Shown here piece by piece: positions 1 through 64,000 of a stretch of 64,000 nucleotides of DNA. The position numbers and the translations under genes are program-made. The DNA comes from Treponemataceae bacterium. GTDB lineage: Bacteria; Spirochaetota; Spirochaetia; Treponematales; Rectinemataceae. The notes under the pieces are model-generated. The model saw nothing but the letters and a program-made list of their open reading frames with translations. It was not told the DNA's origin and searched no databases. The number at the start of each line of letters is the position of its first letter. Position 1 is the first letter of the stretch. The stretch is taken from NCBI GenBank assembly GCA_963667725.2, contig CAXXHO010000004.1:32001-96000 (forward strand), given 5' to 3'.

Positions 1-1298
1 CCAATTCTATCGAGCGTATAACGTCGCTTCCCTTCTCCAAACTTGCCCTCTACTGCAATTCTTGTACTCTCGTCTTCTCGCTCAATTCTTTTTTGCTCTC
101 GTATTCTTTCTTTGTTCTTGCCGTTGTCCTTGAATGGCCTTCCCAATTTAGGCCCCGACAATCGTATCCCGTATTCTTGGCAGTACTGCAGATTCTCCCG
201 CGTCCTATAGATCTTATCGGCGCATACAGCTTCTGGATATCTCCCATAGCGCTGCTTATAGCTTTCTATTTGCCCTTTCAGATCTTTGCATTCGTTGTAG
301 GAATCCCACGAGAGCCTATAGACTTCCGCCATTCCATCAACAAGGCTTAAGGAAAGCTTCGCTCCAAACTCATACATCCCTCGGGCCTTCCCTCTCGCTA
401 TAGGACGCACCCAAGGCTTGCTTATGCTTAAGATCCTTCCTTCTATCGACCAGGTGTCGCTGCGGTACAATTCTCTTTGCTGCCGTACCAATTCTCCGAT
501 CACCCACAGATCCTGCCGCTGCTTTCTCGAAAGCAACGTTATTCCGACGTTGTCCTTGTATTCATTGATCAATCGCAGGTTCCGCTCAACATACTGGATC
601 TGCGTTTTCAACGCCCTTCTGATTGTGTTCACTCTCGGCTTTCTATTCCGTATGAAGGTCAGAAACTCTTTTCTCGCCTTCTTCCTATACGTTCTTGGCT
701 TCTCCCATCCTTCCGGCATTTCATTCTGGAGCGTATCAATGATACTTTCAGTCTTCCTTCTCGCTTCATCCAGCAAAGTCACATCATGGGGGAATCTCAT
801 ATCTTCGGGAGCGCAGGTGGCATCAACGATCAATGTCCCTTTATTCTCCGGTTTCTTTGGCTCTCCGTCTCCAGAACTAGAACCGCTATTTTCGTCATCA
901 TGGTGTTCATCGTCGGCTTTGCTTTTCTCGATGATCAACACATTCACTTCTTTCAGGATATCCGCCGACAGTCTCTTTCTGAAATGCACCATCATGCTCG
1001 GATCGAAAGGTATCTCATATTTGTAGCCTTCATATCCCAAGAAGTACTGGAGGTAGGGGCTCTCCCGAATATCCTCTACCAGCTCTTCATCGGAAAGATT
1101 CTTCTTTTCTTTTATTATGAGAGCGCCTAACGCGACTCTCACCGGTATCGCCGGCCTTCCATTATTGGCGACGAACAGCTTTGAATATTTCTCTTCGACA
1201 TCGTTCCAAGGTATCAGGCTTGCTAGGATTACCCCCTAATTTCCCGCAGAATTATAGCTAGGAATTGAATAAATCTATAAGATATATGCGAATAGACA

Positions 1299-1327
1299 TT
1301 GACGTGACGGGAAAGCATAGCTACAAT
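1299..1327 (+). promoter_or_regulatory. sigma70-type promoter of IS1634 transposase
   Basis: TTGACG-17 nt-TACAAT. Confidence 0.6.
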
Positions 1328-1354
1328 TACAGCTATGAAAGCAGGATTGCGCTA

Positions 1355-2917
1355 ATGCCCTATCGCCTACATCATCTCAACAAGAAGACGGGCGTGACCT
1401 ATGTCTACGAATCGGTTTCCCGTTGGGACAAAGAAAAGCAGCAGGCACGCAGCACGCAAGTCTGCATAGGAAAGATTGATCCAGAAACTGGAACCTTCAT
1501 TCCATCAAAGCGCATAACGCAGGGAACTCTCCAAGAAGCAGAAGCTGCCGGCACGGCAACCGCGACGATCGTGGGGCCTTCGCTGATTCTCGATGAAATG
1601 TCCCGACGGCTGGGAATCGCAAGGCTTTTAAAAGTGGCATTCCCCGAGTGTTCAGCCCAAATTCTCACCATGGCCTATTACCTTGCCTGCCAAGGAGGTC
1701 CGTTAAGCCAAAGCGAATCCTGGACCAAGACCCATGAGCATCCCGCAATAAAACCGCTTACAAGCCAGAGGGTCAGCGAGATTCTTGGGTCCATATCGAC
1801 AGGAGCGAAACAGTCGTTTCTGTCGTCGTGGATGGATAAGATTCTCGAGGATGAGTATCTCTGCTATGATACCACGAGCATTTCATCCTACAGCGCATTC
1901 AACGAATACATCCGCTGGGGCCACAACCGCGACAGGGAGAAGCTTCCCCAGCTTAATTTGGCCATGCTGTTCGGACAGAAGAGCAAACTGCCTGCTTACT
2001 ACCACAGGGTTCCCGGCAATATTACTGACGTGCAGACCGTCCATAATCTTCTGGCGACCTTCAAGAAATTGGACATTAAAAACCTGCACTATGTACTCGA
2101 TAAAGGATTCTACAGCAAGAAGAACGTCGATGAAATGCTGGAACGGAAGGATCATTTCACGCTGTCGGTGCCCTTGAATAATCTATGGATTCAGCAGGCC
2201 ATTGATGAGATTTACGATACGATTCAGGGGCCCGAACGCTACAGGATGATCGACGATGAGGTGCTGTATGTACACTCGACGCTCCATCCTTGGGGAGAAG
2301 ATCGGCGACGCTGTTATCTGCACCTGTACTACAACGCAGAGATGAAAGCCCATGCGGTCGATCGGTTCAATCGGGAACTCATAGCCTACAAGGAAGAGCT
2401 GGAGTCGGGGAAACCGAAGGCCGAAAACAAGGAACAGTATGATGCCTTTTTCATCATCACAACGACGCCGAAGCGGGGGATGAAGGTTTCCTACAACAAC
2501 GAAGCGGTCGATCACTATATAAAACGCTACGCGGGGTTCCAGGCAATTTTCACGACACGCTTTAAGGATCCTGTTGAAGCGCTCCAAGTATATCGCGACA
2601 AGGATATCGTTGAGAAATGCTTCGATGACCTAAAGAACAGCCTTGATATGAAACGTCTTCGCATGCACACCATTGAAACCGTTGACGGCAGGCTCTTCGT
2701 GCAATTCATTGCCCTTATTTTCACGAGCGCCCTGCGAAGAGAAATGCGGAAGTCGAAGCTCATTGAAAAGTATACCGTTCGAGAACTGCTGCTCGAAATG
2801 GATCCACTTACCAAGATTCGGTATGCGGGAAAGTATGGTCAGATTCTCACTGAGATTACAAAGCCGCAGCGAGAGATCTTGGAGCTCTTAAGCATTGAGT
2901 CGCCGGTTGTCGCCTAG
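1355..2917 (+). CDS. IS1634-family DDE transposase
   Basis: YDTTSISSYS, GHNRD..LPQLNL, LDKGFYS, Y..KDIVEKCFDDLK motifs; start moved to ATG 1355 (AGGA upstream). Confidence 0.9.
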   Translation: MPYRLHHLNKKTGVTYVYESVSRWDKEKQQARSTQVCIGKIDPETGTFIPSKRITQGTLQEAEAAGTATATIVGPSLILDEMSRRLGIARLLKVAFPECSAQILTMAYYLACQGGPLSQSESWTKTHEHPAIKPLTSQRVSEILGSISTGAKQSFLSSWMDKILEDEYLCYDTTSISSYSAFNEYIRWGHNRDREKLPQLNLAMLFGQKSKLPAYYHRVPGNITDVQTVHNLLATFKKLDIKNLHYVLDKGFYSKKNVDEMLERKDHFTLSVPLNNLWIQQAIDEIYDTIQGPERYRMIDDEVLYVHSTLHPWGEDRRRCYLHLYYNAEMKAHAVDRFNRELIAYKEELESGKPKAENKEQYDAFFIITTTPKRGMKVSYNNEAVDHYIKRYAGFQAIFTTRFKDPVEALQVYRDKDIVEKCFDDLKNSLDMKRLRMHTIETVDGRLFVQFIALIFTSALRREMRKSKLIEKYTVRELLLEMDPLTKIRYAGKYGQILTEITKPQREILELLSIESPVVA

Positions 2918-3351
2918 CTACAATTTGCCGGGAATTCAGGTTACCCATCGATTGTCCGCTTTCAGGCTGCCGCCGAACACCATGTCAAATTGATCAAACT
3001 CAGGCGTATACTTTGGTATTCTGTACATCTTCGCCTTCCAAGTGCACGACTTTTTCATGCTTTTTTTCAATTTCCGTGCACTTTTCCGGTCCATTATACC
3101 ATATATTCCTTTGTCAGATTTAACTTTATTACTTTTTCAGGAGTCCCTAAGTATATCAATAAGCTTTCTTCTTATAAGCATGATAGTGAATTTGCTATTT
3201 CTTTTCGAATGAAAAAAATAGAAATATGTAACTTTCTCAATATATTTTTTCATGCTTTATTACTGGCTATTGTAATATATATTACTCTTCTTAATTATTT
3301 ATATATTAGTTTTATAGCCATATTTATACTTATTGAAATTATTATATGGTT

Positions 3352-4245
3352 TTACAATATAAAATTTGAAAGTACATCAGTTGGTATATAGCCTAATTCT
3401 TTTTTAATTTTTTCATTTGAAAAAGTCAATGTATTTGTTAGTTTTTCAAGTTTTTTGGTATCTATAGGCAAGTAGCCACAAGATATATCACCTAATATAG
3501 CTAGATATTTAGCTGTAAAGAAAGAAATTGACATAGGAAGCTTTTTCTTAAGCTGAGAGCTTATTAAAATTTCAAGTTCTCTATAAGAAGGATGTTTATC
3601 ATCACAAATATTAAATATTCCTTCTTTTTGTGATGCTAATAAAATAACCTTAGCTAAATCTTGAACCATTACAATACTTCTTCTTGAAGAACCATCACCT
3701 ACACTCAAATATCTGTTTGTTTTTATCCCATTAATCATAGAGCCTAGATTCCCTGGCGGATTCGGACCTGCAATCAGTGATGGCCTAATAATTGAAAGCA
3801 TTACTTTATTTTTTTTGCACCATTCTAATAATAGTGTTTCTGCTTCGATCTTACTTCTAGCATAAGCAGAATCTCCAAGTAAGGGTGTACTTTCTTCGAT
3901 CATCTCACCTCTAGATATCCCATAAACTGCTACAGTACTTATATATATTAGAGACTTAAGACTTTTAACATTTTCTAGTGCGTAACATAAGTTTCTAGTG
4001 CCGTTTAGATTTACATCATAAAACTGTTTTTCTTCTTCTTTACTTTTTGGTATTGAATGAGCTTTTCCAGCCGCATGTACTACAACATCAATGCTTGTAT
4101 TTATCTTAGGGACATCAAGAGCTAAATTTACATAATAATTAGGATTACCCAATAGATCCAATGTGAATATTTCACACTCTTTTTTAAGAAGAGGAATAAC
4201 ATTACGTCCAAGAAAGCCACCTGAACCAGTAAATAATATTTTCAT
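3352..4245 (-). CDS. NAD-dependent epimerase/dehydratase
   Basis: TGSGGFLG Rossmann motif, YARSK (YxxxK). Confidence 0.85.
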   Translation of the reverse strand: MKILFTGSGGFLGRNVIPLLKKECEIFTLDLLGNPNYYVNLALDVPKINTSIDVVVHAAGKAHSIPKSKEEEKQFYDVNLNGTRNLCYALENVKSLKSLIYISTVAVYGISRGEMIEESTPLLGDSAYARSKIEAETLLLEWCKKNKVMLSIIRPSLIAGPNPPGNLGSMINGIKTNRYLSVGDGSSRRSIVMVQDLAKVILLASQKEGIFNICDDKHPSYRELEILISSQLKKKLPMSISFFTAKYLAILGDISCGYLPIDTKKLEKLTNTLTFSNEKIKKELGYIPTDVLSNFIL

Positions 4246-5441
4246 AATATATCCATGAATTTTTTTAATGATTCCTTCTGAGAATATTTGGTCTCGGCTA
4301 TTTTCCGAGATTTAGTACCCATTCTTATAAATTTCCATTTTTTGTCATCACTTATATTATTAAGAAAATTTATTATCTCTATACTTTGACTAAACAAGAA
4401 AGAATATCCTATCCCGTTTTCGTTAATCATTCTAGATACTTCACTCCTTTTGCTGCCAATATACAACACTGGTTTCCCAGCTGCCATAATATTATAAACT
4501 TTAGAAGGAACACCAAATCCTTCCATTTGTTCATCTAAAGATACAACTCCAATGTTACAGTCATTAAGTATTTTATTTTCATCACTTCTCGAGTAAGATC
4601 CTAATATCTTAATGTTTTTAATTTTTTTTGCTATTATTATTTCTTCCAATTCTTTCTTTATCGCTCCAGAGCCTTGAAATATAAACAATAGTTTCTGGTT
4701 ATTCACTTCACTGATAATATCAAATAATTTTTTTAATCCTTGTACTCTTCCGAAATTTCCAGCATATTTAAGTATAATTTTTTCTTGCATTACTTGCTGT
4801 GGTAAAGGATAGATTCGTTCTATATCTGCCCAATTTGTTATGCATTTTACGATAGCTTTAGAATTTTTTCTAACTTTTTTTTCTATATATTCATTCATAT
4901 CACGTCCACAAGTAATTATGATATCTGCTTGTCTATATGCAATGTCGTATATATACTTTAATAATATATAAAACAAATTCTTATTATTTTTAAATATTTT
5001 TGCCGCGATAGAATTTTCTGGAAATACATCATGAACCAAAATGCAAAACTTAAAATGCTTAACTTTCTTAAGAATTGCGATAAGCACAATTAAATTGGGA
5101 GGATTTGTCACAGCTAATATACTTTGTCCAGGTAAAACATTTTGATATATTTCTTTCATCATCATAAAACTTAAATATAATGCTCTTTTTGTTCTTTTTA
5201 AAAGGTCATCTTTATTGATATATTTATATACAATTTTCTTTATATTAATATCAGTATTTGGTTTTTCAACTGGCTTACCATTTTTATCAGTAAAGTAAAC
5301 TGGACTACCCGTAATAACATTAACATAGTATTTTTCACTAAGTTTATTTGCAATTTGTAAAAGAATTAATGATGTAGAAGTCTCTTCTGGATAGAAAAGT
5401 TCAGTAAAGATCCATAATTTATTTTTATTCTTTTTATTCAT
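4242..5441 (-). CDS. GT4 glycosyltransferase (WbuB/FucNAc-transferase-like)
   Basis: ELFYPE N-terminus, HDVFPE, YAGNFGRVQG, VPSKVYNIMAAGKPV. Confidence 0.85.
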   Translation of the reverse strand: MNKKNKNKLWIFTELFYPEETSTSLILLQIANKLSEKYYVNVITGSPVYFTDKNGKPVEKPNTDINIKKIVYKYINKDDLLKRTKRALYLSFMMMKEIYQNVLPGQSILAVTNPPNLIVLIAILKKVKHFKFCILVHDVFPENSIAAKIFKNNKNLFYILLKYIYDIAYRQADIIITCGRDMNEYIEKKVRKNSKAIVKCITNWADIERIYPLPQQVMQEKIILKYAGNFGRVQGLKKLFDIISEVNNQKLLFIFQGSGAIKKELEEIIIAKKIKNIKILGSYSRSDENKILNDCNIGVVSLDEQMEGFGVPSKVYNIMAAGKPVLYIGSKRSEVSRMINENGIGYSFLFSQSIEIINFLNNISDDKKWKFIRMGTKSRKIAETKYSQKESLKKFMDIL

Positions 5442-5789
5442 ATATATATTTCAAATTTTGATATTAAACATAACATCTCTTATTTATCATGAATCACTTA
5501 AATCTTTTTCTTTATAGATATTCTTTAAGAACACGCTTTTCTTAATTCTAGGTTCTTTTATACTGCTATGTTTTAATATTTTAATCTTTTCCTATATCAA
5601 TAATCTTTTTAATTAACAACATAAAACGGCTTTCTCATTTCTACTCACCAAAACCATGAGACAAGTCACTAGGAAAACTTTAATAATCGAGCCTAGCATA
5701 TTCTTTTATTCTGATTAAGATAATTTCTATTTTTAATATTCTCTACTTGTATTAAAGTACTATTTCACTTCTTTAGATACTATATATAC

Positions 5790-7124
5790 CTAATTACTAT
5801 TAAAATTATTAATTATGCCTTTAATTATCAAATATCTTTTTTGATCCGACTCTTCCTTTTTATGTTTTGCTATTGTTTCCCAATCTCTTATAAAATATTT
5901 ATTTCGCAAGAAATTACTTTTTATTGAGAAACCATAGTTTATATATAGAAATTGGTAAATATTTTTAATAATATATTTAATTATTCTCATATTTTCAATT
6001 AAATATTTTACTCTTTTTATTCTAAAAGATTCTTCATATTTGTACTTCCTATTCATTACAATATTTTCGATTACATTTGTTATTCGAATAAAAGCAGGCT
6101 CTTCTTCTATTGAGTAATACTTTCTTAATTTTTCGTAATCAAATATAAAGGCTTTTTTAACACTATCCTTATCGATAGAACACTTAAATTCATCGTAATT
6201 TTCTATACCTTCTTCGTTAACATAAAAACTCATATCAGTATAGGGATTTGCTCTATAAGGTCTTAATAAATAGAATGGTTTTTTTGCTGCATATGTTTCT
6301 GCAACAGAAGTGCTAAACCAAGTTGTTACAACATCACATACTTTTATCCATTGCTTAATATTAAATTCGCAAATATTATAAAATCTATTTGGATATTTTT
6401 TCGCTAACTCATCTACTAATATATTTTCTTTTTCAACAGGATGTTTTCTGTATATTAATACAATTTCTTCGTTTTCGTTTACAATTTTTGTAAACCAGCT
6501 CAATATTTCATCTCTAGATCGACATTCATAATCAAAGAATTGTTTCCATAACCCATCACTATCAGTATTATTATTATATTTCACAATCACTGGGTTATTA
6601 TCGCTAGTAAAATCTGATATGAATAGAACCCACCTTTTTAACTCATCAATTTTATACTTCTTCGCAATTTCACTTTTTGGTAAATAGTAATTACTAAATT
6701 CTTTTCTTAAGAAATCAAGTTGGATTGCACCACATACATGTAATTTATCTTCATTTACATCTTTTTTAATTAATTTTTCTTTTTTGTATTTACCCCAACA
6801 TATAGTATCTATATCTTTTGCTTTTCCAAACAAGTCACCAATCCCAAGGTTATCAGTTCTTTCTGTAAACACTTGCTCATATTGTAATGAAACCATAGGG
6901 TTATTATTATTATTTAGAGAATATCTATAACTATCAATATCTTTAGTATTATAGCTATTAGGTACAACAAATATTGCATTTAATCTCTTGAATATATAAT
7001 CCATTTTATATTGAATAATTACCTTATATCCTCTCTTTTCGAACTCAGCTTTTAATAGTAATGCATTTTCATATTCTCTTTGTAAAACTTCATATACAAT
7101 AACAATTTCATTATATTTATTCAT
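5790..7124 (-). CDS. surface carbohydrate biosynthesis protein, possible nonulosonate transferase
   Basis: E...RE N-terminus, G...LDFLR, YRKHPVE, STSVAE motifs; position in the nonulosonate cluster. Confidence 0.55.
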   Translation of the reverse strand: MNKYNEIVIVYEVLQREYENALLLKAEFEKRGYKVIIQYKMDYIFKRLNAIFVVPNSYNTKDIDSYRYSLNNNNNPMVSLQYEQVFTERTDNLGIGDLFGKAKDIDTICWGKYKKEKLIKKDVNEDKLHVCGAIQLDFLRKEFSNYYLPKSEIAKKYKIDELKRWVLFISDFTSDNNPVIVKYNNNTDSDGLWKQFFDYECRSRDEILSWFTKIVNENEEIVLIYRKHPVEKENILVDELAKKYPNRFYNICEFNIKQWIKVCDVVTTWFSTSVAETYAAKKPFYLLRPYRANPYTDMSFYVNEEGIENYDEFKCSIDKDSVKKAFIFDYEKLRKYYSIEEEPAFIRITNVIENIVMNRKYKYEESFRIKRVKYLIENMRIIKYIIKNIYQFLYINYGFSIKSNFLRNKYFIRDWETIAKHKKEESDQKRYLIIKGIINNFNSN

Positions 7125-7215
7125 ATAATATTATCCTTAAGGAAAATTTAATTTCTTTGTATATAACAATATTTGCTTATGTTGTATTTATATCTTGTAG
7201 TAACTGATTTCTATA

Positions 7216-8655
7216 TTAGCTAAATTTTAGTATTTTACTTAATATTTTATCTTTCTTAAAATATATTAGCCATAATACTGATAATGTTGAATATACTAAT
7301 ATACCAATAATTATTTCAATTATTGTAGTCCATAATGGATAGAGATTAACAATGTTTGAAACTAACCTAATCACTAGAACCATTACTACTGCAAATAATA
7401 CATATGGTATTGTTTCAATAATTACTTTTTTTAATCTTATTTCATCCTTTAAATAATATACTTGCAATACTAAAACAATTGTATATGAAATCACCGTGCC
7501 CCAAACAACTCCTACAGCACTAAATTTTTTAACTAAAACAAAGCCCACTATAATATTTACTAATCCTCCAATTAGTATAGATTTAAAATATATAATATCT
7601 TTTTCTTTCGGAATTAAATATTGTGTCCTAATTATTTCTGAAAAACCTCCTATAAATATTGAAATACTTAATACTTCTATTAAATCTGCGGTTCTGACAT
7701 AATTCTTGCCTAAGAACCAAGGAATAAAAGTATTTACAACACTTAGCAAACCGAATGCTAATCCAATATTTATTATATTAATATACCTTAACGATATTTG
7801 AATTACTTCACTTAATTTTTTTTCTTTATTATTAGCAACCAAGCTAGAACAATAAGACATCATTACTGTTCCTAAAGCAATTATCATATTTAATGGTAGT
7901 GATACAATATTATCTGCTGAACTGAAGTATCCAATTTCTTCTGAAGTCGAAAATATACCTAAAAGAATTTTATCAATCTGTTGATATATACTCATTGCAA
8001 TACTAGGTAAAAACAGTATAATAATTGGTCTGATATGTACTTGCATGCTTTTTATATTAGGAGGCTTAAATTTTATAGTTTTAAATACTAATGGCCAAAC
8101 TAAAATGCATGATACAATATTACCACCATTAATTAGTACTGTATATTTCCACAAGTCAGTAGGCTTTTTAACAAATAAAAATATTAATAATACAATTAAT
8201 AGTCTTGTTATTGTGCTTCTAATAGTTACAAAACGAAATTTTTCTAGTCCATTTGGAAACCACTCGATTTCTAATCCAGCAGATATTACATATAATATTT
8301 GCAAGATGAATATATTTTTATCTTGATTATGAATTTGGCTAATTAATACAAAAAATGTGAAAGAAAATATTATAGTCAAGAAAAATTGAATATAGTATAT
8401 ATTCCAAAAAGTACTTGTTAACTCTAAACTATCATTCCTAACTTTTGCAATTTTCCTGGTTCCATATGTATTTATGCCAAGTAGCGAAAATAAGTAAAAA
8501 TAGTAGGCAATCGAATTTGCATATGTGTAAATACCTATCTTCCCTGGGCCAAGTACTCTAGCAATATATGGAGAAGTAGCAATAGGTATTAATATCACTA
8601 TTACTCTATATATTATATTATATAAAATATTTTGGCCTAAACTATTTTTTTCCAA
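7216..8655 (-). CDS. wzx: Wzx flippase
   Basis: Polytopic membrane protein; PYIARVLGP..IGIY, LGINTYGTR, IYQQIDKILLG motifs. Confidence 0.9.
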   Translation of the reverse strand: MEKNSLGQNILYNIIYRVIVILIPIATSPYIARVLGPGKIGIYTYANSIAYYFYLFSLLGINTYGTRKIAKVRNDSLELTSTFWNIYYIQFFLTIIFSFTFFVLISQIHNQDKNIFILQILYVISAGLEIEWFPNGLEKFRFVTIRSTITRLLIVLLIFLFVKKPTDLWKYTVLINGGNIVSCILVWPLVFKTIKFKPPNIKSMQVHIRPIIILFLPSIAMSIYQQIDKILLGIFSTSEEIGYFSSADNIVSLPLNMIIALGTVMMSYCSSLVANNKEKKLSEVIQISLRYINIINIGLAFGLLSVVNTFIPWFLGKNYVRTADLIEVLSISIFIGGFSEIIRTQYLIPKEKDIIYFKSILIGGLVNIIVGFVLVKKFSAVGVVWGTVISYTIVLVLQVYYLKDEIRLKKVIIETIPYVLFAVVMVLVIRLVSNIVNLYPLWTTIIEIIIGILVYSTLSVLWLIYFKKDKILSKILKFS

Positions 8656-9983
8656 CTGCTTTCTCCAATTACATCATTAAGTTTTATAATTTTTTTTTTT
8701 TTTTTAATCAATTTGCTAATCATAACAGCAGTAATAATCCAAATAATTACTGATGAAGATCTAAGAAAGAATCCGTTGTGCATTGTAAATATAATTATTA
8801 CAGAAATACCTAATAAGGTAATATCACTAACATTTAACCTTTTTGTTACATTTTTATAAATTTTACCAGAAAATATAGCAATAATAGCAGTCCATATTAT
8901 TGTTCCGCTAATACCAAGGTCTTCGTATGGCTGTAATAAGTATGTACTTACATTAAATGCGCCAATATTATTATTTACTTCAGAAAATCCAGACATTTTT
9001 TCTGGTGAAATGAATATACTCCATATTGCTTGCGTAGTATAAAGCATCGAATATTTCGGAGTAAATGAAAATACTGTTGTTTGAAAATTAAGAAAATTTG
9101 GAGCGATATATAGATATAATATTGTTAGGGTATAAATAATTGCTTTAGTAATTGACATATACGTTTTTGTTCGTGTTATAGCAATAATTGCAATAAACAA
9201 CACTGCTATAATAGAATATTTTACAATTCTTTTATTATTATTTTTAATTTCATTCTTGTTTTTGATATTTACTAATAGCAATTGTCCAATCATAAAAAAA
9301 AGAAATATCTGGAATAAATATCCTCTCCATCCCGTTAAGCCTTCAAATATACCAAGAAGAATGCTTAAAATAATAATAATAGTTTTTTGTTTTCCTTTAG
9401 AAAAATATATTCCAAGTGGCACTAAGCTAAAAATAAACCTACTAATATTTATAATAGAATAGAAACCAGTAGTAACAAATGATTGCCGAAGAAAATTTAC
9501 ATTACTTGATAGTTGTGGTATATATCCAAATTGTATTGTATTAAGTATATATGCAAAACAAGCTGTAACTAGAATAGTTATTATAATATTATTTAATAGC
9601 ATCCTGTTTATCTTCATTTCCTTTACATCAATATTTATCTTTTCTTTTGAACCTATTGATGCAAACCAAAAAAATAAATAAAATGTAATTGTGTTAATAA
9701 CTATTATATTTTTTAACTCATTTGACCATGTTGTACCAAATATATAGATACCTAAATCAATTCTTCCTATAGAAATAGGTATCAACCAAAATATGTACCA
9801 AAATAATATTGGAGACCAAAAATTTTTAATTCTCTTTATCTCAATAATTATTATAAAGATAACATTAACTACTAACATTGCTGTCGATAATAATGAGTCT
9901 TTATTAGGAAATGTGATTTCATACGATATAATAAATATCGTAAATAGTACAGACTCAAAAAATAAATATACATTATTTTTCAT
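8637..9983 (-). CDS. wzy: Wzy polysaccharide polymerase
   Basis: About 11 hydrophobic segments, GWRG and FNVST...PYEDLGISG motifs; adjacent to wzx. Confidence 0.75.
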   Translation of the reverse strand: MKNNVYLFFESVLFTIFIISYEITFPNKDSLLSTAMLVVNVIFIIIIEIKRIKNFWSPILFWYIFWLIPISIGRIDLGIYIFGTTWSNELKNIIVINTITFYLFFWFASIGSKEKINIDVKEMKINRMLLNNIIITILVTACFAYILNTIQFGYIPQLSSNVNFLRQSFVTTGFYSIINISRFIFSLVPLGIYFSKGKQKTIIIILSILLGIFEGLTGWRGYLFQIFLFFMIGQLLLVNIKNKNEIKNNNKRIVKYSIIAVLFIAIIAITRTKTYMSITKAIIYTLTILYLYIAPNFLNFQTTVFSFTPKYSMLYTTQAIWSIFISPEKMSGFSEVNNNIGAFNVSTYLLQPYEDLGISGTIIWTAIIAIFSGKIYKNVTKRLNVSDITLLGISVIIIFTMHNGFFLRSSSVIIWIITAVMISKLIKKKKKIIKLNDVIGESSWKKIV

Positions 9984-10079
9984 TGTTTTTTTCCAAATAT
10001 TATATAGTATATTAATAACACTTTTTCAATTTTAAACAATTAAACGAATATTTAATTGTTCTATATGTGTCTAGTAGAT

Positions 10080-10634
10080 TCAATTTTCAATTAAATAATC
10101 TCCAGATTTTAAATGACGTTCAGCGTAATCTCTAGTATCGCATAAAACTTTTGATGGATTACCATATACAACACTATTACTAGGAATATTCCCTCTTATT
10201 ACCGTACAAGCTCCAATAATACAGTTATCTCCAATATTTGAACCACCAAGTATTGTCGTTCGAGCTCCAATGAAACAATTATCACCAATTTTTATAATTC
10301 TAATTTGAGATAATTCTCCCATACCTCTTTCTATTCTCCTACCAAGCGATGCTACAGCTGTTGTAAGCGAATAATCATGTGTCAAGAACATTACTTCTCG
10401 TGAGATAGTAATGTTATCACCAATCTGTATTTTTGTATAATCACTTCCATCAAAATATACATTTGATGAAATATATTTAGGAATTCCTTCAATTTTAATA
10501 CCAAGGCTTTTAAGGAATTTTAACTTGTACTTCATATACCCTTTAATATTAATATAATTATATAATTCTCCGAAAATTCCACTTACTGGAATTGCTAAAA
10601 TCTGTTGAATTATTTTTCTTATTATTTTTTTCAC
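10080..10634 (-). CDS. hexapeptide-repeat O-acyltransferase
   Basis: IGDNCFIGARTTILGGSNIGDNCIIGA, GNPSKV. Confidence 0.85.
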   Translation of the reverse strand: MKKIIRKIIQQILAIPVSGIFGELYNYINIKGYMKYKLKFLKSLGIKIEGIPKYISSNVYFDGSDYTKIQIGDNITISREVMFLTHDYSLTTAVASLGRRIERGMGELSQIRIIKIGDNCFIGARTTILGGSNIGDNCIIGACTVIRGNIPSNSVVYGNPSKVLCDTRDYAERHLKSGDYLIEN

Positions 10635-11821
10635 AATTTACTCACTTCTAAATAGACTTGAATATATTTTTTTATAGTCTTTGATATATTAAATATTTCA
10701 TTTTCAAATATTATTTCACTTTTATTCTTTACAATATTTTTAATTACTTTAACTAACTTATCAATATCTCCCTTGCATACAACATTAGCTTTTGGAACAG
10801 ATTCAATACTTCCACCAGTAGCAAATGTTATACATGGCGTCCCACAAGCTTGAGCCTCTAAATTAGTTGTTGGATAGTTATCTTCTAGAGTCGTATTAAC
10901 AAATACATCAGAAAGTGTATACCATTTTGCTAATTCTTCTTTACTATTAATTCTAGGTAAAGTGAGTATATTTTTAGGAAAAATATTTTGCATTTTTTTT
11001 TCAACACCAATTAAGACTATCGTAAAGTTTTCAGGTAATCTTGAAGAAAGCTTAATAAAGTAATCTACTCCTTTTCGCTTATCCCACACCGCAGCAACCC
11101 CTAATATAACAAATTTATCATTTAATTGATATTTTTCCCTTAAACTGCTTTTCGTAGGAGAAAACGTTGTTACATTAATACCATTTTGTATTACTCGAAT
11201 TGGTACATTCTTTAAATAGCTTTTCTTTACCAAATTTGCAAGCCAATAGCTAGGAGTAATTATTGTTAAATTTTTTAATTCAGAAAACAAATATTTTTTT
11301 ATTTTAAAATTTCTTTTGACTCGACTAATTCCATATAATTTGGGATACTCAGTTCTATTTTTACATCTTCTGCATTCAGTTTTCCATTGCTCACAACCTA
11401 AATAGTCGAAATAGCAGCAATGCCCTGTGAATGCCCAACAATCATGAAGAGTCCAAATAATAGGCTTATTACAATCTTTTAGATAATCAAATAATTCTTT
11501 TATATTAATATAATACCCATGTAAATTATGAAGATGAATAATATCTGGATTAAAATATTTTATCCACTCAACAAATTTTTTAGTAGTATATTTGCTTCCG
11601 AATCCCATACCATCAAAAAGCCTAGCATTTATTCCATGTATTTTACATATAAAATCATTACCAATTTTAACTGAATATTTTAGATACTTTTGCGGTACTT
11701 GCTCTCTACCATACGCAATTTTACATTCGTATCCAAATTTGGATAATTCTTCTGCAAGATCGACACAAATTTTTCCTGTACTTTTAATTCCACATACTGA
11801 ATTAATAAATAGTATTTTCAT
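10631..11821 (-). CDS. GT4 glycosyltransferase
   Basis: HLHNLHGYY, WTLHDCW, EDNYPTTNLEAQACGTP. Confidence 0.9.
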   Translation of the reverse strand: MKILFINSVCGIKSTGKICVDLAEELSKFGYECKIAYGREQVPQKYLKYSVKIGNDFICKIHGINARLFDGMGFGSKYTTKKFVEWIKYFNPDIIHLHNLHGYYINIKELFDYLKDCNKPIIWTLHDCWAFTGHCCYFDYLGCEQWKTECRRCKNRTEYPKLYGISRVKRNFKIKKYLFSELKNLTIITPSYWLANLVKKSYLKNVPIRVIQNGINVTTFSPTKSSLREKYQLNDKFVILGVAAVWDKRKGVDYFIKLSSRLPENFTIVLIGVEKKMQNIFPKNILTLPRINSKEELAKWYTLSDVFVNTTLEDNYPTTNLEAQACGTPCITFATGGSIESVPKANVVCKGDIDKLVKVIKNIVKNKSEIIFENEIFNISKTIKKYIQVYLEVSKL

Positions 11822-11879
11822 TACTATATATCTCCAAGAATATTAGTAAGCGTCCAATTCTCCCCGTCTTGACCAGCGA

Positions 11880-13460
11880 CTAGTACGCCGAAGGGTTAAG
11901 CCGGTAGGGAAGCAGTGAAAGTCTCTCTTCAAGCGTCTTTGCTTTCGGCAACATATCAAACAGGTAGCAAAGATATTTATAAGGCTCATGGCCATTGGCC
12001 TTCGCCGTCTCAATGAGGCTGTAGAGCCCCGCGCTCGTGTGAGCTCCTGCCGGCGTATTCGAAAAGAGCCAATTCTTTCTGCCAAGGACAAAGGGCCGAA
12101 TCGCATTCTCAACCGCATTGTTGTCAGGCGTCAAAAGCGCATGCTCAAGGTAGCGCACAACCTGGTCCCATTGCCCCAATGCATAAGAGATTGCTTTCCC
12201 GAGAGCGCTCGAGGGTGTAACGCTTTGGCTTCGCGCAGTGAGCCATTCATGCATTACCGCAAGCTGTGGTTCCTGCAATCTTTTCCGTTCAGCAATAAAT
12301 GAACTTTCATCGTGTTCTTTATTTTCATACCGTTGCCGCAGGAGCGTTTCGGTATGGTAAAGGCTAGCAATCATCGAGAGGAACTCGGCAGCGTCCCCTG
12401 AGCCCCCAGAAACCTTGTCGGCGTCGAAGAATTTCCTCCGGATATGTGCCATGCAACCAACATGGATAATCCCCGGAGCTTCTCCTACCTGCGAATAGCC
12501 TGAATAGCCATCGGTTTGAAGATAGCCAGAATAGCCTTTTAAGAACTCAAGTGCCACGCTTCCTGATCGTGTTGGGTGGTAGTGGAAGAAGAGGAGCTTC
12601 TTTCCTTCCCTGAATCCGGAAGCCACCCACATGTATGACTTTGCCGTGGCGCTTCGATTCTTTTCATGCAGCACCTGTAATGGCGTTTCATCCATCCCGA
12701 TCACGGGCGACGCTTTTAGATCATCCCTGATCGCTTGGACTAAATCGCCCACTGCGCGCCCTGCGCTCATGGCAAGCGAACACAAGGTTGAACGCCCAGT
12801 GTCCACGCCCCAACGGGCCAGAATTCCTTCCATGCGGTAGAAGGGCTGCGCGTCGACGAACTTGCTCGTTAGGAAGAAGGCGATCGTTCCGTTCGAGAAT
12901 CTGGAGCCGGGAACGATCTTCGCGTTCCCCGGAGCCTGGATAATCGGCGCCGTTTCGGTTCCCTGGCACTCTTTGCAGGGGCAGGGTCCATACTTCTTCA
13001 TGACGTGGACGTCGATCACTGCCTTGGCGGGAATGAGCCTTAATTCTTCCTTGCGCTCTTCGCCGATTTCCGGCCGCAAGGAACCGCAGCAAGGGCAGGC
13101 TCGCTCTTCGTCGCTTAAAGAGTGGACGATTTCATTGCGCTCGAGATTGTCCGGGAAGGGCTTCCTTCCTGCCTTCTTGCGCTCATGCTGGCCGACCATT
13201 ATCGTGGCAGGCTTTCGGTCGGGAGCATCGAAGAAGGTTTCAGCTTCGTTGAATAAGAGATCCTGTTTTGGATTCTCTTTCTGGTGCTTTTCGCTCTTAG
13301 GGCTGAATATCAGGCGCTGCAGCGCCGCGTATTTCTCTTGCTCAATAGTGAGCTTGCTCTGCAGATCCCTCACTTCCTTGGCATGTTCGGCCGCCATTTC
13401 TTTGACCATTTTTTTGAGGCTGGCCACGTCGTCAGGAAGGTTTTCAAGCACGCTTACCAT
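11880..13460 (-). CDS. tnpC: IS66 transposase TnpC
   Basis: Leucine zipper, CPCCG zinc finger, DETP, QTDGYSGY, CMAHIRRKF, DNNAVENAIRP..GRKNWLF. Confidence 0.95.
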   Translation of the reverse strand: MVSVLENLPDDVASLKKMVKEMAAEHAKEVRDLQSKLTIEQEKYAALQRLIFSPKSEKHQKENPKQDLLFNEAETFFDAPDRKPATIMVGQHERKKAGRKPFPDNLERNEIVHSLSDEERACPCCGSLRPEIGEERKEELRLIPAKAVIDVHVMKKYGPCPCKECQGTETAPIIQAPGNAKIVPGSRFSNGTIAFFLTSKFVDAQPFYRMEGILARWGVDTGRSTLCSLAMSAGRAVGDLVQAIRDDLKASPVIGMDETPLQVLHEKNRSATAKSYMWVASGFREGKKLLFFHYHPTRSGSVALEFLKGYSGYLQTDGYSGYSQVGEAPGIIHVGCMAHIRRKFFDADKVSGGSGDAAEFLSMIASLYHTETLLRQRYENKEHDESSFIAERKRLQEPQLAVMHEWLTARSQSVTPSSALGKAISYALGQWDQVVRYLEHALLTPDNNAVENAIRPFVLGRKNWLFSNTPAGAHTSAGLYSLIETAKANGHEPYKYLCYLFDMLPKAKTLEERLSLLPYRLNPSAY

Positions 13461-13506
13461 GCAGGATAGTATAGCATGAAAGGCCCTGTTTGCAGCCTAT
13501 AATCGC

Positions 13507-13851
13507 TTATGCTACCGCTGAATATTCAAGCTTTCGATGCTCCCGGAAGATATCAATTCCCCGCACCAGGAGCTTGAATTTGTCATGCTCTATTTCAATG
13601 ACGCCTTTCTGTTTTCCCGTCCAAGGGAAGGTTTCTTCTTCGAGCCTTTTGCTCCACATGCAGAAGCCGCTCTTGTCCCAGTAGAGGATCTTCATGACTT
13701 TTCTTGTCTTCCCGAGGAACACGAAATAGCTTCCCGAAAAGATTTTTTCCGGCTGTTTGTCTTGCGCCAGCGCTGAAAGCCCGTTGATTTGCTTTCGCAT
13801 GTCCGTGATTCCGGCGACGATATAAATGGTTCGATCTTTTCTTAAGTACAT
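13507..13851 (-). CDS. tnpB: IS66 accessory protein TnpB
   Basis: TDMRKQINGL, KILYWDKSGF..W.KRLE..F.W; start at ATG 13851 after a GGAGAGG SD. Confidence 0.9.
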   Translation of the reverse strand: MYLRKDRTIYIVAGITDMRKQINGLSALAQDKQPEKIFSGSYFVFLGKTRKVMKILYWDKSGFCMWSKRLEEETFPWTGKQKGVIEIEHDKFKLLVRGIDIFREHRKLEYSAVA

Positions 13852-14108
13852 CGATGATCCCTCCCCTTGCAAGAAGGATAATCGAATTTCCTATGCTGTC
13901 AGCATGGGGAGAATTGGACGCTTACGAATATTACAAAGTACATCTTGCTTAATAGTTCTAAATAATAATATTTTGCAATTATATTAAAATGGTTTTATAA
14001 CTCTATTAATAATAAATTTTAGAATATATTTTTACGACTTTTAAAACATATAGTATTTCTGTTAATACCTGATGATTTCTCAGAATCTATAATAACTTAA
14101 CTAATATT

Positions 14109-14891
14109 TTATAGCGTAAACCCATCATCTACTACAATATTTTGTCCATTTATATATTTAGACTCATCAGATAGAAGGAAACGTACAGTTCCTGTTATAT
14201 CAACAGGTTCAAGCATTCCCTTGTTAATACAATACTTATTATACGATTCTAAGAATGATTTTGGTTGGTTATTTATCAATCCACCGAGGCTTATACAGTT
14301 TACTCTTATTTTTTTACCAGCAAAATACTTTGTCATATACTTTGTGAGATTTATAATACCAGCTTTAATTACAGCATATTCAACAGGCATAGTCATTTCA
14401 GTACCTTCATATAGTTCGAATCGAGGCGGAATTACTCCATATACTGACGATATATTAATCAAACAACCCCCGCCATTATTTTTAAAATAATCAAGAATTT
14501 TTTGGGATACAAGGAAATATCCTCCGAGATGGAGGTTAACATTTTCACAAAAATCTTGATATGTTACATACTCAAATTTTTTCCCATAATTACTATTCCT
14601 AGGATAAGAAGTATTTACAAGCCCATCGATACCTCCAAGTATCTCATGGCAATACGTAATCATTTTTACCACTGATACTTCTTCTGTAATAGAAACTTCA
14701 ACTATTGGTATTGATTTATCTTCAATAGTTTCTATTTTTTTTGCTACAATTTCCGCTGATTTAAGTGACTTATCAGCAATTATTAAATTCGCTCCATGTA
14801 ATATTAGTTCGAGACAAATTTTTGATCCAAGCAGACCGCCACCACCAACAACAACAATTCGCTTACCAAACAGAGAATTATACTGACTCAT
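14109..14891 (-). CDS. SDR oxidoreductase, PtmA (flagellin modification protein A)-like
   Basis: GGGGLLG, YPRNSNYGKKF, MPVEYAVIKAG, GQNIVVDDGFTL. Confidence 0.8.
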   Translation of the reverse strand: MSQYNSLFGKRIVVVGGGGLLGSKICLELILHGANLIIADKSLKSAEIVAKKIETIEDKSIPIVEVSITEEVSVVKMITYCHEILGGIDGLVNTSYPRNSNYGKKFEYVTYQDFCENVNLHLGGYFLVSQKILDYFKNNGGGCLINISSVYGVIPPRFELYEGTEMTMPVEYAVIKAGIINLTKYMTKYFAGKKIRVNCISLGGLINNQPKSFLESYNKYCINKGMLEPVDITGTVRFLLSDESKYINGQNIVVDDGFTL

Positions 14892-15625
14892 TGCTTCCTG
14901 TCCTTTATGAAATTGTAGGTAGCTCTAATTTCAGTGCAACGCTCTTTATTTACATCACAACAAAATATTCCTTCAGAGGAGCCACATTCTAAGTAAGTTT
15001 CTCCAGAAGGTCCAAATACAACGCTATCACCAGAAAATGTAGATGTAGGATCTTTTCCAATACGGTTCACACCAATAAAATAACTTTGGTTTTCTATAGC
15101 TCTAGCCTTTAGCAAAGATAACCAATGATCCCTACGTACTTCTGGCCAGCTAGCAATTACAATGAAACCATCACACTGTTGCGCATTATTCCAAAAATGA
15201 TATGGGAAACGAAGATCATAACAGATAGCGAGTGAATATTTCATACCTAATATACTTAAAATAGCACTTTCAGTTCCTGGCATATAGTATTGGTTTTCAC
15301 CCCCATAAGAGAATAGGTGCCGCTTCCTATATTCTGTTTTCTTGACGCCTCTAGCATCAATCGAAAATATACAATTGAAGCCATTTTCTACTCCCCCATA
15401 TAGCACCAGTGCATTTCTTTTAGAGGCAATTTCACCAAAATATTCATGATCGCTCTTATCAAGGCAAGTAGCTTCATTCTTCATTGAAAAGCCAGAAAGT
15501 GCCATTTCTGGAAAAATAAAACAATCAGCCCAATCATCCCAATTATCTAATATATGAGCTATTCTGGCTTTTGTTCTAAGGCGATTTTCCCATTGACAAT
15601 CAATTTGACATATTCCTATCTTCAT
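14888..15625 (-). CDS. carbon-nitrogen hydrolase (nitrilase superfamily, omega-amidase/YafV-like)
   Basis: FPEM, YRKRHLF, ICYDLRFP (E-K-C triad), ARAIENQ. Confidence 0.85.
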   Translation of the reverse strand: MKIGICQIDCQWENRLRTKARIAHILDNWDDWADCFIFPEMALSGFSMKNEATCLDKSDHEYFGEIASKRNALVLYGGVENGFNCIFSIDARGVKKTEYRKRHLFSYGGENQYYMPGTESAILSILGMKYSLAICYDLRFPYHFWNNAQQCDGFIVIASWPEVRRDHWLSLLKARAIENQSYFIGVNRIGKDPTSTFSGDSVVFGPSGETYLECGSSEGIFCCDVNKERCTEIRATYNFIKDRKQ

Positions 15626-15635
15626 AATCTTAGCT

Positions 15636-16928
15636 TTAGTTATACTTTCTAAACACGGGACGTATCACTCGCCCTTTTAGGTAATTTGAGATTCCATTTT
15701 CAAGAGCCTTTTTATATATTAAAAGGCTTTCCCTAACAGCATCCATGGTAATTTCAAGCTCAATCTCGCCATGCTCTCTGCATAATGCAATCCATGGCAT
15801 CAATACTCCATTTTTAATCATTTCTTGTGAAAAAAGAGTTCTAAAATCTAAAGAAATTTCGCCTTCAGAATTCTTAGTAATATAATTTGGATGGCATGCA
15901 TAGCCTTCAGCATAGAAATATTTGTCGATTCCTAATCCTTTTGAAATTGCATTCATTCCAGAAATGAGTTTTTCGCCATATGACCAGAGATGCTCAACCA
16001 CACCAAGCTCTTTATAAACTTCTACAGTTTTTACAAAAGCACCGAGGCCGCACATTTCAGCACCATGGGTTGTAGACACAAGAAATGTGCGCTCCATTCC
16101 TTCTTTGTCTATTCCACCAAGTTCCATTAACTCTCTTTTCCCTGCCAATGCTGCAACAGAAAAACCATTTGCCATGCCTTTCCCGAATGTACATAGATCT
16201 GGCTCAATATTAAAATATTTAGAAGCACCTTGTAGGTGGAACCTAAAACCAGTTAACATTTCATCAAGAATAAAAACAGCCTTATACTTTACACATAATG
16301 CTTTCACTTTATGTAGAAAGTCGTTTTGTGGACCAATAGTCGTAGCAGGCTCAAGTATAACGCATGATATTTCATCGGGGTGAGCAATAAACAAAGCCTC
16401 AAGTGAGGCTATGTCATTATAGTTGAACTTTAATGATAGTTGGCTTATTTCGTTAGGAACCCCTTTACTAACCACTGTCGAACCGATGAACCAGTCATCA
16501 TAAGAGAAAAACGGATGCTGAGCACAAATAGCAACAAATTTTTTTTTATTATATGCACGTGCTATTTTTACTGCAGCCGTCGTAACTAATGATCCATTTT
16601 TACCAAATTTAACCATCTCTGCCCATGGGATGATACTTGTGAAAAGTTCAGCAGCCTCTAGCTCAATGGATGATGGCCTTGTAAGATTATTACCATACAT
16701 GGCCTGCTCCATGGCTGCTAATACAATTGGCTCATATCCATAGCCTACTGTGACTGCTCGTAAAGCCATACCATAATCTAGATACTTATTACCTTCTGGA
16801 TCCCAAATATAAGCGCCTTTTCCTTTTTTTAGTATCTGTGGAGCATTCTCAGGGTACTGATCTGCACCACGGCTATAAGTATGCGCTCCTCCAGGAATAA
16901 CGTGTGCAAGCCGTTCATTATAATTCAT
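15636..16928 (-). CDS. class III PLP aminotransferase (GSA-aminomutase-like)
   Basis: IPGGAHTYSRG, KNGS, DEMLTGFR, TFGKGMANG. Confidence 0.9.
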   Translation of the reverse strand: MNYNERLAHVIPGGAHTYSRGADQYPENAPQILKKGKGAYIWDPEGNKYLDYGMALRAVTVGYGYEPIVLAAMEQAMYGNNLTRPSSIELEAAELFTSIIPWAEMVKFGKNGSLVTTAAVKIARAYNKKKFVAICAQHPFFSYDDWFIGSTVVSKGVPNEISQLSLKFNYNDIASLEALFIAHPDEISCVILEPATTIGPQNDFLHKVKALCVKYKAVFILDEMLTGFRFHLQGASKYFNIEPDLCTFGKGMANGFSVAALAGKRELMELGGIDKEGMERTFLVSTTHGAEMCGLGAFVKTVEVYKELGVVEHLWSYGEKLISGMNAISKGLGIDKYFYAEGYACHPNYITKNSEGEISLDFRTLFSQEMIKNGVLMPWIALCREHGEIELEITMDAVRESLLIYKKALENGISNYLKGRVIRPVFRKYN

Positions 16929-17047
16929 ATTACCCTCCTATAAAATATTGAAAATGCAATTAATTTGCAAATGAATGCTATTTTATAAATGGCAACTAAA
17001 ATCTCTTTTTTTTGTTTTTAATTTTAAAAACTAATTTTCATATGTTT

Positions 17048-17785
17048 TTAATCTATCACTAAGTTTTTCCATGGTGAGATATCTATAATATTTTTTTCAA
17101 CACAATACTCTGCAAACATTAAATTAGTCATACTATCAATTTCAATTGATTGTTCATTTGACATAATATATGGATAACTCTTTATTGCCTGAAATGTTCT
17201 GTATAGTTTTAAATATTCAATTCTTGCAAGATAAAAACAACCGTTCATTGTATATTCAGCTTTTTGGTCTTGCCTCCTGATAGAAGACAAATTTGCCATA
17301 GACCTATAAAATTTTGACATTCGACCTTTATTATCTAATTTATTTATAAAACATTTCGCAACATCAACCTCCCTAACACTTAGTACTGTGTCAGCTTTTT
17401 TTTCTATTATTAAGTCAATAGCTTTTTTTAGGTCAATTGGCGTCGCAAATGGAGAAGATGGCTCAAGTAAGCATAAGTATTTATATATTTTACTATCATT
17501 TTTTTCAACCCAATCAATTGTATGTAAAACAACATCAATACTACTTGCAATATCGGAAGCTAAGTAATCAGGCCTTACAAAAGGAACCTCTGCATTATAT
17601 AATTTAGATATCTCAGCAATTTCAAGATCATCAGTAGAGACAATTATACGTCCTTCATGAGCACATTTTTGAGCAGTGATAATTTTATATGCTACTAATG
17701 GTATTCCACCAATTCTTCGAATATTTTTTCTAGGTACCCCTTTTGAACCACCTCGAGCAGCGATTAGAAATAGTATATTGTCCAT
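17048..17785 (-). CDS. neuA: CMP-nonulosonate synthetase (NeuA/LegF family)
   Basis: ARGGSKGVPRKN, VSTDD, LLEPSSPF, RRQD, IEID. Confidence 0.9.
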   Translation of the reverse strand: MDNILFLIAARGGSKGVPRKNIRRIGGIPLVAYKIITAQKCAHEGRIIVSTDDLEIAEISKLYNAEVPFVRPDYLASDIASSIDVVLHTIDWVEKNDSKIYKYLCLLEPSSPFATPIDLKKAIDLIIEKKADTVLSVREVDVAKCFINKLDNKGRMSKFYRSMANLSSIRRQDQKAEYTMNGCFYLARIEYLKLYRTFQAIKSYPYIMSNEQSIEIDSMTNLMFAEYCVEKNIIDISPWKNLVID

Positions 17786-17835
17786 ATCTTCTCCTAAATA
17801 TTCATTATCATATTATAGTATAAAATAATCAACAA

Positions 17836-18377
17836 CCTCGCAGCAAGCTGCGAGGTATGAAGACAATTTACTCGAATAGCTTTAGCTGTTTATTCTCGTA
17901 CAGTTGCTCGTACTCTTTGGGATCTCTTCCCTGATTCTTTACATATTCCATTATTGTGTCTTCATTCCCATATTTCCCGACACTCCCTACATAGTAGCCG
18001 CTTGTCCAAAATTCTCCACCCCATAGTATCTTCTTTACTTCCGGTCGTCGCTTGAATACTTCTCTAGCCGTTATACTTTTTATAATTTGTATCACTTGCT
18101 TCGGGCTCATCATTGGCACTGCTTGTACCAGAAAATGCACATGATTCTTTTCTGTTCCTATTTCCAAGAAATTTATTTCGTACCGATCTGCTATCTCCAG
18201 ACATATTTGCTTTATTGCTTCATCTACTTCTTTCGTTATTACTACTTTTCGATACTTTGCAGGACATACGATGTGATAAATCAATACTGACACATTATGA
18301 CTCTTATGGATGAATTCGCTCATTCTAGATTATACCAGACGCAGCAAGCTGCGAGGAATTAGACCTACAGAGATTAA
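17836..18377 (-). mobile_element. IS200-type element (ends approximate)
   Basis: tnpA flanked by hairpins CCTCGCAGC-AA-GCTGCGAGG (17836-17855) and CGCAGCAAGCTGCG (18340-18353). Confidence 0.85.
17868..18323 (-). CDS. tnpA: IS200/IS605 Y1 transposase
   Basis: YHIVCPAKYR, HVH (HUH), LWGGEFW..GYY, YVKNQ. Confidence 0.95.
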   Translation of the reverse strand: MSEFIHKSHNVSVLIYHIVCPAKYRKVVITKEVDEAIKQICLEIADRYEINFLEIGTEKNHVHFLVQAVPMMSPKQVIQIIKSITAREVFKRRPEVKKILWGGEFWTSGYYVGSVGKYGNEDTIMEYVKNQGRDPKEYEQLYENKQLKLFE

Positions 18378-18391
18378 TGCCAAAGTAAGTA

Positions 18392-18603
18392 GAGGTTCCT
18401 GAATAACCCGCTTTAATATTTTTCAGTCCGCTCTCAATCGCCCCATTGGTATTATTCAGGCGTATACTTTGATATTCTGTACATGTTCGCCTTCTAAGTG
18501 CACAACTTATTCATGCTTTTCTTCAATTTCCATACACTTTTCTGGTCTATTATACCATATATTTATTTGTCTGACTTGACTTTATTACTTTTTCAGGAGT
18601 CCC
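18392..18603 (-). mobile_element. IS5-derived MITE-like internal deletion derivative (212 bp)
   Basis: ~18456-18603 aligns with ~3000-3147 of the IS5; other end GAGGTTCCTGAATAA is an imperfect IR of GGGACTCCTGAAAAA; flanked by TA on both sides. Confidence 0.75.
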
Positions 18604-18625
18604 TATTTAATCTACTTCTGTTCTA

Positions 18626-19770
18626 GTGTCCTGTCTTTTACAAATTGCCTAATCTATAGAAGCAACAGCAATGCTATCCATGATCTTGTCTGCTGACTTT
18701 ACCCATTTGAAACGGCGGCCTGAAGCATTCCACGTCTTTATGAAATCGCCTATAGCCTTTTCAAGTTCATCGACACTCGTCCAGCTGTCCCGGCGAATTC
18801 TCTTATTCGTGATTTCTCCAAACCAACGCTCTACAAGATTTAGCCATGACGAATGTGTCGGTATAAAATGTTCAACAAACCGCCCATTCATGGACTCAAG
18901 ATATTCCCGAACTTCTTTGGTTTTATGCGCTGAATAGTTATCAGCGATGATGTGAAGTGTCTTTCCCTTCGGACTTTTTCGGCTGACCATCTTCAAGAAT
19001 GAAATATAGTCAGCAGCCTTATGCTGTTCTTTGCAGTCACCGATTACTTTGCCACTTAAGACATTCAATGCTGCAAATAGTGTTGTCGTGCCATGGCGGT
19101 AATAATCATGCGTCTGTCGTTCCAGAACCCCGGGCAACAGGGGCAGAATCGGCTGTGACCGCTCCAATGCCTGTATCTGTGATTTTTCATCAACACAAAG
19201 GATTACCGAGTTCTCAGGAGGATTGAGATACAGGCCAACCACATCCTCGAGCTTCTTTTCAAAATCAGGATCAGTGCTGATTTGAAACTGCTTTACCAAA
19301 TGTGGCTTTAGTCCCCGATCACGAAGAATGGTATTTACTGATGAATGCCCAATACCAAGCCGTTTCCCTAATTCCCGCGTACTCCAATGCGTCCCTGATT
19401 CGGGCTTTTCATTGCAGACGATTCTGCTCAATTCGTTTTTCACTTCATCTGAGATTGGTTGTTTCCCTGGAAGCCTGGTCTTATCGCTAAGGAGCGCGTT
19501 TATTCCGCCTTCATTGAATCGCCTGACATACCGGCTTACCGTAATGACGTTGATTCCAATAAATGCAGCGGTGTCATTGGTTGATCGATTTTTCGCTCTG
19601 CTTAAAACCGTTTGGAGCCTGACGGCGTATTTATGCTGAATTGAACCGACCGCCAAGATCTTTTCCATGAGCGCAATTTCATCTTCGGTGATATTCGGCT
19701 TTACTTCTTTTCCCATGAGCTGAGTATAGCATGAATTCTCTATTTATGCTATCTGTTTTGGACAGAACAC
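18626..19770 (-). mobile_element. IS630-family insertion sequence
   Basis: IRs GTGTCCTGTC / GACAGAACAC flanked by TA duplication. Confidence 0.9.
18649..19716 (-). CDS. IS630 transposase
   Basis: HWSTRELG, CVDEKSQIQAL, DYYRHGTT.LFAAL, DNYSAHK, SSWLNLVERWF. Confidence 0.95.
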   Translation of the reverse strand: MGKEVKPNITEDEIALMEKILAVGSIQHKYAVRLQTVLSRAKNRSTNDTAAFIGINVITVSRYVRRFNEGGINALLSDKTRLPGKQPISDEVKNELSRIVCNEKPESGTHWSTRELGKRLGIGHSSVNTILRDRGLKPHLVKQFQISTDPDFEKKLEDVVGLYLNPPENSVILCVDEKSQIQALERSQPILPLLPGVLERQTHDYYRHGTTTLFAALNVLSGKVIGDCKEQHKAADYISFLKMVSRKSPKGKTLHIIADNYSAHKTKEVREYLESMNGRFVEHFIPTHSSWLNLVERWFGEITNKRIRRDSWTSVDELEKAIGDFIKTWNASGRRFKWVKSADKIMDSIAVASID

Positions 19771-19852
19771 TAGCAATATTAATACATAGCTAATTAAAGT
19801 ATTTATTAGTTCTTATTTACTTTTACATATAATACTTTAGCATAAATGATGC

Positions 19853-20944
19853 TCAATTTTCATATACAGCTTTAGCGTTTAATCTATCAATTGTGTTTCT
19901 GTATTCTTCCCATTGACCTATATCAATATACTCATTCTCATTAACAGGATAGGTAACAACTGTTTTGCCAGCTTTAATAAGCTCTTCAATAAGGTTTGTC
20001 ATATGAAAAACTTGATTATGCTTAATAAATGCTAAACATTCCTTTTGAAGAATATACACGCCAGTATTAATACAAAAAGAGTATTCAGGCTTCTCTAATA
20101 TTTTATTAACAATACCACCATTCCTGTATTCAATGACACCATAAGGGATAGTTTGATGTTGAATAGAAGATATTATTGTCAAAACTGCATTTGTCTCTTT
20201 ATGGAATTTTAGCACGTTTGCATAATCTGCTTTAACAATAATATCACAATTTGACACAATAAATGTATTATTAATATTTTCAGGAAGTAGGGTAAGGCTG
20301 CCTGCAGTACCATAAAATTCAGGTTCCTTTAAGTAGGTTATTTTATAGCTTTTTTTGATCCCATCAAAATACGCCCTGATCATTTCTCCACGATAGTTTA
20401 TTGTAAAATAGTAATTCTTTATACCATAAAGATAGAAACCATTAATAATATGTTCAAGTATTGTCTTATCATCTATTGGTACTAGTGGTTTTGGTAGAAC
20501 AGCAGTAAATGGTGCCATTCTTGTACCTTTCCCACCAGCCATAATTACCACTGGTATATTAAGCTTTTTCTTCTTTTTAATTATGATAGAACCAGTAGTC
20601 GTCTTCCGAACATAAATATCAATGATTTGCTTCTTTTCATTAACTATAGGAGAATATATAATATTATGTTGTGCCATTCTTTGTAGTAAATCAGATTCTT
20701 TCTCACTTTGAGAAGAAAATATTGTATTTTTATTACAGACATTTTCAATAGCTTCTTGCAAAGAGCCATTCTTAAGTATCCACCGTCGCACATCACCATC
20801 TGTTAACGAACCTATTAGTTTTGTATTCTCATCTATAACAAATAAAATTTTTGATGCTACTTTATCTAGCTGTTTTAATGAATCTTTTACAGTTGCACTT
20901 TTATTTATCAGTAAGTCATCAAGGTTAATACTGCTCATATCCAA
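19853..20944 (-). CDS. CBS-domain sugar-phosphate nucleotidyltransferase (PtmE-like)
   Basis: N-terminal CBS pair (LTDGDVRR), MAGGKGTRM...LPKPLV, GTAGSL. Confidence 0.85.
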   Translation of the reverse strand: MDMSSINLDDLLINKSATVKDSLKQLDKVASKILFVIDENTKLIGSLTDGDVRRWILKNGSLQEAIENVCNKNTIFSSQSEKESDLLQRMAQHNIIYSPIVNEKKQIIDIYVRKTTTGSIIIKKKKKLNIPVVIMAGGKGTRMAPFTAVLPKPLVPIDDKTILEHIINGFYLYGIKNYYFTINYRGEMIRAYFDGIKKSYKITYLKEPEFYGTAGSLTLLPENINNTFIVSNCDIIVKADYANVLKFHKETNAVLTIISSIQHQTIPYGVIEYRNGGIVNKILEKPEYSFCINTGVYILQKECLAFIKHNQVFHMTNLIEELIKAGKTVVTYPVNENEYIDIGQWEEYRNTIDRLNAKAVYEN

Positions 20945-21603
20945 ACATCCTTAAGTATTACAAATGCTTCAGCATATTGTCGTCCTATAAAGCTTCCTCT
21001 TAAAGTTGCAAATGCACGGAGGATTTCTTTGCTTCTAGGAAATGGAGCAATTCCATACTCTGATTCGTAAATTTTCATTGCTCTTAATTTTCCTTCAAAA
21101 GTATCTGTAATATCTACATAGTAATTCGGAGAAAAACATTTTTCTGATGGAAAGCAATAATCTGTTTCACTTGGGGTTTCCATCATTAATGCTTTCTTTA
21201 CTGAAGGACATCGGAATGACTTCAAGCAAGAAATTGATGCTTCAAATACCATCCTGTGATCAGATTGAGCATCTCCATAGAACGGCAAATATAAAACCTC
21301 TGGCTGAAACTTACTAACGGCATCAAATATTGCTCCTACCAATTTTCTTTGTCCAATCATATCAAGACAGGTCGTAGGTAATCCAAGCCTTGTTACCTCA
21401 CAAAATTTATAAAATGATTTCACTTTTCGTATTTCAACTTCTCGTTTAGCCATAGTATTTTCAGAAAACCCTAGTTCATTTTTCATATCTGTAACAATGA
21501 GCCAGGAAACTTTATCTTTAGCCGCTATGTGTTTGAGAATTGTCCCTCCGCATCCTAAAGTCTCATCATCAGGATGCACAGCTATACACATTATTCGTTT
21601 CAT
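20935..21603 (-). CDS. PIG-L family N-deacetylase
   Basis: HPDDETLGCGGT, SDH, ETPSET, PFPRS. Confidence 0.9.
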   Translation of the reverse strand: MKRIMCIAVHPDDETLGCGGTILKHIAAKDKVSWLIVTDMKNELGFSENTMAKREVEIRKVKSFYKFCEVTRLGLPTTCLDMIGQRKLVGAIFDAVSKFQPEVLYLPFYGDAQSDHRMVFEASISCLKSFRCPSVKKALMMETPSETDYCFPSEKCFSPNYYVDITDTFEGKLRAMKIYESEYGIAPFPRSKEILRAFATLRGSFIGRQYAEAFVILKDVWI

Positions 21604-22072
21604 ACTTTCCTTTTTTTGACCATATTTTTTTGAAAGTGGTAGAGTAGTAGATATAAATCTAGATTAATATTTTGAAAACATTACAGTTATTCTTAATAAG
21701 AGTATGGATATTTTCCTTGTTGATTCTATTAATTTATCTAAAATTTATTTTGTGTAAAATATTTTCCATTTTAGTAATAATATTCTATGCATTAACGGAA
21801 AAACAAATTTTTTTTATTGAGTAGCAATTTAATACGATACCATTTAATACATTGTAGTAATAATATAAATTTATACAAGCAATGCGTTCTAACTTTATTT
21901 TTCAAGATATTCCATTAACCAAGATATATAACTCAGTATTATTTATAAAATTACTATATTTTACGTCGTTAAAATATATTATTTTAACTGCACTACTTAG
22001 CTTGCTTTTTTATTACTATTTATTCTACATACCTTATTAATGGGTTAAAGCACAAATTATATAGCCACATTT

Positions 22073-22969
22073 TTATAATAAATAGTCCCCAACAGAGATT
22101 GAGTTAGGCAATTCATGTTTGCAGATCCTTACTATGCTATCATATGAAGCAACATCGATAATATTTTTCACTCTATCAATTGCTAGCACTTTTCCAGGTT
22201 CAATATTTTTTGGTTTTAAAATACTTGATAGTGCGGCGTCCCAGACTTTAAATGACTCTCCAGATATTACAACAAGTGCTCCAGGATAGGGGTGTGATAA
22301 TGCTTTAACAAGCCTAACAATTGCTATCCCATTCATACGCCAATCTATTACGCCATCTCTAACATCACGTTTTCTCCATTCATTTCCTTCACCAGGAAGC
22401 TGCGGTCGAAATTTTATTGTCCCAGACTCTATTTTAGATAAAGTACTAATTAGTTGATTTGGTAAAACATCAAGTATCCGATTATATAATGTACAAGCAG
22501 TATCATTTTCAGCAATTTTAATGATCTTTTGGTCAAGAATATCACCAAAATCAGCTCTCTCTACAAGTTTGAATATTGTCGATGCAGTTGCTTGAAGTCC
22601 AAGGAATAATGCCCAGATCAATGGATGTCTTCCACGATTCATCGGTAGCTGAGCAGGATGAAACCCAATAAAACCGAATGGAGGAATATCCAATATATTT
22701 TTACCTAACAACTGTGACCAACCTATGCATATACCAATATCCGGTTTTTTTATTTTTATCCATTCTTCTAGTACGGAACTTTCTTTTCTATTCCAATAAG
22801 TAAAAGAAATGTTATTCTCTATACATATCTTCGTAAGATCAATATAATCACTATTATTTAATGAATTTGATCGAGTGATAACTCCGACAATTTCATGATG
22901 TTCATCTTTAATAAGTGAAGAAAGACAGACAAATGAGGATTCTACACAACCAATAAAAATAATTTTCAT
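22073..22969 (-). CDS. sugar N-formyltransferase (Fmt-like)
   Basis: GFHPAQLPMNRGRHPLIW, DFGDIL, PYPGA. Confidence 0.85.
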   Translation of the reverse strand: MKIIFIGCVESSFVCLSSLIKDEHHEIVGVITRSNSLNNSDYIDLTKICIENNISFTYWNRKESSVLEEWIKIKKPDIGICIGWSQLLGKNILDIPPFGFIGFHPAQLPMNRGRHPLIWALFLGLQATASTIFKLVERADFGDILDQKIIKIAENDTACTLYNRILDVLPNQLISTLSKIESGTIKFRPQLPGEGNEWRKRDVRDGVIDWRMNGIAIVRLVKALSHPYPGALVVISGESFKVWDAALSSILKPKNIEPGKVLAIDRVKNIIDVASYDSIVRICKHELPNSISVGDYLL

Positions 22970-24150
22970 TATAAGCTAATCCCTTGTATATCATTTAGAT
23001 CAAAGAATTCCTTTTGTACACTTGGAACTGGAGAATCTCTTAAGAATTGCATTATTTTTAAACATGCTCCTCCTTGCCAGTAAGGATTAGATTCCAATAT
23101 TACAGTATTACTATTCCTAAATTTTAAAGCCTTCTCTATCGCCTCTGCAATTGATGTGCACTCAGCATTACAGTGAAATACTGTTGAAGGAGCTACTCTT
23201 CCCCATTGTCGATAGCCAATATCGACCGATGGTATCCCAAGGGCCGGAGCTTCTAGCAATCCAGATGATGAATTACCAATAACAATATCAACCTTTCGTA
23301 AAAGCCCTAGATATAAATAAGAACCAAGAGATATAGAAAAGAAAAAATTAATTCGAGTTCGGCAAAATTCTTTTAGTCTTTTATTAATTTTTCTGCCTTC
23401 AGAATCTGCATTACTACCCGTAATTATTATTGCCGTATCCCTATATAAATCAAGCTGTGGAAGAAGTACATCTAGGATGCGATCTGATTCACCTTCATTA
23501 AGTGTTTCTGGATGTACTGTAACCAAGAAAATACTTGAATATTTTTTTAAAATAGGTATAGTAATATTTAGTTCTTCATAACTAGCATAAGCACTATTTA
23601 AAATTGCATCAATACCGAGTGCACCTACAAGCTTTACTGATTTAGGGCTTTCTCCCATTTGAATTACTCTTTTACGATATTGCTCCGTAGATACAAAGTG
23701 TAAACTAGCCATTTTTGTGATTGAATGTCGAATGGGATCGTCAATAAGCCCTTGTGTTAATTCACCACCATGAATATGCGCAATTGGAATCCTTTCTACA
23801 GTTGCGGCAATTGCGGCAGCCAGCATTTCGAAACGATCACCAAGAAGAACCAAGATATCCGGTTTTTTTCTCTGAAATGCATCTGCAAAACCTGAAATAC
23901 CCAAGCTAATTGATTTTGCAACTCCTATAGGTGTATCAGAGCTAAGAAGAATTTCAACTTTTTCAGATATATAAAAGCCATCTTCTTCAATTTTTCTGTA
24001 TGTGGATCCAAACTCTGGAGACAAGTGCATACCTGTAACATATAGTAGTAGCTCTACTTTTGGATCTTCCTTAAGAAGTGAAAGCAACGGCGACAGCAAG
24101 CCATACTCTGCTCTAGTCCCAGTTACAACTCCTATTCGTCGAATTACCAT
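22969..24150 (-). CDS. neuC: hydrolysing UDP/GDP-sugar 2-epimerase (NeuC/LegG)
   Basis: TGTRAEYGLL, GMHLSPEFG, LGDRFEM, HIHGGE, GNSSSG. Confidence 0.9.
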   Translation of the reverse strand: MVIRRIGVVTGTRAEYGLLSPLLSLLKEDPKVELLLYVTGMHLSPEFGSTYRKIEEDGFYISEKVEILLSSDTPIGVAKSISLGISGFADAFQRKKPDILVLLGDRFEMLAAAIAATVERIPIAHIHGGELTQGLIDDPIRHSITKMASLHFVSTEQYRKRVIQMGESPKSVKLVGALGIDAILNSAYASYEELNITIPILKKYSSIFLVTVHPETLNEGESDRILDVLLPQLDLYRDTAIIITGSNADSEGRKINKRLKEFCRTRINFFFSISLGSYLYLGLLRKVDIVIGNSSSGLLEAPALGIPSVDIGYRQWGRVAPSTVFHCNAECTSIAEAIEKALKFRNSNTVILESNPYWQGGACLKIMQFLRDSPVPSVQKEFFDLNDIQGISL

Positions 24151-25148
24151 TCAATAGCCTCGCCTTCATCATATTCACGACTGGCCTCTCTTCCAATAAC
24201 CCTATCCCATTCCATTGGACTAATTCCTGTGGCAGGGCGTTTGGCAGTAAGGTTATTGATAGAAAATTTTTCACCTGTATTAATCTTTCTTGCCGCTACA
24301 ATCGATTTGCGAACAACTACTCTATTCTGGAGTTCTGATTTCATAGGGCGCTTAATTCCATCTCCGAGAGAGACTTGAACTGCTCGAATACCAGAAACCA
24401 TTTCTTTGAGCTCTTTTGGTTCGAGACTAGCTCTATGATCTGGGCCTTCCATTTTTTTATCAAGTGTAAAATGCTTCTCAATAAGAACAGCTCCGAGCGC
24501 AGTTGCGGCTATCGGTATTGCAATTCCTGGGGTGTGATCAGAGTATCCGAAATCGACCCCGAAGGCTTTGCCCATTATTACCATTGCATTAAGATTCACC
24601 TCATTGAAAGGTGTAGGGTACTCTGTTGTACAATGAAGAATCGTAATCTTTTTACGCGGCGTTCCCGATTCTTCTAATGCCAACAATGCTGACTCAACAT
24701 CAGCGAGGCACGCCATTCCCGTTGAAAGTATTATCGGCTTATTAAAAGAACCAATCTTTCTCAAAAAAGGAAGATTGGTGATTTCACCAGAGGGAATTTT
24801 CCAGATACGAACACCTATATTATTAAGCAAATCGATACTTTCTAAGTCGAAAGCTGTAGATAAAAATTCTATTTTTTTTTTCTCACAATATCTCGCAAGA
24901 ATATAAAATGCTTCTCGACTCAGTTCTAGATTCTTTATCATCTCAAACTGATTCTCTTTTGTCCCAGTTGAGATCTTTTGATACGCTGCTTTATCTGTAT
25001 TAGTGTTTAATAACTTATCTGCTTTAAATGTTTGGAATTTTACTGCATCAGCACCTGATTCTTTCGCTACATCAATGAGACGCTTCGCAATCTCTATGCT
25101 CCCATTATGATTAACGCCTGCTTCTGCGATGATGTATACCTTTTTCAT
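24144..25148 (-). CDS. neuB: nonulosonate synthase (NeuB/LegI)
   Basis: IIAEAGVNHNG, AVKFQTF, KIPSGEITN, GYSDHT.G, EKHFTLD, C-terminal SAF domain. Confidence 0.95.
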   Translation of the reverse strand: MKKVYIIAEAGVNHNGSIEIAKRLIDVAKESGADAVKFQTFKADKLLNTNTDKAAYQKISTGTKENQFEMIKNLELSREAFYILARYCEKKKIEFLSTAFDLESIDLLNNIGVRIWKIPSGEITNLPFLRKIGSFNKPIILSTGMACLADVESALLALEESGTPRKKITILHCTTEYPTPFNEVNLNAMVIMGKAFGVDFGYSDHTPGIAIPIAATALGAVLIEKHFTLDKKMEGPDHRASLEPKELKEMVSGIRAVQVSLGDGIKRPMKSELQNRVVVRKSIVAARKINTGEKFSINNLTAKRPATGISPMEWDRVIGREASREYDEGEAIEW

Positions 25149-25777
25149 CCAATCTTCCTCGCAGGACAACCTACATAGGTACCACTTTCTATTAAGTCAG
25201 ATACCACTATGGAACCTGCACCAAGAATTATACTGTCTCCGACAGTCACGCCATTACAGAGAACAGCTCCACTCCCTAGAAAACATCCTTCTCCTATGTG
25301 GCATCCTCCGTTGGTAATCACTCCGGTAGAAATGTGGCAATGAGAACCAATTGTAGTATCGTGTTCCACAATTGCACCAGTATTGATAATACAATTAACG
25401 CCGATATGAACATTCGCATTTATAAAAACATTATGGAGAACAATTGTTCCATCCCCGAGTTCTGTATAGTGAGATACTCTAGCAGTTGATGCAACTATTG
25501 TCGGTAATTTAAAGCCTGCATCAATTAATTTTAAATACAACTGTTGGCGAATTTTTACAGACTTAATTTGTCCTACCGTGATAATTGCTGCATTACATCG
25601 CTTTACCAAAGATTTTAAGTCGTTGTCGGAACCGATGATCTTATAACCGAGTACAGTTTCACCAATCCGTTCAACATTATCTACTATACCGATAATATCC
25701 CATTCCTTAGTAGATTCGATCGCCTCTATGCAAGAAATGCAATGTCCCCCGCCACCAACTAAGACAATCCTTCTCAT
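25145..25777 (-). CDS. NeuD/PglD-family acetyltransferase (LegH-like)
   Basis: GGGGHC, INTGAIVEHD, hexapeptide repeats. Confidence 0.85.
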   Translation of the reverse strand: MRRIVLVGGGGHCISCIEAIESTKEWDIIGIVDNVERIGETVLGYKIIGSDNDLKSLVKRCNAAIITVGQIKSVKIRQQLYLKLIDAGFKLPTIVASTARVSHYTELGDGTIVLHNVFINANVHIGVNCIINTGAIVEHDTTIGSHCHISTGVITNGGCHIGEGCFLGSGAVLCNGVTVGDSIILGAGSIVVSDLIESGTYVGCPARKIG

Positions 25778-26928
25778 GGAATTCTCACACTGCTAGGGAT
25801 ATTAACTATTCGATCCTCAAGCCATTCTGCGTTTGGTACTTCTATACGGTAACATTTGGCATAAGGTGGCAACTTATGCATTAATGTCCATACAGGTCTA
25901 GTCTGCACACCATGATCATTTGAATATTCTAGGAAAGCTTCTCGTTCATTACGGTCCGAAAGAATGATCGCATTGAGCCAGTAATTTGACCGGGCACCAA
26001 CTGGCTCTGTAAAAAAAGACTGCCCGATTGAATTAAAAAAAGTTTTATACTTTACTGCTGTCTCGCGCTTGTTTTCTATTGTTTGCCTTAGGTACTCCAT
26101 TTGTGCACACCCAATTGCAGCATTAACATTAGGAAGCCTTAGGTTGTATCCAACTTCTGTGTGGTAGAATTCCCAACGATGTTTACGCTTTGCAGTAGTG
26201 CTTATATAACGAGTTCGCTCAGCAAGATCATCATCATTTGTGATGACCATACCGCCACCGCCAGTCGTAACAGGCTTATTGCCATTAAACGATAAGATAG
26301 CTGCCCGCCCGAAAAGGCCTGTATGTTTACCAGAATACATACTACCTAATGATTCAGCCGCATCCTCAATAAGCTGAATACCATATTCTGAACATATGGA
26401 TACTATCTCATCGATTCGCACTGGATGACCAAAAGTATGCATCGGTATAACTGCGGCAATGCGACGGCCGGTATTTCTATTATAGACTCCATCTTTATTA
26501 CGTTCACCATTCTCTTCAAGATACAAGTGCAAACTGTCAGGACTCATACCGAGAGTAGTAAGATCCACATCAACAAAGGCAGGGTCAGCTCCAACATGCC
26601 TAATACTTGCCGCGGTCGCTGCGAATGTAAGGGTCTGAGTAATTACTTCATCACCAGACTTCACTCCAGCAGCAATAAGAAGCATTTGTAACGCTGCTGT
26701 ACCGTTTACCATAGCGACCGCATTTCGTGCTCCTGTCACACTTTTTATATGCTCTTCAAAATCAGAGACAAATCTTCCCACATAAGAAACATATGTACTG
26801 TCTATGCATTCTGCCAAATATTTATTTTCATTTCCAAGAAATCTTGGAGCATGAAGCGGAACAGGATTATCTGTGGGATATAATGTTTTAATAAAATATA
26901 GAATGTCTTTGATCTTTTTTTCTGTCAT
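25774..26928 (-). CDS. legC: LegC-family DegT aminotransferase
   Basis: PLHAPRF.GNE, NGTAAL, MHTFGHP, EDAAESLGS, SFNGNK..TTGGGG. Confidence 0.9.
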   Translation of the reverse strand: MTEKKIKDILYFIKTLYPTDNPVPLHAPRFLGNENKYLAECIDSTYVSYVGRFVSDFEEHIKSVTGARNAVAMVNGTAALQMLLIAAGVKSGDEVITQTLTFAATAASIRHVGADPAFVDVDLTTLGMSPDSLHLYLEENGERNKDGVYNRNTGRRIAAVIPMHTFGHPVRIDEIVSICSEYGIQLIEDAAESLGSMYSGKHTGLFGRAAILSFNGNKPVTTGGGGMVITNDDDLAERTRYISTTAKRKHRWEFYHTEVGYNLRLPNVNAAIGCAQMEYLRQTIENKRETAVKYKTFFNSIGQSFFTEPVGARSNYWLNAIILSDRNEREAFLEYSNDHGVQTRPVWTLMHKLPPYAKCYRIEVPNAEWLEDRIVNIPSSVRIP

Positions 26929-28052
26929 TTTCCCCTCCAAATATTTATATCAACAATTTTAGCATAGCTCTGGATTATTTTTACAATCTTTGCCGAAACA
27001 TTCTCATCCTTATAATCCTGCGAAGTTTCTGTTAATTCATTATTTTCCCACATTGCCCTGCACATTTCGACTGCCTGTAGAATATCACATTCATAAATTC
27101 CACCAATGACAATGGTTCCTTTATCCAATACTTCCGGCCTTTCCGTCGATGTGCGAATAAGAACCGCAGGAAAACCCAACATAGCTGATTCTTCAGAGAG
27201 GGTTCCCGAGTCAGAAAGTACACAAAAAGCATCTTTCTGGAGTCTATTGTATTCAAAGAAGCCAAAAGGCTTGAGTTGCCTGACTAATTTGTGAAACTTG
27301 AAACCTCTTTCCTCGATGCGTTTCCATGAACGAGGATGTGTTGAATAAACTACTGGGAGGCCATAAGTATCTGCAACTTTATTGACCGCATTCATCAGTG
27401 ACAAGAAGTGTTCCTCGTTATCAACATTCTCTTCGCGGTGCGCTGATACGACGATATATTTACCTGGTTTCAGTCCGAGCTCTTGAAGCACTTTACTTGC
27501 TTCGATTTTTTCTTTATTCTTCGTTAGCACCTCCGCCATTGGAGAGCCTGTTACGAATATATACTCTTTTTGTATTCCTTCTGAAAGAAGATAACGCCTC
27601 GAATGCTCGGTATACGGCAAGTTAATGTCACTTATATGATCTACTATCTTTCTATTGATTTCTTCCGGCACATTTTGGTCAAAACAACGATTCCCTGCTT
27701 CCATGTGAAAGATTGGTATCTTTAATCGCTTCGCCGATATTGCGCACAAAGCGCTATTTGTGTCTCCAAGAATTAGGAGCGCATTGGGTGCTTCCGCTTT
27801 AAGCACCTCATATGATTTTGCAATAATATTCCCCATCGTCTCACCAAGGTGAGCGCCAACAGCATCTAAATAGTAATCTGGGGCCCTCAACCCAAGTTCT
27901 TCGAAAAATATTTGATTCAACGTATAATCATAATTTTGTCCGGTATGAACAAGGATATGATTAAAGTACCTATCACATGCTTTTATGCACTCAGAGAGAC
28001 GAATAATCTCAGGGCGAGTGCCAATAATGGTCATTACTTTAAGCTTTTCCAC
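26925..28052 (-). CDS. fnlC: non-hydrolysing UDP-sugar 2-epimerase FnlC/WbjD/CapG
   Basis: GTRPEIIRLS, HTGQNYD, HMEAGNRCFD..VPEE, TSTERPE; GTG start after GAGGT. Confidence 0.85.
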   Translation of the reverse strand: MEKLKVMTIIGTRPEIIRLSECIKACDRYFNHILVHTGQNYDYTLNQIFFEELGLRAPDYYLDAVGAHLGETMGNIIAKSYEVLKAEAPNALLILGDTNSALCAISAKRLKIPIFHMEAGNRCFDQNVPEEINRKIVDHISDINLPYTEHSRRYLLSEGIQKEYIFVTGSPMAEVLTKNKEKIEASKVLQELGLKPGKYIVVSAHREENVDNEEHFLSLMNAVNKVADTYGLPVVYSTHPRSWKRIEERGFKFHKLVRQLKPFGFFEYNRLQKDAFCVLSDSGTLSEESAMLGFPAVLIRTSTERPEVLDKGTIVIGGIYECDILQAVEMCRAMWENNELTETSQDYKDENVSAKIVKIIQSYAKIVDINIWRGK

Positions 28053-29169
28053 ATTCAACCTCGAGGTAGTACGTGTCAGGAGCAGTAGGATTAAATACCT
28101 CATCAGCCCAGAATAGGGTTACAAGTTCAGAACTGCCAATATTCGTTATCGAATGAGTATATCCGACAGGAATATCGATAACTCGCAGTTCATCACCTGA
28201 TACCGGGTATTCCAGTATCTTATCATCGTCAATCTTTCTAAATCGAATCAATGCCTGCCCCTCAACAACCAGGAATTTCTCCACCTTCGTGTGATGCCAG
28301 TGATTCCCTCTGGTGATACCGGGCTTAGTTTTCGATACGAATATTTGTCCGAATGATTGAGACTTGATGAATTCCGCAAGCCATCCTCTATCATCCCGCT
28401 TCATCGCAAGTGGATAACCAAATTCTTCCTCTGGCAGATAGGAAAGCCATGTAGCATAAAGTGCCCGGGCAAAGTCATCATCTAGAGAGGGTATAACAAG
28501 TGTCTTTCGACTCTCCAAGAAAGATTCCAGCATGGCTGCAATCTTTCCGAGCGTTACCTTGAATGTCCGAGACACATAACAGAATCCTGTCTCATCAGGG
28601 TACTTGACCCCATCGAGCGCAGCAAGAAAAGCCTCAGCGACATCATCTATATAAACCAGATGCAGTTCTGTAGATGGATCATTAATCTGGATGGGCAGAC
28701 CATGCGTCGTATTATAGCACCAGGTAGCGATTACAGAATTGTAATTGGGACGACACCATTTACCGAATACATTCGGAAGCCTAAATATAAACACCGGTGC
28801 ACTTGAGGCCTTGGCGTATTCACGAATAGCTTCTTCTGCGCCCAGCTTGCTCTTACCATATGGATTATCAAGGCCGGCCTGAATAGATGAAGAAATGAGA
28901 ATCGGAACTTTTTTATCGCTCAACGAAAGCAACTCAATGAGTTCTTCAGTCAGTCCTCTATTCCCTCTCTCGAACTCAGAAATATCTTTTGGACGATTCA
29001 CTCCAGCTAGGTGAAAGATAAAATCGGCTTTCTTTACCGCCGCAGTCAATTCTTCCTTAGTATTATCAATATCTATACAGATCAGCCGAACATCTTCCCG
29101 CCTCTCCAGGTGCGTACAGAGGTTGCGGCCAATGAAGCCACCAGCACCAGTAACTAAGGCAGTTTTCAT
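28039..29169 (-). CDS. fnlB: FnlB/WbjC/CapF reductase with C-terminal cupin
   Basis: HLAGVNRP, PNVFGKWCRPNYNS, PGITRGNHWHHTKVEKF. Confidence 0.9.
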   Translation of the reverse strand: MKTALVTGAGGFIGRNLCTHLERREDVRLICIDIDNTKEELTAAVKKADFIFHLAGVNRPKDISEFERGNRGLTEELIELLSLSDKKVPILISSSIQAGLDNPYGKSKLGAEEAIREYAKASSAPVFIFRLPNVFGKWCRPNYNSVIATWCYNTTHGLPIQINDPSTELHLVYIDDVAEAFLAALDGVKYPDETGFCYVSRTFKVTLGKIAAMLESFLESRKTLVIPSLDDDFARALYATWLSYLPEEEFGYPLAMKRDDRGWLAEFIKSQSFGQIFVSKTKPGITRGNHWHHTKVEKFLVVEGQALIRFRKIDDDKILEYPVSGDELRVIDIPVGYTHSITNIGSSELVTLFWADEVFNPTAPDTYYLEVECGKA

Positions 29170-30191
29170 GATTTCAGGCCCGCAGGAATGAGTTCTTCCT
29201 TTATAAAGTCAAGTTTCAAGAGAAGCTCTTTTACCTCATTCACATCGAGCCGTTTCGTGTTTTCTGAGGTATACTCCCATCCTTGGGAAATCTGCTCTTC
29301 GCCATTAACGAAATACTTATCATAGTTGAGATCGCGGGTATCGGCGGGAATCCGGTAGTAGCCGCCAAGGTCTTCAGCCTTGACCATTTCTTCTCGGGTA
29401 AGCAACGTTTCGTGCAATTTCTCGCCATGCCTCGTCCCTATCACCTTGATCTCATTCGGTGCCTTGAAAAGCTCTTTTACTGCCTGCGCGAGATCAGCGA
29501 TCGTCGAAGCTGGAGCCTTCTGCACGAAAACATCACCAGGGATTGCATTTTTAAATGCGAACACCACCAACTCCACCGCATCTTCGAGCGACATGAGATA
29601 TCGTGTCATATTTGGATCAGTGATGGTGAGCGGCTGCCCGGCTTTGATTTGCTGAACAAACAGAGGGATCACCGAGCCCCGAGAAGCCATGACATTGCCA
29701 TATCTCGTACCACAGATAGTCGTTCGATCGGCAGTCACCGTCCTCGATTTGGCAACCATCACCTTTTCCATCATAGCTTTCGAGATACCCATAGCATTGA
29801 TCGGGTATACCGCTTTGTCGGTGGAAAGGCAGATTACTTTCTTAACGCCATAGTGCACCGCCGCAGTGAGCACGTTGTCGGTACCAATCACATTCGTCCT
29901 TACCGCTTCCATCGGGAAGAACTCGCACGAAGGGACTTGCTTGAGCGCCGCTGCGGAAAAGACATAATCAACACCATGCATCGCGCTCGCGATGCTGGTA
30001 TAATCCCTTACATCACCAATATAAAACTTTATCTTATCATCATGGTAAAGCTTTCTCATGTCATCCTGTTTCTTCTCATCACGGGAGAAAATTCGGATTT
30101 CCTTAATCTCCGTCTTGAGAAAGCGGCGCAATACTGCATTACCGAAGGATCCAGTACCACCAGTAATAAGAAGTGTTTTTCCAGAAAACAT
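29166..30191 (-). CDS. fnlA: FnlA/WbjB/CapE UDP-GlcNAc 4,6-dehydratase/epimerase
   Basis: TGGTGSFG, SRDEKKQDDMR, KQVPSCEFFP, TRYGNVMASRGSV. Confidence 0.9.
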   Translation of the reverse strand: MFSGKTLLITGGTGSFGNAVLRRFLKTEIKEIRIFSRDEKKQDDMRKLYHDDKIKFYIGDVRDYTSIASAMHGVDYVFSAAALKQVPSCEFFPMEAVRTNVIGTDNVLTAAVHYGVKKVICLSTDKAVYPINAMGISKAMMEKVMVAKSRTVTADRTTICGTRYGNVMASRGSVIPLFVQQIKAGQPLTITDPNMTRYLMSLEDAVELVVFAFKNAIPGDVFVQKAPASTIADLAQAVKELFKAPNEIKVIGTRHGEKLHETLLTREEMVKAEDLGGYYRIPADTRDLNYDKYFVNGEEQISQGWEYTSENTKRLDVNEVKELLLKLDFIKEELIPAGLKS

Positions 30192-30308
30192 TTATATCTC
30201 CAATACGAATAGTTTTGTTGCTTTATTTATTATCAAAGATATCGGCCTGGCAGGCGCTCAATACGAGTCTTACATAGCCAGTTTCTATGAAGGCGATTGA
30301 TACAATTT

Positions 30309-30368
30309 AACAAGATGACAGTAAGAACAGGATTTACAGGTTAATCTTGTAGATCCTGTTATCTTGTC
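30309..30368 (+). repeat. repeat A, short variant
   Basis: ACAAGATGACAG..AACAGGATTTACAGG-TTAATC-TTGTAGATCCTGTTATCTTGTC; outer arms only. Confidence 0.6.
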
Positions 30369-30922
30369 GAAATTTATGCTATCAAAAAATTTTCAAGGCG
30401 ACATATTCCCTTTCGGGGCAATTCGTCACCAACCTGAGAAAACTGGCTGCACCACAAACCACTTTTTTAGCTCAGTTTGAATACTCGAGGGCAGAGCAAC
30501 CGCCCCGCCCGCGATCGAGCGCATTATCGATCGTAAGATTCACTCGCGGAGAAGGACATGCGCTGGATCCTCGGCTCCGCGGGAATGCAGGATATAAACC
30601 GTCCCGTACGGTGTGCCGCGCTTGGCCTTAGCGCTAATCATGGCCTATCACTTTTTGAAAAGAAATTCGACAGGATTTCAGGATTATTGGGAACGCCGGC
30701 TGCCCTATGGAAAGAAAATCTCGAAGCCGAAAAAGCCTAGTCATCTTTATTTTTTACTGATTTTATCAAGATTAAAAGCATCCGAGCCACATAAACGCCT
30801 CTCCAATCGCGGGGATTGGATTCGCTCTATAGAGGCGGGGACGCCGAGGACGATCCCATCGCGGCCGGAACTCGCTGACGGACTCGCTGCAGGGCTCTTT
30901 GAACAGTATTGAGAAATTCCCA

Positions 30923-30947
30923 AGAATGTTCAAACTTTGAACATTCT
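30923..30947. promoter_or_regulatory. perfect palindrome, possible operator
   Basis: AGAATGTTCAAA-C-TTTGAACATTCT. Confidence 0.4.
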
Positions 30948-31201
30948 ACGATCAGTATCGGCAGGGCACAAGGGAGGTTGCACGAGAAAAATACATCTCC
31001 ACAAAAGAATCTGAAAGATTATTACAAGCATGTTTCATGCCAAAGCTCAATTTCAGCATAAAAGCATTACTTTTTAGCGAAAACTTAATCAATACTGAAC
31101 ACTCTTGCTTCGTGAGAGGTCTCAATGTTTCAAGAAAGCCGCATCAATAACTGAGAAAAAAAGTCGCCTATTCCAGGCCCGCGGAAGAACACCCCTAGCT
31201 C

Positions 31202-31963
31202 CTACCGCTTGAAGCTCGAAATCCGGTAGAAAGGCAGTCCCACGTACTCGTGGAGGGCGGCATAGGAAGTCTCCATGGCGGAGACGCTCGGCAGCCAGTC
31301 CGCCCAGGTGCGGGGCGAGCGCCTAGCCCGATAGTCGGTGGGCGCGGCGACGACCTCCATCCCCGCTTTCTGGAACGCGAGCATCGAGCGCGGCATGTGG
31401 AAGGCGCTCGTAACAAGAATGACGCGCTTGCTTTGCACGAGCCCGGCCACGCCCGAGGCGTTCATCTTGGTGTCGAGGCTCGCCGACTCCAGGGCAATGC
31501 CGGATTTCGGGACGCCCAGGCTCAGCCAGAGGCGCTCGGCGGCCTCGGCCTCGCTGCCTTTCGTCGTTACCGCGTAGGAGGCTCCGCCCGAGTAGATGAG
31601 GGGAAGCTTGAAGCGCCGGGAGAGCTCCAGACCGTAGACGGCCCGCTTTTCGGCCGCCGGCGCCAGGGCGGGCTGGCCGCCGTACTCGGGGGAGACATCG
31701 TTGTAGCCCCCGCCCAGGACGATGACCACCTGCGCCCCTTGGGCGTCCACGAGCGGCGGGTACTTGTCCTCCAGCGGCGCGATGAGGAAGCTTGAAACCG
31801 CTGAGGTCGACAGGAAATACAGGATGAGGACATCGAACACGGCGATCAGGAGGGCCGTTTTGCGCCTTTTAAGGATGAGGAGCAGGACCGCCAGCAGGGC
31901 GAGGGAGAGGAAGAGCCCCGGGGGAAAGGCGAGCGCGCCCAAAATCTTGCCGAGCAGGAACAT
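31202..31963 (-). CDS. YdcF/ElyC (DUF218) family membrane protein
   Basis: VIVLGGG, SGG, SEAE, ES.S.DT..NA, LVTSAFHMPRS, HEYVG. Confidence 0.9.
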   Translation of the reverse strand: MFLLGKILGALAFPPGLFLSLALLAVLLLILKRRKTALLIAVFDVLILYFLSTSAVSSFLIAPLEDKYPPLVDAQGAQVVIVLGGGYNDVSPEYGGQPALAPAAEKRAVYGLELSRRFKLPLIYSGGASYAVTTKGSEAEAAERLWLSLGVPKSGIALESASLDTKMNASGVAGLVQSKRVILVTSAFHMPRSMLAFQKAGMEVVAAPTDYRARRSPRTWADWLPSVSAMETSYAALHEYVGLPFYRISSFKR

Positions 31964-32106
31964 GGGTGTAGCATAGAGTACGCTGATGGCTGGAAACAAG
32001 GGCGGCGTCGTGGGGGACGCCGCAAGCGCGCCGGGTGGGGGAGGTCGCGGCGGAATTTTTGCGGGATTTCTTTTACTTTACTGAACATTAGTGTAGAGTA
32101 TCGCTG

Positions 32107-32790
32107 ATGAAATTCGAGGATATCGTCCGAACCTTCGGCGACAAGCCCTGGTTCGACTTCGAGATGGCGCACCTCGTCTCGGGCGAGGCGGCGCCGTGCG
32201 TCCATACGGAACTCTACCGCTGGCGGCAGGCGGGCAAGCTCGTCGAGCTGCGGCGGGGATTCTTCACGCTGGCCGAGCCTTGGCGGCGCCGTTCCCTGGA
32301 CGGGGCGGAGCTGGCGGGGGGGCTGTACGAGCCCTCCTACCTGTCGGGGAGCTGGGCGCTGGCGAGGCTGGGAGCCTTGCCGGCGCCCGCGGGGCACACC
32401 CCTGAAGGCTTGCCCCGCTACACCTCGGCGACGACGCGTCCGGCCGCGGTCTTTGAGAACGCCTTGGGGCGGTACGAGTACGCGGCGCTGCCGAGGGATT
32501 TGATGTTCGGGATGACGCCCAGGGGCAATGGCGGCAGCGGCGGCAGCGGGGCGCCCGCGATAGCGGGCGCCGCCTGCGTTGCCACTCCCGAAAAGGCGCT
32601 GCTGGACTGGTGGCTCATTGAAGGCGGAGACTGGGACGAGGGCCGCATGGAGGCCGCTGCTCTGAATCCAACGCCCATTAACCTTGAGCGGCTGAAGGCG
32701 GCGGCGGACCGCGCGGGCCGTCCCAGGCTCGCGAAAGCGGTGCGGGCCTTCCGCCGCTACGCGGCGCGGAAAGGAGCGGCGCAATGCTGA
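32107..32790 (+). CDS. AbiEi-like type IV antitoxin
   Basis: N-terminal wHTH (LYRW...GKLVELRRG), PSYLS..WAL, ATPEKALLD. Confidence 0.75.
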   Translation: MKFEDIVRTFGDKPWFDFEMAHLVSGEAAPCVHTELYRWRQAGKLVELRRGFFTLAEPWRRRSLDGAELAGGLYEPSYLSGSWALARLGALPAPAGHTPEGLPRYTSATTRPAAVFENALGRYEYAALPRDLMFGMTPRGNGGSGGSGAPAIAGAACVATPEKALLDWWLIEGGDWDEGRMEAAALNPTPINLERLKAAADRAGRPRLAKAVRAFRRYAARKGAAQC

Positions 32791-33242
32791 AAGACGAGAT
32801 GCTCGCGCTGGCGGCCGCGGTTCCCGACTCCGAGGGGAAGCGCGCCGTCTTGCGGGATTGCCTGCAGGCCTCGGTGCTGCGGTCCTTCCACGAGGCCGAG
32901 GCCTTCCTGTCCGTGGCGATCGCAAGCGAGGGCGCGGCGGGCCTCGAGTTCGCCCTTCTGGACAAGAAAGACTACAAGCCCGAGCGCTGGCTCTTCGCGG
33001 CCAAGCGCCGACTCTGGTTCATGGGGCTTGATCCGCGCATAGCCTTCGCGCGCAAGCTCTCGGTCCACCAGGGCTGGGTCAAGGTGCCCGGCCTCCTGGC
33101 GGAGGCGGGGCTGCCCGAGGACGCCGCGGATCCGCTGGGGGTCAGGATTCAGATCGCTTTGGCGCCGCCCGAGCATTGTGGTACCTCAGTGGCCATCGTG
33201 GAACGCTTTGGGCTGCGGTTTGGGATTAAGAGGACAGGATGA
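32784..33242 (+). pseudogene. degenerate/truncated AbiEii-like nucleotidyltransferase toxin
   Basis: Overlaps the antitoxin; LRDCLQASVLRS.HEAEAF resembles the AbiEii N-terminus, but the GGT...SEDLDF motif is absent; ends in repeat A (KRTG*). Confidence 0.55.
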
Positions 33243-33396
33243 CGGGACCGGACAGGATTTACTGGGAGAATGTTTTTGGGTTAGGAGAACGCGCGGCTCT
33301 TCTCGCAGCCTGTCTCGTTTACCTATTTCTTTTCTTCTCTTTCTTTCTTAACCATAAGCTTTTTCCTGTCAGTCCTGATGGTCCTGTTGTCCTGTC
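33233..33396 (+). repeat. repeat A copy
   Basis: GACAGGATGACGGGA...GGGTTAGGA...TCTTAACC...TCCTGTTGTCCTGTC. Confidence 0.95.
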
Positions 33397-34068
33397 GTAG
33401 TATTCACGCCGATAAAGCCTAGGTAGGTGTCGCGGTTGACGCACTCGAAACCGGCGCCGGGATACGCGGCGGTCCAGGAAGCGGGCGGCCGGAGCGTCCG
33501 TTTGGCGAGCTTGAACTCGAAGCCGGCGAGGTTGCCTTCCGACTCCTCGACATAGTCGAGTTCGGCTCCCGTATGCGTGCGCCAGAACCATGCGCCGCCG
33601 TGCCAGCCCCGATAGGCGTTGTGCTTTCTCCGCTCGCCGACGAGGAAGTTCTCCCAGAGAGCGCCCTTGTCCGGCCTTAGCTCCCAGTCCTTGAAATCAT
33701 CGATCAGCGCGTTCCTGATTCCGTTGTCGTAGAAATAAATCTTGTCCTTGCGGGTCACTTCTTTCCTGAGGTTCCTGCCGTAGCCGCCGAGGCGGAAGAC
33801 GACAAAGGCCTTTTCGAGCAGGTCGATATAGGAGATCACCGTGTCGGCGCTCATGGAAGTTTGCCGGCCCAGTTCTTGATAGGAGACTTCAGATCCCACC
33901 TGATAGGCCAGGAGGCGCAGGAGGTCCCGAAGCTTGCGCGGGTTGCGGATGCCGCCCAGCTCGAGGACAGCTTCTCGCCAAGTTCGGGAAAGGCGATCGG
34001 ATAGAGCGTATAGGTTCGGGCGATGGAGAGGCTTGAGCGATCGCTCGACGTTCGGGATCGGTCCTAGT
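33369..34068 (-). pseudogene. AAA_14/DUF4143 gene remnant (decayed duplicate of 38947-40137)
   Basis: 33397-33969 nearly identical to 38996-39568; 5' part reduced to short joined fragments. Confidence 0.9.
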
Positions 34069-34120
34069 AGATGTTATGGCGCGATTTCATCGACTATGAA
34101 AGATGAAATGGTGAGAATTG

Positions 34121-34284
34121 GACAGGATGACAGGAATGGGACAGGATTAACAGGAAAGAGTTTTTGGGTTGGGAAAGAGGACACAGTGCGCTTCTCGGAG
34201 TTTGGCGCGGTTACCTATCGCCGCGCTTCTCTTTCTTGAGCAAAGGCGCTTTCCTGTGAGTCGTGGGGGTCCTGTCGTCCTGTC
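34121..34284 (+). repeat. repeat A copy
   Basis: GACAGGATGACAGGAATGGGACAGG...TCCTGTCGTCCTGTC. Confidence 0.95.
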
Positions 34285-34285
34285 T

Positions 34286-34312
34286 AAAAGTTAAAAAATG
34301 GGGTCTGACCCC
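34286..34312. repeat. repeat B (AAAAGTTAAAAAATGGGGTCTGACCCC)
   Basis: Palindromic core at 34300-34312, abutting repeat A. Confidence 0.85.
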
Positions 34313-34315
34313 CTC

Positions 34316-35656
34316 TTAACGGCGCGCCAGCTTATTATTGACCGTATCCTTGTCGAAGCGATCCGGTGCCCAGCGGATCCTGGGAGCCGGCGAGGCGAAC
34401 AGCGTGGCCGAGGCTTCAGCACGAAGTTCCTTATAACCCTCGATGCCGCCGCAGTCTTCGGGGGGAGTAGCCATGGCGCCGTCCAGGCAGACGCAGCAGG
34501 AGGTCCAGGCTTCCTCGTCTTGGAACTTTTCCCGCGCCTTCACTTTTATGGAATGCACCCAGTCGTCGCCAAAATCGTAGGTGTATTCGAGCGTATGGCC
34601 CACCTTGAGCCTCAGTTCGTCGAGGCTGACGATATCGTCGGCGATGATCACTCGCTCCTCGTCGTCCGAGAGTTCGCCGAATATCGCATGGTCATAGCGA
34701 AACTCATGGAGGTGATAGTCTTCCCAGCCGAAGGCGTCCTGCAGGCAGCGATGGAGGTCGGCGAGGGTCCGGTTGCCGGGAATCCGGAGGGTTCTGAAGA
34801 TGCGCGGCTTGGTTCCTCGCAGGGCGACTTCCAGCACATAGCTGTACTTCGAGGGCATGTACCCCTGGCGGGAGAGGGTGGCATGGTTGGAATCACGGCC
34901 TTTCGCCGGTATTTTCCTGGCGTGCCGCCGAGAGGACATAAGGGCTTCCAGGTCATCGAGGGTGGCTAGGTACGCTTTAAGGCTGGCGTTGCCTTGTTTC
35001 AGCACTTCGGCGAGGCGCGCTTTATCGGAGCGCAGCGGCTCATCGAGCTGGTGGCACAGGTTGAGGAGCTCGTTCATTTTAACGAGGTGCGCGGCAAGCT
35101 GTTTTTCTTCAGCTTCCGATGCATCCTCCAGGCTGTGGCGGACGATGCGCATCCAGAGAAGGAAGCGTTCGAAAATATCCATCAGGGCTTCGCGGAGGTA
35201 GTTTGCCTGCGGGATCTCGATGATGGAGAAATCGATGGTATCGAGGAAAGCCTCCGCCGCGCCGCGCGCGCAGGCTCTTAGCGCTTTGCGCCCGGATTCA
35301 GGAATTCCCGTGAAACAGAGGCCCACGAGCGTTCGATCGATCGCCTTTTCAATGAGGCTTTCCCGAAGGGCCGAGTCCGATGCAAGCTTTTTCTTGGTGA
35401 ATGTGCCGATTGCCGCATAGTGTCCGAGTTCGACGGCGAGGAAGTGTTCGATATCGGCCGCATCCACCGATAGATCGTATTCCTCGGCGAGGTCATGAAA
35501 GGGATCCAGGGAAGGCAATGCGCCCTTGGTGATGTCCTGAAACATTTCCTGCATGAGGGCAAGCTCTTTGTCGGAGAGCCCCTCCAGCATGGCGTTGCAG
35601 GCATTGGTTATGGCCGCAGCATCGAGTGGGTCTTTGCTCTTTTTCATGGTTCCCAT
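34316..35656 (-). CDS. plasmid pRiA4b ORF-3 family protein with long N-terminal extension
   Basis: TLADLH..LQDAFGWEDYHLHEF, YTYDFGDDWVH, PPEDCGGIEGY. Confidence 0.85.
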   Translation of the reverse strand: MGTMKKSKDPLDAAAITNACNAMLEGLSDKELALMQEMFQDITKGALPSLDPFHDLAEEYDLSVDAADIEHFLAVELGHYAAIGTFTKKKLASDSALRESLIEKAIDRTLVGLCFTGIPESGRKALRACARGAAEAFLDTIDFSIIEIPQANYLREALMDIFERFLLWMRIVRHSLEDASEAEEKQLAAHLVKMNELLNLCHQLDEPLRSDKARLAEVLKQGNASLKAYLATLDDLEALMSSRRHARKIPAKGRDSNHATLSRQGYMPSKYSYVLEVALRGTKPRIFRTLRIPGNRTLADLHRCLQDAFGWEDYHLHEFRYDHAIFGELSDDEERVIIADDIVSLDELRLKVGHTLEYTYDFGDDWVHSIKVKAREKFQDEEAWTSCCVCLDGAMATPPEDCGGIEGYKELRAEASATLFASPAPRIRWAPDRFDKDTVNNKLARR

Positions 35657-35712
35657 GGGTGTTTACTTTATGCTGGTTCTTTGGTTTTTGCCAGAAGGTT
35701 TCTTGGGATGTG

Positions 35713-35833
35713 GACAGGATGACGGGACTGGACAGGATTTACGGGAAGGAGTTATGGGTTAGGAGGGAGCGCGGCTCTTCTTTCTTAGCTAAAAGCTTTT
35801 TCCTGTGGGTCCTGGGAGTCATGGGATCCTGTC
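35713..35833 (+). repeat. repeat A copy (short loop)
   Basis: GACAGGATGACGGGACTGGACAGG...GGATCCTGTC. Confidence 0.9.
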
Positions 35834-35835
35834 CT

Positions 35836-35862
35836 AAAAGTTAAAAATTGGGGTCAGACCCC
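35836..35862. repeat. repeat B
   Basis: AAAAGTTAAAAATTGGGGTCAGACCCC; supplies the TGA stop of 35854-37221. Confidence 0.85.
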
Positions 35863-37221
35863 ATTTAGCAACCTTTCGGATTGTTCAACGAGGTAGAGGG
35901 GGAGGGAGAGAAGCTTAAAGGGCTGAGAGGGTTTCCCCGCGATCGAGGTCGTGGACTCAAGGCAAGAAGGCACGTCGTCGTTGAAACGCAACCCCAAGGA
36001 AGCGTTTTTCTCCTGGAGGAACACCTGGAGCGACCTGAGACGGCCTGTCTTGCCCGCCTTGACTTCGACGGGAACAACCCGGCTTCCCTGCTGGATGAGA
36101 TAATCCACTTCGGCCGTGGATCCCTTGTTCCGCCGGTTCCAATAGAAAAGCGAAGGCTCGTGATAGAACCCATTCCGGTATAAAAGATGCTGACCGATGA
36201 ACTGCTCCGCCATGGCGCCGGAATTGACAAGCGTCATATCCCTATCGCGCGGAAAGTCGGCTGCGTTGAGACCCAGAAAAGACGCCAGAAGCCCGATATC
36301 CAGAAAAACAAGTTTGAAGGATGAAGGATGGACCTCGGCTCCAAGGGGAATCCCGTTCCCATCCGAATGGAACACCCTGAACACGAGGCGCGCCTTCTCC
36401 AACAGATCCAGGCTCTCTCGCACCTGGATCGATCGAGCGAGAGGATTGAGGCTCGAGTATTTCGCCGTCTTGCCGATCGTCGCGGGAATATTCTTGAAGA
36501 CTGCCTGCAGCATCGGAACATCGGCTTTTCGCTTATACTTGCTGAAATCGGCATAGTAGGTGAGCAATAGGTTGCTCTGCGCGCGCGACGCGGCTTTCAA
36601 GTCCAGATCCGATTCTATGAAAGCCTTTACCACCCCCGGCAAGCCCCCAACCAGGAAGTACTCCCTCATGCAGGCTCGCGCCTTGGCATGAAGCGCTTCG
36701 GGAAGGCTTTGCGGAATTCGGTATTCGGAAAGGTACTCGCGCAGCTGCTCCTGTCCGCGAGCCAGGAGGAATTCCTCAAAACTCATGGGCCCCAGATACA
36801 TGAATTCGATTCTTCCGACGGGAACGGAATATTCCGGCGCGCCGAGCGAGAAATCCAAGAGGGAGCCCGCGGCGATCACATGGAGTTCCGGCATTTTTTC
36901 GTAGAAATAGCGGAGCTTGGCGAGAACCGCGGGAACCGCTTGAATTTCATCAAGGAAAAGAAGGGTCTTCCCCGGGACTATCTTCTCGGAAGCATCGACT
37001 TCGATAAGCCGCACGATGGTCCGGACATCAGGCTCGTCGAAAAGGCTCGCTTTTTCGGGATCTTCATCGAAATTGATTTCCACGACCGAATCGAATGCCT
37101 GGCGCGCGAAGATCCGCACAAGCTCCGTTTTTCCCACTTGCCGGGCTCCGCGCAGTACGAGAGGTTTTCTGTCGGGCCTTACGCGCCACTGCGCGAGAAA
37201 ATCGAAGGCGAAGCGTATCAT
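35854..37221 (-). CDS. AAA_14 ATPase with DUF4143 and C-terminal PD-(D/E)XK-like motif
   Basis: GARQVGKT, LDEIQ, AAGSLL, PVGR, EVDY..PVEVK. Confidence 0.9.
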   Translation of the reverse strand: MIRFAFDFLAQWRVRPDRKPLVLRGARQVGKTELVRIFARQAFDSVVEINFDEDPEKASLFDEPDVRTIVRLIEVDASEKIVPGKTLLFLDEIQAVPAVLAKLRYFYEKMPELHVIAAGSLLDFSLGAPEYSVPVGRIEFMYLGPMSFEEFLLARGQEQLREYLSEYRIPQSLPEALHAKARACMREYFLVGGLPGVVKAFIESDLDLKAASRAQSNLLLTYYADFSKYKRKADVPMLQAVFKNIPATIGKTAKYSSLNPLARSIQVRESLDLLEKARLVFRVFHSDGNGIPLGAEVHPSSFKLVFLDIGLLASFLGLNAADFPRDRDMTLVNSGAMAEQFIGQHLLYRNGFYHEPSLFYWNRRNKGSTAEVDYLIQQGSRVVPVEVKAGKTGRLRSLQVFLQEKNASLGLRFNDDVPSCLESTTSIAGKPSQPFKLLSLPLYLVEQSERLLNGV

Positions 37222-37228
37222 GAAATTG

Positions 37229-37257
37229 ATTATGCACTATTTACCTAGTATTTTCAA
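37229..37257 (-). promoter_or_regulatory. leaderless-type sigma70 promoter
   Basis: TTGAAA-17-CATAAT-7 nt-ATG(37221); no SD. Confidence 0.6.
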
Positions 37258-37285
37258 CATTTTTTGCTATTATTATAGGATATTT

Positions 37286-37453
37286 GACAGGATGACAGGA
37301 ATGGGACAGGATTAACAGGAAAGAGTTTTTGGGTTAGGAAGGAGAACGCGCGGCTCTTCTCGCAGCCTGTCTCGTTTACCTATTTCTTTTCTTCTCTTTC
37401 TTTCTTAACCAAAAGCTTTTTCCTGTCAGTCCTGATGGTCCTGTCGTCCTGTC
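37286..37453 (+). repeat. repeat A copy
   Basis: Full copy; right arm encodes TGRQDHQD* of the adjacent minus-strand gene. Confidence 0.95.
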
Positions 37454-38748
37454 GCCTTATTGAGCAGGGAGAGCGCGTAGAGGGGGATGTTCGTCAGCCA
37501 GCTTTGTTCGCGGTAGGGCGACAGCGAGGTTCGAAAAGCGCGCGGGGGCGAAAACTTGTCGTAATAGACGCGGAGGCTCTTGGCTTGCAGGTTTTCCGCC
37601 GCTTTTACTTCGAGGGGGTAAACAGAACCTTGGGCCTGAAGCAAAAAATCGACCTCAGCCCGGGAGGTGTCGCTCGACCAGTATGAGGCATCCATTTCTT
37701 CCATGAGACACAATTCCTGCGCGACATATTGCTCGGTCAGCGCGCCCTTGAATTCCTCGAAAAGGGCGTTCCCCCGCAATACCGCCTGCATCGGCAAGCC
37801 CGCATGCGCCGCCAGCAGCCCGATATCAAGCATGTAGAGCTTGAACGCGTTGAGCTCCTGATATGCCTTGAGCGGAAGCCCGGGCTTCGAGACTCTGAAG
37901 ATTTTGCGCGACAAGCCCGCATCGCAAAGCCACTCGATCGCGGATTCATATTCTCTCGCCCTGGCGCCCTCGCGGACGAGTCCGTACACGAATTTTTTCT
38001 GTTCCCGGGCCAATTGGGCCGGCAGGGAATTCCAGACCGCCCGGATCCGAGGGACCGTGTCTGGTTTCGCGTATTTCGAAAAATCCCGTTCATAGGCTTC
38101 AAGCAGCGCTTTCTGGAAGACGCGGACCTTGTCGAGATCCTTGGTTTCCACGAAGGTGACCACGCTCTCCGGCATGCCGCCGACGCAATAGTAATAGCGC
38201 AGGGATTCGGTCAGCTTTTCCCTGAACGCATCGATCATGGACCAGTCGCCTGATGCGACAAGGTCCGCCAGCTCAGGCTCGCCGATGGCTTTCAAGAATT
38301 CCAGGAAGGAGAGCGGATAGAGATTCAAGAAGTCGACTTTGCCGACGGGGAAGGAAGTGTCCGCATGCAGCGAGATCCCCAGGAGCGATCCTGCCGCGAT
38401 AAGGTGGTACTGGGGAGCATTCTCATAAAAATACTTGAGCGAGGTGAGGGCCTTTGGGTTCGCCTGGACTTCGTCGAATACGATGAGCGTCTTTTCAGGC
38501 TCGATGGGCACGCCCGTCTCCACGCGCAAGCCCATGAGGAGGCGCGCAGGGTCCACGTTGGAGGAGAAAAGCGTTGTCATACGCTCATTGGACTCGAAAT
38601 TTATATAGGCGATGTTTTGGTAGATGCTTTTGCCGAATTCTTTGAGCAGCCATGTTTTGCCGACTTGGCGGGCGCCGTTCAGGACGAGAGGTTTTCTGCG
38701 CGGATCACGTTGCCACGCCAGCAGGGCTGAGAGGGCTTTTCTTTCCAT
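37426..38748 (-). CDS. AAA_14/DUF4143 ATPase
   Basis: GARQVGKT, FDEVQ, FPVGKV, GGMPE, EVDF..PLEVK. Confidence 0.9.
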   Translation of the reverse strand: MERKALSALLAWQRDPRRKPLVLNGARQVGKTWLLKEFGKSIYQNIAYINFESNERMTTLFSSNVDPARLLMGLRVETGVPIEPEKTLIVFDEVQANPKALTSLKYFYENAPQYHLIAAGSLLGISLHADTSFPVGKVDFLNLYPLSFLEFLKAIGEPELADLVASGDWSMIDAFREKLTESLRYYYCVGGMPESVVTFVETKDLDKVRVFQKALLEAYERDFSKYAKPDTVPRIRAVWNSLPAQLAREQKKFVYGLVREGARAREYESAIEWLCDAGLSRKIFRVSKPGLPLKAYQELNAFKLYMLDIGLLAAHAGLPMQAVLRGNALFEEFKGALTEQYVAQELCLMEEMDASYWSSDTSRAEVDFLLQAQGSVYPLEVKAAENLQAKSLRVYYDKFSPPRAFRTSLSPYREQSWLTNIPLYALSLLNKATGRQDHQD

Positions 38749-38830
38749 ACTATAAGTGTATTGCGGGTCATCACAAAAGTGTAGCCTCTTTTGTGATTAG
38801 TTGAACAAAAGTCGTACAAGTTTTGTGTTT

Positions 38831-38995
38831 GACAGGATGACAGGAATGGGACAGGATTTACAGGTAGGAGTTTTTGGTTAGGAAGGAGAACGCGGCTCTT
38901 CTCGCAGCCTGTCTCGTTTATTTATTTCTTTTCTTCTCTTTCTTTCTTAACCAAAAGCTTTTTCCTGTGGGTCCTGACGGTCCTGTCGTCCTGTC
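38831..38995 (+). repeat. repeat A copy
   Basis: Full copy. Confidence 0.95.
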
Positions 38996-40137
38996 TTAGT
39001 ATTCACGCCGATAAAGCCTAGGTAGGTGTCGCGGTTGACGCACTCGAAACCGGCGCCGGGATACGCGGCGGTCCAGGAAGCGGGCGGCTGGAGCGTCCGT
39101 TTGGCGAGCTTGAACTCGAAGCCGGCGAGGTTGCCTTCCGACTCCTCGACATAGTCGAGCTCGGCTCCCGTATGCGTGCGCCAGAACCATGCGCCGCCGT
39201 GCCAGCCCCGATAGGCGTTGTGCTTTCTCCGCTCGCCGACGAGGAAGTTCTCCCAGAGAGCGCCCTTGTCCGGCCTTAGCTCCCAGTCCTTGAAGTCGTC
39301 GATCAACGCGTTCCTGATCCCGTTGTCGTAGAAATAGACCTTATCCTTGCGGGTCACTTCTTTCCTGAGGTTCCTGCCGTAGCCGCCGAGCCGGAAGACG
39401 ACAAAAGCCTTTTCAAGCAGGTCGACATAGGAGATCACCGTGTCGGCGCTCATGGAAGTTTGTCTGCCTAATTCCTGATATGAGACTTCCGATCCCACTT
39501 GATAGGCCAGAAGGCGCAGGAGATCCCGAAGCTTCCGCGGGTTGCGGATGCCGCCCAGCTCGAGGACATCCTTGTACAGGTATGCGGAACTCAATTCCAG
39601 AAGGTGCGCGACTTTGTCGGCTTTCGCGCCCATGCTGAAAAGCGCGGGATACAGCCCGAGCACGAGGCATTCGGGCAGACTCCCCTCGAGCTCGAAGGGA
39701 GACAGCTTTTCGCCAAGCTCGGAAAAGGCGATCGGATAGAGCGTATAGGTCCAGGTTCGCCCCGTGAGTGCTTCGGTGGCGGTTCGGGCGATGGAGAGGC
39801 TCGAGGAGCCCGTCACCAGGAGCGAGCCGGGGAAGCCTTCGTCGTAGAGCAGCTTGAGCGCCCGCTCGACGTTCGGGATGTGCTGCGCCTCGTCGACGCA
39901 GACGAGATCGAAGCCGGCGATTTGCCCTTTGATCATGCGAAGATCGCTCGAAGCCCAGAGCTCCTGTACGCGCGGATCCTCGCCGTTGACCATGATGGTT
40001 TTGCCTTCGAAGCTCCGCATCGCAGCCCGGGCAAGGGTTGTCTTGCCGCATTGCCGAGGCCCATAAAGAAGCACTATGCGCCGGTCGGTCCGCAGGCGGT
40101 GCTGGAGTATCCCTAAGAGCGCTCTATCGATGTTCAT
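38947..40137 (-). CDS. AAA_14/DUF4143 ATPase
   Basis: GPRQCGKTT, VDEAQ, TGSSS, LTGR, KVYFYDNGIRN, GALWEN, ELDY..GFEFK. Confidence 0.9.
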   Translation of the reverse strand: MNIDRALLGILQHRLRTDRRIVLLYGPRQCGKTTLARAAMRSFEGKTIMVNGEDPRVQELWASSDLRMIKGQIAGFDLVCVDEAQHIPNVERALKLLYDEGFPGSLLVTGSSSLSIARTATEALTGRTWTYTLYPIAFSELGEKLSPFELEGSLPECLVLGLYPALFSMGAKADKVAHLLELSSAYLYKDVLELGGIRNPRKLRDLLRLLAYQVGSEVSYQELGRQTSMSADTVISYVDLLEKAFVVFRLGGYGRNLRKEVTRKDKVYFYDNGIRNALIDDFKDWELRPDKGALWENFLVGERRKHNAYRGWHGGAWFWRTHTGAELDYVEESEGNLAGFEFKLAKRTLQPPASWTAAYPGAGFECVNRDTYLGFIGVNTKTGRQDRQDPQEKAFG

Positions 40138-40192
40138 AATAGATATTATAACGCGATTTCATCGACTATGGAAGATGAAATTGTGTGAATTG

Positions 40193-40326
40193 GACAGGAT
40201 TTACAGGTAGGAGTTTTGGGTTAGGAAGGAGAGCTCGGCTTTTCTCCTAACCCTTTTTTATATTCTCTTTTCTTCTCTTCTCTTTCTTAACTAAAAGCTT
40301 TTTCCTGCTAGTCCTGGGATCCTGTC
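40193..40326 (+). repeat. repeat A copy (shortened outer arms)
   Basis: GACAGGATTTACAGGTAGG...GGATCCTGTC. Confidence 0.9.
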
Positions 40327-40341
40327 GTAAACTTCAAAATT

Positions 40342-40354
40342 AGGGTCAGACCCC
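40342..40354. repeat. repeat B core
   Basis: AGGGTCAGACCCC after AAACTTCAAAATT. Confidence 0.75.
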
Positions 40355-40357
40355 GCT

Positions 40358-41698
40358 TTAACGACGCTCCAGCTTTTTGTTGACCGCGTCTTTGTCGAAG
40401 CGCTCCGGGACCCAGCGAATCCTGGGAGTCTTGGGGACGAACAGCGTGGCCGATGCCTCCGCTCGGAGTTCCTTATAGCCCTCGATGCCGCCGCAGTCTT
40501 CGGGGGGAGCGGCCATGGCGCCGTCCATGCAGACGCAGCGGGAAGTCCAGGCTTCCTCGCCTTGGAGCTTGTCCCGCGCCTTTACTTTTATAGAATGCAC
40601 CCAGTCATCACCGAAATCGTAGGTGTATTCGAGCGTATAGCCTACCTTGAGCCCAAGCTCGTCGAGGCTGACGATGTCGTCGGCGATGATCACGCGTTCC
40701 TCCTCATCCGAGAGCTCGCCGAATATCGCATGGTCATAGTGAAACTCATGGAGGTGATAGTCTTCCCAGCCGAAGGCGTCCTGCAGGCAGCGATGGAGGT
40801 CGGCGAGGGTCCGGTTGCCGGGGATGCGGAGGGTTCTGAAGATGCGCGGCTTGGTTCCCCGCAGGGCGATTTCCAGCTCATAGTAATACTTCGAGGGTAT
40901 GTACCCCTGGCGGGAGAGGGTGGCATGGTTGGAATCACGGCCTTTCGCCGGTATTTTCCTGGCGTGCCGCCGAGAGGACATAAGGGCTTCCAGGCCATCG
41001 AGGGTGGCGAGGTACGCTTTAAGGCCGGCCTGGCCTTGTTTCAGCACTTCGGCGAGGCGCGCTTTGTCGGAGCGCAGTGTTTCGTCGAGCTGATAGCACA
41101 GGTTGAGGAGCTCGTTCATTTTGGCGAGGTGCGTGGCGAGCTGTTTTTCTTCAGCTTCAGACGCTTCGTCCAGGTTGTGGCGAACGATGCGCATCCAGAG
41201 AAGGAAGCGTTCAAAAATCTCCATAAGGGCTTCGCGGAGATAGTTTGCCTGCGGGTTCTCAATGATGGAGAGATCGATGCCATCGAGGATGGCCTCCGCC
41301 GCGCCGCGCGCGCAGAGCCTCAGCGCTTTGCGTCCGGATTCGGGAATGCCCGTTACGCAGAGGCCCACGAGCGTTCGATCGATCGCACTTTCCATGAGCC
41401 GTTCCCGAAAGGCCGGGTCGGAGGCGAGCTTTTTCTTGGTGAGTTTGCCGATTGCCGCATAGTGTCCGAGTTCGACGGCGAGGAAGTTTTCAATATCGGC
41501 CGCATCAACCGAAAGGTCGTATTCCTCGGCGAGGTCGTGAAAGGGGTCGCGGGAGGGCAATGCGCCCTGGGTGATGTCTTGAAGCATTTCCTGCATGAGG
41601 GCCAGCTCTTTATCGGAGAGTCCCTCCAGCATGGCATTGAAGGCATTGCCGATCGTCGCGGCATCGAGGGGGTCTCTGCTCTTTTTCGTGGTTCCCAT
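40358..41698 (-). CDS. pRiA4b ORF-3 family protein, paralogue of 34316-35656
   Basis: Same length (446 aa), colinear and highly similar. Confidence 0.85.
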   Translation of the reverse strand: MGTTKKSRDPLDAATIGNAFNAMLEGLSDKELALMQEMLQDITQGALPSRDPFHDLAEEYDLSVDAADIENFLAVELGHYAAIGKLTKKKLASDPAFRERLMESAIDRTLVGLCVTGIPESGRKALRLCARGAAEAILDGIDLSIIENPQANYLREALMEIFERFLLWMRIVRHNLDEASEAEEKQLATHLAKMNELLNLCYQLDETLRSDKARLAEVLKQGQAGLKAYLATLDGLEALMSSRRHARKIPAKGRDSNHATLSRQGYIPSKYYYELEIALRGTKPRIFRTLRIPGNRTLADLHRCLQDAFGWEDYHLHEFHYDHAIFGELSDEEERVIIADDIVSLDELGLKVGYTLEYTYDFGDDWVHSIKVKARDKLQGEEAWTSRCVCMDGAMAAPPEDCGGIEGYKELRAEASATLFVPKTPRIRWVPERFDKDAVNKKLERR

Positions 41699-41740
41699 GG
41701 GTGTTTACTCTATGATGTTTCTTTGGTTTTTGCCAGAAGG

Positions 41741-41776
41741 TTTTCCTGGTAGTCCTGATGGTCCTGCTATCCTGTT
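41741..41776 (+). repeat. repeat A right half only
   Basis: TTTTCCTGGTAGTCCTGATGGTCCTGCTATCCTGTT. Confidence 0.75.
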
Positions 41777-41804
41777 AAAAAGTTGAAAATTGGGGTCTGA
41801 CCCC
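41777..41804. repeat. repeat B
   Basis: AAAAAGTTGAAAATTGGGGTCTGACCCC. Confidence 0.85.
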
Positions 41805-41808
41805 GAAG

Positions 41809-43122
41809 CTAGAGCGCCCACCAGGGGATGGCGGTGACTGTGTCGCTTATGCGAAGGGGATACGGGGCACGGCAAACGATGTATCCCTGAGGCGCGACGG
41901 CCTTATGATCCTGCAGGAACGCCTCGAGATGGCGCGCATCCTTTTTTGTCGGGTTTTCCGTCCATTTCACCTCTATCGGGACAAGCGCTCCCGCACGCTC
42001 CACGATAAAATCAATCTCAGCTCCGCCCGCGGTGCGATAATAGCTGAGTTTCGCGTCTCCGCGATAGGCAAGCCTCTTATAGAGCTCTATGCCCACCCAT
42101 TGTTCAAAAAGAGGGCCCGGGTTCGCGAGCACCGTGTCCGGACCGAAGGAAAGCCCCGCCAGCGCATTCCGCACGCCGAGATCGATGAAAAAGAATCGGG
42201 GGCTGGAAAGCGCGGTCTTGCGCGGGCTTCCGGAAAAAGCGGGTACCGTGAATCCAAGAAACATGTCCTCGAGAAGCTGATAATGCGCCTTGATCGTGGG
42301 CGAGGAGACTCCCGATTCTTTGGCGATCCCTGAAAAGTTGACAATGCTCCCCGATTCGGCGGCCGCGAGCGACAAGAATCGCAGGAAAGGCCCCCACGCC
42401 CTTATCTGCGCTTCCCGATGAAGCTCCTCCTCGACATACGCGCCCGCATAGGCGCGAAGCACGTCGCTCCTATCGGAGCGCTCGACCGCAATTCCGGGAA
42501 GATCGCCAAAAGTCATCCTATCCTCGAGGCTCCTCGGCGGAAAGGGTATCTTCAGGGAAGGTTCATCCTGAAGACAGGGAAGCAGGCTTCGCCTTCCGGC
42601 GAGTCGGTCGATAGGATATCCCACGGGGATCGTTTGTTCGTACTCGGCGCTGGTGAGCGGATAGAGTCGATGCATGAAGCTTCTGCCGGGGAGCAAATTG
42701 GCGCCGATGCGCCTGAGCCGCCGCGCCGAGCTCCCGCAAAGTATGAAACGGCTGCGCCGCTCTTCCGGCAAAATTCGTTTTTCCTCATCGTAAAGAAATT
42801 GGACCGCATCGAAAAGCTCCGGTACGGTTTGGGCCTCGTCAAGGAAGACCCATCGCGGAGTACCCGCGCGAGGGTTCCCCGAATCGGGGAGCGCTCGGTA
42901 AAGATCGATGAACCTCCCGGGAGCGGCGGCGAACCGCATCCGCAGGGAGGGATCGGAAAAATCGAAGACGAGCGCATCGGAGGGAATACAGCTTCTAATG
43001 AGCGTCGATTTCCCCGTTTGACGAGCGCCGAACATGATATGGACATAGGGCGCCGCCAATTTTTTAGAAAACTCCCCGAAATAAAGTCGATCGAACAGTT
43101 CCATATCCGAATCATCGAACAT
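41809..43122 (-). CDS. AAA_14/DUF4143 ATPase
   Basis: GARQTGKST, LDEAQ, GSSARRL...NLLPGR, GAEIDF..PIEVK. Confidence 0.9.
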   Translation of the reverse strand: MFDDSDMELFDRLYFGEFSKKLAAPYVHIMFGARQTGKSTLIRSCIPSDALVFDFSDPSLRMRFAAAPGRFIDLYRALPDSGNPRAGTPRWVFLDEAQTVPELFDAVQFLYDEEKRILPEERRSRFILCGSSARRLRRIGANLLPGRSFMHRLYPLTSAEYEQTIPVGYPIDRLAGRRSLLPCLQDEPSLKIPFPPRSLEDRMTFGDLPGIAVERSDRSDVLRAYAGAYVEEELHREAQIRAWGPFLRFLSLAAAESGSIVNFSGIAKESGVSSPTIKAHYQLLEDMFLGFTVPAFSGSPRKTALSSPRFFFIDLGVRNALAGLSFGPDTVLANPGPLFEQWVGIELYKRLAYRGDAKLSYYRTAGGAEIDFIVERAGALVPIEVKWTENPTKKDARHLEAFLQDHKAVAPQGYIVCRAPYPLRISDTVTAIPWWAL

Positions 43123-43190
43123 TTGCCCAGAATTGTAAACTATTACTTTAAATAATTTGAGTATTTTTAAAGTGTTGCTTTTAATTTGTT

Positions 43191-43374
43191 GACAAGACAG
43201 GATTACAGGATGGGACAGGATTTACAGGAAGGAGTTTCGGGTTAGGAAAGAGGACGCTGCGCGCTTCTCGGAGCTTGGCGCGGTTACCGCGGTTACCTAT
43301 CGCTGGACTTCTCTTTCTTGACCAAAGGCGCTTTCCTGTAGGTCCTGAAGGTCCTGTCGTCCTGTCGTCCTGTC
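43191..43374 (+). repeat. repeat A copy
   Basis: GACAAGACAGGATTACAGG...TCCTGTCGTCCTGTCGTCCTGTC. Confidence 0.95.
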
Positions 43375-43460
43375 CTTGGGCTTCTTGAATTACGGGAAGC
43401 CGCGGAGATACTTAAACTTATCGGAGTTTCCATTTTCCACGCATCACCGCCTGGGAGGAA

Positions 43461-44438
43461 ATGATGAACAAAAAGGCTACCCGGCATTTTGGATTCCCGT
43501 CGATCATCCTGGCGCTCCTCGCGCTGGCGGCATGGGGCGCGCTGGCCGCCTGCAGCCTGGACACCTACGAACCCAAGGAAAACGAAGTGAAGGTGACCAT
43601 CTCGGGCCTGGGCGACAAGGCCGTCCTTGCCCGCGAAAGCCTTGGCGCCGAGAAGGCGCGGGGCTTCGCGGCGTCCTGGGTGAAGGTGGCGGTGATCGAC
43701 GGCGACGGCGCCCAAACCGGATCGGGCAGCCTCGCCCTGGAGAACGGCGTCTGGGAAGGCTACGTCCAGCTGTCCGGCCCGGGCGCGATGACCTTCATCG
43801 TCTCCGCCGGAACGGCGGCAGACCAGGTCTCGTGGATGGGCAACGGCGCCCTGACCGTCGGCGGGAAAGGCCAGGAGATCACCGTGACGGTGACGGTGCC
43901 CGCCCTCGGCGCGAAGGGCCCCGCCGGCGGCTCGATCTTCTACGACAAGGGCAGCTACTCGAACGGCTGGCGATACCTGGAAGCCTCGCCCACCGACACC
44001 GCGGCGACGGCCTCCGTTTCCGACAATGGGTACCGGCTCTGGGCGGCCCAGACAACCTATGTCGTGGGCAACACCTACGCGGGGATCGGCTACGGCAAGG
44101 AGAACACGGACTGGATCCAGGCCGCGGGCAACGCCACGATGTACCCGGCCGCCTGGTATTGCGCCGAATTGGAATGCGGCGGCGCGGCCGACTGGTTCCT
44201 GCCCTCGTGGGACGAGCTTGCCGAGATGCGGAAGGTCATCGGCCACGCCGGCTTCCATGTCGAGTATCAAGGCGCCTTTTGGTCTTCGACCGAGCGGACG
44301 GCCCTGGACGGCGGCACGGACGCGGCCTACTACGTCTACACAGACGCCTACAAGACGACGAAGGGTCCGGCGCTGAAGACCAACGCGGACGTGTACGTGA
44401 AGGCCGCGCGGCGGTTTTTATGTAAGAGGACAGGATGA
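43461..44438 (+). CDS. lipoprotein with C-terminal DUF1566/Lcl-like domain
   Basis: Signal peptide with LAAC lipobox; GPAGG.IFYDKG...WRYLEA.P, DWFLPS.DEL, FWSSTE; GGAGG SD. Confidence 0.7.
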   Translation: MMNKKATRHFGFPSIILALLALAAWGALAACSLDTYEPKENEVKVTISGLGDKAVLARESLGAEKARGFAASWVKVAVIDGDGAQTGSGSLALENGVWEGYVQLSGPGAMTFIVSAGTAADQVSWMGNGALTVGGKGQEITVTVTVPALGAKGPAGGSIFYDKGSYSNGWRYLEASPTDTAATASVSDNGYRLWAAQTTYVVGNTYAGIGYGKENTDWIQAAGNATMYPAAWYCAELECGGAADWFLPSWDELAEMRKVIGHAGFHVEYQGAFWSSTERTALDGGTDAAYYVYTDAYKTTKGPALKTNADVYVKAARRFLCKRTG

Positions 44439-44593
44439 CGGGAATGGGACAGGATTTACTGAGAGAATGTTTTTGGGTTAGGAAAGACGACGTTGTGCGC
44501 TTCTCGGGGACTGGCACGGTTGCCTATCGCCGCGCTTCTCTTTCTTGACCAAAGGTTCTTTCCTGTAGGTCCTGATGGTCCTGTCGTCCTGTC
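44429..44593 (+). repeat. repeat A copy
   Basis: Full copy; supplies TG* to the lipoprotein gene. Confidence 0.95.
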
Positions 44594-44645
44594 AGATTCC
44601 CGAAGAGGGAGCCGGACCATCGGGCTGGCTGCGCTAGCGCTTCAG

Positions 44646-44984
44646 TCATGCCTTTGAGAGTTCGTTTTCAAGCGCTTTCTGCATGAGCTGGTTCAGGGAG
44701 ATCCCCTGCTCCACCGCCGTTCGCTTTGCTCTTTTATGCAGTTCGGGCGATATTCTCACGTTGAAGCTTCCCTTATAGGATTTTTCAGTTTCCTTTTCCT
44801 CTCGCTTGCAGGTTTCAAGATAGTCTTCAACGGATTCCTTAAAGGCGGATTTGAGGGCGTCGACGCTTTTCGCCTCAAAGGTCACCAAGTCGTCTATCCC
44901 TTCCAGCTTGCCATAGAAGATTTCGTCTTCAGCGCAGTAATGTACCGAGCCCATATAGTCTTTATAGGTAAGAACGTCTTTCAT
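44646..44984 (-). CDS. hicB: HicB-family antitoxin (orphan)
   Basis: YKDY.GSV, F.GK..GI.DLVTFE, F..SVEDYL..C, YKGSFNVRISPELH, SLN. Confidence 0.9.
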   Translation of the reverse strand: MKDVLTYKDYMGSVHYCAEDEIFYGKLEGIDDLVTFEAKSVDALKSAFKESVEDYLETCKREEKETEKSYKGSFNVRISPELHKRAKRTAVEQGISLNQLMQKALENELSKA

Positions 44985-44998
44985 TGTCTTTATTATAC

Positions 44999-45157
44999 GA
45001 CAGGACTACGGGATGGGACAGGATTTACAAGAAGGAGCTTTTAGGTTAGGAGGGCGCGCGGCGCTTATCGGAGCCTATTTAGGTTATGCATACTTGCTCT
45101 TCTCTTTCTTAACCAAAGGTTCTTTCCTGTAGGTCCTGATGGTCCTGTCGTCCTGTC
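44999..45157 (+). repeat. repeat A copy
   Basis: Full copy with a distinct loop. Confidence 0.95.
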
Positions 45158-45537
45158 GTGGTTTTGGGCGTGTAGTCGCGGTACTTGCGCTTGAAGGTGA
45201 TGTCCTGGGGGCCGAAGTTGATCACGAGGCCGGTGGGGGTGTCCGTGGCCTTGAGGTAGTTCACGAGCTGGACTTCGTGGGCTTTGGCGATGGCCTCGAC
45301 GGCTTTGAGCTCGAGGATCACGCGGCCTTTGACGATGACGTCGGCGAAGAAGGAGCCGATGACGGTTCCGTCGTAGAAGACGTCGATGGGCGCCTCGATG
45401 ATGAAGGGCAAGGCGGCTTTGTGCAGTTCCATGGCCATGGCTTGCTTGTAGACGGATTCCAGGAAGCCGGCGCCGAGGGTGTTGTACACCTTGAACGCGC
45501 ACCCGATGATTTTTTCCGTGAGCGGGTCGTCGATCAT
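45109..45537 (-). CDS. GxxExxY protein (PD-(D/E)XK-like nuclease fold)
   Basis: LGAGFLESVY, ADVIV...ILELKA, QLVNYLKAT...GLVINFG. Confidence 0.95.
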   Translation of the reverse strand: MIDDPLTEKIIGCAFKVYNTLGAGFLESVYKQAMAMELHKAALPFIIEAPIDVFYDGTVIGSFFADVIVKGRVILELKAVEAIAKAHEVQLVNYLKATDTPTGLVINFGPQDITFKRKYRDYTPKTTTGRQDHQDLQERTFG

Positions 45538-45581
45538 GCTAATATTCCGCGCAAAGATAGGGCTCTTGATTCAAATAATTG

Positions 45582-45744
45582 GACAGGACGACAGGAATGG
45601 GACAGGATTCACAGGAAGCGTTTTTGGGTTAAGAGAGCGCGCGGCTCTTCTCTTAACCCTTTTTCATTTTCTCCGCTCTTCTCTTCTCTTTCTTTCTTAA
45701 TCAAAAGCTTTTTCCTGTCAGTCTTGGGGTCCTGTTATCCTGTC
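45582..45744 (+). repeat. repeat A copy
   Basis: Full copy; supplies TG* to the CocE gene. Confidence 0.95.
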
Positions 45745-47618
45745 CTACTAGGAAGGAAGAGGCGGGAGGGGTGCTCCGGCCCCAGATGCAGGGCGTTCGT
45801 CGCCGCACGCCAGGTGCGGGAGGAGCCCTCGGGCTCGCCTGTGTTGGGGTTGACGTCGAAGTGGGGGAAGTTGGAGCTGGAGACGTCCAGCCGGATGCGG
45901 TGGCCGGCGGCGAAGAGGTTGCTGGTGGGGAAGGCGCGCACCGTGACCCTGTAGATCCTGCCGGGCTGCAGGGGCTCGGGCGATTCCCAGGAGTCGCGGT
46001 AGCGGGCGCGCAGGATGCCGTCCGTGAGGTTCATGGCGAAGCCGCGGGGATAGTCGGCGGAGGGCGGGTAGACGTCGATCAGCTTGATGGTGAAGTCGGT
46101 GTCCGGGCAGTCGGAGGAGATCCAGAGCTCGGCCTCGATGGGGCCGGTCACCTCGAGGGCGCTCGCCAGGGGCTCGGTTTGGAAGACGAGGATGTCGGGG
46201 CGCGCCGCGAGGGGGAGGCCGGGGTGGGAGCAGCCGAAGAAGCGTTCGTCTTCGACTTGGTCGAAGGCGCCGCCGCGCATGATGGGTTCGCCGGAGGTGA
46301 TGGAGCCGCCGATGGAGGGGACGGGGTCGCGGGGGTCGTAGCGGTAGGCGATCGAGGTTTCCTCTTGTGGCGGCGTGTCGCCCAGGAGCCCGCCGGGGAG
46401 GAGGTGGAGGGCTCGGCGCTCGGCGTCGGGCAGGGGCCAGTCGGGGGCGCTGCGCCATTCGCCGCCGTGCTCGAGCCGGCCCTGGGCGTTTTTGCGGCCG
46501 GAGCCGCCGCCCATGCGGAAATAGCGCACAGGGAGATCGGATTGGGCCGCGCCGGAGGCGGGGGCTTTGAGCCAGCGGTCGAACCAGGTGAGGCGGAGCT
46601 GGAGGAAGTCGGGGGCCACGTTCCCCTCCAGGGGGGCGCGGGGGCCGAAATCGACGTCGCCCGCATAGGTGAGGCAGCGGTCGCCGTGGGTCCAGGGGCC
46701 AAGGATGAGGGCCAGGGGGCCTTTGCCTCGCCGCTTGAGGTCCTGGTAGTTCTCGGTGGCGGTGCGGGGGTAGGGGTCGTACCAGCTGGACATGTGGACC
46801 ATGGGGATGGCCGCGAAGCCGTCCATGTAGGCGGCGGCGCAGATGCCGAGCCGGCGCCAGAATTCGTCGTACCGGCCGTGGCCCCACTGCTCCAATAAAT
46901 AGTCCTCGAAGTCGGGGAGCCAGCGCAGGGGGGACTGGCCGGCGCGCCAGGGGAGGGCGCGGAACCAGGCGCGGATGTGGGCGAATTCGGACTCCAGCGC
47001 GCCCTTGACGAGGGGGTCGGCAGCGGCCTCGGGGCTCTGGATGGCCTGGCGCATGGCCCAGGTGGCCTGCTTGAGCTCGAAGGCCCCGCCCTGCCTGATG
47101 CCGCCCTGGTAGGCGTCGTGAAAGCCGCCGGAGTCGACGAACATGGCCTTGAGGGCGGTGGGCGCCAGGCAGGCGGCGGCCACTTGGGTGTGGGCCGCAT
47201 AGGAGAGGCCCATAGTGCCGACCTTGCCGTCACACCAGCTCTGGGCGGCGATCCAGGCGATGGCGTCGTAGCCGTCCTCGCCTTCGGAGAGGTATTTGGT
47301 GAAGGTTCCTTCCGAGCGGTGGGTGCCGCGGCAGTCCTGGTAGACGAAGGCGTAGCCCCGCTCGACGAAGTAGGCGGCCACTTCAGCGCGGCCGAGGGGC
47401 TGGGGGTTGGCGACGCTCCGCTCCGAGCGGGAGGGGGCGGTTTTGTCGTAGGGGGTGCGCTCGAGGATGACGGGGAAAGACCCTGGGAGAGCGGCTTGGC
47501 CGCCGCTCTCCCCGCCGGCCGCGGCGGGCAGGTAGACGTCGGTGGCGAGGCGGACGCCGTCGCGCATCGGGACCATGACGTTGGAAAGGAGCACGTAGGT
47601 TTTCTTCGTTTCGGGCAT
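45735..47618 (-). CDS. CocE/NonD family hydrolase
   Basis: MRDGVRLATDVYLP, RTPY, QDCRG..SEG, GLSY, GPWTH; start ATG 47618 with GGAGG SD. Confidence 0.9.
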   Translation of the reverse strand: MPETKKTYVLLSNVMVPMRDGVRLATDVYLPAAAGGESGGQAALPGSFPVILERTPYDKTAPSRSERSVANPQPLGRAEVAAYFVERGYAFVYQDCRGTHRSEGTFTKYLSEGEDGYDAIAWIAAQSWCDGKVGTMGLSYAAHTQVAAACLAPTALKAMFVDSGGFHDAYQGGIRQGGAFELKQATWAMRQAIQSPEAAADPLVKGALESEFAHIRAWFRALPWRAGQSPLRWLPDFEDYLLEQWGHGRYDEFWRRLGICAAAYMDGFAAIPMVHMSSWYDPYPRTATENYQDLKRRGKGPLALILGPWTHGDRCLTYAGDVDFGPRAPLEGNVAPDFLQLRLTWFDRWLKAPASGAAQSDLPVRYFRMGGGSGRKNAQGRLEHGGEWRSAPDWPLPDAERRALHLLPGGLLGDTPPQEETSIAYRYDPRDPVPSIGGSITSGEPIMRGGAFDQVEDERFFGCSHPGLPLAARPDILVFQTEPLASALEVTGPIEAELWISSDCPDTDFTIKLIDVYPPSADYPRGFAMNLTDGILRARYRDSWESPEPLQPGRIYRVTVRAFPTSNLFAAGHRIRLDVSSSNFPHFDVNPNTGEPEGSSRTWRAATNALHLGPEHPSRLFLPSRTG

Positions 47619-47643
47619 GGTGCCTCCGTTATTTCGGCCGCTC

Positions 47644-47676
47644 GTTAAAAAACGGGGTCTGACCCCGATTTTTAAC
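47644..47676. repeat. repeat B, extended palindrome
   Basis: GTTAAAAAACGGGGTC-T-GACCCCGATTTTTAAC; contains the stop of the oppF-like gene. Confidence 0.85.
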
Positions 47677-48670
47677 TTTTCGTGTTGAGGTGGCAGGCGG
47701 AGCGGCGGCCTGGAGCGATCTCCGCCAGCGCCGGCGCCGCCTCGCGGCAGAGGGGCATGGCGTGGGGGCAGCGGGGGTGGAAGTGGCAGCCGGGGGGCGG
47801 GTCCAGGGGCGAGGGAATCTCGCCCTTGACGGGGCGGTAGGCGGCCTTGCGGTCCTCGATCTTTGGCACCTGGCTTAAGAGGGCCTGGGTATAGGGGTGG
47901 TTGGGCGCGGCGAAGAGCTCCGCGGCGGGGCCTTCCTCGACCAGGCGGCCCAGGTACATGACCATGACGCGGTCGGAGATGTGCTTGACCACGCCGATGG
48001 AGTGGCTGACGAAGAGGTAGCTCAAGGAAAGTTCCTCGCGGAGCTTCATGAAGAGGTTGAGGATCTGGGCTTGGATGGAGACGTCCAGGGAGGCGACGGC
48101 CTCGTCGGCGACGATCAGCTCGGGGCGCACGGCCAGGGCGCGGGCGATGCCGACGCGCTGGCGCTGGCCGCCGGAGAACTGGTGGGGGTAGCGGTCCATG
48201 TAGGCCGGGTCCAGGCCGCAGCGGGAGAGGGTCTCGGCCACCCATGCGTCGAGGTTTTCCGCGGGCACGAGGCCGTGGACGAGGGGGGCTTCGCCGACGA
48301 TGTCCCGCACGCGGAGGCGGGGGTTGAGGGAGGCGTAGGGGTCCTGGAAGATCATCTGGGCGCCCAGGGCCTTGAGGCGCTCAGTTTTGGTGCGGGCGTC
48401 GGCCAGGGAGACGCCGTTGTACAGGACCTTGCCCGCGCTGGGCGGAAGGAGGCCGACGGCCATGCGGCCCAGGGTGGACTTGCCGCAGCCGGACTCGCCG
48501 ACGAAGCCCACGACTTCGCCCCGGGCGAGGGTGAAGCTGACGTTGTCCACGGCGCGGACGGCGCGCTCGTCGACATGGCCGCCGAGGCGTTTGACGATCT
48601 TGGCGGGCAGGTCGAGTTTCTTGGAAAAGACTTTGGAGACGCCCTCGACGGTGAGGATGGGATCGCTCAT
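47672..48670 (-). CDS. oligo/dipeptide ABC transporter ATP-binding protein (OppF/DppF-like)
   Basis: GESGCGKST, FSGGQRQR, HPYT, GC.FHPRC. Confidence 0.9.
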   Translation of the reverse strand: MSDPILTVEGVSKVFSKKLDLPAKIVKRLGGHVDERAVRAVDNVSFTLARGEVVGFVGESGCGKSTLGRMAVGLLPPSAGKVLYNGVSLADARTKTERLKALGAQMIFQDPYASLNPRLRVRDIVGEAPLVHGLVPAENLDAWVAETLSRCGLDPAYMDRYPHQFSGGQRQRVGIARALAVRPELIVADEAVASLDVSIQAQILNLFMKLREELSLSYLFVSHSIGVVKHISDRVMVMYLGRLVEEGPAAELFAAPNHPYTQALLSQVPKIEDRKAAYRPVKGEIPSPLDPPPGCHFHPRCPHAMPLCREAAPALAEIAPGRRSACHLNTKS

Positions 48671-49647
48671 ACCGGTTCCTCCTCGCTGTGGGGGTGATGG
48701 CAGCGGCAGCCGCGGCCGGGGCCGAGCTCGGTTTCGGCGGGGTCGCGATCGCAGGAGGCGTCGGCCCTGGGGCAGCGCGCCCGGAAGGCGCATTCCTCGC
48801 CGATGGCGAGGGGAGAGGGGGTCATGCCGGGGATCTGGTAGAGTTCGCCGCCCCGAGCCGAGCGCGCGGGCAGGGAACGTATCAGGCCGCGGGTGTAGGG
48901 GTGGCGGGGGTGGTCCAGGATCTGGTCCACGGTGCCGCGCTCCACGATCTTGCCGGCGTACATCACGCAGATTTTATCGGCCAGGCCGGCCACCACGGAG
49001 AGGTCGTGGGTGATCCAGATCAGGGCGGTGCCGGACTCGGCGCAGAGGGCGCGCATTTCGTACAGGATTTGGGCCTGGATGGTAACGTCCAGGGCGGTGG
49101 TGGGTTCGTCGGCGATGATGAGGGCGGGTTGGTTCAGGAGGGCGATGGCGATGCAGACGCGCTGGCGCATGCCGCCCGAGAACTGGTGGGGATAGGCGGC
49201 GAGCCTTTCCTCCGGCGAGGGGATGCCGACCTTGCGCAGGGCCTCCACGGCGCGGCGGCGGGCCTCGGCCTCGCCCACTTTGGCGTGGGCGCGCACGGCC
49301 TCGACCATCTGGGTGCCGATGCGCAAGACGGGGTTCAGGGTCATGAGGGGGTCCTGGAAGACCGCCGCGATGGCCGAGCCGCGCAGCTGGCGGCGCCGTT
49401 CCTCGCTCATGGCGAGCATGTCCTCGCCTTTGAAGAGGATATGGCCGCCGGCGATCCTGCCCGGGCTGTCCACGAGGCCGAGGATGGAAAAGCCGGTGAC
49501 GCTCTTGCCGGAGCCGGACTCGCCCACGATGCCGAGGACTTCCCCGGCGTCCAGGGTGAAGGAGATGTCGTTGACGGCCTTGACCTCGCCCGCCTTGGTG
49601 AAAAAGGAGGTTCGGAGATCGCGCACGTCCAGGGTGGGGGGGGTCAT
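48667..49647 (-). CDS. oligo/dipeptide ABC transporter ATP-binding protein (OppD/DppD-like)
   Basis: [31 protein letters not shown]. Confidence 0.9.
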
Positions 49648-50570
49648 CGCTTGAGCCTCGGGTTGAGCACGTCGCGCAGGCGGTCGCCCATCATGTTGAG
49701 GGCGACGATCACGACGACCAGGGCGATGCCTGGGTAGAAGCTGATCCAGTACTTTCCGGAAAGGAGGTAACGGAATCCGTTGGAGATGAGGAGGCCGAGC
49801 GAGGGCTCGGTGATGGGCAGGCCGATGCCGAGGAAGCTCAGGGTGGCTTCCGTAGAGATGGCCCTGGCCACCATGGTGGTGGCGATGACGATGATGGAGG
49901 GCATGACGTTGGGCATGAGGTGGCGGAAGATGATGCGGGCTTCCGAGAGGCGCAGGGCGCGGGCGGCTTCGATATATTCGCGGTTGCGCTCGGCCAAGGC
50001 CGATCCACGGGCGGCGCGGGCGAAGTAGGCCCAGTGGACGATGACGAGGGCGAGTGTGATTTTGTCCACGCCCTGGCCAAGGACGACGAGGAGGACCAGC
50101 GCGATAAGCAGGGCCGGGAAGCTGAGCTGGAGGTCCACGACGCGCATGAGGAGGGTGTCGAATCGGCCGCCCTTGTAGGCGGCGATGAGGCCGAGCGAGG
50201 TGCCGAGGATGAAGGCAGCGATGGTGCTGATGATGCCGACCGAGAGGCTGATGCGCATGCCGTAGAGGATGGCGGAGAGCATGTCCCTGCCCTGCTCGTC
50301 GGTGCCGAGGAGGTAGGTCATGCCGGAGAAGCTCTTGGAGAGGGGCGCGAGGGCGCCGTCCAGGAGGTCGAGCTTGGCGAGGTCGTAGGGGTCCTGGGGC
50401 GCGATGATGCTGGCGGCCGCGGCGGCCAGGACGAAGAGGGCCACGATGACGGCGGCGATGATGGCCGAGGGGCTTTCGGCGTACTCGGCCAGGGCCTTGC
50501 CGAGGGGGCGGTCGCGGAACGGCACGGCGGTTTTAGCCCGGGCAGCGGGTAGCTTTCGGGCGCGGCTCAT
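49644..50570 (-). CDS. peptide ABC transporter permease (OppC/DppC-like)
   Basis: LGTDEQGRD, EAARAL EAA loop, LSFLGIG. Confidence 0.9.
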   Translation of the reverse strand: MSRARKLPAARAKTAVPFRDRPLGKALAEYAESPSAIIAAVIVALFVLAAAAASIIAPQDPYDLAKLDLLDGALAPLSKSFSGMTYLLGTDEQGRDMLSAILYGMRISLSVGIISTIAAFILGTSLGLIAAYKGGRFDTLLMRVVDLQLSFPALLIALVLLVVLGQGVDKITLALVIVHWAYFARAARGSALAERNREYIEAARALRLSEARIIFRHLMPNVMPSIIVIATTMVARAISTEATLSFLGIGLPITEPSLGLLISNGFRYLLSGKYWISFYPGIALVVVIVALNMMGDRLRDVLNPRLKR

Positions 50571-51541
50571 CGGCGTTCCTCCAGGCGAACCCGGGGGTCC
50601 AGGGCGGTGTAGACGAGGTCGACGATCAGGTTGATGGCGATGAACATGACGACGATCATCATGAGGTAGGCGACGATGACGGGGCGGTCCAGGACGCCGA
50701 TGCTGTCGATCAGGAGCTTGCCCATGCCGGGCCAGGCGAAGACGGTTTCGGTGACGGTGGCGAAGGCAATGGTTCTGCCGAATTCGAGGCCGAGGACGGT
50801 GACGATGGGAAGGAGGGTGTTTTTCAGAACGTGCACGAAGATGACGCGGGCGGGCCTGAGGCCTTTGGCCTTGGCGTACTTGACGTAGTCGCTGCGGACG
50901 ACTTCTTGAGTGCCCGCCCGCGTGAGACGAATCACGAGCGAGAGCTTGAAGCAGGCCAGATTGAAGGCCGGCAGCAGCATGTGCCTGAGGCCGTCCAGGG
51001 TGAGGAAGCTGAAGGGGATGCCGAAGAGGTCCTTTGTCTGGCCTCTGCCGGAGGCGGGGAGCCATCCCAGAAAGACTGAAAACACCATGACCATCATCAG
51101 GCCCAGCCAGAAGGAGGGGACGGAGAATCCGAAGGCGGAGAAGCCCATGATCATTTTGCTCCAGGGGGCGTCGGGTTTGAGCCCGCAGAGGAGGCCCAAG
51201 GGGATGCCCACGAGGATGGTGAGGAAGAGGGCGGCGAAGGCGATCTCCAGGGTGGCGGGCACGCGCTCGGCGATGAGGCCGAGCGCCGGCTCGTTGTACT
51301 TGAAAGACCGCCCGAGGTCGCCTTTGGCGGCGTTGGCGAGGAAGAGGCCGTACTGGGCGTAGAGGGGCTTGTCGAGGCCGAAGTGGCGGACGATGTCCGC
51401 GCGCTCGGCCTCGGTGGCGTCCGGGGATATGAGCACGTCGGCGGGATTGCCGATGGCGTAGACGCCCATGAACACCAGGAGCGACATCGCGAGGATGAGG
51501 ATAACGCTCTGGAAGAGCCGCCGAACGATAAAGACGACCAC
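50567..51541 (-). CDS. peptide ABC transporter permease (OppB/DppB-like)
   Basis: GLDKPL..QY, GDLG.S, AKAKGL, ETVFAWPGMG; GTG start after GGAGG. Confidence 0.9.
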   Translation of the reverse strand: MVVFIVRRLFQSVILILAMSLLVFMGVYAIGNPADVLISPDATEAERADIVRHFGLDKPLYAQYGLFLANAAKGDLGRSFKYNEPALGLIAERVPATLEIAFAALFLTILVGIPLGLLCGLKPDAPWSKMIMGFSAFGFSVPSFWLGLMMVMVFSVFLGWLPASGRGQTKDLFGIPFSFLTLDGLRHMLLPAFNLACFKLSLVIRLTRAGTQEVVRSDYVKYAKAKGLRPARVIFVHVLKNTLLPIVTVLGLEFGRTIAFATVTETVFAWPGMGKLLIDSIGVLDRPVIVAYLMMIVVMFIAINLIVDLVYTALDPRVRLEERR

Positions 51542-51567
51542 GGTGTGTCCTCCGCTCCCTTGTCCGC

Positions 51568-53163
51568 TTACTTTACCGGCCTGACGTAATTGGCCAGGGT
51601 GTATTCGTCCATGCGCGCCTCGTAGGTGAGGCCTTTCTTGAGCGCCCAGGTAGTGGTCTGGTAGTAGAGCGGGATGATGGCGTGGTCTTTGGCGAAGGCG
51701 ATGCGCGCCGCTTCCTGGAGGAAGGATTCGCGCTTGTCGTCGTCGGAGGCCGCGGCCGCCGCCACGATCTGCTTGTCGAACTCGGGGTTGGAATAGCGGC
51801 CGCGGTTGTTGGCCCCCAGGCCCGCGGCGGTGTTGTAGGTGGCCAGGACGGCCGTCATGCCACGGGCGGAGTCGCCGGTGGTGTTGCCGAAGCCCATCAG
51901 GAAGATGCTGTACTCGAGCTTGGTGGCCGCCGTGCTGAAGACCGAGTAGGGCAGCGCCTGGACTTTGATGTCCAGCCCAATGCGGGCGAAGAACTGGCCG
52001 ATGGTCTGGGCGACCTGCTCGTCGTTGAGGTAGCGGTCGTTGGGCGAATGCAGGGTGAGGGAGAAGCCGTTGGGGTAGCCCGCCTCGGCGAGGAGGCGCT
52101 TGGCTTTCTCGACGTCGTAGGGTTCGGGCAGGAGGTCGGGGGCGTAGCCGACCATGCCTTCCGGGACGAACTGGCCGGCGGGCTCGGCCGCGCCGGAGAG
52201 GACGCGCTCGACCAGGGCCTGGCGGTTGATGGCCAGGGAAAGGGCTTCGCGGACTTTGGGGTCCTTGAGGGGGTTCTTGTCCAGGGGCTTGCCGTCCTTG
52301 CCGGCCACGAAGGGCGACTTGTCGCGGTTGGAGTCCATGTGGATGTACATCATGGTGGCTGCGGGCTTGGACAGGAGAGTGACGCGGCTGTCCTTGCGGA
52401 GCCTGTCCTGGTCCACGGGGGAGACTTGGTCGATCATGTCCACGTCGCCGGCCAGGAGGGCGGCCACGCGGGAGGGGTCGTTGGTGATGGGCCTGAAGAT
52501 GACGCGGTCGTAGGAGGATTTGACGCCCCAGTAGGCGGGGTTCTTGTCCAGGACGAGGCGGTCGCCGCGCACCCATTCGACGAATTTGAAGGGGCCAGTG
52601 CCGTTCACGTACTTGCCTTTGTTGAAGTCGTCCTGGGTGGCGTCGGCCGGGGTGGTCGAAGGCAGGACGTACACGAAGGTGAGGTCGATGGGCAGCTGGG
52701 GCGAGGGGGTCTTGAGAAGGAGCCTGACAGTGAGGTTGTCCACGGCCACGGCATCCTTGATGGCGGCCACGTTGCGCTTGTAGCTGGAGGGGGAGTCGGG
52801 CACGCGGGGGATGCGCTTGAGGCTGAAGACGATGTCGTCGGCGCCGAAGAGCTTGCCGTCGTGGAACTTGACGCCGGGCCTGAGCTTGAGTTCCCAGGTG
52901 AGGGAGTCGACTTCCTTCCAGGAGAGGGCGAGGTTGGGGATCATGCGCAGGTTCTTGTCCCTGCCCACGATGGTCTCGAAGATTTGCTGGGAGGCGAGCT
53001 GGGTGGCTCCGGTGGTGGAGTACTGGGGGTCGATGGAGGCGGGTTCGGTGGAGACGCCCACTTTGAGGGTGGTCTGCGCGTAGGCGCCGAAGAGCGCCGC
53101 GAAAATGGCGGCGACGGCGAGCGCGAGGGTTGCGCGGCGTCGGGCGACGGTTCCTTTCGTCAT
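51568..53163 (-). CDS. ABC transporter substrate-binding protein, family 5
   Basis: Signal peptide, LRPGVKFHDG, GTGPFK, D.KVREALSLAINR, LLAEAGYPNGF. Confidence 0.9.
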   Translation of the reverse strand: MTKGTVARRRATLALAVAAIFAALFGAYAQTTLKVGVSTEPASIDPQYSTTGATQLASQQIFETIVGRDKNLRMIPNLALSWKEVDSLTWELKLRPGVKFHDGKLFGADDIVFSLKRIPRVPDSPSSYKRNVAAIKDAVAVDNLTVRLLLKTPSPQLPIDLTFVYVLPSTTPADATQDDFNKGKYVNGTGPFKFVEWVRGDRLVLDKNPAYWGVKSSYDRVIFRPITNDPSRVAALLAGDVDMIDQVSPVDQDRLRKDSRVTLLSKPAATMMYIHMDSNRDKSPFVAGKDGKPLDKNPLKDPKVREALSLAINRQALVERVLSGAAEPAGQFVPEGMVGYAPDLLPEPYDVEKAKRLLAEAGYPNGFSLTLHSPNDRYLNDEQVAQTIGQFFARIGLDIKVQALPYSVFSTAATKLEYSIFLMGFGNTTGDSARGMTAVLATYNTAAGLGANNRGRYSNPEFDKQIVAAAAASDDDKRESFLQEAARIAFAKDHAIIPLYYQTTTWALKKGLTYEARMDEYTLANYVRPVK

Positions 53164-53251
53164 GATGGTTCCTCCTGGAAATGCCTGGGTATGGGGCATC
53201 GGGCCTCCGCGGGCCCTTAGCGCTATTCTAGGGTCGCCTTTGGGCGGGGTA

Positions 53252-53293
53252 TGTAGGAGCCCGGCGGAACTTCGCGTAGGACGGCGTCCTACG
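53252..53293. promoter_or_regulatory. candidate response-regulator binding sites
   Basis: CGTAGGA-N5-TCCTACG (53275-53293) plus half site TGTAGGA (53252-53258) upstream of the ABC operon. Confidence 0.4.
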
Positions 53294-53296
53294 AAG

Positions 53297-53327
53297 TTAA
53301 CTATTGGGGTCAGACCCCAATAGTTAA
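53297..53327. repeat. repeat B, perfect extended palindrome
   Basis: TTAACTATTGGGGTC-A-GACCCCAATAGTTAA; contains the stop of the response regulator. Confidence 0.9.
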
Positions 53328-53959
53328 CCGAAGTCGGCCAGGCCGTGGAGGTGGGCGTAGCGCATGAGCTGGCTGTTGTTCTCGAAGCGCATTTTCTCCA
53401 TGAGCCGGGTGCGGTAGGTGCTGACCGTTTTGACCGAGAGGTTGAGGGCGGCGGCGATCTCGCCCACGCTCCTGCCGCCGGCCAGGAACTTGAGGATCTG
53501 GAATTCGCGGTCTGAGAGGCGGAGGTGGGGGCTGTCCTCGCCGCCGGAGAGTTCGTCCAGGAGGAGCTCGCCGGCCTTGGGGCTGAGGTAGCGCCTGCCC
53601 GCCAGCACGGTTTTGACAGCCTCGACGAGCTCGCCGGGGTCGATGGCTTTGTTGGCGCAGCCGGAGGCGCCGAGCCTGAAGGCGCGCAGGGCGTACTGTT
53701 CCTCCGGTAGGATGGTGAGGACGAGGATGTGGGTGGCGGGGTCGAGGTCCTTGAGGTCGCGGATGAGGTCGAGGCCGTCCATGCCGGGCATGGAGAAGTC
53801 CAGGATGACGAGGTCGTAGCTTGCGGCGCGCGCGAGGCCGAGGACGGCGTGGCCGTCCTCGGCCTCGTCCACGGCGCAGTCGGGCAGGGTGGATTCAAGG
53901 AGCTGGCGCAGGCCTTTGCGCACGAGGAAGTGGTCGTCGGCCACGAGTATGCGTTTCAT
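53324..53959 (-). CDS. NarL/LuxR-family response regulator
   Basis: VADDH, LDFSMPGMDG, LSDRE, LSVKTVSTYRTR. Confidence 0.95.
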   Translation of the reverse strand: MKRILVADDHFLVRKGLRQLLESTLPDCAVDEAEDGHAVLGLARAASYDLVILDFSMPGMDGLDLIRDLKDLDPATHILVLTILPEEQYALRAFRLGASGCANKAIDPGELVEAVKTVLAGRRYLSPKAGELLLDELSGGEDSPHLRLSDREFQILKFLAGGRSVGEIAAALNLSVKTVSTYRTRLMEKMRFENNSQLMRYAHLHGLADFG

Positions 53960-56900
53960 GGTTCCTCCGAGGTGCGGCGGGGTCTGGCCACGGGAAAACG
54001 CGCGGTGACCGTGCAGCCGCCGCCCGGCGGCGACGCGAAGCTCAAGGCGCCTTTTCGGGCGGCGCAGGCCTCCCGCATGCCGATAATGCCGAACGAGTCG
54101 CGCGCCGCGATCTTGGCCGCCCCGATGCCGACGCCGTCGTCCTGGACTTCGAGGAGGTAGAAGCCCTCCTCGAGGCGGAAGCGCACGGCGGCGGTTGTGG
54201 CCTGGGCATGCCTTGCCACATTGCTGAGCATTTCCTGCAGGAGGCGGAAAAAGGCCTTGGCGGTGTCCGCCGGCATGTCCTTCCAGCCGGGTCCGATGTC
54301 CAGGCTCGTCCCGATGCCGCTCATGCGGTCGAAGCTCCTCACGTAATACTTCAGGACGTCGGGGAAGTCCAGCGTGTCCAGGCCGACGGGGCGCAGGCGG
54401 GTGGCCACGACCTTGACCGCGGCCATGGCGTCCAGGATGCCTTTCTGCAGCTGGGCCACCACGGGCAGGCGCTCGGAGGCCTCGGCCTCGGGGTGCCGGG
54501 CGAGCCAGTAGGCGTGGAAATTGAGGACCATGAGGTGCTGGCCGATCTCGTCGTGGACGTCGCGGGCGGCGATGGTGCGCTCCTCCTCCCTGGCATCCTC
54601 GATGTGGCGGGCGAAGCGCGCGAGGAGTTCGTTGCGGCGCTTGAGGCTGCGCAGGGCCGCCATGACGCCCGCCACCACGAGGAGGGCGAGGCCGGCGGCG
54701 GAGGCGGCGCGGAACCACCAGGCTCCCCACCAGGGCGGGCTGACGACGATGGCCAGGGAGGCGCCGTAGCGGTTCCAGACGCCGTTGCCGTTGGCGGCGC
54801 GCACGCGGAGCATGTAGCGCCCGGGGGCGAGGGGCGCGATGTAGCCCGAGTTCATGGAGCCCATGTCGGACCAGGCCGACTGCCGGCCTTCGAGCATCAT
54901 GGCGTAGCGGTTCCTGCCCGAGGAGGAGAAGTCGATGGCGGCGATGGTGAAGCGCAAGCCGGCGTTGCCGTAGCCGAGGCTGATCTCGTCGCGCTCGGGG
55001 GAGCGCCTGGCCGCGCCGGAGCCGCCGGCGGTCTCAACGTCGGCGACGATGACGTCGGGCGGAAGGCCGTAGCGCGAGACTTTGGCGGGGTCGAAGCGGG
55101 TGATGCCGCCCTCGCCTCCCAGCCAGATATGGCCGTCCGAGTCCGCCAGGACCATGCCCGCGCCGTAGCCGCCGGGGGCGAGCCCGTCCTCGGGGCCGAA
55201 GCGAAAGAGGTCGCCGCGCTGGGGGTCGTAGGCGTAGAAGCCGCGGGAACCGGCCACCCAGAGGATGCCCTGGCTGTCCTCTGCCAGGCCGTAGATGGTT
55301 TCGTCGTCCAAGCCCGATGCGACAGCCCGCGCGCCTATGGTTTCGGTTTTAGGGTCGATGGCGGCGAGGCCGCCGCCGCCCATGCCGACCCAGAGCCTGC
55401 CGCGGGAGTCTTCCAGGACGGCGTTGACGCGCAGGCTGCCCAGGCCTTCACGGCTGCGGCCGCCTCTGCCGAAGGACCTGAAACGCGCGCCGCTGGGTTC
55501 GCGGACGAAGAGGCCGGCGTCGGCAGTCCCCGCCCAGGTTCTGCCCGACGAATCGCGGTAGAGGCAGGAAATCGTGGAGGCGGGCAGGCGCGGAGGCTGC
55601 TGCTGCGAGGGCAGCGGGGCTTGCCCCGCCGCGTAGCCCCAATGCTCGGCCTTGCCCGTGCGCGGATCGACGAGGTCGAGGCCGCCGCCTTCCGTGCCCA
55701 CCCAGATTTTGCCGTTTTCGGCTTCAAGAAGGCTTAGGACATAGGGGGAAGCGATCCTGACGATGCGGCCGTCCGGTCTGCGCCCGACCAAGCCTTCCCT
55801 GCCCATGCCCAGCCAGAGCGAGCCGTCGGCGAGGGCCAGGATTGCCTGCGCCTTTCCGCGGGCGGCCGGCGGCATCGGCGTGGCCGGCGCGAACGCGCCG
55901 GCCACCGCATCGAACGCGACGAGCCCGGAATTCGAGCCCGCCGCCAACAGCCGCCCCGAGGGTGTCTTGGCCATCGCCGCAACCGCGCCGAGCGTTCCGC
56001 CGCCCGCGACCGCCGAGAAGCGCTGGAAATTGGCCGAGCGGAAATCGCCGGTGAGGAGGCCGCCCGACCGCATGCCCGCCCAGAGCAGGCCGCGGCGGTC
56101 GCGCAGCATGGCCGAGACTTCGCGCCCCTGGCCAAAGGGGTACGCCGCAAGCTCCATGCTCGAAGGGTCGAGGATGCCCACCCCGCCCTCGCGCAAGCCC
56201 ACCCAGATTTGGCCCTGCTGGTCCTCGGCGATGGCGGAAACGGCTATGGCCGCGCCCGCCGCCGCGCCGCCCTTGGCGCCGGCCGCCAAACGGGCATGCC
56301 TGAATTTTCCGCCCTCGAAAAGGTCGAGGCCGCCGTCCGCGTAGCCCACCCATAAAAAGCCGAGCGAATCTTCCATTATCGCGCTGACGCGATCGGAGGC
56401 GAGGCCGCCCGCGCCCTTCGCGTAGCGCGCCAGGGGTTTCCCCTCGCCGTCGAGGAGCGAAATGCCCGCCCCGTCGGTGCCGACCCAGACCCGCTCCCTC
56501 GCGTCGGCGGCGAGGGCCGTCACCGCTGCGCCCGTATCGCCCGGCGCCGCGAACACTCCTCCCGTCAGGCTTTCGGGATCGATCGCCCAGACCGTGCCGT
56601 CATTCGCCCCGGCGAAGACCCTGCCCCGCAGGTCGATGGCTAAGGCGGCGATCCGCAGGGAGCGCTCGCCGGGCGGGTCGGCCAGCTGGACCCGCCGGAA
56701 CTCACCTGAGAGCGTATCGTACCGCAGGACGCCGTCGGAGGCGGCGATCCAGATCCCGTTCCGGCCGTCGGCCAATATCCTGTTGATCGAGGGCACGCCC
56801 AGTACGCCGCCCCAGGTTTCCGGCCTGAACGAGGCGAAGCCCTGGCCGTCGTAACGGTACAGGCCGTCGCCGGCGCCGATCCAGATCAGGCCCCTGCTGT

Positions 56901-57078
56901 CCTGGGCGATCGAATGGATAGCGCCGCCCGCGAAACCCTGGTCCCTGCCCAGGGTACGCCAGGCGATGTCCGCAGGGTCGCTGGCCCACGCCCGCATTGC
57001 GGCCAGCGCGAAGGCAAGGGCGCAGAGAACGGTCCTCCGCCGCAAAAAATGAGTCAGCCGTCCGCGCTTGGTCGCCAT
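53956..57078 (-). CDS. sensor histidine kinase with beta-propeller (Reg_prop) repeats, Y_Y_Y and HisKA_3 domains
   Basis: Repeated EDS.G.LW(V/I)G, PG.Y.LRVRAAN..GVW, PPWW, ARDVHDEIGQ, QDDGVG. Confidence 0.9.
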   Translation of the reverse strand: MATKRGRLTHFLRRRTVLCALAFALAAMRAWASDPADIAWRTLGRDQGFAGGAIHSIAQDSRGLIWIGAGDGLYRYDGQGFASFRPETWGGVLGVPSINRILADGRNGIWIAASDGVLRYDTLSGEFRRVQLADPPGERSLRIAALAIDLRGRVFAGANDGTVWAIDPESLTGGVFAAPGDTGAAVTALAADARERVWVGTDGAGISLLDGEGKPLARYAKGAGGLASDRVSAIMEDSLGFLWVGYADGGLDLFEGGKFRHARLAAGAKGGAAAGAAIAVSAIAEDQQGQIWVGLREGGVGILDPSSMELAAYPFGQGREVSAMLRDRRGLLWAGMRSGGLLTGDFRSANFQRFSAVAGGGTLGAVAAMAKTPSGRLLAAGSNSGLVAFDAVAGAFAPATPMPPAARGKAQAILALADGSLWLGMGREGLVGRRPDGRIVRIASPYVLSLLEAENGKIWVGTEGGGLDLVDPRTGKAEHWGYAAGQAPLPSQQQPPRLPASTISCLYRDSSGRTWAGTADAGLFVREPSGARFRSFGRGGRSREGLGSLRVNAVLEDSRGRLWVGMGGGGLAAIDPKTETIGARAVASGLDDETIYGLAEDSQGILWVAGSRGFYAYDPQRGDLFRFGPEDGLAPGGYGAGMVLADSDGHIWLGGEGGITRFDPAKVSRYGLPPDVIVADVETAGGSGAARRSPERDEISLGYGNAGLRFTIAAIDFSSSGRNRYAMMLEGRQSAWSDMGSMNSGYIAPLAPGRYMLRVRAANGNGVWNRYGASLAIVVSPPWWGAWWFRAASAAGLALLVVAGVMAALRSLKRRNELLARFARHIEDAREEERTIAARDVHDEIGQHLMVLNFHAYWLARHPEAEASERLPVVAQLQKGILDAMAAVKVVATRLRPVGLDTLDFPDVLKYYVRSFDRMSGIGTSLDIGPGWKDMPADTAKAFFRLLQEMLSNVARHAQATTAAVRFRLEEGFYLLEVQDDGVGIGAAKIAARDSFGIIGMREACAARKGALSFASPPGGGCTVTARFPVARPRRTSEEP

Positions 57079-57117
57079 GGTGACGATGGTAGCCCGAACG
57101 AGGCGCCTTTTCCATAT

Positions 57118-57301
57118 GACAGGACGACAGGAGGGGACAGGATTTACAGGAAATGTGTTTAGGTTAAGAGAACACGCGGCTCTTCTCTTAACCCTTTTTT
57201 TATTTCCATTTCTTCTCTTCTCTTTCTTTCTTAACCAAAAGCTCTTTCCTGTCAGTCCTGAGGAGTCCTGGGATCCTGTCGTGGAGTCCTGTCGTCCTGT
57301 C
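57118..57301 (+). repeat. repeat A copy
   Basis: Full copy with extra right-arm units. Confidence 0.95.
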
Positions 57302-57355
57302 CTCTTCACGGGCTTGAGGATTGTTGCCTGAGGCGAAGCATTGTATCCTTCCCGC

Positions 57356-58588
57356 GTGGACCTTCAAAAGATAGGCAAGCTCGGCCTGCTGCTCGCGATT
57401 CTCGCGCTCGCCCATTGGGCGGGAGGATTCCCCACGTTCCATGTGACGCTGGAGGGCATGTGCCTGATCGCGGCGCTCTCAATCTACGTCATCGGCACCC
57501 GCACCTACCGCTTCTCGAACAGCGTGATGCTCCTCTATATCAGCGTGGCGTTCATGTACGTCGGGGCGCTCGAAGTGCTCCACCTGTTCTACTATAACGG
57601 CGTCGGCCTGCTGCAGGGCGCCTCGACCAACCGGGCCGCGCAGTTCTGGACCGCCTCGCGCGCCCTGGAAATCGGGGCGATCTGCGCAGTGCCCCTCGCC
57701 CTCAAGCGCCGATCTTCCCGCCTCAGGCTCCATCTCGGCTTTTTCGCGGCCGCCGCCCTCCTAGCCGCCTCGATTCTGGCGGGAATCTTTCCGGCCTGCT
57801 TCGTCGAGGGCTCGGGCTACACCGCCTTCAAGCGCTGGGCCGAACTGGCAATCGCAGCCGCGTCGGCCGCGAGCCTTGTGATGATGAGGGCGACGCCAGG
57901 CAAGGTTGGGAGCAAGGTTTCAGCAAGGACAATGTCGGGCGTCGCGGCTTTCGGAGCCTCGGGCCTGCTCTTCGCCTTCAGGCTCGCCCACCAGGGGCCG
58001 CTTGACGCCTTCGCCCATCTCCTCAGCCTTCTCTCCTTCGCTTTTTTCTGGTCCATCGTGATCGAGGAGGGGCTCGACCGCCCTTACGAGCACATGTTCC
58101 GCGAAATCTACGAGCGCTCCACCCGCGACATCCTGACGGGGCTCCGCAACCGCGCGGGCTTCGACCGCGACGCGGAGTCGGCGCTCGCCGCCAAGGGCGC
58201 CGGGGAGACTGAGTTCTCGCTTTTAGCCATGGATTTGGACGATTTCAAGCAGGTGAACGACGACTTCGGCCACCCGGAGGGCGATGTGGCGCTCAAGGAG
58301 TTCGCGGCCATCCTCGCCGAAGCGCTGGGCGAAGGCCCTCTTATCGCCCGTTACGGCGGGGACGAATTCGTGGTGCTCGCCGAGGGCGGCGCGGCCTGGG
58401 CTTCAGCCGCCGAGGCTAGGCTGCGCAGCCGCGCCGCGGCATGGCGCGAATCCCCGCGCCGTACGGCCCTGGGGCTTTCACTCGCTTGGGTGTCGCGGCG
58501 CGGCGGTCCGGGCGCCGCCCTGGAAGCCCTCTATCGCGAGGCCGACGCCCTCATGCTCGACGAGAAGCGCCGGAAGCACGCGCGATAG
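57356..58588 (+). CDS. MASE3-type membrane diguanylate cyclase
   Basis: Multi-TM N-terminus (FHVTLE, NRAAQFW..SR), D.LTGL.NR, DLDDFK.VND.FGH..GD, RYGGDEF; GTG start inferred. Confidence 0.85.
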   Translation: MDLQKIGKLGLLLAILALAHWAGGFPTFHVTLEGMCLIAALSIYVIGTRTYRFSNSVMLLYISVAFMYVGALEVLHLFYYNGVGLLQGASTNRAAQFWTASRALEIGAICAVPLALKRRSSRLRLHLGFFAAAALLAASILAGIFPACFVEGSGYTAFKRWAELAIAAASAASLVMMRATPGKVGSKVSARTMSGVAAFGASGLLFAFRLAHQGPLDAFAHLLSLLSFAFFWSIVIEEGLDRPYEHMFREIYERSTRDILTGLRNRAGFDRDAESALAAKGAGETEFSLLAMDLDDFKQVNDDFGHPEGDVALKEFAAILAEALGEGPLIARYGGDEFVVLAEGGAAWASAAEARLRSRAAAWRESPRRTALGLSLAWVSRRGGPGAALEALYREADALMLDEKRRKHAR

Positions 58589-58767
58589 GACAGGACGATA
58601 CGACAGGACGACAGGACTAGACAGGATCTACAGGAAATGTGTTTGGGTTAAGAGAACGCGCGGCTCTTCTCCTAACCTTTTTTTTAATCTTTTCTTCTCT
58701 TCTCTTCTCTTCTCTTTCTTAACCAAAAGCTCCTTCCTGTCAGTCCTGTGTTTCCTGTCGTCCTGTC
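58589..58767 (+). repeat. repeat A copy
   Basis: Starts immediately after the TAG of the GGDEF gene. Confidence 0.95.
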
Positions 58768-58771
58768 GTAT

Positions 58772-59281
58772 TTACTTGCCGCCCTTCCCGCCCTTTTCGG
58801 GTTTCTCCCCCTTGCCCTGCTTTTCCTCGCGCTCTTGCTTCCGCTCACGGGCTTCCTTGCCGATCTTGTCGCCGCGCTCGACGATTTTGCCCTTTAGGGC
58901 GAAGAACTCGTCCGAACCGGGCTTTACGCCGAGGACCTGGGCGAGGACGCCCCAGCCGTGGCCTTCGGTGCCTTCGGCGAGGGCGACCGCGTCGGCGAGG
59001 GGCATGGCGGTTTTCGCCGAGATCTCGAGAGCCAGCCAGAGCTCGCCGGGCGTGGCGCCCGAGTCGTAGTAGGCCTGGAGCACCGCCTGATCGACGGCGA
59101 ACTCCTCGGCGAGCATCGCCAGGATGGCGGCGGGGTCGCCCTCGGCGGCCTGGTCGAGTTCCTCCAGAGTCTCCTTGAGGTCTTCGTCGGCTTGTTGCTC
59201 TTGCGCCATGGCGGCCTGCGCCGCACCGAAAAGCAGGGCGAGTACTGCGAGCGTCACGATCCATTTTTTGATTGTGTTCAT
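58772..59281 (-). CDS. exported hypothetical protein
   Basis: Signal peptide, GHGWG.LAQ.LGVKPGS.EF.ALK motif, Lys/Gly tail; GGAGG SD. Confidence 0.7.
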   Translation of the reverse strand: MNTIKKWIVTLAVLALLFGAAQAAMAQEQQADEDLKETLEELDQAAEGDPAAILAMLAEEFAVDQAVLQAYYDSGATPGELWLALEISAKTAMPLADAVALAEGTEGHGWGVLAQVLGVKPGSDEFFALKGKIVERGDKIGKEARERKQEREEKQGKGEKPEKGGKGGK

Positions 59282-59324
59282 CTGGTACCTCCGTTGCTCC
59301 CTTTTTCGGGAAGCTACGCCCAGG

Positions 59325-59352
59325 GATACGCCGCGGTCCGGCGATCGGTTGC
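59325..59352 (-). promoter_or_regulatory. ECF sigma-type promoter
   Basis: GCAACC-N16-CGTATC upstream of 59281. Confidence 0.6.
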
Positions 59353-59391
59353 AGGGTGGCCAAAGCGTCGGGCGCCTGGTATATTTCAGGA

Positions 59392-59973
59392 ATGAAGGGC
59401 GATCAGGCTGACGACGACGCGGTGGCGCGAGTGCTCTCGGGGGACCGGGACGCATTCCGCTCGCTCGTGGACCGCTATGGGCAGCGGATCATCGCCTTCT
59501 GCGGCTCTCGCTTGCGCTCGGAGGACGAGGCGCGCGACGCCGCGCAGGAAGTCTTCGTCCGCGCTTACCGCTCGCTCGGCACGTTCCGCCGGGGCGAGAG
59601 TTTCCCCGCCTGGCTTTTCGCCATCGCCGCCAATCAGCTCCGCACGCGGTTCCGCGTCTTCGCCTCAGACCGGCACAAGGTGGAGGCGGCGGGCTCCGAG
59701 GCCGCCGCGGCGGCGTCCGCCGATCCTGCGGAGGAGGCTGCCGACGCCATCAGGGCGCAGGCGCTCAGGAGGGCGGTGGCCGCACTGCCCCGCGACCAGC
59801 GCCTGCCGGTGGAGCTCTACTATTTCGGCGAGCTGTCGGTGGCCGAAGTCGCCCGCGCCCTGGGCCTGGGCGAGGAGGCGGTGAAGACGCGGCTGTTCCG
59901 CGCGCGCAAGGCGCTGCGGATCGCGTTGGAAGGAAAGCAACCCCGCGAGGGTTCCCGAGGTATACAGAAATGA
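59392..59973 (+). CDS. ECF RNA polymerase sigma factor
   Basis: GD.DAF..LV.RY, DAAQEVF, F.AWLF.IA.N, VKTRLFRARKAL. Confidence 0.9.
   Translation: MKGDQADDDAVARVLSGDRDAFRSLVDRYGQRIIAFCGSRLRSEDEARDAAQEVFVRAYRSLGTFRRGESFPAWLFAIAANQLRTRFRVFASDRHKVEAAGSEAAAAASADPAEEAADAIRAQALRRAVAALPRDQRLPVELYYFGELSVAEVARALGLGEEAVKTRLFRARKALRIALEGKQPREGSRGIQK
59937..59964 (+). promoter_or_regulatory. ECF sigma-type promoter inside the sigma gene 3' end
   Basis: GCAACC-N16-GGTATA, 5 nt before the anti-sigma ATG. Confidence 0.5.
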
Positions 59974-60611
59974 TGAACTGTGATAACACGCGCGCCTTGG
60001 TCGACGAATGGGAAGCCGGCACGGCGCCCTCCCGCGGCCCGGAGGAATTGGCGGCCCACCTCGCTTCCTGCGCCGACTGCGACGAACGCTTTGGCGCTCT
60101 TCTGCCCTTAGTGGAGCGCGACTGCCGCGAAGCGATGGGGTCCGAGTCCAGCGAGTGCCCGGGGGCTGACCCCTGTCTTGGCGACGCGGTCATGGCTTCC
60201 CTCGATGCGCCGAGGCGGGGGCTTTCGCCCTTCGCGCCCGCGGCGCGGATTCATGCCGTATCCACGCATCTTCTGGCGGCGGCCGCCGCGGCGATCTTCG
60301 TCCTGGGATTGGGCCTGGGCATCTATTTCGCCCGTCAGGGGAGCAGCACGGTGACGGTGAGCTTCGCCCTGCAGGCGCCCCAGGCATCGACGGTCTCGCT
60401 GGCGGGCGACTTCAACGGCTGGTCGGGCGAGGGTTACCAGCTGCGCCGCGTGGGCAGGTCGGGCACCTGGGAGATCAAGGTGCCGCTCAAGCGGGGCAAG
60501 GCCTATGTGTACAATTTCGTGATCGACGGCAAAGTATGGATCGCCGACCCTGCCGTGCCGGCCAAGATCGACGACGGTTTCGGAGGCTCCGGCAGCCTCC
60601 TGAGGCTCTAG
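59970..60611 (+). CDS. ZAS anti-sigma factor with TM helix and C-terminal CBM48/glycogen-binding-like domain
   Basis: HLASCADC, TM helix, VSLAGDFNGW, Y.YNFVIDG..W..DP, DGFGG. Confidence 0.8.
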   Translation: MMNCDNTRALVDEWEAGTAPSRGPEELAAHLASCADCDERFGALLPLVERDCREAMGSESSECPGADPCLGDAVMASLDAPRRGLSPFAPAARIHAVSTHLLAAAAAAIFVLGLGLGIYFARQGSSTVTVSFALQAPQASTVSLAGDFNGWSGEGYQLRRVGRSGTWEIKVPLKRGKAYVYNFVIDGKVWIADPAVPAKIDDGFGGSGSLLRL

Positions 60612-60613
60612 CC

Positions 60614-61402
60614 ATGCGCGCCACTACGCTGAGCAGGGCGGCATTCCGTCTCGCGGCGGCGCTGCTGTTGGCGGCGGCCTTCCCTTCGTTCGTCGCGGCC
60701 CAGAATCTGGCGGCCTGGTTCGCCGCGCCGGCGAACCAGGCCGCGTACGGTGCCCTGGCCGCTGAGGCTCAGCAGCTGGCGGCGGCCCTCTCCCAGGCCG
60801 GACTCTCGGACAGCCTCCTGGCCGATCGCTTAGTCGAAGCGGCCAAAAAACGCGTAGCCCCGGCGACGTTAGCCGCCACCTTGCGCGAGGACACCCAGCG
60901 CTGCCTGGCGGTGGCCGCCTCGCTCAGAGGCCTCGGGCTCCTACCCTCGGACCCAAAAAAAGCCTCGGCGTCCGTCGAGCAGGCATCCCTCATCCTCCGC
61001 GCGGGCATCTCGGAGCAAGCCCTCCGGGCCGCCTTTGCGGCCGCCGCGGACAAGCTCGGCGCGAACCAGGCCGCCGTGGACCGGGCGCTGGCCGCCCTCT
61101 CCGTGGTCGCCACGCTCGAGGCCGAGTACCGCCTCTCCGATGCCGAGGTTCTCGCCCTGGCGACGGGGCTGGTCGACTGCGATCTCTCCAACGGCAAGCT
61201 CAATTCCCTGGTGGCCGCGATCAAGTCCGCGGTCAAGAAAGGCCTATCCGTCTCCCAGGCGATCGACGATTCCCTGGCCAAGGTCACCAAGGGCAAATCC
61301 TCCAACGCCAACACCGAAAAGTCGAACAATGCCGACAAGGAAAAGAAGTCCAAGGAGAACAACGGCAAGGGGAGCGGCTCGAAGAAGGGGCTGAGCGGGT
61401 AG
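60614..61402 (+). CDS. exported hypothetical protein
   Basis: Signal peptide, Ala-rich body, Lys/Asn-rich tail; directly follows the anti-sigma gene. Confidence 0.65.
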   Translation: MRATTLSRAAFRLAAALLLAAAFPSFVAAQNLAAWFAAPANQAAYGALAAEAQQLAAALSQAGLSDSLLADRLVEAAKKRVAPATLAATLREDTQRCLAVAASLRGLGLLPSDPKKASASVEQASLILRAGISEQALRAAFAAAADKLGANQAAVDRALAALSVVATLEAEYRLSDAEVLALATGLVDCDLSNGKLNSLVAAIKSAVKKGLSVSQAIDDSLAKVTKGKSSNANTEKSNNADKEKKSKENNGKGSGSKKGLSG

Positions 61403-61416
61403 GCTTTGCCGTTGAC

Positions 61417-62565
61417 TTAGGCTCCAGCATCCAATAGCTGGGCAACGAGGGCATCGAGCGGGCAAAAAACAACGCGGAGATTGCCAATTTCCCGTTCGTA
61501 GGACCGATGCAGATCCGCCGCGACCACGTAATTGCGCCCCTGCGGATGAAGGGCTCTGAAGGCTCGAATGCCGTTAGGCTCGAATGCGTCGGCGGACCAT
61601 TTTACCTCTATCGCGCTGGGCGCTGTTCCGCGCGGCGCCCAAACAAAGTCGACTTCATGCCCTTCCTTGTCGCGCCAGGTGAACGGCGCGCTGTCCTGAA
61701 GTCCCGCGTTCATTTCGTTCAAGACGAGGTGTTCCCAGAAAAAGCCTTTTTCCTTTGCCGGAATCTCATGCAGCCCCTGCGCCCAGGCAATGAACCCTGT
61801 ATCGAAGCCATAGACGCGCGGTGTGGCCGTGATTTCCCTGGCGTTCCCCCCATGATAGGGACGCACGACGTGTACGAGATGCGTTGCTTCTAATATCCCG
61901 AGATAATTTATAATAGTGGTGCGGCTTACGCCGCATGAGGCCGCGAACGCGGTGGCGTTGAATTGCCCTCCGCTCTGCGCCAGAAGCAGTTCAGCGAATT
62001 TCAGGAACGAGGCGCGGCGCTCCAAGCGAAACAATTCGAGAATATCGCGCGCCCAGAATGCTTCTATCCATTCCGAATACTCTCTGTCATCGCGCGCTTC
62101 GGCAAGGAAGAATCCAGGCAAGCCGCCGTTCAGGAACCGTCTTGAACGATCGCCGTATCCCGGGAACGCGGTATCGTTTTCGCAGAGCGGGGTGAGCCTG
62201 AGTTCCAGCTTTCTGCCCGCCAAGGTATCTTTGAACTTTGCTGATGCGCCTAAGGTCGACGACCCTGTCGCTACAATGCGGATTTCCGGGAAATGGTCGG
62301 CGGCAATTTTAAGGAGGAGCGCGGGGTCGGCGAGCCGATGGATTTCGTCGAGCGCGAGGATTCCGCTCCCGATAGCTTTGAGGAATGCTTCAGGATCCTC
62401 AATCTCCCTTCGCACTGAAGGCAACTCGCAATCAAAGTAGCGGATTCCCTCCAAATTCTTGCAGAGAACGGTCTTTCCCACCCTACGGACGCCTGACAGC
62501 CAGACGATCGGACGCTTTTCCCATAGCGATCGGATTCTTGCTTCCCACCATTGCCTTTGTATCAT
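61417..62565 (-). CDS. AAA_14/DUF4143 ATPase
   Basis: GVRRVGKT, LDEIH, TGSS, LAGRK, EVDF..AIEVK. Confidence 0.9.
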   Translation of the reverse strand: MIQRQWWEARIRSLWEKRPIVWLSGVRRVGKTVLCKNLEGIRYFDCELPSVRREIEDPEAFLKAIGSGILALDEIHRLADPALLLKIAADHFPEIRIVATGSSTLGASAKFKDTLAGRKLELRLTPLCENDTAFPGYGDRSRRFLNGGLPGFFLAEARDDREYSEWIEAFWARDILELFRLERRASFLKFAELLLAQSGGQFNATAFAASCGVSRTTIINYLGILEATHLVHVVRPYHGGNAREITATPRVYGFDTGFIAWAQGLHEIPAKEKGFFWEHLVLNEMNAGLQDSAPFTWRDKEGHEVDFVWAPRGTAPSAIEVKWSADAFEPNGIRAFRALHPQGRNYVVAADLHRSYEREIGNLRVVFCPLDALVAQLLDAGA

Positions 62566-62571
62566 ACAGGA

Positions 62572-62620
62572 AGCTTAATGCAGTCTATGACCAAACGCAA
62601 GTCTACTTGCGTTTGGTCAT
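62572..62620 (-). promoter_or_regulatory. leaderless promoter overlapped by a perfect 16-bp inverted repeat
   Basis: TTGCGT-17-TAAGCT-6-ATG; IR ATGACCAAACGCAAGT-CT-ACTTGCGTTTGGTCAT (62587-62620). Confidence 0.6.
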
Positions 62621-62657
62621 GACGAAACGAAAATAGACTTACTTTTTTAGCGGTCGA

Positions 62658-62707
62658 TCCTGACAGTCCTGCCATCCTGTCCAAAAGTCAAAATTGAGGT
62701 CTGCCCC
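62658..62707 (+). repeat. repeat A right-arm remnant plus degenerate repeat B
   Basis: TCCTGACAGTCCTGCCATCCTGTC-C-AAAAGTCAAAATTGAGGTCTGCCCC. Confidence 0.7.
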
Positions 62708-62889
62708 CAGGTTGAATAAAGTCAGCCAATGCGCTATATTACAATAAATTCATCGAACGGCGCTGCATGAATCGAATTTGTAACATTTTCGAACGCCGTT
62801 TTACTGAGCTAGCCCTCCGCCGCCACCGTGCGGCCTCAGCCTTGATTGACCAGATTCATGCTGTTCAAGCAAACCACTAGGATTCTCAC

Positions 62890-64000
62890 TTGAATTTCTC
62901 CTCATTCGGATTCGACCAGCGGATAGCCGCCGCCATTGCCGCGGCTGGCTACGAAACCCCCACGCCCATCCAGGAAAAGACGATTCCCGCCACGTTGGCG
63001 GGCAAGGACGTGCTGGGCCTTGCCCAGACGGGCACCGGCAAGACGGCGGCCTTCGCGCTGCCGATCTTCCAGCGGCTATTGGGCGGCGAGCGCTGCGTGA
63101 TCCGCGCCCTCGTCATTTCCCCCACGCGGGAGCTGGCCGAGCAGACGCACCAGGCTTTCGAGATGCTGGGCAAGGACACGGGCTTCCGCAGCATGAGCAT
63201 GTACGGCGGCGTTACAGTCAAGTCGCAGGTTAAGACGCTCAAGGGGCGCATGCCCGAGATCATCGTGGCCTGCCCGGGTCGCCTCCTGGACCTGATGGGC
63301 CAGGGCTATGTCGACCTGCGCTCGGTCGAGACGCTGGTGCTGGACGAGGCCGACCAGATGTTCGACATGGGCTTCATGCCCTCGATCAAGAAGATCATCG
63401 CAGCCCTGCCCCGCGCGCATCAGACCCTGCTCTTTTCCGCCACCCTCCCCCAGGAGATCCGCACGCTGGCCAAGCAGTACCAGCGCGATCCGGTCCGCGT
63501 CGAGATCGGCAATTCCAAGCCGGTGGAGACGGTGAGCCACTACGTGAGCTCGATGGGCCAGAACGACAAGTACGAGGCCTTGCGCTCCGTGCTGGTGGAC
63601 GACTGGGGTTCGAACGGCCCCGGCGGGCAGACGCTGGTCTTCACGCGCACGAAGCACCGGGCCAAGCGGCTCGCGCAGCAGCTCGCCAATTCGGGCTTCG
63701 CGGCCACGTCCCTGCAGGGCAACCTTTCCCAGGGCCAGCGCGAGAAGGCCATGGCGAATTTCCGCTCCGGCCGCGCCGCGATCATGGTGGCGACCGACAT
63801 CGCCGCCCGCGGCATCGATATCACCAAGATTTCCCGCGTGATCAACTTCGATATTCCCGACACCCCCGAGGCCTATACGCACCGCATCGGCCGCACGGGG
63901 CGCATGGAGCGCAAGGGCGTTGCCCTGACCTTCGTGACGCCCGAGGATTCGTCCGTGCTGCGCCAGATCGAGCGCTTTATCGGCGCTCCGATCGAGCGAA
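62890..64000 (+). CDS. DEAD-box RNA helicase (RhlE-like), 3' partial
   Basis: TTG start after AGGA; PTPIQ, AQTGTGKT, PTRELA, DEAD, SAT, TDIAARGID, HRIGRTGR. Confidence 0.95.
   Translation, partial: MNFSSFGFDQRIAAAIAAAGYETPTPIQEKTIPATLAGKDVLGLAQTGTGKTAAFALPIFQRLLGGERCVIRALVISPTRELAEQTHQAFEMLGKDTGFRSMSMYGGVTVKSQVKTLKGRMPEIIVACPGRLLDLMGQGYVDLRSVETLVLDEADQMFDMGFMPSIKKIIAALPRAHQTLLFSATLPQEIRTLAKQYQRDPVRVEIGNSKPVETVSHYVSSMGQNDKYEALRSVLVDDWGSNGPGGQTLVFTRTKHRAKRLAQQLANSGFAATSLQGNLSQGQREKAMANFRSGRAAIMVATDIAARGIDITKISRVINFDIPDTPEAYTHRIGRTGRMERKGVALTFVTPEDSSVLRQIERFIGAPIER

Follow-up and report, generated by a model that had tools for sequence, protein, structure and literature searches.

The attC sites of integrons have consensus boxes in the order R''(RYYYAAC)...R'(GTTRRRY). 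Other relevant repeats include the REP and REPIN elements of Pseudomonas and E. coli, which are associated with RAYT transposases. MITEs are known both singly and as MITE-bracketed composite units, as seen with Correia elements and with MITE-flanked resistance genes, and in Neisseria both intergenic mosaic elements and 'minimal mobile elements' have been described. The array described here, found in a window of 64,000 nucleotides (the whole stretch of DNA that was analysed), shares features with each of these systems and also differs from each.

The array occupies positions 33233-45744, where eleven copies of an element termed repeat A, 120-170 bp long here apart from one reduced to its right arm and all in the same orientation on the + strand, delimit ten single-gene intervals. 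A sequence-only reading of the window had proposed this arrangement, and it is borne out by repeat search (nhmmer E-values down to 1e-53 for the array copies), by alignment, and by Pfam, which places one gene in each of the ten intervals and nine of the ten on the minus strand (listed in order in Table 1). The main cargo is the defence candidate PDC-S01. A block of two cassettes is present in duplicate, as intervals 1-2 and 5-6, and the two PRiA4_ORF3 genes of the array are the only ones in the genome. Four ORFs (33369-33899, 37426-38748, 38947-40137 and the GxxExxY ORF) enter a right arm before their stop codons, and a second palindrome, with the core GGGGTCWGACCCC, abuts the right arm of repeat A in four cassettes. 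The host organism is a wastewater spirochaete.

Table 1. Repeat A copies, array genes and related features, with positions in the window.
Feature	Position	Strand	Evidence
Repeat A copy 1, full palindrome	33233..33396	+	nhmmer E=1e-40; fold
AAA_14-DUF4143 gene remnant, DUF4143 part only	33369..33899	-	Pfam; 97% identity to 3' part of 38947-40137
Repeat A copy 2	34121..34284	+	nhmmer; fold
PRiA4_ORF3-domain protein, 446 aa	34316..35656	-	Pfam 5e-43
Repeat A copy 3, short loop, 121 bp	35713..35833	+	nhmmer; fold
AAA_14+DUF4143 ATPase-nuclease, PADLOC candidate PDC-S01	35854..37221	-	Pfam; PADLOC 1.6e-143
Repeat A copy 4	37286..37453	+	nhmmer; fold
AAA_14+DUF4143 (PDC-S01)	37426..38748	-	Pfam; PADLOC; ~98% identity to allele C6 cassette
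Repeat A copy 5	38831..38995	+	nhmmer; fold
AAA_14+DUF4143 (PDC-S01)	38947..40137	-	Pfam; PADLOC
Repeat A copy 6, model positions 14-151, outermost left units missing	40188..40327	+	nhmmer
Second PRiA4_ORF3 protein, duplicate of 34316-35656	40358..41698	-	Pfam; cassette comparison
Repeat A copy 7, right arm only	41732..41775	+	alignment; nhmmer
AAA_14+DUF4143 (PDC-S01)	41809..43122	-	Pfam; PADLOC
Repeat A copy 8	43196..43366	+	nhmmer; fold
Lipoprotein, LAAC lipobox, weak Lcl_C/DUF1566-like C-terminus	43461..44438	+	Pfam; lipobox
Repeat A copy 9	44429..44593	+	nhmmer; fold
HicB antitoxin without HicA; HicA-HicB at same place in allele C6	44646..44984	-	Pfam; allele comparison
Repeat A copy 10	44999..45157	+	nhmmer; fold
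GxxExxY/PDDEXK_3 small PD-(D/E)XK nuclease, D...ELK motif present	45109..45537	-	Pfam 2e-38; TIGR04256
Repeat A copy 11, last before conserved flank (Peptidase_S15, opp ABC genes)	45582..45744	+	nhmmer; Pfam
Solo repeat A between histidine-kinase gene and MASE3-GGDEF gene	57118..57280	+	nhmmer
Solo repeat A after MASE3-GGDEF gene, in both alleles	58602..58767	+	nhmmer; allele comparison
AAA_14+DUF4143 gene at place of intact solo repeat in allele C6	61417..62565	-	allele comparison
Right-arm remnant, 24 bases, beside AAA_14+DUF4143 gene 61417-62565	62658..62681	+	allele comparison

Repeat A is an imperfect palindrome of 115-177 bp (~165 bp) with the ends GACAGGA...TCCTGTC. Its left arm contains 3-4 (G)ACAGGA units at a spacing of 8-11 bases, followed by a variable loop and a right arm of TCCTGTC units, such that each arm amounts to about three phased ACAGGAT units, inverted between the two. 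Alignment and DNA folds (-17 to -39 kcal/mol for individual copies) agree with the arm-and-loop structure proposed earlier, and no target duplication, a feature already reported as lacking at the copies then compared, is visible at any of the 37 near-full copies genome-wide. Repeat A is a member of a cross-phylum "ACAGGAT heptad-array" palindrome family, for which no published description was found in the literature. An outer-arm pattern with 22+ fixed bases was matched at least 123 times in public genomes, which span many phyla and include Ca. Methanoperedens; an inverted partner usually lies at a distance of 45-230 bp, and the 25-base arms are near-identical in bacteria and archaea. Across phyla, the neighbours of these matches are mostly housekeeping genes.

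Within the host genome, the repeat A model has about 52 matches, 43 of which are on contigs C4, C6 and C5, three allelic versions of one hypervariable island whose counts are not independent because they are related versions of one region. On C5 (1.37 Mb), all 19 matches fall between 676.7 and 785.8 kb, none of them more than 77 kb from the contig's GxxExxY gene. Orientation by arm-specific models was uniform or nearly so, with 12 of 12 copies agreeing on C4 (the training set), nine of nine in the matching sense on C6, and 12 '+', one '-' and one undecided among 14 on C5, which was outside the training set. This uniformity extends to solo copies adjoining unrelated genes. Some solo copies also share a site in alleles that are ~18% different (C4:100811, C5:785625), which marks them as long-standing and stable, not as recent arrivals. 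Among 40 relatives, seven have repeat A matches; similar arrays are present in four other genera of the family, and gene-less tandem copies occur in related genera. The sequence-only reading had named repeats at similar density between housekeeping genes, gained or lost independently of the genes, as the sign of a plain dispersed element. Solo copies in the host genome do lie between such genes, and that description therefore applies in part, yet the cassette behaviour is still real.

The last cassette encodes a GxxExxY protein (PF13366), belonging to what PMC3424549 describes as a large group with its role listed as unknown and a phylogeny containing many transfers. The genome has only two PF13366 genes, and both are inside repeat A arrays, each bracketed by full copies. 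In a 14-protein tree, a 100/100 clade comprises four proteins with ACAGGAT-word flanks (two from the host genome, one from another spirochaete family and one from a Phycisphaeraceae MAG) as well as a protein from relative G012, the flanks of which show only one ACAGGA word. This clade is separate from same-family proteins flanked by ACGGAG, GCAGAG, GCAAAG and CCAGAG. At five of 13 PF13366 loci, a word present two or more times on the left is matched by two or more copies of its reverse complement on the right, all counted within 130 bp. The five clear loci elsewhere have the gene between a left arm and a right arm; in the host genome no palindrome encloses it, the order being right arm - gene - left arm. 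PF13366 is present in 16 of the 40 relatives, with only G012 having both PF13366 and repeat A matches; relatives G021 (95% complete) and G033 (99%) possess repeat arrays without PF13366, and the array of allele C6 has no GxxExxY gene. No DDE gene was seen between repeat A-like ends in the annotated regions. GxxExxY is the only candidate partner. The earlier reading had listed this gene as cargo. Judging from the location of both genes in arrays and the match of clade to flanking word, the protein encoded at 45109-45537 is more likely the element's own, a candidate cognate partner of repeat A.

Comparison of C6 with C4 revealed flanks that are 92-99% identical around cassettes that are different, and the order of two cassettes is reversed between C4 and C5. 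In five of five homologous cassette pairs, homology ends at the flanking repeats. Cross-cassette joints at repeats were also found in metagenome contigs from three other studies, all short-read contigs placed at 90% likeness in which mis-joining at repeats is possible. For example, the joint 35837->37474 in X12 and X6 lacks cassette 3 plus one repeat, 37422->40276 occurs in X5 and X6, and 37300->44446 occurs in X6. A further joint, 37453->35850, leads from the end of copy 4 back to where cassette 3 starts, an arrangement in assembled contigs that fits a circle or a tandem copy. Connectors between the right-arm end and the same gene vary with context. The loss, duplication and re-ordering of gene modules between alleles and populations are real, every breakpoint coinciding with a repeat, in keeping with the proposal that single-gene modules vary in presence, copy number and order. 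Since the same genes occur in other numbers and orders in related strains, the repeats appear to serve as gene-swapping joints. A broader claim, that of a capture or shuffling system using its own site, stands as regards module reshuffling and falls as regards a repeat private to the cassettes, given the solo, tandem gene-less and cross-phylum copies.

An integron was considered for the array itself and rejected, there being no adjacent IntI, no related attC and no recombinase nearby. Three IntI genes exceed the TIGR02249 cut-off, at C5:550.9 kb and on C1 and C7, and none is on C4 or C6; the C5 array starts ~190 kb from the C5 intI. Likewise, none of the genome's 10 Phage_integrase matches is on C4 or C6, and no recombinase was found within or next to the arrays of C4, C6 and C5. 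The host has true integrons elsewhere in its genome, of the Treponema type, with attC sites of ~130 bp and YYTAAC...GTTRRR ends. The box order of repeat A, GTTAGGA...TCTTAAC, is the reverse of attC, and the repeat A model had no match in the host integron array (nhmmer --max, E<=10). Both the distinction from attC and the lack of a nearby integrase had been noted from the letters of the window, correctly on these results.

The best explanation, with about an even chance of being right, is that each repeat A copy is a version, without a gene, of a GxxExxY-linked element, and that such copies saturate a defence island, where they act as recombination joints. Repeat A would be a foldback form, empty of genes, of a heptad-array element whose likely partner is the nuclease of the last cassette. 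Its copies occupy, in one direction, almost every intergenic gap of the island around the GxxExxY gene, and by this filling each gene, mostly a PDC-S01 ATPase-nuclease, is now a module bounded by two palindromes. The nuclease may bind the heptads and cut at or near the palindromes or extruded hairpins, and repair against other copies would then spread the palindrome locally and exchange the intervening DNA. The outcome is integron-like, and the means would be break-induced or homologous recombination at portable palindromes rather than an attC reaction catalysed by a tyrosine recombinase. Against this reading, most of the rearrangements could also arise from ordinary RecA recombination between direct repeats of 165 bp. 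It is unlikely that the GxxExxY nuclease and phased-heptad palindromes together form a previously undescribed bacterial and archaeal mobile or recombination class. As an integron-like platform here, such a class would have its nuclease cut the palindromes, making a gene between two copies excisable, copyable and re-insertable and building strain-specific defence arrays without a tyrosine recombinase.

A different case can be made from the solo copies between housekeeping genes, the orthologous solo sites kept in diverged alleles, the two-cassette block duplicated inside the array, and the relatives that have repeat A without PF13366. All are consistent with a passive, old, REP- or MITE-like intergenic palindrome that has no dedicated enzyme at work in this genome; segmental duplication would have enlarged the array, RecA recombination and palindrome fragility would make it vary, and GxxExxY would be cargo. 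This reading is somewhat unlikely, however, as it leaves unexplained the presence of both GxxExxY genes in arrays, the match across phyla between protein clade and flanking word, the sharing of near-identical 25-base arms by bacteria and archaea, the common orientation of solo copies next to unrelated genes, and the context-dependent connectors between right arm and gene. Those variable connectors also misfit the precise crossover expected of a dedicated integron-like capture system, in which a site-specific recombinase, perhaps GxxExxY itself, would excise circles of gene plus repeat and insert them at another repeat. The single gene per interval, common orientation, defence or toxin-antitoxin cargo, similar arrays in the four other genera, and contigs with the 35837->37474 loss and the 37453->35850 joint all speak for capture. 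It is nonetheless improbable, given three arrays with no recombinase in or beside them, cassettes that each have their own upstream region, single and tandem gene-less repeats, and mostly housekeeping neighbours in other phyla.

The AAA_14-DUF4143 genes could themselves be the mobile parties, homing into palindromes as targets. Thirteen of the 20 DUF4143 genes are within 650 bp of a repeat A match, and an arm remnant adjoins a 14th. A solo copy preserved whole in C6 has, at 61404-62722, lost its left arm and loop to such a gene, and the same pairing occurs in G021 and G022. Yet six of the 20 genes have no nearby repeat and are closely hemmed in by housekeeping genes, members of other gene families are bracketed likewise, and the array palindromes are intact rather than split, all of which makes homing very unlikely. 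Hardly credible is the idea that the genome's RAYT-like Y1 transposase mobilises repeat A as its REPIN. The RAYT-like gene (NF047646, 70.8 bits, under the 80-bit cut-off) shares the same islands, but it is flanked on both sides by the palindrome with core GGGGTCWGACCCC and not by repeat A.

If the link between GxxExxY and repeat A holds, it would provide a function for PF13366 and a second, integrase-free route for assembling and reshuffling bacterial defence gene arrays. PMC12988326 ranks PDC-S01 fourth by frequency among prokaryotic defence candidates and describes it as not yet validated. The true integron in the same genome allows two array-building routes to be compared in one organism. 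Even on the simplest reading, the locus clearly illustrates how, in nature, portable palindromes make a defence island into exchangeable single-gene modules.

Among known systems, REP and REPIN elements resemble repeat A in being extragenic, long-hairpin palindromes without target duplication, in having copies downstream of genes, and in having a single-copy partner gene flanked by repeats. Unlike the one short unit of REP, the arms of repeat A are arrays of a phased 7-base word, nearly constant across phyla and in an archaeon; the copies are clustered rather than dispersed, and the candidate partner has a PD-(D/E)XK fold rather than that of an HUH Y1 transposase. MITEs are similarly small and intergenic with terminal inverted repeats, and two copies can bracket a gene, whereas repeat A lacks target duplication and is strongly clustered and uniformly oriented. 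As with the Neisseria elements, repeat-rich intergenic sites with conserved flanks hold strain-varying genes exchanged by recombination, but the repeats are others, there is no link to uptake sequences, and a candidate dedicated nuclease is present. Finally, in contrast to integrons, the array has no IntI and repeat A lacks the attC box order; the cassettes retain their own upstream regions, junctions are imprecise, and repeat A also occurs solo between housekeeping genes. What the array has in common with integrons is its tandem layout, in which imperfect palindromes, all oriented alike, stand between single-gene units, along with toxin-antitoxin and defence-type cargo and a cassette content that varies by strain.

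The repeat-gene-repeat array described in the sequence-only reading proved to be real, with a repeat search returning families of 9–10 copies across 33232–45746. Alignment of the eleven sites of repeat A, an imperfect palindrome of 120–170 bp, revealed a shared plan of left arm, inner stem, loop and right arm, in which the left arm comprises three or four (G)ACAGGA units 8–11 bases apart, the loop is variable and pyrimidine-rich, and the right arm is made up of TCCTGTC units. Folded as single-stranded DNA, the copies form long imperfect hairpins (−17 to −39 kcal/mol). The lack of target duplications was confirmed genome-wide at 37 near-full copies, none of which possessed one. An Rfam scan of 30000–48000 at E<=1 gave nothing beyond a match to MIR6462 (34 bits vs. 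a gathering score of 96), which was rejected as a chance match on a long hairpin.

The claim of a single gene per interval also stood, as each of the ten intervals, or cassettes, yielded one gene in Pfam searches, with nine on the minus strand. The AAA_14+DUF4143 cassette proteins match PDC-S01, a PADLOC candidate, at up to 7e-181; PDC-S01 is reported to be common but unvalidated (PMC12988326). Repeat A matches occur no more than 650 bp from 13 of the genome's 20 AAA_14+DUF4143 genes and a fourteenth has an arm remnant; the other six are packed tightly between housekeeping genes without repeat A. HicB (44646–44984) stands alone on contig C4, of which the window is 32001–96000, with repeat copy 10 beginning 15 bp upstream of its start codon, and a HicA-HicB pair occupies the corresponding place on contig C6 (25758–26518); either a repeat and the GxxExxY cassette took the place of hicA on C4, or the replacement ran the other way. 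Neither promoter-like sites (6 vs. 4.4 +/- 1.8 expected in a promoter scan) nor terminator-like sites (18 vs. 17.2 +/- 5.0 expected in a terminator scan) exceeded chance, and three of the promoter-like sites immediately precede AAA start codons. Contigs from X15, a public RNA-library run, cover several cassettes. One of them, 753 bases long and without mismatch, spans 39712–40464 and so includes the 5′ part of an AAA gene, copy 6 and the 3′ end of a PRiA4 gene, reflecting either transcription that reads through the palindrome or carried-over DNA.

Repeat A copies, cassette genes, joints in public runs and the second palindrome (window positions unless a contig is named; X5, X6 and X12 are public sequencing runs)
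Feature	Location	Details
Cassette genes		one DUF4143 remnant, two PRiA4_ORF3, four AAA_14+DUF4143 (Pfam)
Cassette lipoprotein	+ strand	lipobox LAAC
Cassette genes		HicB; PDDEXK_3 (GxxExxY in NCBIfam) (Pfam, NCBIfam)
Short repeat A copy	35713	121 bp
Repeat A copy	40188	without outermost units
Repeat A copy	41732	right arm only
Second repeat A array	C5:743.7–757.1 kb	~13 copies between six AAA_14/DUF4143 genes and one PDDEXK_3 gene
Third repeat A array	C6	
Solo repeat A	57118, 58602	between histidine kinase, MASE3-GGDEF and ECF sigma factor genes
Solo repeat A		between DEAD helicase gene and neighbour
Solo repeat A		between peptidase M19 and M42 genes; beside glucuronate isomerase, GH88
Solo repeat A		neighbours also cytochrome c assembly gene, ABC ATPase
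Joint (X12, X6)	35837->37474	32 other letters between; cassette 3 and copy 4 missing
Joint (X5, X6)	37422->40276	cassettes 4 and 5 skipped; hybrid repeat left
Joint (X6)	37300->44446	cassette 3, then HicB side
Joint (X5)	38861->34160	
Joint (X5)	37453->35850	copy 4 end into cassette 3, as in a tandem copy or circle
Second palindrome	34300–34312, 35850–35862, 41792–41804, 47654, 53306	
Second palindrome	C5:694.8–695.7 kb, C4:25.1–26.0 kb	outside window

A profile trained on eight window copies, which themselves score E=1e-19 to 1e-53, was iterated over the assembly (4.22 Mb, 8 contigs) and yielded 52 non-overlapping matches at E<=0.01, distributed as 19 on C5, 14 on C4, ten on C6, six on C3, two on C1 and one on C7. 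The matches are strongly clustered, with all 19 on C5 (1.37 Mb) falling within 676.7–785.8 kb. Models specific to the left and right arms placed 12 of 14 copies on C5, which lay outside their training set, in the "+" orientation, with one "−" and one undecided; nine of nine copies on C6 run in the matching sense, and the 12 of 12 on C4 agree, though C4 trained the models. This uniformity extends to solo copies next to unrelated genes of either direction, and it hints at a strand-specific process or local copying. In a 124-bp subtype on C5 (745064, 746569, 750479, 753589 and 754153), the arms keep the common orientation and the pyrimidine-rich loop lies on the opposite strand, an outcome that loop inversion by arm-arm recombination would give. 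The MASE3-GGDEF gene (57341–58588) is bracketed by two solo copies in both C4 and C6, and an ordinary signalling gene thus occurs in the same "cassette" layout. Solo copies between housekeeping genes (see table) are in part the situation that, by the sequence-only reading, would refute an integron-like system.

Contigs C4, C6 and C5 carry versions of one island. Relative to C4, C6 runs collinear in reverse orientation, with 92–99% identity in the right flank and 78% in the left, and C5 holds a more distant version (76–88% identity). Between the same flanks, C4 has the ten cassettes and C6 has HicA-HicB, one AAA gene, an AAA remnant, small unknown ORFs and a gene with an FGE-sulfatase domain. 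Since marker contamination of the assembly is 6.3% and several 76–99% identical versions of C5 regions exist, the alleles are probably co-assembled strains rather than paralogues, and they do not count as independent samples. These versions are small contigs (C4, C6 and C2 against C5; C1 and C7 against C5:555–617 kb), and the integron integrase region is present in three copies among them.

Comparison of the alleles places the breakpoints at the repeats. In sliding-window alignments, homology stops at or within the flanking repeats in five of five homologous cassette pairs; in the C4/C6 pair, the gene segment is ~98% identical and its two bounding repeats only 65–92%. Two AAA cassettes occur in opposite order on C4 (67.8 then 69.4 kb) and C5 (752.05 and 750.55 kb), and a two-cassette block is duplicated in the window as intervals 1–2 and 5–6. 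An AAA_14+DUF4143 gene with a 24-base right-arm remnant occupies window 61404–62722 on C4, at the place of a solo repeat that is intact on C6. In a fourth allele, C2, the helicase neighbours another gene and repeat A is missing; this allele was rejected as an empty site on account of its differing left flank. No empty site could be defined from two same-genus genomes, as these share only ~70% DNA identity and are not syntenic here.

Part of 36001–46000 was present in 20 of 24 listed public runs, and 14 carried half or more of its sampled words; those runs come from several studies, whose labels are wastewater, activated sludge or biofilm. Contigs of four of the 24 were mapped to the window at 90% likeness, and they join across cassettes at the repeats (see table), although with short-read contigs at this likeness some of the joints can be mis-joins at repeats. 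Short connectors between the right-arm end and cassette 3 vary with context. Cover is little or absent in places, e.g., 30.5–37.1 kb (X12) and 33.5–35.9 kb (X5), from which no inference is drawn.

BLAST matches to repeat A were found in seven of 40 relatives, including six of 24 from the same family and neither of the two from the same genus. These copies are palindromes of 105–140 bp, some in tandem without a gene between them and others bracketing HicAB, AbiEii, MazF, ParE, PIN, AAA_21/RloB or AAA_14+DUF4143 genes, so that at least four further genera share a cassette-like arrangement with defence or toxin-antitoxin cargo. A repeat-A-family copy adjoins the glucuronate isomerase gene in two genera (L015, C3:1816.2–1816.4 kb, and L026, on contig C67 of relative G005), and G005 also has a PIN-domain gene between further copies and the enolase gene. 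The outer-arm pattern (22+ fixed bases) occurs in at least 123 places in a species-representative genome collection, and hosts among the matches listed include Verrucomicrobiota, Planctomycetota, Kiritimatiellales, Lentisphaerae, Spirochaetota, Deltaproteobacteria, Acidobacteria, Armatimonadia and Ca. Methanoperedens. Many of the listed matches have an inverted partner 45–230 bp away. Of their flanking ORFs, 7/136 are toxin-antitoxin or defence-like and 2/136 are transposase fragments, and those with a Pfam match are mostly housekeeping genes (e.g., uvrA, uvrB, guaB, ruvA, ftsH, pheS and purA). One 6867-bp Spirochaetota MAG contig (L065) consists in part of three identical 1857-bp units, each with a 126-bp ACAGGAT palindrome and a 520-aa ORF without Pfam match; the next ORF matches PDDEXK_9. 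Searchable literature contained neither any of six arm strings of 15–17 bases nor a description of this element.

A second palindrome, perfect and ~37 bp long, has the core GGGGTCWGACCCC and AAGTTAAAAA-type flanks. Exact GGGGTCWGACCCC cores number 28, and C4 and C5 together account for 25. Seven copies lie <100 bp from a repeat A copy, the palindrome directly abuts the right arm in four cassettes, and it doubles as a terminator-like hairpin after cassette genes. It also flanks, on both sides, a RAYT-like Y1 gene (NF047646, 70.8 bits, below cut-off); the Y1 protein is therefore an unlikely partner of repeat A, and RAYT is disfavoured as its mobiliser. No parent DDE element for repeat A was found in the annotated regions. 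Elsewhere in the window, an IS200/IS605 TnpA gene lies at 17868–18323, and a low-GC (25–40%) block of minus-strand genes at ~3300–30200, closing with a Polysacc_synt_2 epimerase gene, resembles a polysaccharide locus that varies between strains and adjoins the repeat A array.

The reading that fits best is that repeat A represents gene-less copies of a heptad-array element linked to GxxExxY, a family of small nucleases (PF13366, PDDEXK_3, TIGR04256). The only two PF13366 genes in the genome (window 45109–45537 and C5:753.8 kb) are both inside repeat A arrays, each between two full copies, and the D...ELK motif is retained in both proteins. The PF13366 genes of relatives have inverted arrays of other short words on their flanks, judged by eye (ACGGAG, GCAGAG/CACAGAG, GCAAAG and CCAGAG), and by count 5/13 PF13366 loci have a 6-mer two or more times on the left and its reverse complement two or more times on the right, within 130 bp. 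In a 14-row maximum-likelihood tree, a small sample in which kin share labels, four ACAGGAT-flanked GxxExxY proteins and that of relative G012, whose flanks have a single ACAGGA word, form one clade with 100/100 support. This clade takes in a Phycisphaeraceae protein and stands apart from proteins of the same spirochaete family with other words. A survey of PD-(D/E)XK nucleases lists PF13366 and DUF4143, both with function unknown (PMC3424549), and none of the papers that literature searches found on GxxExxY, PDDEXK_3, PF13366 or TIGR04256 concerned a mobile element.

Under such a GxxExxY-linked origin, gene-less heptad-array copies would have saturated a defence island around a resident nuclease gene, and may now act as joints at which single-gene modules are lost, duplicated and re-ordered. 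The nuclease may bind the heptads and thereby set these events in motion. A serious rival is plain homologous recombination between passive repeats, and several observations argue against the GxxExxY link: in a coarse comparison, repeat A and PF13366 occur together in only one of 40 relatives (G012); most relatives with the repeat have no PF13366 gene, and vice versa; the C6 allele has a repeat A array without a GxxExxY gene; and the GxxExxY gene here sits outside the palindromes instead of being enclosed by a left and a right arm.

The array had also been likened to an integron. Three genes pass the TIGR02249 cut-off (C5:550.9 kb, C1 and C7), and the one on C5 adjoins a long array of ~130-bp sites with YYTAAC...GTTRRR ends. 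As had been proposed, repeat A is not attC: the integron's own sites are unrelated to its profile, which found no match in that attC array at E<=10 in a search run without any filter, and an attC identity was rejected. Similarly, none of the ten Phage_integrase matches genome-wide lies on C4 or C6, bearing out the stated lack of an integrase in the window. The inner stem of repeat A includes GTTAGGA...TCTTAAC, the reverse order of the attC boxes, and this is taken as chance. Solo copies of repeat A between housekeeping genes weigh in part against the proposed integron-like capture system, which is less likely than either the GxxExxY-linked or the passive-repeat reading; in outcome, the array resembles that of an integron.
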